The position numbers and the translations under genes were made by a program. From Candidatus Omnitrophota bacterium (lineage in GTDB: Bacteria > Omnitrophota > Gorgyraeia > Gygaellales > Profunditerraquicolaceae): a DNA stretch of 15,619 nt. The notes under the pieces were generated by a model. It was not told the DNA's origin. It saw nothing but the letters and a program-made list of their open reading frames with translations, and did not search any database. Position 1 is the first letter of the stretch. Each line of letters begins with the position of its first letter. The stretch spans positions 1 to 15,619 of the forward strand of contig JAUYEC010000109.1 in NCBI GenBank assembly GCA_030691585.1. Direction: 5' to 3'. Of this stretch, positions 1 through 15,619 are shown one piece after another.

Positions 1-1028
1 AGCCGTGCCTGCTCGCGCGCAAAACCTTTATCCTGAAGTTTCTTGAGCATTACTTGCGGCTCATCCGAAGGCAGAATATCGAATTTCTCCTTGACCATTC
101 CGGCAAAGGAACGCCGCTGCCAGGGAGTTTTTAAATTAATCGTCTTACCCTGATAGGTGATCTCATCTTTGCCGAACAGATCCCTGGCAATACCGGTGAT
201 CAACTCCTGCGACATATTCATCATCGTCTCATAATTACCGTATGCCTCGTAAACTTCCAACATGGTGAATTCCGGGTTGTGCCGGGTGGAGACGCCTTCA
301 TTGCGGAAACTGCGGTTGATCTCATAAACCCGGTCAAGACCGCCGACCAGGAGCCGCTTGAGGTAAAGCTCCGGTGCGATGCGCAGAAAAAAATCCGTAT
401 CGTATTCGTTATGGTGCGTCTTAAACGGCCGGCCCGCGGCACCCCCTGCGATATTATGCATCATCGGAGTCTCTACTTCCAGGAAAGAACGGGCGTTAAG
501 GAAAGCCCGGATCTGGCTTATGATGCGCGTGCGCGCCAGGAAAACTTTTTTTACTTCTTCGTTAGAGACCAGGTCGAGGTAGCGCTGGCGGTAGCGGATC
601 TCCACGTCCTTTAGACCGTGCCATTTTTCCGGCAGCGGACGCAAGGCCTTGGAAAGAACAGTAAACTCCTCTACCTTTACCGTGGGTTCCTGGGTATGCG
701 TCTTAAACAGCTCGCCAGTTACCGCGATAAAATCAGCAATATCAACATTATCCAGTAATTCAAATAACTCCGAACCTGCGGTATCGCTTTTAAGATAAAG
801 CTGGATCTTGCCGGTTGTATCGCGCAGATCCATAAAGCAGGCTTTGCCGTGCTGGCGCTTGGCCATGACGCGGCCGCAAAAGCTGACCTTCCTGCCTTCC
901 TGAAAGTCAACAAGTGCCGGACCAATATCCGTGCGCAAACCCTTCGGCGCGCCGTAGATATCAATGCCCTTTGCCCTCAAAGCCTCTAATTTTGCCTTAC
1001 GTTGGCTGATTATATCGTCTAGTTCCAT
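1..1028 (-). CDS. lysS: Lysyl-tRNA synthetase (class II), N-terminal ~342 aa; the C-terminal part lies beyond the window start
   Basis: Minus-strand frame starts at ATG 1028 with SD AAGGAG 7 nt upstream. It translates MELDDIISQRKAKLEALRAKGIDIYGAP... and contains the class II motif-2 signature FRNEGVSTRHNPEFTMLE. The frame is open to position 1 with no stop in the window, so it is missing from the ORF track. Confidence 0.9.
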   Translation of the reverse strand, partial: MELDDIISQRKAKLEALRAKGIDIYGAPKGLRTDIGPALVDFQEGRKVSFCGRVMAKRQHGKACFMDLRDTTGKIQLYLKSDTAGSELFELLDNVDIADFIAVTGELFKTHTQEPTVKVEEFTVLSKALRPLPEKWHGLKDVEIRYRQRYLDLVSNEEVKKVFLARTRIISQIRAFLNARSFLEVETPMMHNIAGGAAGRPFKTHHNEYDTDFFLRIAPELYLKRLLVGGLDRVYEINRSFRNEGVSTRHNPEFTMLEVYEAYGNYETMMNMSQELITGIARDLFGKDEITYQGKTINLKTPWQRRSFAGMVKEKFDILPSDEPQVMLKKLQDKGFAREQAR

Positions 1029-1241
1029 CCTTCGACTCCTTATGGTCGCTTGGTTCGACTGCGCTCACCATGCTTCGCAGAACACATTCGACTACGCTCA
1101 GTGTTCGCCCTGAACCATGTTGAAGGGCGAACCATGCTGAGCCCGTCGAAGCACAGGATGACACCGAGTATAGTCGAGGTGCCATCCTTCGACTCCTTTC
1201 AGTCGCTCGGGATGACACCGAGCGTAGTCGAGGTGCCATAG
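1029..1241 (-). repeat. About 210-nt lysS leader built from degenerate direct and inverted repeats, including a duplicated copy of the lysS SD+ATG
   Basis: Roughly 42-nt units of the form GGATGACACCGAG(TA/CG)TAGTCGAGGTGCCATCCTTCGACTCCTT occur at about 1157-1199 and 1208-1240. CCATCCTTCGACTCCTTA at 1025-1043 is the real lysS SD/start (AAGGAGTCGAAGGATGG on the minus strand) and is copied at 1182-1199. There are also inverted copies such as TTCGACTACGCTCAGTG at 1109-1125. Confidence 0.5.
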
Positions 1242-1248
1242 TTTTTTA

Positions 1249-1277
1249 ATTATATAATATAAATAATGCCGTGTCAA
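1249..1277 (-). promoter_or_regulatory. Consensus sigma70 promoter for lysS (TTGACA-17-TATAAT on the minus strand)
   Basis: Reverse complement of 1272-1277 is TTGACA. There is a 17-nt spacer. Reverse complement of 1249-1254 is TATAAT. The predicted TSS is near 1242, giving a ~210-nt leader to the ATG at 1028. Confidence 0.55.
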
Positions 1278-1301
1278 TTATTACCTGTCGTCGTATCAGG
1301 C

Positions 1302-1330
1302 GTAGGGGCGGGTTTCAGACCCGCCCCTAC
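1302..1330. repeat. Palindromic hairpin GTAGGGGCGGGT-TTCAG-ACCCGCCCCTAC, a variant of the GTAGGGACAG repeat family
   Basis: Perfect 12-bp inverted repeat with a 5-nt loop, read directly. It shares the GTAGGG...CCCTAC termini with the hairpins at 6177, 6222 and 7980. Confidence 0.6.
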
Positions 1331-1348
1331 AACACCATCTAAAAAACA

Positions 1349-1375
1349 CAGGGACAGCATAGCATGCTGTCCCTG
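1349..1375 (-). terminator. Rho-independent terminator for the 1402-1854 gene, built from a repeat-family hairpin
   Basis: CAGGGACAGCAT-AGC-ATGCTGTCCCTG is a 12-bp stem. On the minus strand it is followed by UGUUUUUU (reverse complement of 1341-1348). Confidence 0.55.
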
Positions 1376-1401
1376 CTCAAAAAAACCTTCTCTTTTAATT
1401 G

Positions 1402-1854
1402 TTATTTAGCTAACTTGCGGTAGCCGATGTATATCAGTACGACAAAAGCGGCCAGTAACGATAGGAATTTCATCCAATCGTACAATTCCGACCAATAGTT
1501 GGCATAGCCGTCTACCAGCGTAAAAATACCGCCGAACATGAGCCCTGTTCCAACCGCCTGGATCGGCACAAGCGCGCCCATTATCACCGCGGCCAGGCCT
1601 ACGGGAACAGCTACAATAAACAGATATTGCTGAAAGATTTTCTCTTTCTGCCGCCAGATCCTTTCTTTTGCTTTCCTTTCAGCATCCATTTTGGCTTTCT
1701 GCTCTGGGGCCGCACCCTCATATTGGCGATAAGAAGAATTGTCATAGCGGTCTTGCCATTTGGGCGCGGGAACAAATGTACTCACCCCGTAATGGACCAA
1801 CATAGGCAGGATAATCGCTATCCCAAAACCTAACGCAAACTTTTTCGCAAGCAT
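1402..1854 (-). CDS. Membrane protein of unknown function (150 aa, about 4 TM segments with a charged central loop)
   Basis: ORF has SD AAGGAGGG 3-4 nt upstream of ATG 1854. Hydrophobic segments flank a K/E/R-rich loop. It is the last gene of the rubrerythrin-SPFH operon. Confidence 0.6.
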   Translation of the reverse strand: MLAKKFALGFGIAIILPMLVHYGVSTFVPAPKWQDRYDNSSYRQYEGAAPEQKAKMDAERKAKERIWRQKEKIFQQYLFIVAVPVGLAAVIMGALVPIQAVGTGLMFGGIFTLVDGYANYWSELYDWMKFLSLLAAFVVLIYIGYRKLAK

Positions 1855-1905
1855 TTTCCCTCCTTGTTATTTACCCGGGGACAGATCCTTTAGAACTCCT
1901 CCCCG

Positions 1906-2802
1906 CTATTCCTTATTAACCGTCCTGACCAACGGAATGCCGTTGTCACCGCTTGGGATATAGACGGTGGTGTGATTCTGGCCGTTGGCCATCATCATTT
2001 GAGCTTTGATGGCTTCGTGCTGTAAATAAGCCTGGGTCAAAGTCTTGTTTATAATACCCTGTGCCTCGGCAATACCTTTAGCCTCGATGACTTTTCTATC
2101 CGCCTCCTGAGATTCTTTTGTTAATACAAATTTCATCTGCTCGCTTTCCTGCTCCGCCTTGAGTTTCTGCTCTATGGCGATAGCCACAGTCGGAGGAAGA
2201 GTGACCGATCTCAACAAAACCTTTTCTAATATAATGCCCCTCTCGGCGAGCATTTTTTCCAGGTCATTGGATATCTTCTGCGTGATCTCATCCCTGCCTG
2301 AAGTATAAAGCGCCTTGGCTTCATAATAAACAGTTGCTTCTCTGGCGGCGGAGCGGAATTGCGGGACAACCACCACATCATCATAATCCCTACCTATTGT
2401 TTTATAGATGTTGCTTGCTTTTTCAGGATTGAGACGATAAAGGATGGAAATATCTATCAACATGGACAAGCCCTCTTTTGAAGGGACCTGCATTACTTCT
2501 TTCAGTTCTTGGGTCTGAATATCCATTAAGACCAGGTTGACGAAAGGATTTACCAGGTTTATCCCTGCCTTCCTGGCTGAGTCATCAACATGCCCCCACA
2601 AATCGACTATGCCCACATGGCCTGCCGGGACAATTCTGATCAAACTAAAGAAAACCAAAGCTATAGCAAAAACTACGCCGACTATACCGGCATCTTTAGC
2701 TATATGCGCGTAATTACGGCCATCTTGCTTGAGATTGAACTTGCCGGACAAACCAGCTAACACGAAACTAACTGCTAATAGCATCAACGCGAATACAAAC
2801 AT
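1906..2802 (-). CDS. SPFH/band-7 (prohibitin/HflC-like) membrane protein, 298 aa
   Basis: Has an N-terminal TM segment, then an SPFH core (..VVVPQFRSAAREATVYYEAKALYTSGRDEI.. AIAIEQKLKAEQESEQ). Start was moved from TTG 2826 (ORF track) to ATG 2802, which has SD AAGGAGGG 4 nt upstream. Confidence 0.85.
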   Translation of the reverse strand: MFVFALMLLAVSFVLAGLSGKFNLKQDGRNYAHIAKDAGIVGVVFAIALVFFSLIRIVPAGHVGIVDLWGHVDDSARKAGINLVNPFVNLVLMDIQTQELKEVMQVPSKEGLSMLIDISILYRLNPEKASNIYKTIGRDYDDVVVVPQFRSAAREATVYYEAKALYTSGRDEITQKISNDLEKMLAERGIILEKVLLRSVTLPPTVAIAIEQKLKAEQESEQMKFVLTKESQEADRKVIEAKGIAEAQGIINKTLTQAYLQHEAIKAQMMMANGQNHTTVYIPSGDNGIPLVRTVNKE

Positions 2803-2836
2803 CTTACCCTCCTTGTCAGGAAACAATTCTTATGAT

Positions 2837-3415
2837 TTAATAATTCTCGGCTAAGATCTCATAGTAGCCTTGCGGATGCTTGCAGGCCGGGCATTCTTTC
2901 GGCGCCTCTGCGCCCTCAATGACATAGCCGCAGTTGATACAGTGCCAGCGGACCGCCGCTTTCTTCTTAAACACCTCGCCGTTTGATATGTTGTTGATCA
3001 GTTTCCTGTATCTTGACTCATGGAATTTTTCCACCTTGGAGATCTGCTCGAACGAGCGCGCCACATCGGCAAAACCCTCGTTCTCGGCAGTCTTGGCAAA
3101 ATCCGCGTAAAGGATGGTCCACTCCAGGTTCTCTCCGGCCGCCGCCCCTTCAAGATTAACTTTAGTGCTCTTGATCGCGCCCGCGGGGTAAGACGCGGTA
3201 ATTTCCACATCCCCTCCCTCGAGATATTTAAAAAATACCTTGGCATGTTCTTTTTCGTTTTCCGCTGTCTCGGTAAAGATGTTGGCGATCTGCTCAAGCC
3301 CTTCTTTTCGCGCGGCCGAGGCAAAATAGGTATATCTGTTTCTTGCCTGTGATTCACCGGCAAAAGAAGCGAGAAGATTTTTTTCTGTTTTTGTCCCTTT
3401 AATAGACTTGCTCAT
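2837..3415 (-). CDS. rbr: Rubrerythrin (diiron ferritin-like domain plus C-terminal rubredoxin-like Cys4)
   Basis: ExxH diiron motifs are present ([18 protein letters not shown]). The C-terminus has CINCGY...CPACKHP. SD GGAAGGAG lies upstream of ATG 3415. Confidence 0.9.
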
Positions 3416-3448
3416 TTCGTAACTCCTTCCTCAATTTTTTTCATAAGT

Positions 3449-3557
3449 TTGGGGACGTTCCCTAAGGGGACACCCTTCTAAACATGCTTATTTTTAACCT
3501 ATTTATTTACAACTACTTACGAGCGCCAAGCATGGTACCTGGGGGAACGTCCCCCAA
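3449..3557. promoter_or_regulatory. Long-range inverted repeat, TTGGGGACGTTCCC (3449-3463) with GGGGGAACGTCCCCCAAG (3541-3558), bracketing the region upstream of rbr. A nested CATGCTT/AAGCATG inverted repeat lies inside it.
   Basis: Read directly. The same GGGGGACG(T)T...AACGTCCCCC motif recurs at 8793-8823 upstream of the flavodoxin-ferredoxin gene. Confidence 0.35.
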
Positions 3558-3561
3558 GTTA

Positions 3562-4524
3562 CTACGCGTTATATTCGGATAGGCGTTTGATGCGCTTGAG
3601 CACGTTCGGGTGGGTGCTTAAAGTTTCCATAAGCCGGTCCCCGAAATTCAGGCTGACCTTTTTTTCCTTGAGATACCTCAACTCATTAGCGTCGATGGTA
3701 CCGCTTTTATCCAGGTCAAGCTGGCTCAATTCTTTGATCTCGTTTAAGGCCTGCGACGGGTCATTGACAAAAAAAGCCTTGAGCCCCTCTACTTCCTTAA
3801 GGGAATCTTTACTCGTGCGCGCCGCCCCATACGCTAGCTTATAGAGGCTGGATGCCAGGGCCGACGGCTTATTGCCGAGTTCAACCGAACCTTTATCCGC
3901 GAAATATTCGCGGATACGCGAAGCATAGAGCACCAAGAGATTAGTGATAAAGTAGAACAGGAACGCCGCCACACCGATGAGCACACCGTTTCCGCCGCGA
4001 TCGTCGCGCCTGCGGCCGTAAAACAGGAACTGCCAGGCAATACGGTATAAGATCATCGGTATGACCGACAGCAATGTTATAGTGAGCACGTCGCGGTTTT
4101 TGAGGTGGCTCAGCTCATGGCCGAGCACCGCCTTTAATTCCTCTTCATTCAGGAGCCGCAGAATACCTTCGGTAACACAGACCCTGCCGTCGCGGATACC
4201 CCGGCCAAAAGCAAAGGCGTTGGGTAACGCGATCTGCGCGATGCCGACGCGCGGCATGGGAATATTCGCCTTAACCGCCAGGCCCTCTACCATACGGAAA
4301 AGCTGCGGGTTTTCTTCCTTTTTGATATATTTTACCCGCATCGTCCATTCCACGATCTTGGGCCCAAGCATATACTGGATAAACATCATCACAAAAGAAA
4401 GGATGATGTAAAAACCGAAGTCCCCGACATGCAGGACATTGCGGCCGATAACCACGACCACCGCGTAAATTATCCCGAACAGGGCGGTTAATAATAACCA
4501 CATCCGTAATCTTAGAGACCACAT
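3562..4524 (-). CDS. HtpX-like M48 zinc metalloprotease with an inserted EF-hand Ca-binding loop
   Basis: N-terminal TM helices. HExxH motif is HELSHLKNRD. An EF-hand loop (DLDKSGTIDANE, pattern DxDxSGxIxxxE) precedes the C-terminal THPNVLKRI motif. SD AAGGAGG is 7 nt upstream of ATG 4524. Confidence 0.8.
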   Translation of the reverse strand: MWSLRLRMWLLLTALFGIIYAVVVVIGRNVLHVGDFGFYIILSFVMMFIQYMLGPKIVEWTMRVKYIKKEENPQLFRMVEGLAVKANIPMPRVGIAQIALPNAFAFGRGIRDGRVCVTEGILRLLNEEELKAVLGHELSHLKNRDVLTITLLSVIPMILYRIAWQFLFYGRRRDDRGGNGVLIGVAAFLFYFITNLLVLYASRIREYFADKGSVELGNKPSALASSLYKLAYGAARTSKDSLKEVEGLKAFFVNDPSQALNEIKELSQLDLDKSGTIDANELRYLKEKKVSLNFGDRLMETLSTHPNVLKRIKRLSEYNA

Positions 4525-4614
4525 GTTAGTTTCCTCCTTATCCCGTCGTCCGTCTTTCGTCTTTCGTAAAAAACGGAATACGATATACGGAAAACGAACG
4601 ACAATATCGTTTTT

Positions 4615-5004
4615 TTATTTTTTTACGTTTGCTCTTATCGCAAACCTGATCACCGGCTTGTCCGGATCGTCGGTATGCACATATACAAACTGCTTTGTCG
4701 GGCCATTATATCCTTTGGCTTTAAATTTTACTTCAATAGTCGTCTCTTCGCCCGGCGCAAGCTGTTTTTTCTTTACCGTCGACACCGTGCAGCCGCAAGA
4801 AGTAGTTACCTCCTTGATATTTAAAACTTTCTGGCCATGATTTTTCAGGACAAAGTTATGCGTCACAACCTGGGTCTCCTGCACCTTGCCGAAATCCCAG
4901 GCATTTTCTTCCGCGGGGGCTGCCGTTTGCTGCTCTGCACCACACGGCCTAAGGCATACTAATGAAAAAATTACCAACACCGAAAAAAATAATATTTTTT
5001 TCAT
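4615..5004 (-). CDS. Secreted DUF1573-family protein (129 aa) with signal peptide and a conserved CGC motif
   Basis: MKKILFFSVLVIFSLVC... signal peptide. DFGKV...NHG...TTSCGCTVS matches the DUF1573 pattern. ATG 5004 (SD GGAGGT 7 nt upstream) overlaps the TGA stop of the upstream gene as ATGA. The ORF-track start at 5019 is rejected. Confidence 0.75.
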   Translation of the reverse strand: MKKILFFSVLVIFSLVCLRPCGAEQQTAAPAEENAWDFGKVQETQVVTHNFVLKNHGQKVLNIKEVTTSCGCTVSTVKKKQLAPGEETTIEVKFKAKGYNGPTKQFVYVHTDDPDKPVIRFAIRANVKK

Positions 5005-6188
5005 CCCGCGTACCTCCATAATAAAAATATTCCCAGTCCGAAAAACAATAAACCCATCAATACCTTCACCGCTATCATCCGTTCTTTTAGAAAACGTCCG
5101 AAGTCCTCCGAGGTTACCCCTGTAAGAGCGAGTGCGAATATCGCAGAAAGCGGTGCCACAAACATCAGGTTATAAAGAACCAGGTAACCAAAGGCCTGCA
5201 ATTTCAGCGGCGAGGCCTTTAAGATAAAGGCAATGGTCGGCAGATACGTCTGCCCCGTGCAGACCGCCTCCAGCAATGAAATAAGAAATCCGCAGATAAA
5301 GGCGCTGATGACAAGATCCCACAAAACGTTCTTTTTGGGCTGGTCCCCTCCGGTTTTCCTGTAGTGCAGGCCGATGACATGATGGATCCTGTTCTTGATA
5401 CTTTGCGGCAGCTGCAGCAGGAGCCCGTCCGCGGAGCCGGTTTTCTTAAATTTAATTATATCATACACCGCGGCAATTCCCAGCGCGATACTGAAGACCC
5501 CGATACCAATATTGATTGCTCTAGCCGCCAGCCAAAAACCTTTCAGGTAATAGAGGAAATTGAATATACCCAGGCCAAGCAACAAATATGTCAAAAAGAC
5601 CGCAAAGATAAAAGTGCTGCCTACGACAATAAGCTCTCTTTTTTTATAGCCCTGCAGCGCCAGATACGAGATGAAAAAAACGATCACGGTAAAGGCGCAG
5701 GGATTAATGCCGTCAATAAGCCCGGCGCCTACGACAGCCAGCGGCTTAAAAGCGCGGAAGCGCTCGGTTAGATCCACAGGCTCAAGGCTGCTGCCTGCAC
5801 TGGATGTGCCTGCGCGGTTGATCAGCCACCTGAGATTCTGGGCGTTAACTTGCCTGCCGTTTAAGAAATTTCCTTCAAAATAAAATACCGGCACCACGAT
5901 CTCCAGGCCTTTTTGGTATTTTTCCCTGAGGCCGAGGAGTAATTTATAATTTTCAATATCGCTGTTATCAAGCTCCTCTATCTCTACGCGGCCGGCAAAC
6001 TCAATTGCTATCTGCGGCAGCAATTCCGTCTTTATCTCCATACACTTGTGGCACGACGGAGAAAAAAATACCAGTAGTTTTTTGACAGGCAACGGCTCAT
6101 CAGCCGCGCATAATAGGCCGCGGGCCAGTAAAAATAAGACCGTTATAGCAAAAATTCTTTTTATCATATACCGGTGTAGGGACAGCAT
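5001..6188 (-). CDS. Thioredoxin-like domain (CHKC) fused to a CcdA/DsbD-type transmembrane disulfide-transfer domain
   Basis: Signal peptide, then a Trx fold with FFSPSCHKCM. Multi-TM region has GINPCAF and AVCTGQTYLP cysteines typical of CcdA/DsbD beta. Start may be ATG 6167 (MIKRIF... signal peptide) rather than 6188, because the ATG at 6188 sits inside a 13-bp palindromic hairpin. Confidence 0.75.
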   Translation of the reverse strand: MLSLHRYMIKRIFAITVLFLLARGLLCAADEPLPVKKLLVFFSPSCHKCMEIKTELLPQIAIEFAGRVEIEELDNSDIENYKLLLGLREKYQKGLEIVVPVFYFEGNFLNGRQVNAQNLRWLINRAGTSSAGSSLEPVDLTERFRAFKPLAVVGAGLIDGINPCAFTVIVFFISYLALQGYKKRELIVVGSTFIFAVFLTYLLLGLGIFNFLYYLKGFWLAARAINIGIGVFSIALGIAAVYDIIKFKKTGSADGLLLQLPQSIKNRIHHVIGLHYRKTGGDQPKKNVLWDLVISAFICGFLISLLEAVCTGQTYLPTIAFILKASPLKLQAFGYLVLYNLMFVAPLSAIFALALTGVTSEDFGRFLKERMIAVKVLMGLLFFGLGIFLLWRYAG

Positions 6189-6205
6189 AATATGCTGTCC
6201 CTACA
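6177..6205. repeat. Palindromic repeat GTAGGGACAGCAT-AAT-ATGCTGTCCCTAC
   Basis: Perfect 13-bp inverted repeat. It contains the annotated ATG of the Trx-CcdA gene. Confidence 0.7.
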
Positions 6206-6221
6206 AACCCATTGTGTTCCG

Positions 6222-6250
6222 GTAGGGACAGGTTTGAAACCTGTCCCTAC
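6222..6250. repeat. Palindromic repeat GTAGGGACAGGTTTGAAACCTGTCCCTAC
   Basis: 12-14-bp inverted repeat. It matches the copy at 7980-8008 at 28 of 29 positions. Confidence 0.7.
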
Positions 6251-6266
6251 AAAATCACTATCAATA

Positions 6267-7724
6267 TCAAGTGTTGCTGACAAAAGTCCGCTTCAATGAA
6301 TCGGCGAGGCGGCCGCGCTGAATTTCCCTGTTTATGGCACTTGCGATCAGGCGCGGGAACATAATGATCAGTTGAGCCACCTCCCGCACCGTAAAGAACC
6401 TGACCACAAAAATATTCTTGCCCAGCATTTTCATAAAGCGCGACGGCGTGTAAAACGAAAATCTTAACTTCCTGCCGATTTTTTTTAAGCGTGAATGGGG
6501 GAATTCATCGGAATAAAGCGCGCCGCTTTCTGTAACGTGGTAACCCGGGGTGTTTTCCGCCAGGGCCTTAAGCGGAGAAAATTTCTCGATCCTGAGCTTG
6601 TTGAGAGTAATAGAATCTACGCCGATCTCTTTGGCGAATTGCGAAATATAAAGCATCTCCTCTTCAGTCTCGCCGATATTGCCGTAAATAAAATATCCGT
6701 GATAATAGATCGGGTATTTCTTTAAAACGCTAAAGGCCTGCCTGACCGTGGCCGAGGTAAAGCCCTTGTTCATCTGTGCTAAGATCCTGTCGTGCGGTGA
6801 CTCAATGCCGATTAAAAGCACCTTAAAACCGGCCTTGACCATTTTTTCAAGCAGGCGCGGGTAACGCGCTACCTCAAGCCGGGCCTGCGCTATAAAACGT
6901 TTTTTTATTTTGCGCGCGATCAAGAGGTCGCAGATCTCCTCGGCGCGGCCGGGATTGGCGAAAAAATTGTCGTCGCTAAAGAGCACCACCTTGGCCTCCA
7001 GCCCCTCCAGCTCATCTACGACCGACTGGTTGGAGCGCGGGGCGTAGTTGCGTTTCTGGCCGAGCGGATTAAGGCTGAAGGTGCAGAATTTACAGTTGTG
7101 CGGACAGCCGCGGGCGGAGAGCACCGCGTCAAATTTCAGGTTCATCACGTCAATGCCGTTTAGCATTAAGTAATATTTATTGTGCCTTAAGGCGCGGTCC
7201 GGAAAAGCGATCGCGTCCACCCCGGGCAACGGCCTGTTGGCATTATGCACCACCGCGCCGTTCTTGCGGTATGATAGGCCCAGGATATTTTCCAAAGGCA
7301 TGCCAATTAAAATCTCTTTTATGGTCTCCTCGCCCTCGCCCCGGACGATAATATCAATACGCGGGCAGTCCCGGAAAAGCTCTTCCACTTTTTCCGTGGC
7401 TGTATAGCCGCCGACAACCACTCTAACGCCCGCCGGGATAAGACTGATCAAGGCATAGATCTCTTTTAGCTGACGGTCCCAGCCGATAGCAACACAGACG
7501 ATATCCACGCCGGAACGGATAAAATCCATCAGTTTATCAGGACGGGAAAGCTCTTCCTCGTGCCTTAAATCCAAAAGGGTAACCTTCTCCGCCAGCCCTT
7601 TGGCGGCGGTAGCCACATATTCCAGCCCCACCGGCGGAAAAAGCTTCATCGTGGAATTGGCGTTGCAATCGACGTAAGGATTCAAAAACAAAGCGTGCTT
7701 ATATTTTAGCGGTGAGTTTTCCAA
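6267..7724 (-). CDS. B12-binding (class B) radical SAM enzyme, function unknown
   Basis: N-terminal cobalamin-binding-like region (ALFLNPYV...VGLEYVATAAKG...VVVGGYTAT). Radical SAM CxxxCxxC is present (RGCPHNCKFC). The annotated start is TTG 7724 with a weak SD. An internal ATG at 7649 lacks SD and would remove the conserved N-terminal motif. Confidence 0.85.
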   Translation of the reverse strand: MENSPLKYKHALFLNPYVDCNANSTMKLFPPVGLEYVATAAKGLAEKVTLLDLRHEEELSRPDKLMDFIRSGVDIVCVAIGWDRQLKEIYALISLIPAGVRVVVGGYTATEKVEELFRDCPRIDIIVRGEGEETIKEILIGMPLENILGLSYRKNGAVVHNANRPLPGVDAIAFPDRALRHNKYYLMLNGIDVMNLKFDAVLSARGCPHNCKFCTFSLNPLGQKRNYAPRSNQSVVDELEGLEAKVVLFSDDNFFANPGRAEEICDLLIARKIKKRFIAQARLEVARYPRLLEKMVKAGFKVLLIGIESPHDRILAQMNKGFTSATVRQAFSVLKKYPIYYHGYFIYGNIGETEEEMLYISQFAKEIGVDSITLNKLRIEKFSPLKALAENTPGYHVTESGALYSDEFPHSRLKKIGRKLRFSFYTPSRFMKMLGKNIFVVRFFTVREVAQLIIMFPRLIASAINREIQRGRLADSLKRTFVSNT

Positions 7725-7758
7725 TTTAATTGTCCATCTTTAAGCTGTATTTTTACTT

Positions 7759-7953
7759 TTAGTTCTCAGGCGAATGCGGAATTACGTGTACATAACCGCC
7801 CGGCTTTTCTTTGGCGCTCATGGTGATACACTTATCAAGCTCAAAGGTGTCGGCGATAGATTTGGTCAAAGGCAGGCGCATAATGATGTCGGCGCAGAGA
7901 GCGATCAGAATAAAAAGCAGCAGGACATCTCTTCTCTCCCATTTCTGTTTCAT
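7759..7953 (-). CDS. Small 64-aa membrane-anchored protein of unknown function
   Basis: ATG 7953 has strong SD GAGGAGG 7 nt upstream. The N-terminus has KQKWERRD then a TM helix (VLLLFILIALCADIIM). The C-terminal ~35 aa is hydrophilic. It lies 34 nt upstream of the radical SAM gene on the same strand. Confidence 0.5.
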   Translation of the reverse strand: MKQKWERRDVLLLFILIALCADIIMRLPLTKSIADTFELDKCITMSAKEKPGGYVHVIPHSPEN

Positions 7954-7979
7954 GCCTATACCTCCTCTGATTGGCCTGT

Positions 7980-8008
7980 GTAGGGACAGGTTTAAAACCT
8001 GTCCCTAC
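7980..8008. repeat. Palindromic repeat GTAGGGACAGGTTTAAAACCTGTCCCTAC
   Basis: Inverted repeat. The TAG stop of the flavodoxin-ferredoxin gene (reverse complement of 8005-8007) lies inside its 3' arm. Confidence 0.7.
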
Positions 8009-8781
8009 ATCAACATATCTTCTAATTTTACGCTCGGATGATGATAGCGTTTGCGCCCAATGGTGCTTTTACCGTATTCTATAGCCTGCTGCGGGCACCA
8101 CTGCAAACAGGCCATACATTGCTGGCATCGATGCAGCCATTTCGGCCGGGCAGAGGATAATTCAATATTCGCGGCCGGACATACCCTGACGCATACGCCG
8201 CAGCCGTTACAACGATCCGTGCTGCGGAATTTCGTATCCATAACCGGAATTTTCGGGGAACATAATTTATAAAGCAGCCATCCCAGCCAGCTGAATAAAA
8301 AGAAAGTCTGTGGCGGATTGCAAATTTCCCCCCGGAGGATAATGCCCGCGATATGACCTATCTTTTCTTTTTCTTTTACAAACAATCCCTGCTGCTTATC
8401 CTCAGGGATGGCGCCGTAAAGCGGCGTATAATTGCCAGGCATCAGAATACCGAAACCGGCCGACAACTTAAACCCCTCTTCCTTAAGGAGCCTGGCCGTC
8501 TGTTTAAGCGCGCTACCAGGCTTGCCTCCGTAAGTTGCCACCGCGAAAATATATTTACCGCCGGCCGGCTTCAATTTCTTTATGAAATCCGCGACAATAA
8601 GCGGCATGCCGAACATATACACCGGATAGATTATTCCTACGCGTTCAAAGGCCGAAAGATCGACCTGCGCTGACGCTTTAGGGATGGAAATAATCTGTGT
8701 GTCACCGAGCGCCTCTGCTAGATCACGGGCAACCGTAAAACAGTTACCTGTAGCGGAAAAATAAAATATGGCGGTTTTCAT
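8005..8781 (-). CDS. Flavodoxin-like domain fused to a 2x[4Fe-4S] ferredoxin domain (resembles the family NCBI labels EFR1 ferredoxin)
   Basis: MKTAIFYFSATGN is a flavodoxin start. The C-terminus has CNGCGVCVRVCP and CQQCMACLQWCP. ATG 8781 is preferred over TTG 8790. No SD is visible. Confidence 0.8.
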   Translation of the reverse strand: MKTAIFYFSATGNCFTVARDLAEALGDTQIISIPKASAQVDLSAFERVGIIYPVYMFGMPLIVADFIKKLKPAGGKYIFAVATYGGKPGSALKQTARLLKEEGFKLSAGFGILMPGNYTPLYGAIPEDKQQGLFVKEKEKIGHIAGIILRGEICNPPQTFFLFSWLGWLLYKLCSPKIPVMDTKFRSTDRCNGCGVCVRVCPAANIELSSARPKWLHRCQQCMACLQWCPQQAIEYGKSTIGRKRYHHPSVKLEDMLM

Positions 8782-8792
8782 CTCAAGCAAAA

Positions 8793-8823
8793 GGGGGACG
8801 TTTCTATCTAAGAACCGTCCCCC
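8793..8823. terminator. Hairpin GGGGGACG-(loop)-CGTCCCCC with T-rich flanks on both strands. Probable bidirectional terminator and/or regulatory palindrome.
   Basis: On the minus strand the hairpin is followed by UUUUGCUUGAG, immediately upstream of the flavodoxin ATG. On the plus strand it is followed by TTTCTCCCTTTTC. It lies downstream of lipoprotein gene 8844-9296. Confidence 0.45.
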
Positions 8824-8843
8824 TTTCTCCCTTTTCTACTTAA

Positions 8844-9296
8844 TTATTCCTTTGCCGCGGGCTTTGCCGTGGAAAGCATGTAATCAACTACCTTATCGCT
8901 TACTTTATTCTTTTTAAGGTAATCTATGATCGAAGAAGTCAATTCGTAAGAGGAATTTGTCCTCTTGATCTCCGAGATGATCAGGTCATCCGGTGAGCCC
9001 ATGCCTGCCATATTCACTATGGCCGGGATCGGCAGATAATTGGGATTGACGGCCGCGGCTTTCTGGTCCGCCTTGTCTATTTCGTTGCCGATAAGACCCC
9101 CGCCGACTACTCCTACCGTAGCACCGATAAGCGCACCCATGGGCCCGCTACCCATCTGATGGCCGATCACGCCACCTGCGACAGCGCCGATCACGCCACC
9201 TGCGACTGCACCCGTCGTGGCCTTTGGCCCCATATTCTGACAGCCCGCAAGCGCAATTGATAAAACCAGCAAAGACGCTAAAGCAATTTTCTTCAT
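8844..9296 (-). CDS. Lipoprotein with glycine-zipper (SlyB/Pcp-like) repeats
   Basis: Signal peptide with lipobox LAGC. GAVAGGVIGAVAGGVIG...GALIGATVGVVGGGLIG is a glycine zipper. SD AAGGAGGA is 7 nt upstream of ATG 9296. A 24-nt tandem duplication at 9163-9210 encodes the repeated AVAGGVIG. Confidence 0.7.
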   Translation of the reverse strand: MKKIALASLLVLSIALAGCQNMGPKATTGAVAGGVIGAVAGGVIGHQMGSGPMGALIGATVGVVGGGLIGNEIDKADQKAAAVNPNYLPIPAIVNMAGMGSPDDLIISEIKRTNSSYELTSSIIDYLKKNKVSDKVVDYMLSTAKPAAKE

Positions 9297-9387
9297 CTAA
9301 AATCCTCCTTTAATGGATTATAAAATATGGAAGGATAACCATATAATTATAACGGCGATAGCGCTGAATGTCAAACAAAAACTCAAT

Positions 9388-9798
9388 TTAGGCGGCGTCG
9401 TTTCCCGCTTTAGGCTTTGTTACACCGAAAAGCGCGCGGATATCCTGCCGCAGGAGATAAACGATGATGACACCATAGAGGGCCAGCCCCACAACCATAC
9501 CTACTGTCTGCGGAGGGGTCAAAGTTTTTTTCACGGCAGGTATGGAAATAATCTGGTAGGCCAAGGATAACGATTCCAGGGCAAGAGCCATAAACCAGGC
9601 CCACTTTTTTACCCTTAACAGGCCCATGCCGGAGATGACTATAAGGACCGATATGGCAGTTGAAATAAATATATCGGTATTTGATAAATTGACCTCTTTT
9701 GCCAATATCGGAGATAGCAACAATACGAGTGCGATACTTAGTATGCCCCCGACCACAAACCACCAGGCAATCATTTTTAGCCCCAAAGGTTTATTCAT
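9388..9798 (-). CDS. Polytopic membrane protein of unknown function (136 aa)
   Basis: Four predicted TM helices. SD GGGAGGAA lies upstream of ATG 9798. Confidence 0.55.
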   Translation of the reverse strand: MNKPLGLKMIAWWFVVGGILSIALVLLLSPILAKEVNLSNTDIFISTAISVLIVISGMGLLRVKKWAWFMALALESLSLAYQIISIPAVKKTLTPPQTVGMVVGLALYGVIIVYLLRQDIRALFGVTKPKAGNDAA

Positions 9799-9885
9799 AT
9801 AATAAGTTCCTCCCTATTGTTTACTTAGCGAATTTACCGCCCCATTTTATCCCAAATAAAAAACTTGACAAGATATTTTCACGGA

Positions 9886-10515
9886 TCACCTGAAAAAGAT
9901 AAAAGGCAAACTGATCAACGCGTAAATAATATTCCGTATAAAAACTACCAGCGGATTCAACAGCCCGGTGACAAGCAGGAAGATCAGGATAAAAAAACCG
10001 TACGGCTCGATCAAGGCCAACTTTTCCTGCGCCCTGAAAGGCAGGAAACTCATCAGCACCTTTGAGCCGTCCAGCGGCGGTATGGGGATCAGGTTAAGCG
10101 CGCCAAGCATAATGTTTATTGTTATCAGTACGGGCAGAATAAGCGACAAACCGGGGTTTAAACTTACGGCTTTAAACTGCATCAGGAACATAGCCACTGC
10201 GGCAATAAGAATGTTAGCAGCGCAGCCGGCCAAAGCAACACATAATAATCCGGCGCGGTTCCTGAGGGCGTAATAATTTACCGGCACCGGCTTTGCCCAG
10301 CCAAAACCAACAAAAAGAAGCAAAAGTGCCCCTATAGGATCAATGTGAGGAACAGGGTTAAGCGTCAGGCGGCCGTAGCGCAGGGCGGTATCGTCGCCGA
10401 AAAGATGGGCCACCCATCCGTGAGCGATTTCATGGGCAATGATGGAATAAAGAAGCAGGAAGGCCAGAACGAAGAATGCTACCGGATTGTTGAACAACAG
10501 CGATATAAACCCCAT
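9886..10515 (-). CDS. Site-2 protease family (M50) intramembrane zinc metalloprotease
   Basis: HEIAHG (HExxH) sits in a TM helix. LNLIPIPPLDGSK is the M50 LDG motif. Confidence 0.85.
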   Translation of the reverse strand: MGFISLLFNNPVAFFVLAFLLLYSIIAHEIAHGWVAHLFGDDTALRYGRLTLNPVPHIDPIGALLLLFVGFGWAKPVPVNYYALRNRAGLLCVALAGCAANILIAAVAMFLMQFKAVSLNPGLSLILPVLITINIMLGALNLIPIPPLDGSKVLMSFLPFRAQEKLALIEPYGFFILIFLLVTGLLNPLVVFIRNIIYALISLPFIFFR

Positions 10516-10620
10516 TACGACCCTTTCTTATATGAATGCGGCGCAAAGCAGCTGCGCGCGGCTGCCTGTATGGTCATATTTTACTCCTGATAGAAGCTAT
10601 CCGCAACAAATTTTATCTTT

Positions 10621-11472
10621 CTAAAATACGATTGTCTTGTTGCCGCAGCGGATAATACGATGGTCAAGATAGGCGGCTATGCCCAGGGCCAGGGCCTTTT
10701 TCTCAAGATGCCTGCCCTTGCTTATAAGGGCCGCAAGATCATCTTTGTGTGAAATAGCCTCCACTTCCTGGGTGATGATCGGGCCGTCGTCCAGCCGGTC
10801 GTTGACAAAGTGCGCGGTGGCGCCGATGACCTTAACACCCTGTTCAAGTGCTTTTTGATAAGGATCAGCACCTTTAAAAGAAGGCAGGAAACCGTGGTGG
10901 ATATTGATTATATCCTTGCCGTATTCCCGCAGGAAATTTTCCGAGAGCACCAGCATATAACGGGCAAGAACGAGAAAATCGGTTTTATTTAAAACAAGCG
11001 CCATGAGCTCCTCTTCCTTGCGGTTATTTTTATCGGCGCGGATATAATGAAAAGGGATATTGTATTGGGAAACCAATTTAAAATGCCTGTCGTCATTGCT
11101 GATGACAAAAGGGATATCGCAGCGCAGTTCTTTGATACTCCAAAGATAAAGTATCTCCTGCAGGCAATGCCCGGGCCCGGAAACCAATATCCCCATCCGG
11201 GGAATATCTTGCTTACGGCGTATGAGCCAGGCGGCATCAAATTTTTTGGCGATCGGGGCAAACCGGGCCGCCAGATCCGCCTCCGTGATCTCGGCCTCCG
11301 GCAAAAATTCCACGCGCATGAAAAAATGCCCGCCCTCGGGATCAGTAGAATATTGATCGGCGGTAATGATATTGCAGCCAAGGTCGCGAATCACACCCGC
11401 TATTTCGGCGACAATTCCCATGCGGTCAACGCATTGGAACAACAGGACATAAATCCGGTCAATTTTTTCCAT
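10621..11472 (-). CDS. purU: Formyltetrahydrofolate deformylase (ACT domain plus formyltransferase domain)
   Basis: N-terminal ACT domain (VDRMGIVAEIAGVIRDLGCNI). INIHHGFLPSFKGADPYQKALEQGVKVIGATAHFV is the formyltransferase core. The GTG 11490 start in the ORF track would overlap corA. ATG 11472 has AAAGAG upstream and is preferred. Confidence 0.85.
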   Translation of the reverse strand: MEKIDRIYVLLFQCVDRMGIVAEIAGVIRDLGCNIITADQYSTDPEGGHFFMRVEFLPEAEITEADLAARFAPIAKKFDAAWLIRRKQDIPRMGILVSGPGHCLQEILYLWSIKELRCDIPFVISNDDRHFKLVSQYNIPFHYIRADKNNRKEEELMALVLNKTDFLVLARYMLVLSENFLREYGKDIINIHHGFLPSFKGADPYQKALEQGVKVIGATAHFVNDRLDDGPIITQEVEAISHKDDLAALISKGRHLEKKALALGIAAYLDHRIIRCGNKTIVF

Positions 11473-11480
11473 AGGGCTCT

Positions 11481-12455
11481 TTATAACCACTTTCTGCGTT
11501 TAAAATAGGCGAGCATCGTGATAGTTATGATACCCATAATAAGGATGATGGCCGGGTAACCGAGCTTGCTCTCCAGCTCGGGCATATGCTTGAAATTCAT
11601 GCCGTAGATACTGGCAATGAGTGTCAGGGGCATCATGATGGTGGCGATAACGGTAAGGGTCTTCATGATCTCGTTGAGCCTGTTGGAGACTATGGAGACA
11701 TAGGCCTCCATAGCGCCGGTCACGATATCACGCGAGGTGCCGACGATATCATTGAGGCGCACGAGGTTGTCGTAGATATTCCTGAAATAGACGGTATTAG
11801 AGGACGAGATGCAGGGAATGTCACCGCGAGTGATGATGCTCATCACGTCGGCCTGCGGGCCGATGGTACGGCGCAGATACATAATCTCGTTTTTCAGGCT
11901 GTATATTTTTTTGAGGGTGCCGCTGGTGGGGTCGCGGAACAGTTCGTCGCTCATATTATCCACCATATCGTCGAATTCGTTGATCACCGGGAAATAACTG
12001 TCCACCAGCGAATCCAACAGCGAATACATCAAGAAATCGGCGCCGTTCTTTATGATCGGCGATTGTTTACGCACCCGCTCTTTGTTGGTGGCAAAGGCGG
12101 TGGTTGTGGAATTATGCGCCGTGATCAAAAAATTCCTGCCAAGGCAGAAATCCCGCTCGTCTGTCTTGACCCTTGTGCGCTCTTTTTCCAGGTATTCCAT
12201 GGAAAACATCACCAGAAAAATATAGTCCTTGAAATTTTCGACCTTCGGCCTGGCATTGGCCATGATCAGATCCTCAACGGTCAAGGGATGCAGGGCAAAG
12301 ATCTCGGTAAGGATGTCAATTTCTTCGTCCTCAATGGACATCAGGTCGATCCAAAGCGCGCTCTGCGGGTCAGCCAGCGCCTGGCGCATCTCGCCGGAGT
12401 TGAGTTTATCGAAATTGAATCCTCTTTGAGGATGATACAGGAATGTCTCGTACAT
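11481..12455 (-). CDS. corA: CorA-family Mg2+/Co2+ transporter
   Basis: Two C-terminal TM helices carry the YGMNF (GMN) signature. The N-terminal soluble domain is acidic. Confidence 0.9.
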   Translation of the reverse strand: MYETFLYHPQRGFNFDKLNSGEMRQALADPQSALWIDLMSIEDEEIDILTEIFALHPLTVEDLIMANARPKVENFKDYIFLVMFSMEYLEKERTRVKTDERDFCLGRNFLITAHNSTTTAFATNKERVRKQSPIIKNGADFLMYSLLDSLVDSYFPVINEFDDMVDNMSDELFRDPTSGTLKKIYSLKNEIMYLRRTIGPQADVMSIITRGDIPCISSSNTVYFRNIYDNLVRLNDIVGTSRDIVTGAMEAYVSIVSNRLNEIMKTLTVIATIMMPLTLIASIYGMNFKHMPELESKLGYPAIILIMGIITITMLAYFKRRKWL

Positions 12456-12518
12456 TTTAACCTAATATAACAGAAAAATTTCAAACTGCAATTGAATTTA
12501 AGACACATCCCTTTTCTT

Positions 12519-12938
12519 TTACCTGCCGCAGCAACCATAGACCGAGACATAACCGTCATCGGTCATCTTCAAAGTATGCTTGGAACATTGCCCGGGATGC
12601 GGATTATATACGAGGATATAAACTGTCCTTTCCCTGACCTTTTGAACTTTCACCGCCTTTAACACTTTGTCCCAGTCGGTCGTACCGGCCTGCGCGCCCT
12701 TAAAATTAGTTAATTTAACCCTCGCCAGCGTATTATTCTTAATAAAATGTATGAACTCGCCTTTTGAATTGATCAATGCCACGAATTTATATCTGTCTTC
12801 CGCCTTGCAGCCGGGGGAGGCGCGCTTTGGATCCGCGCCAAAGGGGTCAAGTGTACCATCTGAAGCAAGCAAACAATTTGCCGCGACAAATATCGCCGAG
12901 GTAAAAGCTATGATTGACAAAGTCAGTGCTTTCTTCAT
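12519..12938 (-). CDS. Secreted protein of unknown function (139 aa, signal peptide, ends ...YGCCGR)
   Basis: MKKALTLSIIAFTSAIFVAANC is a signal peptide. ATG 12938 overlaps the TGA stop of the upstream YgjP-like gene as ATGA. Confidence 0.55.
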   Translation of the reverse strand: MKKALTLSIIAFTSAIFVAANCLLASDGTLDPFGADPKRASPGCKAEDRYKFVALINSKGEFIHFIKNNTLARVKLTNFKGAQAGTTDWDKVLKAVKVQKVRERTVYILVYNPHPGQCSKHTLKMTDDGYVSVYGCCGR

Positions 12939-13441
12939 GCGCCACTCAATCCCGGTATATTATGAGCAACTGCCAAAAGAAAACCCCTCGCTCTCTCGGC
13001 AAGCCGGTAACGCGAAACGATCTCCCAGAACGCCTTGCCGTGATTGGGCTCGACTAAATGCGCCATTTCATGCAAAATAACATAATCCCTGACCCATCCC
13101 GGCATCAGGCCTATCTTATGCGATATGCGGATACGCGCGCTGCGCCAATTACAGCAGCCGAATTTGCTGTTTTGGCCGGTGACGTATTCTATCTGGTCAA
13201 GCTTCAGTTTGTTGCCGAAATATTTCGCGTTTATCTTGTTGGCGCGATCCACCAGGTCCCGGGTTTTATCCAATCCTGTCTTTATGAGCTTTTTTTCAAA
13301 TTTTATTTTGAACTGGCCGACGATTTTATCTAACTGCTCCAGCGCCAGCCTCTCCGGCGCCTGCACCAGCAGGATATCTTTGGCCATCCTGGCGCTGACC
13401 GTGCGCAATCGTCTCCTGCTGCGGATAATTTTTACTTCCAT
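12935..13441 (-). CDS. YgjP/DUF45-type (M48-like) metal-dependent hydrolase
   Basis: N-terminus is IIRSRRRLRTVSARMAKDILLVQAP. HEMAHLVEPNHGKAFW matches the YgjP motif HExxHLxxxNHsxxFW. Confidence 0.8.
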   Translation of the reverse strand: MEVKIIRSRRRLRTVSARMAKDILLVQAPERLALEQLDKIVGQFKIKFEKKLIKTGLDKTRDLVDRANKINAKYFGNKLKLDQIEYVTGQNSKFGCCNWRSARIRISHKIGLMPGWVRDYVILHEMAHLVEPNHGKAFWEIVSRYRLAERARGFLLAVAHNIPGLSGA

Positions 13442-13515
13442 GGCATTATTCTACCCCTGCTGAAAGAAGTGTCAACTCAATTCGAAAAGTCCCCCCTGCT
13501 GGCCTTAGAGAAGGT

Positions 13516-13543
13516 TTGACTTTAAAGCCCCCTCTGATAGAAT
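13516..13543 (+). promoter_or_regulatory. Sigma70-like promoter TTGACT-16-TAGAAT for the Pmp3 gene
   Basis: -35 is at 13516-13521 and -10 at 13538-13543. SD AAAGGAGG is at 13549-13556. ATG is at 13561. Confidence 0.45.
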
Positions 13544-13560
13544 ATATAAAAGGAGGCGAT

Positions 13561-13749
13561 ATGAGCTATATAAAAGAAATGAAGATCCTAAAATTGATTT
13601 TCACCTTTGTTCTGCCGCCGGTTGCGGCATATATGCAGGTGGGCCCGACCAGCAAACAGTTCTTTATAAACATTTTACTTACTTGCATTGGTTGGTTACC
13701 AGGCGTTGTCCATGCGATGTGGTTAATTATCTCCGATAAAGAAAGCTAG
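13561..13749 (+). CDS. Pmp3/YqaE (UPF0057) family small proteolipid membrane protein, 62 aa
   Basis: ILLTCIGWLPGVVHAMWLI matches the family signature. Strong SD is present. The ORF-track start at 13516 is rejected in favour of ATG 13561. Confidence 0.85.
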   Translation: MSYIKEMKILKLIFTFVLPPVAAYMQVGPTSKQFFINILLTCIGWLPGVVHAMWLIISDKES

Positions 13750-13766
13750 ATCGCAAGGCTTTTTTC

Positions 13767-13794
13767 TTGACGGTTCGTTTGTTTCGTGTACAAT
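13767..13794 (+). promoter_or_regulatory. Promoter TTGACG-16-TACAAT about 12 nt upstream of tRNA exon 1
   Basis: -35 is at 13767-13772 and -10 at 13789-13794. tRNA position 1 is at 13806. Confidence 0.5.
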
Positions 13795-13840
13795 AATAGC
13801 ACAATTCCCCCTTAGCTCAGTCGGTAGAGCGAGTGGCTGT

Positions 13841-14368
13841 GCGAGGCCGCCTTAGGCGGCCGAGCAAAAGGAACGGAGGTGGCATTGGCAAAGCACGATA
13901 CACGACGTTACGCCGATCGTCGCCAGTATTTAATTGCCGCAGTAAAAGCCAGACGTAAAAAAGTCAGGCAAATGGCAGTTGGATATAAAGGCGGGCGATG
14001 TCAAGTGTGCGGCTATGACCGTTGTATCGAAGCTTTAGAGTTTCATCACACCGATTCTTCCGGAAAAGATTTTAGCATATCCGAGAAAGGTTATACTCGG
14101 AGTTGGGCTAAAGTCAAAGAAGAATTGGATAAGTGTATGTTACTTTGCGCCAACTGTCATCGAGAACTTCATGCTCAAGCGCAGCTCCCGCGGGAAACCG
14201 CGGCTGAAACTGCAGGAGAATTGCTGGAAGCCCTAGCGTAACTACGCGGGTAATCAGCAGCCGAGCCCCGGAAGTCCGGGGAAGGTTCAGAGACTATGCA
14301 CCTGCTGCCTAATGCGCAAGCAATGGCAAAGATATAGTCCGCTTCCGAAAGTAATTTCGGGTTAAGCG
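13841..14368 (+). mobile_element. Group I self-splicing intron (528 nt) in the anticodon loop, carrying an HNH endonuclease ORF
   Basis: Canonical R element GTTCAGAGACTA (14285-14296) and S element AAGATATAGTCC (14329-14340) form P7. P9 hairpin CCGAAA-GTAA-TTTCGG (14345-14360) has a GNRA loop. The intron ends in G (14368). Exon 1 ends in U (13840) and can pair GGCUGU with GCGGCC (13856-13861) with a U-G wobble at the splice site. A CGCGG-GAAA-CCGCG hairpin lies at 14189-14202. Confidence 0.7.
13879..14241 (+). CDS. Intron-encoded HNH endonuclease (putative homing endonuclease)
   Basis: CQVCGYDRC...LEFHHTD...LLCANCHRELH is an HNH motif with flanking CxxC zinc ligands. The N-terminal region is basic. 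Start is uncertain: GTG 13879 or ATG 13971. The 3' end overlaps intron core structure. Confidence 0.7.
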   Translation: MALAKHDTRRYADRRQYLIAAVKARRKKVRQMAVGYKGGRCQVCGYDRCIEALEFHHTDSSGKDFSISEKGYTRSWAKVKEELDKCMLLCANCHRELHAQAQLPRETAAETAGELLEALA

Positions 14369-15619
14369 TAACCACCAGGTCCGAGGTTCGAGTCCTCGAG
14401 GGGGAGCCAATTCTCTTTAAGCCCTATTCCCGATACAAGGGAATAGGGCTTTTTGGTTGAAAATAAAAGGTTTCTGTCTTTTAAGACGAGGTTCGAGCCG
14501 AGAATTTTCAAAAAATCGCGCTTGGCGCTGGGATTTCCTTGCCAAGCGACAGAACCAGCCCTGTTACAAGTAGTTACGAACTCCTTCGCCGGTTCGAGCC
14601 ACCCGCCGCCTGCTTTCTCTATCTCGCCAAGCCGCTCCTGTAAATCTTTCTTTTCGTTGAGTAATTTTGCCTTCTTATGCTGATATTCTTCCTGAGAAAT
14701 TTCCTTAGCAATATAAAGATCAATTAACCTTTCTATCTTCTCATCAAACTCTTTTAATTTGTCGGCGGCTTGGCGAGCCGCAAAGGAAGAGGCTGTGCCC
14801 TCATCCTTAGCTAATGCTTCAAAGCGATTAATTATTTTGTCTTTAATGTCATTATCTATAAACACATTTAAGATTGCATTGTTTATCTGCTCAAGCAAAG
14901 CCTCTTCCCTAAGGTACTTTTGCGTGCAGGCGGTAAGTTTCTTGGTACAGCGATAATAAACGTGACCCTTCTTAAGTTCTGCCGTAATGCTAGCTCCACA
15001 CTCACCGCATTTCATCAACCCGGTAAAAGTAAACTTATCAGCCGTCTTTTTAATAACTCGTGTTTTCTGTGCGATTACCGCCTGCACGCTGTCGTAAAGT
15101 TTCTTAGTGATAAGCGGCGGGTGGCTCGCCTCAAACCTTTCGTCCTTATAGACCATCACCCCATAATAGAAGGGGTTGCGTAGCATTTTGGCCAAACAAC
15201 TCTTAAAGATAGGCTTGCCCGCCTTCGCCGTAAGCCCCCACCTATGTACTTCCCTTAATAACTCCTCAAGCGAATAATTACCTGTAGCGTATAACTCAAA
15301 CGCCTTATAAACAAAACGTGCTTTTTCCGGGTTAGGTTTTACTGTATGGCTTACGGCGTCGTTGTAGTAACCAAGCGGCGCAGTGCCCGGCCATTCGCCA
15401 CGGCGCAGTTTCTCTCTTAAGCCACGCTTAACATTTTCAGCGAGATTATCTATATAATATTTGCTCTGTCCGAACGCAATAGAAAGCATAAATTTTCCCT
15501 GCGCCGTGGCGTCAAAGCGGTAAGTGGGGAAACGTAGGTCAACGATCTTGCCGATATCAACCAAGTAGATAATCTTTCCGCCGTCAATGGAGTTGCGGGC
15601 AAGCCTATCCGGATGCCAG
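14362..15619 (-). CDS. Large serine recombinase (integrase). The N-terminal catalytic domain runs beyond the window end. The C-terminus is encoded antisense to tRNA exon 2 and its terminator.
   Basis: The frame is open to 15619 (..DRLARNSIDGGKIIYLVDIGK.., a resolvase-domain remnant). It has a recombinase domain (PLGYYNDAV...NPFYYGVMVYK), a zinc ribbon (CGECGASITAELKKGHVYYRC) and a coiled-coil. The tail ..ENWLPLEDSNLGPGGYA is the antisense translation of the tRNA T-arm and acceptor. The stop (reverse complement of 14362-14364) falls inside the intron's 3' end. Confidence 0.85.
   Translation of the reverse strand, partial: WHPDRLARNSIDGGKIIYLVDIGKIVDLRFPTYRFDATAQGKFMLSIAFGQSKYYIDNLAENVKRGLREKLRRGEWPGTAPLGYYNDAVSHTVKPNPEKARFVYKAFELYATGNYSLEELLREVHRWGLTAKAGKPIFKSCLAKMLRNPFYYGVMVYKDERFEASHPPLITKKLYDSVQAVIAQKTRVIKKTADKFTFTGLMKCGECGASITAELKKGHVYYRCTKKLTACTQKYLREEALLEQINNAILNVFIDNDIKDKIINRFEALAKDEGTASSFAARQAADKLKEFDEKIERLIDLYIAKEISQEEYQHKKAKLLNEKKDLQERLGEIEKAGGGWLEPAKEFVTTCNRAGSVAWQGNPSAKRDFLKILGSNLVLKDRNLLFSTKKPYSLVSGIGLKENWLPLEDSNLGPGGYA
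14419..14455 (+). terminator. Rho-independent terminator downstream of the tRNA
   Basis: AAGCCCTATTCCC-GATACAA-GGGAATAGGGCTT is a 13-bp stem, followed by TTTT. Confidence 0.6.

Follow-up and report, generated by a model that had tools for sequence, protein, structure and literature searches.

Recently juxtaposed genes and a candidate split, permuted DsbD-type reductive cascade in an Omnitrophota bacterium

A 15,619-nucleotide stretch of DNA from a Candidatus Omnitrophota bacterium (contig JAUYEC010000109.1 of GenBank assembly GCA_030691585.1; hereafter the window) carries five adjacent genes on the minus strand, which encode an EFR1 flavodoxin-ferredoxin protein, a 64-amino acid membrane protein, a B12-binding radical SAM (rSAM) enzyme, a fusion of a thioredoxin domain to a CcdA-like membrane domain (Trx-CcdA) and a secreted DUF1573 protein. 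Such a cluster raises the question of whether its genes act together, as proposed by a first-pass annotation of the sequence, or have simply come to lie side by side. Our reading, to which we give a probability of roughly 0.6, is that three units have been juxtaposed recently and do not form one system, and that the third of them is a split and permuted reductive cascade of the DsbD type.

Layout of the region

All five minus-strand ORFs were confirmed at the positions reported by the first-pass annotation, which had also placed the palindromic repeats correctly, and all of its domain assignments hold in profile searches (Table 1). The intergenic gaps from EFR1 to Trx-CcdA are 51, 34 and 99 nt, and the Trx-CcdA and DUF1573 genes overlap by 4 nt. 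For Trx-CcdA the ATG at 6167 is the probable true start, since position 6188 lies inside a palindrome, while the NCBI start of DUF1573 produces an ATGA overlap with the TGA stop of Trx-CcdA. From 1402 to 13441 there are 16 consecutive large ORFs, all on the minus strand, and co-directionality is therefore not specific to the five genes.

Table 1. Features of the region, with positions in the window
Feature	Position	Strand	Characteristics
EFR1 flavodoxin-ferredoxin gene	ORF 8005-8790, probable ATG 8781	-	NF038196, Flavodoxin_5
Small membrane protein gene, 64 aa	7759-7953	-	single hydrophobic N-terminal helix
Orphan class B (B12-binding) radical SAM gene, 485 aa	6267-7724	-	PF02310 + PF04055
Trx-CcdA fusion gene, 388 aa	5001-6167 (ORF to 6188)	-	Trx domain + CcdA-like membrane domain
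DUF1573 / OS_HP2-like secreted Ig-like protein, 129 aa from ATG 5004	4615-5004 (ORF to 5019)	-	
HtpX-type M48 zinc metalloprotease, 320 aa	3562-4524	-	PF01435, HELSH, EF-hand loop
Insertion, 816 nt	7969-8784	-	EFR1 gene + one palindrome at 3' end
Glycine-zipper lipoprotein gene	8844-9296	-	own promoter + hairpin/T-run
REP-like palindrome between EFR1 and small ORF	7980-8008		GTAGGGACAGGTTTAAAACCTGTCCCTAC
Two REP-like palindromes between rSAM gene and Trx-CcdA	6176-6204 and 6222-6250		

The pattern of the palindrome, GTAGGGRCNG-N9-CNGYCCCTAC, is matched exactly at four sites, where 200 shuffles gave an expectation of 0.00, and a fifth, degenerate copy lies at 1348. Each hairpin has a folding energy of about -26 kcal/mol (z-scores of -6.5 to -9). 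Of the five copies, those at 1302 and 1348 fall outside the cluster, and the number in the gap between the rSAM and Trx-CcdA genes varies among close relatives, with two copies in the window, one in locus L080 and none in L166. In a compact genome of this kind short gaps, common repeats and co-directionality can together mimic an operon.

A conserved gene block and a proposed reductive relay

We compared 84 loci around homologues of Trx-CcdA, all of them within one phylum. In 66 of 75 loci the gene that directly follows Trx-CcdA is DUF1573, the two genes overlapping or abutting in all six loci with called genes (the window included), and an HtpX-type protease is found no more than 700 nt downstream of Trx-CcdA in 47 of the 53 loci with enough sequence. 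Trx-CcdA followed by DUF1573 and usually by the HtpX-type protease is the only conserved multi-gene unit of the region, and it is phylum-wide.

The first-pass annotation had not included the protease, which travels with the pair, in its cluster. It has a Peptidase_M48 domain (PF01435, 131 bits) with an HExxH motif, here HELSH, and N-terminal membrane helices, as expected of an HtpX-type M48 enzyme, and it matches HtpX NCBIfam models at up to 218 bits, below their equivalog cutoffs. Its EF-hand loop, DLDKSGTIDANE, is canonical and kept in 52/52. The block runs on into housekeeping genes (Asp/Lys-tRNA synthetase and an FtsX-type ABC system), and thus part of the HtpX linkage may be inherited gene order.

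The Trx-CcdA protein has a signal peptide and a predicted periplasmic Trx fold with C39-x-x-C42 and a V-P cis-Pro motif, so that it carries the full set of features of an exported oxidoreductase (Trx fold, CxxC, cis-Pro loop and export). The membrane domain appears to be a six-helix, CcdA-like domain with two cysteines, Cys157 (DGINPC) and Cys303 (EAVCTGQ), which are invariant in alignments of 16 and 40 sequences and which both AF2 models place in the first and fourth membrane helices, either inside the helix or where it is broken. The invariant features of the family are the CxxC, the V-P motif, the NPC and C303. None of 16 members matches the Pfam families DsbD (PF02683) or DsbD_2 (PF13386) at E-values of up to 5; the membrane domain matches a single profile, the ArsG model NF040495, and only weakly, in 13 of the 16 (best E 5.8e-7), with about 17-30 bits over helices 1-3 against a cutoff of 200.

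The DUF1573 protein matches PF07610 at 87.3 bits (cutoff 26.1), the Ig-like family PF22544 at E = 3.5e-17 and the NF041425 subfamily at 88.4 bits, under the cutoff of 100; its Ig-like fold is assigned from Pfam profile matches only, and we found no solved structure for it or a relative. It contains the motif S74-C75-G76-C77, with SCGC kept in at least 95% of 68 partners, and His49, Asp37 and Glu86 are also invariant. Relatives among the DUF1573/OS_HP2 selenoproteins carry U-G-C at the position of this C-G-C motif (PMC9312934, PMC13188914), and no TGA variants occur in the 84 loci. DUF1573 is a large family found across Omnitrophota, Bacteroidota and Planctomycetota, and some of its members contain selenocysteine. 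Profile matches are limited to PF07610, PF22544 and choice-of-anchor D, with no homology to the N-terminal domain of DsbD (nDsbD), and the resemblance to nDsbD is one of functional analogy, in that both are Ig-like and carry paired cysteines.

DsbD hands electrons on from its transmembrane domain to a Trx-like domain and from there to an Ig-like domain (PMC2631958). We propose that the Trx-CcdA/DUF1573 unit probably carries reducing power to the cell envelope in a comparable order. Cytoplasmic thioredoxin would reduce the Cys157/Cys303 pair of the CcdA-like domain, which in turn would reduce the CxxC in the periplasmic Trx domain fused at the N-terminus, in the role of DsbD-gamma; the Trx domain would then pass electrons to the C-G-C site of the separate Ig-like DUF1573 protein, in the role of DsbD-alpha, and DUF1573 would act on envelope targets as a reductase or isomerase. 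The linkage of the genes, the conserved cysteines and the folds assigned above are observations, from which we infer the direction of flow and a part for DUF1573 in redox chemistry; the HtpX-type protease, if functionally connected, would add membrane-protein quality control. The first-pass annotation had already suggested a membrane thiol-disulfide relay supplying a periplasmic Trx domain, with DUF1573 tied to it, and this part stands as a phylum-wide gene pair, whereas its connection to the rSAM enzyme, EFR1 and the small ORF falls away. We would also suggest, more tentatively, that the DUF1573 family might constitute a novel group of thiol (or selenol) oxidoreductases with an Ig fold, which in Omnitrophota would form the alpha-like end of a split DsbD-type cascade driven by a dedicated Trx-CcdA fusion; if true, nDsbD would no longer be the only thiol:disulfide oxidoreductase with an Ig fold, and this second one would have arisen independently.

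The main rival of a reductive relay is the handling of a thiophilic metal or metalloid, in which the periplasmic CxC and CxxC motifs of DUF1573 and Trx-CcdA would capture the ion and hand it over to the membrane cysteines for transport, in the manner of MerP/MerT or of ArsG, a permease of the DsbD_2 type. This would agree with the ArsG permease family being the only profile match of the membrane domain, and with the surroundings of those Trx-CcdA genes that lack DUF1573, where metal-homeostasis genes (CsoR/RcnR in two loci, NikR, CDF in two loci, and Rrf2) are found within about 1.2 kb downstream in six of nine loci and directly adjacent in four. Moreover, His49, Asp37 and Glu86 of DUF1573 could form a metal site with its two cysteines, and the selenoproteome tables that list DUF1573 also include metal-binding proteins with selenocysteine in place of cysteine. 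A CbiQ/CbiO transporter precedes Trx-CcdA in some loci, but CbiO is immediately upstream in just 6 of 54. However, the Trx domain retains the full oxidoreductase signature of CxxC and cis-Pro V-P motif, the models put the two membrane cysteines in helices 1 and 4, an arrangement found in electron carriers, and copper-linked surroundings are likewise typical of ScsB/ScsC, a redox system (PMC3322552). Taken as a whole, we consider metal handling unlikely.

Another possibility is that Trx-CcdA supplies reductant for cytochrome c maturation (System II) as a CcdA/ResA-type protein, with DUF1573 and HtpX as syntenic bystanders. This would match the known route through CcdA and a membrane-tethered Trx-like protein (PMC2631958), and some JGI records do label Trx-CcdA homologues as 'cytochrome c biogenesis protein CcdA'. 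However, no ResB, ResC (CcsBA) or haem-handling genes were seen among the genes called in the annotated loci or among the 16 commonest gene families of the 84 loci, and the start/stop coupling together with the conserved SCGC argues that DUF1573 is a partner of Trx-CcdA rather than a bystander, which makes this explanation very unlikely.

The rSAM, small membrane protein and EFR1 genes

The rSAM protein combines an N-terminal cobalamin-binding domain (PF02310, 49.5 bits) with a radical SAM domain (PF04055, 67.9 bits) whose CxxxCxxC core is CPHNCKFC at residues 207-214, and it is thus a class B enzyme. A comparison with class B subfamilies had been suggested by the first-pass annotation, and the protein falls in none of them: the NCBIfam models, which included HpnJ, BchE, HpnR, PhpK, the ladderane rSAM, Mmp10-type enzymes, BzaD and the RiPP C-methyltransferases, gave 26 matches, all 26 far under their cutoffs, the best being HpnJ at 123.6 bits against 577.6. 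It shares with HpnJ, BchE and HpnR the N-terminal B12-binding domain, the CxxxCxxC core and a similar length, but scores only 83-124 bits against their cutoffs of 481-650, has a distinct C-terminal region of about 100 residues that is common only to some 25 clusters at 50% identity, and has no hopanoid or bacteriochlorophyll context around it. The nearest PDB chain is 9ccb_A (E = 1.3e-6).

Orthologues are 60-73% identical across Omnitrophota and 47-57% in Nitrospinota and Desulfobacterota. We examined 79 species-level genome loci with orthologues of 47-73% identity, using tblastn with all proteins of the window, and in none of them do EFR1, the small ORF, Trx-CcdA or DUF1573 adjoin the rSAM gene, whose neighbours vary from locus to locus. 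No rSAM orthologue is found in the 84 loci around Trx-CcdA homologues either. The enzyme represents an orphan class B family, a conserved orthologue group of Omnitrophota that lies outside the conserved module. Its occurrence in unrelated contexts elsewhere in the phylum points to a general role, and conservation at 60-73% across the phylum makes it a target for the assignment of function.

The 64-amino acid protein has a much narrower distribution. Homologues of its gene are present only in L080, L081 and L166, and the gene is immediately upstream of the rSAM gene in every locus of this shallow clade, with a 4-nt overlap at the rSAM start in L081. With a dN/dS of about 0.11 between the window and L080, it is a real gene but one confined to the shallow clade, and there is no small ORF upstream of rSAM orthologues of 75% identity or less (none of the 79 species-level loci, nor L167, whose rSAM is 75% identical).

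The EFR1 protein matches NF038196 at 254.2 bits (cutoff 75), its residues 8-250 covering all profile positions (1-242 of 242), as well as Flavodoxin_5, and it has two CxxCxxCxxxCP motifs; it shares with the EFR1 family its full length, a flavodoxin-like N-terminal part and two [4Fe-4S] motifs, and there is no structural difference. The gene is an 816-bp insertion specific to the lineage of this contig. The boundaries of the insertion are precise and its flanks are collinear with L080, where the terminator hairpin of the glycine-zipper gene runs directly into the ribosome-binding site of the small ORF. EFR1 is missing at the same position in the 93%, 80% and 75% relatives (L080, L081 and L167 were checked) and from all 84 Trx-CcdA loci, and a position that results from a lineage-specific insertion gives no support to a dedicated partnership.

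The glycine-zipper lipoprotein gene is equipped with a 12/12 sigma-70-like promoter of its own (9374-9346) and, at 8790-8826, with a terminator made up of a hairpin and the T-run after it. It adjoins the rSAM gene in L080, L081 and L167; in L088 and L089, where there is no rSAM gene, it lies close to Trx-CcdA, and L088 contains the Trx-CcdA block. It is an older neighbour of that block. Such nested indels among close relatives reveal the history of the region, and the series L167, L081, L166, L080 and the window indicates that it was assembled stepwise. The EFR1 and rSAM genes would be recent arrivals in one small Omnitrophota lineage, the small ORF and rSAM gene forming a pair only in the shallow clade, where they would have been placed between the glycine-zipper gene and the Trx-CcdA block.

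It is in light of this history that the original proposal has to be judged, in which all five genes would form one redox/modification system, EFR1 being the low-potential reductant dedicated to the B12-rSAM enzyme, the 64-amino acid peptide being its partner or substrate and the relay coupling this cytoplasmic radical chemistry to the envelope. The five genes do lie side by side on one strand in the window, the shallow clade always has the small ORF beside the rSAM gene, with the overlap seen in L081, and in L166 the rSAM gene overlaps the Trx-CcdA start by 8 nt. However, the proposal fails on neighbourhood conservation, the test by which the first-pass annotation itself would have it refuted (0/79 rSAM loci and 0/84 Trx-CcdA loci), co-directionality extends over 16 genes, and both EFR1 and the small ORF are missing in relatives. 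Furthermore, conservation of the rSAM enzyme across the phylum implies a substrate common to genomes without the 64-amino acid peptide. We therefore regard a single system, which would have amounted to a new pathway, as highly improbable.

Some class B rSAM enzymes are RiPP methyltransferases, and a small ORF directly upstream of such a gene, translationally coupled to it in L081, along with weak NCBIfam matches of the rSAM protein to ApyD and rSAM_ocin_1, could suggest a RiPP-type precursor modified by the adjacent enzyme in the shallow clade, but the peptide does not co-occur with its would-be maturase at any rSAM orthologue locus of 75% identity or less, its N-terminal transmembrane helix is unlike a leader/core layout, there is no protease, transporter or RiPP recognition element nearby and all RiPP-family scores are far under their cutoffs, so that we give this idea hardly any credence.

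Comparison with known systems

The conserved pair would give DUF1573/OS_HP2 proteins a first testable role, as redox partners of a CcdA-type relay, and the modular logic of DsbD would have been re-created with other components in Omnitrophota, a phylum that is poorly known and mostly uncultured. Reductive pathways of the envelope have ties to oxidative and copper stress (PMC3322552), and a dedicated, phylum-wide pathway would thus be informative about the envelope physiology of this phylum.

Compared with CcdA of Thermus thermophilus (PDB 5vkv), Trx-CcdA has 14% identity and no profile-level match. In CcdA systems with ResA/CcmG-type partners the arrangement is also different, since here the Trx acceptor is fused to the carrier and the place of conserved neighbour is taken by DUF1573 and not by genes for cytochrome c maturation. 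ArsG (NF040495) and MerT/MerP are alike in that periplasmic and membrane cysteine pairs could pass on a soft metal, and some paralogous loci have metal-regulator or CDF neighbours, but a Trx fold with a cis-Pro is not fused to either ArsG or MerT. ArsG is a permease and not an electron carrier.

Within the DsbD superfamily, ScsB and split ScsB-alpha, with its link to copper stress, provide a precedent for alpha modules that are non-homologous or separately encoded, the split modules having been proposed to work with CcdA and an exported Trx-like protein (PMC3322552). ScsB-alpha belongs to a different fold family from DUF1573, and neither the genes called in the annotated loci nor the frequent gene families included homologues of ScsC, PprX or TlpA. 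The closest parallel in overall logic is DsbD of Escherichia coli, which likewise has three cysteine-pair modules (a membrane domain with one cysteine per half, a Trx domain with a CxxC and an Ig-like domain with a close cysteine pair) and the same electron order that we infer here, from membrane to Trx to Ig-like module (PMC2631958). The parts themselves are arranged differently: the Trx domain is N-terminal in Trx-CcdA and C-terminal in DsbD, the membrane domain appears to have six helices, as in CcdA, where DsbD has eight, and it has no Pfam DsbD match, while DUF1573 is a separate protein from an unrelated family, with a CxC motif instead of the Cys103/Cys109 pair of DsbD-alpha.

The cluster and the neighbourhoods of its radical SAM gene

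The window takes up the whole of a 15,619-bp contig from a Candidatus Omnitrophota MAG. ORF calls and profile checks bear out the five ORFs of this cluster and every domain assignment that the first-pass annotation had given them, with two revisions of start sites. The start of Trx-CcdA (the thioredoxin-membrane domain fusion; the protein is identical to NCBI record Q8O22_04240) is most likely the ATG at 6167, since the alternative at 6188 falls within a palindrome, and that of the DUF1573 gene moves to 5004, where its ATG and the TGA stop of Trx-CcdA share bases. As 16 consecutive genes in the window all lie on the minus strand, the shared direction of the cluster genes carries no evidential weight.

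Features of the window, with palindromes in two related loci
Feature	Position	Strand	Details
Direct repeats (D6, D11)	1022-1239		32-35 nt, 84-89% identical, spacing 54 and 157 nt; within region of ORF 997-1239 (-)
Inverted repeat	1088-1104 / 1215-1231		same region as ORF 997-1239 (-)
REP-like palindromes	1302-1377
Inverted repeat (I7)	3444-3467 / 3538-3561		24 nt, 83% complementary, arms 70 nt apart; spacer of HtpX-type and rubrerythrin genes
HtpX-type M48 protease	3562-4524	-
DUF1573 protein	4615-5004	-
Trx-CcdA		-	exported Trx-like domain, then six membrane helices
REP-like palindromes	6176-6250
rSAM	6267-7724	-	B12-binding radical SAM enzyme; PF02310 + PF04055; motif CPHNCKFC
64-aa small ORF	7759-7953	-	single hydrophobic helix
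Extra segment relative to L080	7969-8784
REP-like palindrome	7980-8008
EFR1		-	flavodoxin-ferredoxin; NF038196, 254 bits vs cutoff 75
Glycine-zipper lipoprotein	8844-9296	-
Tandem duplication in glycine-zipper gene	9162-9209	-	24 nt, perfect register, 96% identical; doubles GGVIGAVA zipper unit
tRNA gene interrupted by group I intron	13806-14409	+	intron about 528 nt
ORF in intron	13879-14241		120 aa; HNH-like CANCHRELH motif
Intron core	14160-14361		Rfam RF00028, 69.7 bits
REP-like palindrome, L080	about 11480
REP-like palindrome, L081	3' end

The first-pass annotation read the five genes as one redox or modification system, and proposed a comparison of gene neighbourhoods around the radical SAM gene (rSAM), the small ORF and Trx-CcdA. 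Using all 17 window proteins as queries, we searched up to 10 kb on each side of rSAM orthologues (47-73% identity) at 79 species-level loci, and in all 79 EFR1, the 64-aa protein, Trx-CcdA, DUF1573, the HtpX-type protease and the glycine-zipper lipoprotein were absent; nor did any of these loci have a small ORF resembling the 64-aa protein 5' of rSAM. Reciprocally, both an rSAM orthologue and EFR1 were missing from 84 loci around Trx-CcdA homologues. Across these two sets of loci rSAM is never co-located with the other cluster genes, an outcome that the first-pass annotation had itself named as refuting its idea, and the single-system reading is not supported.

Close homologues of the rSAM protein number in the hundreds and come almost entirely from Omnitrophota. 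The protein belongs to a discrete family whose full-length relatives reach down to some 40% identity and fall into roughly 25 clusters at 50%, beyond which matches blend into generic class B enzymes. The profile check against characterised class B subfamilies gave no placement, all scores lying far below the curated cutoffs, and the closest solved structure belongs to a distant relative. When all neighbouring ORFs at the 79 loci were clustered, the neighbours proved variable and no consistent partner emerged, the recurrent neighbours being a DEAD-box helicase (20/79), an FtsX permease (18/79), a PlsC-like acyltransferase (9/79), PabB (6/79) and FabZ (6/79). That so conserved a protein sits in such varied surroundings suggests that its role in the cell is a general one. 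One relative, P0242 (48% identical), carries a MobA-like nucleotidyltransferase domain fused at its C terminus, a weak lead towards a nucleotide-activated substrate in the organism concerned; no MobA-like gene was found near any of 81 rSAM loci or in the window.

Assembly of the arrangement

Close relatives of the region show how the arrangement was put together.

Gene order at related loci, with identity of their rSAM to that of the window
Locus	rSAM identity	Genes
L167	75%	Gly-zipper, rSAM, response regulator
L081	80%	CbiQ, CbiO, Gly-zipper, small ORF, rSAM
L166	85%	small ORF, rSAM, Trx-CcdA (8-nt overlap), DUF1573, HtpX
L080	93%	M50, 136-aa gene, Gly-zipper, small ORF, rSAM, one palindrome, Trx-CcdA
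L088	no rSAM	Gly-zipper, 101-aa gene, Trx-CcdA, DUF1573, HtpX

At L080 the small ORF's ribosome-binding site follows immediately on the terminator hairpin of the glycine-zipper gene; in the window the two are separated, exactly at this junction, by a further 816 nt with EFR1 and one palindrome. EFR1 was therefore inserted recently, so that an ancestral role as the dedicated reductant of rSAM can be excluded; our literature search returned nothing on the function of EFR1. Since L088 presents the block without any rSAM, the pair of small ORF and rSAM must itself have entered a pre-existing block. A dN/dS of about 0.11 (window against L080) marks the small ORF as a real gene, and it is confined to a shallow clade.

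The palindrome family is real, with four exact-pattern matches against zero expected and one degenerate copy, each hairpin folding at about -26 kcal/mol. In a scan of 165 loci it was seen in the window, L080 and L081 only, placed at junctions of recently rearranged genes, and the copies between rSAM and Trx-CcdA number none at L166, one at L080 and two in the window. We reject the palindromes as a signal specific to the cluster, two of the five copies being elsewhere in the window and the family being limited to this lineage, and none of the copies in the cluster counts as a canonical terminator, because a U-run is absent 3' of them. A U-run does follow the copy at 1348, which might serve as a terminator.

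ARAGORN missed the interrupted tRNA gene, whose 5' half is TCCCCCTTAGCTCAGTCGGTAGAGCGAGTGGCT and whose 3' half ends with the T-arm, AGGGGGA, G and CCA. Should the splice sites lie after U33 and after G14366, we infer a CGU (Thr) anticodon.

A conserved unit of Trx-CcdA, DUF1573 and an HtpX-type protease

In place of the five-gene system there is a smaller, different conserved unit. On four long contigs with Trx-CcdA homologues of 55-60% identity, Trx-CcdA is in every case followed by an abutting or overlapping DUF1573 gene and then by an M48 peptidase of 319-321 aa. Among the 84 loci, all of the comparisons lying within Omnitrophota, DUF1573 is directly 3' of Trx-CcdA in 66 of the 75 with at least 450 nt of room, and an HtpX-type protease follows within 700 nt in 47 of the 53 with at least 1,500 nt. 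The window keeps the same order, its HtpX-type gene lying just outside the cluster as first drawn. The coupling of start and stop codons argues for Trx-CcdA and DUF1573 being a true operon pair. The block past HtpX often runs on into Asp/Lys-tRNA synthetase and an FtsX-type ABC system, so that the linkage of HtpX may in part be inherited gene order. Residues 263-274 of the protease, DLDKSGTIDANE, fit the DxDxxGxIxxxE pattern of a canonical EF-hand loop for calcium binding; the loop is kept in 52/52 HtpX-type homologues linked to the Trx-CcdA module, and by the positive-inside rule it should face the cytoplasm.

The Trx-CcdA family has four invariant cysteines, namely C39-x-x-C42 in the exported domain, Cys157 (DGINPC) and Cys303 (EAVCTGQ), together with a cis-proline-type V-P motif that is likewise invariant. 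Modelled separately (pLDDT 78.7, pTM 0.70), the membrane domain shows six long helices, with Cys157 and Cys303 in the first and fourth; an hhalign comparison of helices 1-3 with helices 4-6 did not detect the inverted repeat that was expected. None of 16 members matched the Pfam DsbD models, Pfam and NCBIfam scans yielding only weak ArsG matches, and against the PDB the family profile brought up nothing beyond weak Trx/DsbA matches. At the level of sequence profiles, then, the family is not a recognised member of DsbD or CcdA.

The DUF1573 partners are proteins of about 130 aa with a signal peptide; profiles place an Ig-like domain in them (PF22544), and they share a nearly invariant S-C-G-C motif and invariant His, Asp and Glu residues. 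In published selenoproteome tables the family (OS_HP2) appears with U-G-C as its motif (PMC9312934; PMC13188914), which makes the first cysteine of S-C-G-C a selenocysteine position and marks a reactive site; none of the 84 loci has an in-frame TGA version of SCGC. Searched against the PDB as a profile, DUF1573 matched nothing but a designed repeat protein, a spurious hit, and the literature that we found mentioning DUF1573 does not address its function.

A putative thiol relay

DsbD takes up electrons from cytoplasmic thioredoxin through its membrane domain and hands them on, first to a Trx-like domain and next to an Ig-like N-terminal domain, and from there to substrates; this last domain, nDsbD, was in 2009 termed the sole Ig-fold thiol:disulfide oxidoreductase (PMC2631958). 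We consider the most likely mechanism for the Trx-CcdA and DUF1573 unit, with a probability of roughly 0.55, to be a split and permuted cascade of this type, in which electrons would flow from the membrane domain to the Trx domain and on to DUF1573. Gene linkage and cysteines are observed directly and the folds come from profiles and a predicted model; the course of the electrons and the part of DUF1573 in it are inferred.

The main rival, that the two proteins handle a thiophilic metal, we judge unlikely. Where Trx-CcdA is without its DUF1573 (and HtpX) partners, metal-homeostasis genes are close downstream at 6 of 9 loci (L131, L144, L150, L159, L160 and L161), the genes concerned including CsoR/RcnR-type repressors (two loci, with DUF1805), NikR, CDF cation efflux (two loci) and Rrf2. 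A CbiQ/CbiO transporter also precedes some main Trx-CcdA loci, although it is immediately upstream in only 6 of 54, and the His, Asp and Glu of DUF1573 could suit a metal site. Together these features give a metal role some standing, yet a link to copper would also fit a redox function, for which the Scs system is an example.

The putative relay has precedents for its divided layout. Cho et al. described DsbD-superfamily variants carrying unrelated alpha domains, as well as split versions, proposed to work as a series of CcdA, exported Trx-like protein and stand-alone alpha module (PMC3322552). The Omnitrophota unit would follow this DsbD/split-ScsB logic using different parts: unlike DsbD, it has a gamma-beta fusion in permuted order, and its Ig-like module is a separate, unrelated protein. 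It would thus represent an envelope reductive pathway of a known sort, built from different components.

Follow-up and report, generated by a model that had tools for sequence, protein, structure and literature searches.

A group I intron with an HNH gene between positions 35 and 36 of a tRNA-Asn(GUU) gene in an Omnitrophota bacterium

In a contig of a Candidatus Omnitrophota bacterium (GCA_030691585.1), two sequences that together make up one tRNA lie 528 nt apart, and the questions raised by this arrangement are which tRNA they specify, at which bases they are joined, what kind of element separates them and from where it came. In the window (the whole stretch of 15,619 nt analyzed here), plain ARAGORN called no tRNA and the intron mode was required, by which a single gene with the limits 13806-14409 and an intron of 528 nt was recovered. 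The halves are 35 and 41 nt long (CCA is encoded in the latter), and the sequence spliced at the 13840/14369 joint was recognized by ARAGORN as a 76-nt tRNA-Asn(gtt) with its anticodon at position 34; the cloverleaf is canonical and has GUU as the anticodon, U33 and a purine at 37. Both the perfect 76-nt tRNA noticed in the original prediction and the intron-aware search proposed there thus held good. The split tRNA with its group I intron is confirmed as a real feature, and the locus (Table 1) is very probably a tRNA-Asn(GUU) gene, with a promoter-like site and a terminator-like hairpin, into which a mobile group I intron with an HNH gene in its P1 loop is inserted between U35 and U36. Repeat scans around the locus gave nothing relevant.

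Table 1. Coordinates of the elements of the split tRNA-Asn locus in the window
Feature	Position	Strand	Evidence
Promoter-like site, sigma-70-like (TTGACG-16 nt-TACAAT), putative function	13767..13794	+	Consensus scan, 10/12 matches; ends 11 nt before tRNA position 1
tRNA-Asn 5' exon, positions 1-35 (acceptor, D arm, 5' anticodon stem, C32 U33 G34 U35)	13806..13840	+	Last base is the U before the 5' splice site; GGCTGT exon end invariant in 32/32 loci
Group I intron, 528 nt	13841..14368	+	Rfam RF00028; ARAGORN intron mode; junction from 31 loci and intron-less alleles
5' hairpin (GC / GA-GA internal loop / 7-bp stem / UUA loop), P1-extension module	13841..13865	+	Folding and relatives
Shine-Dalgarno-like GGAGG	13875..13879	+	5 nt upstream of TTG 13885; read from sequence
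Predicted HNH homing-endonuclease gene	13885..14241	+	ORF list, profiles, invariant residues, dN/dS
Internal guide sequence (P1 3' strand), GC-GCAGCU	14179..14186	+	Comparison of 42 introns
P2 hairpin, CCGCGG-GAAA-CCGCGG	14188..14203	+	RNAalifold on A1: 6/6 pairs with compensatory changes
P3 5' strand, GCAGG	14212..14216	+	Pairs with 14301-14305; Rfam alignment; compensatory variants in A1
P4 (14224-14227 / 14254-14257) around P5-P5a (14231-14238 / 14245-14250)	14224..14257	+	RNAalifold
P6 (14260-14262 / 14284-14286) and P6a, CCCCGG-AAGU-CCGGGG (14266-14281)	14260..14286	+	RNAalifold, compensatory changes
R element GTTCAGAGACTA (GUUCAGAGACUA), holds P7 5' strand	14285..14296	+	Invariant block in 36 sequences; Rfam alignment
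P3 3' strand, CCUGC	14301..14305	+	Rfam alignment; A1 variants
P8, UGCC...GGCA, inner hairpin UGC-GCAA-GCA	14306..14328	+	Read from sequence; Rfam alignment puts P8 between P3' and P7'
S element AAGATATAGTCC (AAGAUAUAGUCC), holds P7 3' strand	14329..14340	+	Rfam alignment; A1; RNAalifold
P9, CCGAAA-GUAA-UUUCGG, GNRA loop	14345..14360	+	RNAalifold: 6 pairs, all compensated
Terminal (omega) G	14368	+	G before TAACC in 32/32 loci; also in published introns of the same family
tRNA-Asn 3' exon, positions 36-76 (U36 A37 A38, 3' anticodon stem, variable loop, T arm, acceptor, G73, CCA)	14369..14409	+	Sequence, ARAGORN, uninterrupted alleles
Intrinsic-terminator-like hairpin, 13 pairs, then T run, putative function	14419..14451	+	Consensus match

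The identity of the tRNA depends on the junction. When the exons are ligated at 35/36 they read ...GGCUGUUAACC...; if the splice sites were instead after U13838 and after G14366, they would read ...GGCUCGUAACC..., and the gene would be a tRNA-Thr(CGU) with an intron between positions 33 and 34. The intron mode of ARAGORN makes the latter call, Thr(cgt) i(34,528), and in the window the base at -1 is U and the last intron base is G for either junction. However, the related loci distinguish the two. Relatives of the ORF are encoded at 31 genome loci, each of which shows the tRNA split in this way with the junction GGCTGT/...G/TAACC, and the arrangement in the window is therefore not a matter of chance; a G stands immediately before TAACC in all 32 loci (the window and the 31 related ones), and the 35/36 junction gives the anticodon GUU in every one. 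For tRNA-Thr, in contrast, at least 12 of the 31 related loci (L004, L010, L013, L015-L019 and L029 among them) have a T or C where the terminal G is required, and the anticodon would have to switch between UGU and CGU among close relatives. Furthermore, the tRNA body has U1-A72 and G73, as in the bacterial tRNA-Asn listed in Table S3 of Nakagawa et al. (mSystems 2026, PMC13011429; bioRxiv 2025.07.03.662931), and it is identical at 76 of 76 positions to uninterrupted tRNA-Asn genes, a body match of this kind being the criterion by which those authors fixed the junction. The identical mis-call, shifted by 2 nt, is known for homologous introns, in which the sequenced splice is at 35/36 (PMC13011429). 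The Thr(CGU) junction, which had been appended as a caveat to the original prediction, was rejected on the comparison of the 31 loci, in which the base at -3 is often not G, and is extremely improbable; the interruption of tRNA-Asn(GUU) between 35 and 36 stands as first proposed.

The intervening sequence had been taken for a group I intron, and the covariance model, the covariation and the omega G all bear this out. Rfam RF00028 (Intron_gpI) matches 14160-14361 over the full model (positions 1-253) at 69.7 bits (E-value = 3 × 10-16), well above the gathering score of 50 bits. In an alignment of 36 homologous cores (A1), which includes three introns of Patescibacteria and one of Nitrospirota (PMC13011429 Tables S3 and S5), 45 columns are invariant, and the guide, P2, J2/3, P4-P7 and P9 are common to the members; the experimentally spliced intron of GCA_016700035.1 (PMC13011429) is among the 36. 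RNAalifold found compensatory changes in 22 of the 31 pairs predicted from A1 and recovered P2, P4, P5, P6, P7 and P9 independently of Rfam. P7 is paired in all 36 sequences, the pairs of P4 show AU-CG and GC-UA swaps in 14-15 of the 36, and P3 occurs in the compensated forms GCGGG/CCCGC, GCGAG/CTCGC, GCGTG/CACGC and TCAGG/CCTGA. The R and S elements, the GNRA-capped P9, the terminal G and the U before the 5' splice site (13840) are all present as initially described. For P10, inspection of the bases 5' of the guide revealed no convincing pairing with the 3' exon UAACC.

As for the subgroup, published introns at 35/36 are mostly of type IA (25 of 28), and that of the Nitrospirota tRNA-Asn was classed as IA1 (PMC13011429). 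Subgroup IA is defined by extra helices, P7.1/P7.2, between P7 and P3'. A block of about 35 nt exists at this place in the Patescibacteria and Nitrospirota members and in L010, L013, L015, L016, L028 and L029, whereas in the window core AGAGACUA is followed by 4 nt (UGCA) and then directly by CCUGC of P3', with no P7.1/P7.2 helices. The window intron, having no P7-P3' block, is therefore left out of subgroup IA.

One element of the initial description has to be replaced. P1 had been drawn as GGCUGU paired with GCGGCC, but the latter (13855-13860) forms the 3' side of a local hairpin and is unconserved in L005, L008, L014 and other loci, and it was rejected as the partner. The guide, GCAGCU, occupies 14181-14186, just 5' of P2 and some 340 nt beyond the 5' splice site; it pairs with exon bases G30-U35 (GGCUGU), including a U13840·G14181 wobble, and G14179 and C14180 pair with intron positions +2 and +1. 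GCAGCY is found immediately 5' of P2 in 42 of 42 introns. Because the exon GGCUGU is invariant, its six P1 pairs are unable to covary; the +1:-1 position is paired in 35 of the 42 introns (as GC, AT, CG, GT or TG), a number reached by none of 2000 shuffles, and this extension of P1 is absent in one subgroup (L020 and L022-L027). The local hairpin has a minimum free energy of -17.8 kcal/mol (z = -4.1), its architecture is kept in five relatives with differing stem sequences, and the arrangement GCGAG-stem-CGAGC recurs across loci. With the guide placed so far downstream, the endonuclease gene sits in the P1 loop.

The ORF in this loop starts mechanically at GTG 13879 (120 aa, 13879-14241), although TTG 13885 (118 aa) is the likely start, and most relatives likewise have GGAGG and then TTGGCAAAG. 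The stop codon TAA (14239-14241) lies within the P5 loop, and codons ~100-120 share bases with the guide sequence, P2, P3, P4 and P5. The original prediction of an HNH protein was supported, at a length of 118-120 aa, by matches to PHROG families annotated as HNH endonuclease (E-values = 4 × 10-31, 1 × 10-24 and 7 × 10-21) and by residues C41, C44, H56, H57, C86, C90, N92, C93, H94 and H98, which are invariant in 22 homologs; the CxxC...HH...CxxCH...H pattern of metal-binding and catalytic residues of HNH enzymes is present. The Pfam HNH profile (PF01844) scored 18.7 bits, under its cut-off of 21.4, an NCBIfam search of the ORF protein returned no family, and a PDB profile search gave a single weak match (McrA, 6ghc, E-value = 0.002) over CxxCHRExH. 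The AlphaFold2 model (mean pLDDT 54, pTM 0.32) is of too low a quality to support a beta-beta-alpha-metal fold. Over residues 7-99, which lie outside the ribozyme overlap, dN/dS is 0.03-0.08; the HNH protein is under strong purifying selection.

The sub-threshold Pfam score would also suit an intron that splices but whose protein is no longer a homing nuclease, being kept as a maturase, in some other role or only via the overlap with the ribozyme; the C-terminal ~20 residues, indeed, are constrained by RNA structure and not by protein function. We regard this as unlikely, since the low dN/dS is found beyond the overlap, the metal-binding and catalytic residues do not vary, and ongoing mobility agrees with both the presence/absence polymorphism at syntenic loci and a distribution over at least five phyla. 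Some introns of the family, moreover, have no endonuclease gene; as one of these splices in vitro in a protein-free reaction, a maturase is not required. The homing endonuclease, predicted from these residues, is thus the reading that we retain for the protein.

On this anatomy, P1 would be formed by the exon end G30-U35 and intron positions +1 and +2 with GC-GCAGCU at 14179-14186, so that the wobble pair U13840·G14181 marks the 5' splice site. The core (P3-P9) would bind free guanosine, with attack after U13840, and G14368 would next occupy the same site, whereupon ligation of the exons would yield the 76-nt tRNA-Asn. Guanosine-dependent self-splicing of the window copy is expected by analogy to its homolog, the GCA_016700035.1 intron, which self-splices in vitro, with an omega-G-to-C control (PMC13011429). 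Because the tail of the endonuclease is read from the guide, P2, P3, P4 and P5, translation and ribozyme folding of one RNA would be mutually exclusive. The most likely targets of the 118-aa HNH protein are intron-less tRNA-Asn genes, which it would cut near GGCTGT^TAACC, and repair would then copy the intron into them (homing).

The host is known here from one 15.6-kb contig alone, which leaves room for a relic, namely an intron that no longer splices within a tRNA pseudogene, with an intact tRNA-Asn elsewhere in the genome. This is very unlikely: no core helix or conserved element is damaged and the Rfam match is full-length, uninterrupted alleles that look functional have the very same exons, the gene has promoter-like and terminator-like sites, and purifying selection acts on an intact ORF. 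[quoted passage not shown] A gene that is still spliced therefore remains the preferred reading.

If the intron is mobile, intron-less alleles should exist, and a survey for such a tRNA-Asn, the presumed homing site, had been proposed at the outset. They were found: uninterrupted tRNA-Asn genes identical to the spliced product at 76 of 76 positions occur on at least nine metagenome contigs, about 60 further uninterrupted loci differ from it by 1-5 mismatches (those checked were all called tRNA-Asn(gtt) by ARAGORN), and the exact 28-nt spliced junction was found in 85 metagenome stretches. Several loci (L040, L037 and others) are syntenic but intron-less: in L040 and L037 an uninterrupted tRNA-Asn is followed by the same downstream recombinase cassette (86-89% identity), and L005 has the intron and that cassette. 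The genes upstream of the tRNA in the window are common to none of the related loci examined. A series of decay is also recognized, in which the endonuclease of L031 is degenerate and L032 and L029 have no endonuclease gene.

Relatives number roughly 2000 in metagenomes and at least 555 in viruses. Relatives of the HNH protein at 47-67% identity exist inside phage tRNA arrays, and the nearest viral relatives are free-standing, beside an uninterrupted tRNA-Asn gene. It is conceivable, though on our estimate rather doubtful, that the endonuclease family descends from a free-standing phage gene that targeted tRNA-Asn and was captured once into the P1 loop, that the unit then spread horizontally to at least five phyla (Patescibacteria, Omnitrophota, Nitrospirota, Acidobacteriota and Aerophobetes), and that the Omnitrophota ribozyme lost a P7.1-type block and is now compact and IC3-like.

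The original prediction had raised the possibility of a new type of intron, but this fails. Introns of tRNA-Asn at 35/36 were catalogued in 2020 as class Asn.4Ug in the tFind study of Williams (bioRxiv 10.1101/2020.01.27.920355, as cited in PMC13011429), and splicing at 35/36 was demonstrated in vitro in 2025-26 by Nakagawa et al. Outdated by the same paper is the background on which the locus had looked unusual, namely that only introns of tRNA-Leu, -fMet, -Ile and -Arg were known and that an ORF-bearing intron in tRNA-Asn would be exceptional: four HNH-encoding tRNA-Asn introns are reported from Patescibacteria, and ORF-less ones from Nitrospirota and Bipolaricaulota, with the endonuclease-bearing 35/36 introns confined to Patescibacteria in the complete-genome set of that study (PMC13011429). 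The window intron shares with class Asn.4Ug the gene, the insertion site, the U at -1, the G at the intron end and the exon context GGCUGU/UAACC, and with the published Asn introns the guide GCAGCY, homologous P2, P4-P7 and P9, and the ARAGORN mis-call as tRNA-Thr 33/34. In the four published cases the HNH gene likewise lies downstream of the 5' splice site and ahead of the guide, and three of the Patescibacteria tRNA-Asn intron HNH proteins are 51-64% identical to that of the window. The differences are the Omnitrophota host and the compact core without the ~35-nt block of the Patescibacteria and Nitrospirota introns.

The IC3 introns (cyanobacterial tRNA-Leu(UAA) and Azoarcus tRNA-Ile(CAU)) resemble the window intron in their bacterial anticodon-loop site, small core, near-identical R and S elements and, according to the Rfam consensus, the lack of an extra P7-P3 helix. 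However, they are inserted at 34/35 or 36/37 rather than 35/36 and have no ORFs, and the homology that can be seen in the window core is with the Asn family, not with IC3 introns. The cyanobacterial tRNA-fMet(CAU) and tRNA-Arg(CCU) introns are, like that of the window, self-splicing types with an endonuclease of their own (PD-(D/E)XK, PF11645, and LAGLIDADG, respectively; PMC13011429), but they differ in endonuclease family, tRNA and insertion position. The homing endonucleases of phage tRNA arrays (the HNH ORF44/45 of Felix O1 and SegB of T4, the latter described in PMC2330249 as a GIY-YIG enzyme with demonstrated homing of a tRNA region) are free-standing, whereas that of the window is intron-encoded.

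In short, the novelty is modest and lies in the Omnitrophota host, in the compactness of a core without the block after P7, and in free-standing relatives of the endonuclease beside tRNA-Asn in phage arrays. Known group I intron biology is unchanged by the locus. If a phage origin and the loss of a P7.1-type block were true, the boundary between subgroups IA and IC would be blurred, and the phage tRNA-array endonucleases that adjoin tRNA-Asn offer a testable origin for a mobile intron. The intron-endonuclease family now reaches draft genomes of Omnitrophota, Nitrospirota, Acidobacteriota and Aerophobetes, and Nakagawa et al. had foreseen that more endonuclease-bearing introns might be found in such drafts. 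Standard tRNA finders overlook a gene of this kind or call it tRNA-Thr, and Omnitrophota and other metagenome-assembled genomes would therefore seem to be without tRNA-Asn, which skews their completeness scores, the same problem as has been described for Patescibacteria.

With introns allowed, ARAGORN found one gene in the window, at 13806-14409 with a 528-nt intron, the same limits as in the original prediction, its label being tRNA-Thr(CGT) split at 33/34; plain ARAGORN found no tRNA in the window. When 13840 is joined to 14369, the product is a 76-nt tRNA-Asn(GTT). The sole Rfam feature of the whole window was Intron_gpI (14160-14361, + strand, full model) at 69.7 bits (E-value = 3 × 10-16; gathering score, 50), so that the covariance check bears out a group I intron. 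The R and S elements, the GUAA-capped P9, the terminal G and U13840 are all present as had been described. From its promoter-like and terminator-like flanks, the split gene looks like a self-contained transcription unit. Part of the contig, which the window covers in full (15,619 bp), is also present in a Logan assembly of SRR13727536. What the original prediction had observed is confirmed, and its interpretation is supported except for P1 and the claim of novelty.

Features of the split tRNA-Asn gene and its flanks (window coordinates)
Feature	Position	Strand	Basis
Promoter-like TTGACG-16-TACAAT	13767-13794	+	consensus match
U before 5' splice site	13840		read in window sequence
GGAGG	13875-13879	+	abuts GTG start
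Mechanical ORF, 120 aa, GTG start	13879-14241	+	ORF list
P3	14212-16 / 14301-05	+	covariation on inspection of A1
R element	14285-14296		read in window sequence
S element	14329-14340		read in window sequence
P9, GUAA-capped	14345-14360		read in window sequence
Terminal G of intron	14368		read in window sequence
Terminator-like hairpin, 13 bp, then T run	14419-14451	+	consensus match

Both the 35/36 junction of tRNA-Asn and the 33/34 junction of tRNA-Thr(CGU) would give the window intron the required U at -1 and terminal G, and therefore the window sequence alone cannot choose between them. A genome scan with the ORF protein as the query (one genome per species) gave 31 loci, each with the same split tRNA, mainly in Omnitrophota and also in Nitrospirota, Aerophobetes, Blastocatellia, Aminicenantes and MAGs labelled Planctomycetia. 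Across the 32 sequences (the window and the 31 loci), the 5' exon always ends in GGCTGT and the base preceding TAACC is always G, and the Asn reading gives the anticodon GUU in every locus. For tRNA-Thr(CGU), the alternative named in the original prediction, the terminal G would lie two bases upstream, where at least 12 loci have T or C, and close relatives would differ in their anticodon, some with UGU and others with CGU; this reading was rejected. An exact search of metagenome contigs with the 28-nt spliced junction gave 85 stretches. The survey for intron-less alleles found nine metagenome loci whose uninterrupted gene matches the in-silico spliced product at 76/76 positions, with 1-5 mismatches in about 60 further uninterrupted loci; those checked are called tRNA-Asn(GTT). 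These results uphold tRNA-Asn(GUU) with the 35/36 junction. For homologous introns, ARAGORN and tFind are known to make the same mis-call, shifted by 2 nt, and spliced-RNA sequencing then confirmed 35/36 (PMC13011429).

According to Williams (bioRxiv 2020, 10.1101/2020.01.27.920355), the known intron-split bacterial tRNA types rose from four to 21, and the class 'Asn.4Ug', with its occasional mis-call 'Thr.2Ug', is credited to Williams by Nakagawa et al. (bioRxiv 2025.07.03.662931; mSystems 2026, PMC13011429). The latter study reported 15 tRNA-Asn 35/36 introns in Patescibacteria and others in Nitrospirota and Bipolaricaulota, together with precise in vitro self-splicing of a tRNA-Asn intron and an omega-G-to-C control. 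It also reported four HNH (PF01844) genes within the Patescibacteria introns, so the suggestion that an ORF-bearing tRNA-Asn intron might be new does not stand. Three of these HNH genes, translated from its Table S3, align with the window protein over about 100 residues at 51-64% identity; they are placed as in the window, between the 5' splice site and GCAGCY-P2, and run into P2. On these sequence comparisons, the window intron is a member of the described family. Among complete genomes, the endonuclease-bearing 35/36 introns published were from Patescibacteria only, whereas the window host belongs to Omnitrophota; more were expected from draft genomes (PMC13011429). A 347-nt tRNA-Asn intron of Nitrospirota GCA_958295805.1 (Table S5 of that paper) includes a stretch that reads as a degenerate remnant of this HNH gene (...YCADCHR...); being below the paper's 500-bp filter, the intron was left out of the endonuclease-bearing set there.

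The P1 partner originally proposed for the exon GGCUGU, GCGGCC (13855-13860), is not conserved in relatives and forms the 3' side of a hairpin beginning at intron +1. This hairpin (13841-13865; -17.8 kcal/mol) consists of GC, a GA/GA (tandem G-A/A-G) internal loop, a stem that varies in sequence and then CGAGC; its shape is kept, with compensatory stem changes, in five relatives with differing stem sequences, and the hairpin is conserved at the equivalent positions of the genome loci L002-L031. The conserved internal guide sequence is GCAGCY, directly 5' of P2 in 32/32 introns here and 10/10 published ones. In the window it is GCAGCU (14181-14186), and the P1 pairs are G30·U, G31-C, C32-G, U33-A, G34-C and U35·G, which cannot covary because the exon is invariant. 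In 35 of 42 sequences, intron +1 and the base just 5' of the guide form a pair, as GC, AT, CG, GT or TG (0 of 2000 shuffles reach 35), and +2 is paired in 26 (reached by 5 of 2000 shuffles). With the guide conserved and these positions paired, P1 is predicted to close over about 340 nt, with the ORF inside its loop. In the endonuclease-bearing introns, the hairpin's closing GC and a distant GC adjacent to the guide are rivals for pairing with +1/+2, and this competition could be a switch between translation and splicing. The hairpin is continuous with P1 in the endonuclease-less L032.

The alignment A1 comprises 36 homologous cores, including one Nitrospirota and three Patescibacteria introns from the literature, one of the latter shown to self-splice (PMC13011429). 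It has 45 invariant columns, and RNAalifold recovered P2, P4, P5, P6/P6a, P7 and P9, with compensatory changes in 22 of 31 pairs. P3 occurs, by inspection, as GCAGG/CCUGC, GCGGG/CCCGC, GCGAG/CUCGC, GCGUG/CACGC and UCAGG/CCUGA. No convincing P10 pairing was found in the window intron. A block of about 35 nt between P7 and P3' is present in the published Patescibacteria and Nitrospirota members and in L010, L013, L015, L016, L028 and L029; it is absent from the window and from most Omnitrophota members. Two core types (A1 columns 273-370; window 14297-14328) thus occur inside one clearly homologous family, with the block in Patescibacteria, Nitrospirota, Aerophobetes and Acidobacteriota and without it mostly in Omnitrophota. 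Additional insertions, 40-70 nt long, occur in some relatives, between J3/4 and P4 (L004 1801-2070 and L031 1540-1815; A1 columns 47-114) or in the P6 extension (L012 and L032; columns 201-250). Class IA was assigned to 25 of 28 introns at 35/36, and IA1 to a Nitrospirota Asn intron (PMC13011429). The window intron does not qualify structurally as IA, and its core resembles compact IC3 cores. Since two core types share one family, the IA and IC3-like labels may not track ancestry within it.

The in-frame TTG at 13885 lies 5 nt 3' of GGAGG, and the string TTGGCAAAG is repeated in most relatives, which makes a 118-aa product from this TTG likely. That the ORF encodes an HNH protein is supported by three PHROG HNH-endonuclease families (E-value = 4 × 10-31 to 7 × 10-21) and by residues invariant in 22 homologs (C41, C44, H56, H57, C86, C90, N92, C93, H94 and H98); Pfam HNH scored 18.7 bits, just under its threshold of 21.4, and the NCBIfam search gave no match. 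A PDB profile search matched McrA alone, over CxxCHRExH, and the AlphaFold model was poor (pLDDT 54). The family includes 1976 protein clusters at E ≤ 0.001, with identity of up to 92%. Against relatives, dN/dS is 0.03-0.08 over residues 7-99, an approximate value with dS near saturation. Residues ~100-120 (QLPRETAAETAGELLEALA) are encoded by the guide sequence, P2, P3, P4 and P5, with the stop codon in the P5 loop, and the conservation of this tail reflects RNA constraints.

The Omnitrophota locus L005 has the intron and the window's downstream serine-recombinase cassette (85% identity), and in the metagenome loci L040, L037, L047, L058 and L101 the same cassette (79-89%) comes after a tRNA-Asn that is not interrupted. 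Presence and absence at a syntenic site argue for mobility of the intron. Its commonest state has a full endonuclease gene (107-154 aa); L031 (389 nt) retains only a fragment, and no such gene is present in L032 (255 nt) or L029 (261 nt), which can be read as a decay series. At least five host phyla are represented (the genome scan plus Patescibacteria from published introns). In a quick neighbour-joining tree of low resolution (92 columns, 30 bootstraps), the intron-encoded proteins formed one near-exclusive group, three Patescibacteria proteins inside (best bipartition Jaccard 0.94; at least 0.9 in 23 of 30 bootstraps), with Nitrospirota members in two places. The viral protein of L121 (IMGVR_UViG_3300050821_003527) also groups there; near its gene, ARAGORN found no tRNA and Rfam no group I intron.

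The recombinase gene itself (window 14362-15619, - strand) encodes a large serine recombinase (domains Recombinase and Zn_ribbon_recom). It lies directly against the tRNA and is cut off by the end of the contig; the 3' exon of the tRNA, in reverse complement, supplies its final ~15 codons. In L091 (10721-12455), the full-length protein has 515 aa, and on the opposite side of the gene window 14411-14540 recurs as an inverted copy of 130 bp. In the window, L091, L040, L037 and L005, the unit has the appearance of an element, integrative or invertible, that uses the tRNA-Asn 3' end.

At least 555 viral contigs and 433 cultured-phage records encode relatives of the window protein, the former with 50-67% identity. 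Of the best 80 viral loci, 77 lie inside phage tRNA arrays (mean, 6.2 tRNAs per ~3.2 kb), as does the relative in Felix O1. In 58 of these 80, the gene directly next to the relative is an uninterrupted tRNA-Asn(GTT), as it is in 33 of 47 after dropping sequences >95% identical. Rfam found a group I intron in only two of the best 20 (L118 and L132), and a motif scan with stricter settings, run on all 80, flagged L118 alone. Most of these viral relatives are free-standing beside an uninterrupted tRNA-Asn, whereas the window gene lies inside a tRNA-Asn intron. Phage tRNA regions are known to harbour free-standing homing enzymes, T4 SegB among them (PMC2330249). Because the nearest relatives of the intron endonuclease adjoin tRNA-Asn genes, a capture scenario fits, in which an intron would have taken up a free-standing, target-adjacent HNH gene at the enzyme's own cleavage site in tRNA-Asn. 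The pattern suggests a phage origin of the endonuclease and a long-standing tRNA-Asn target.
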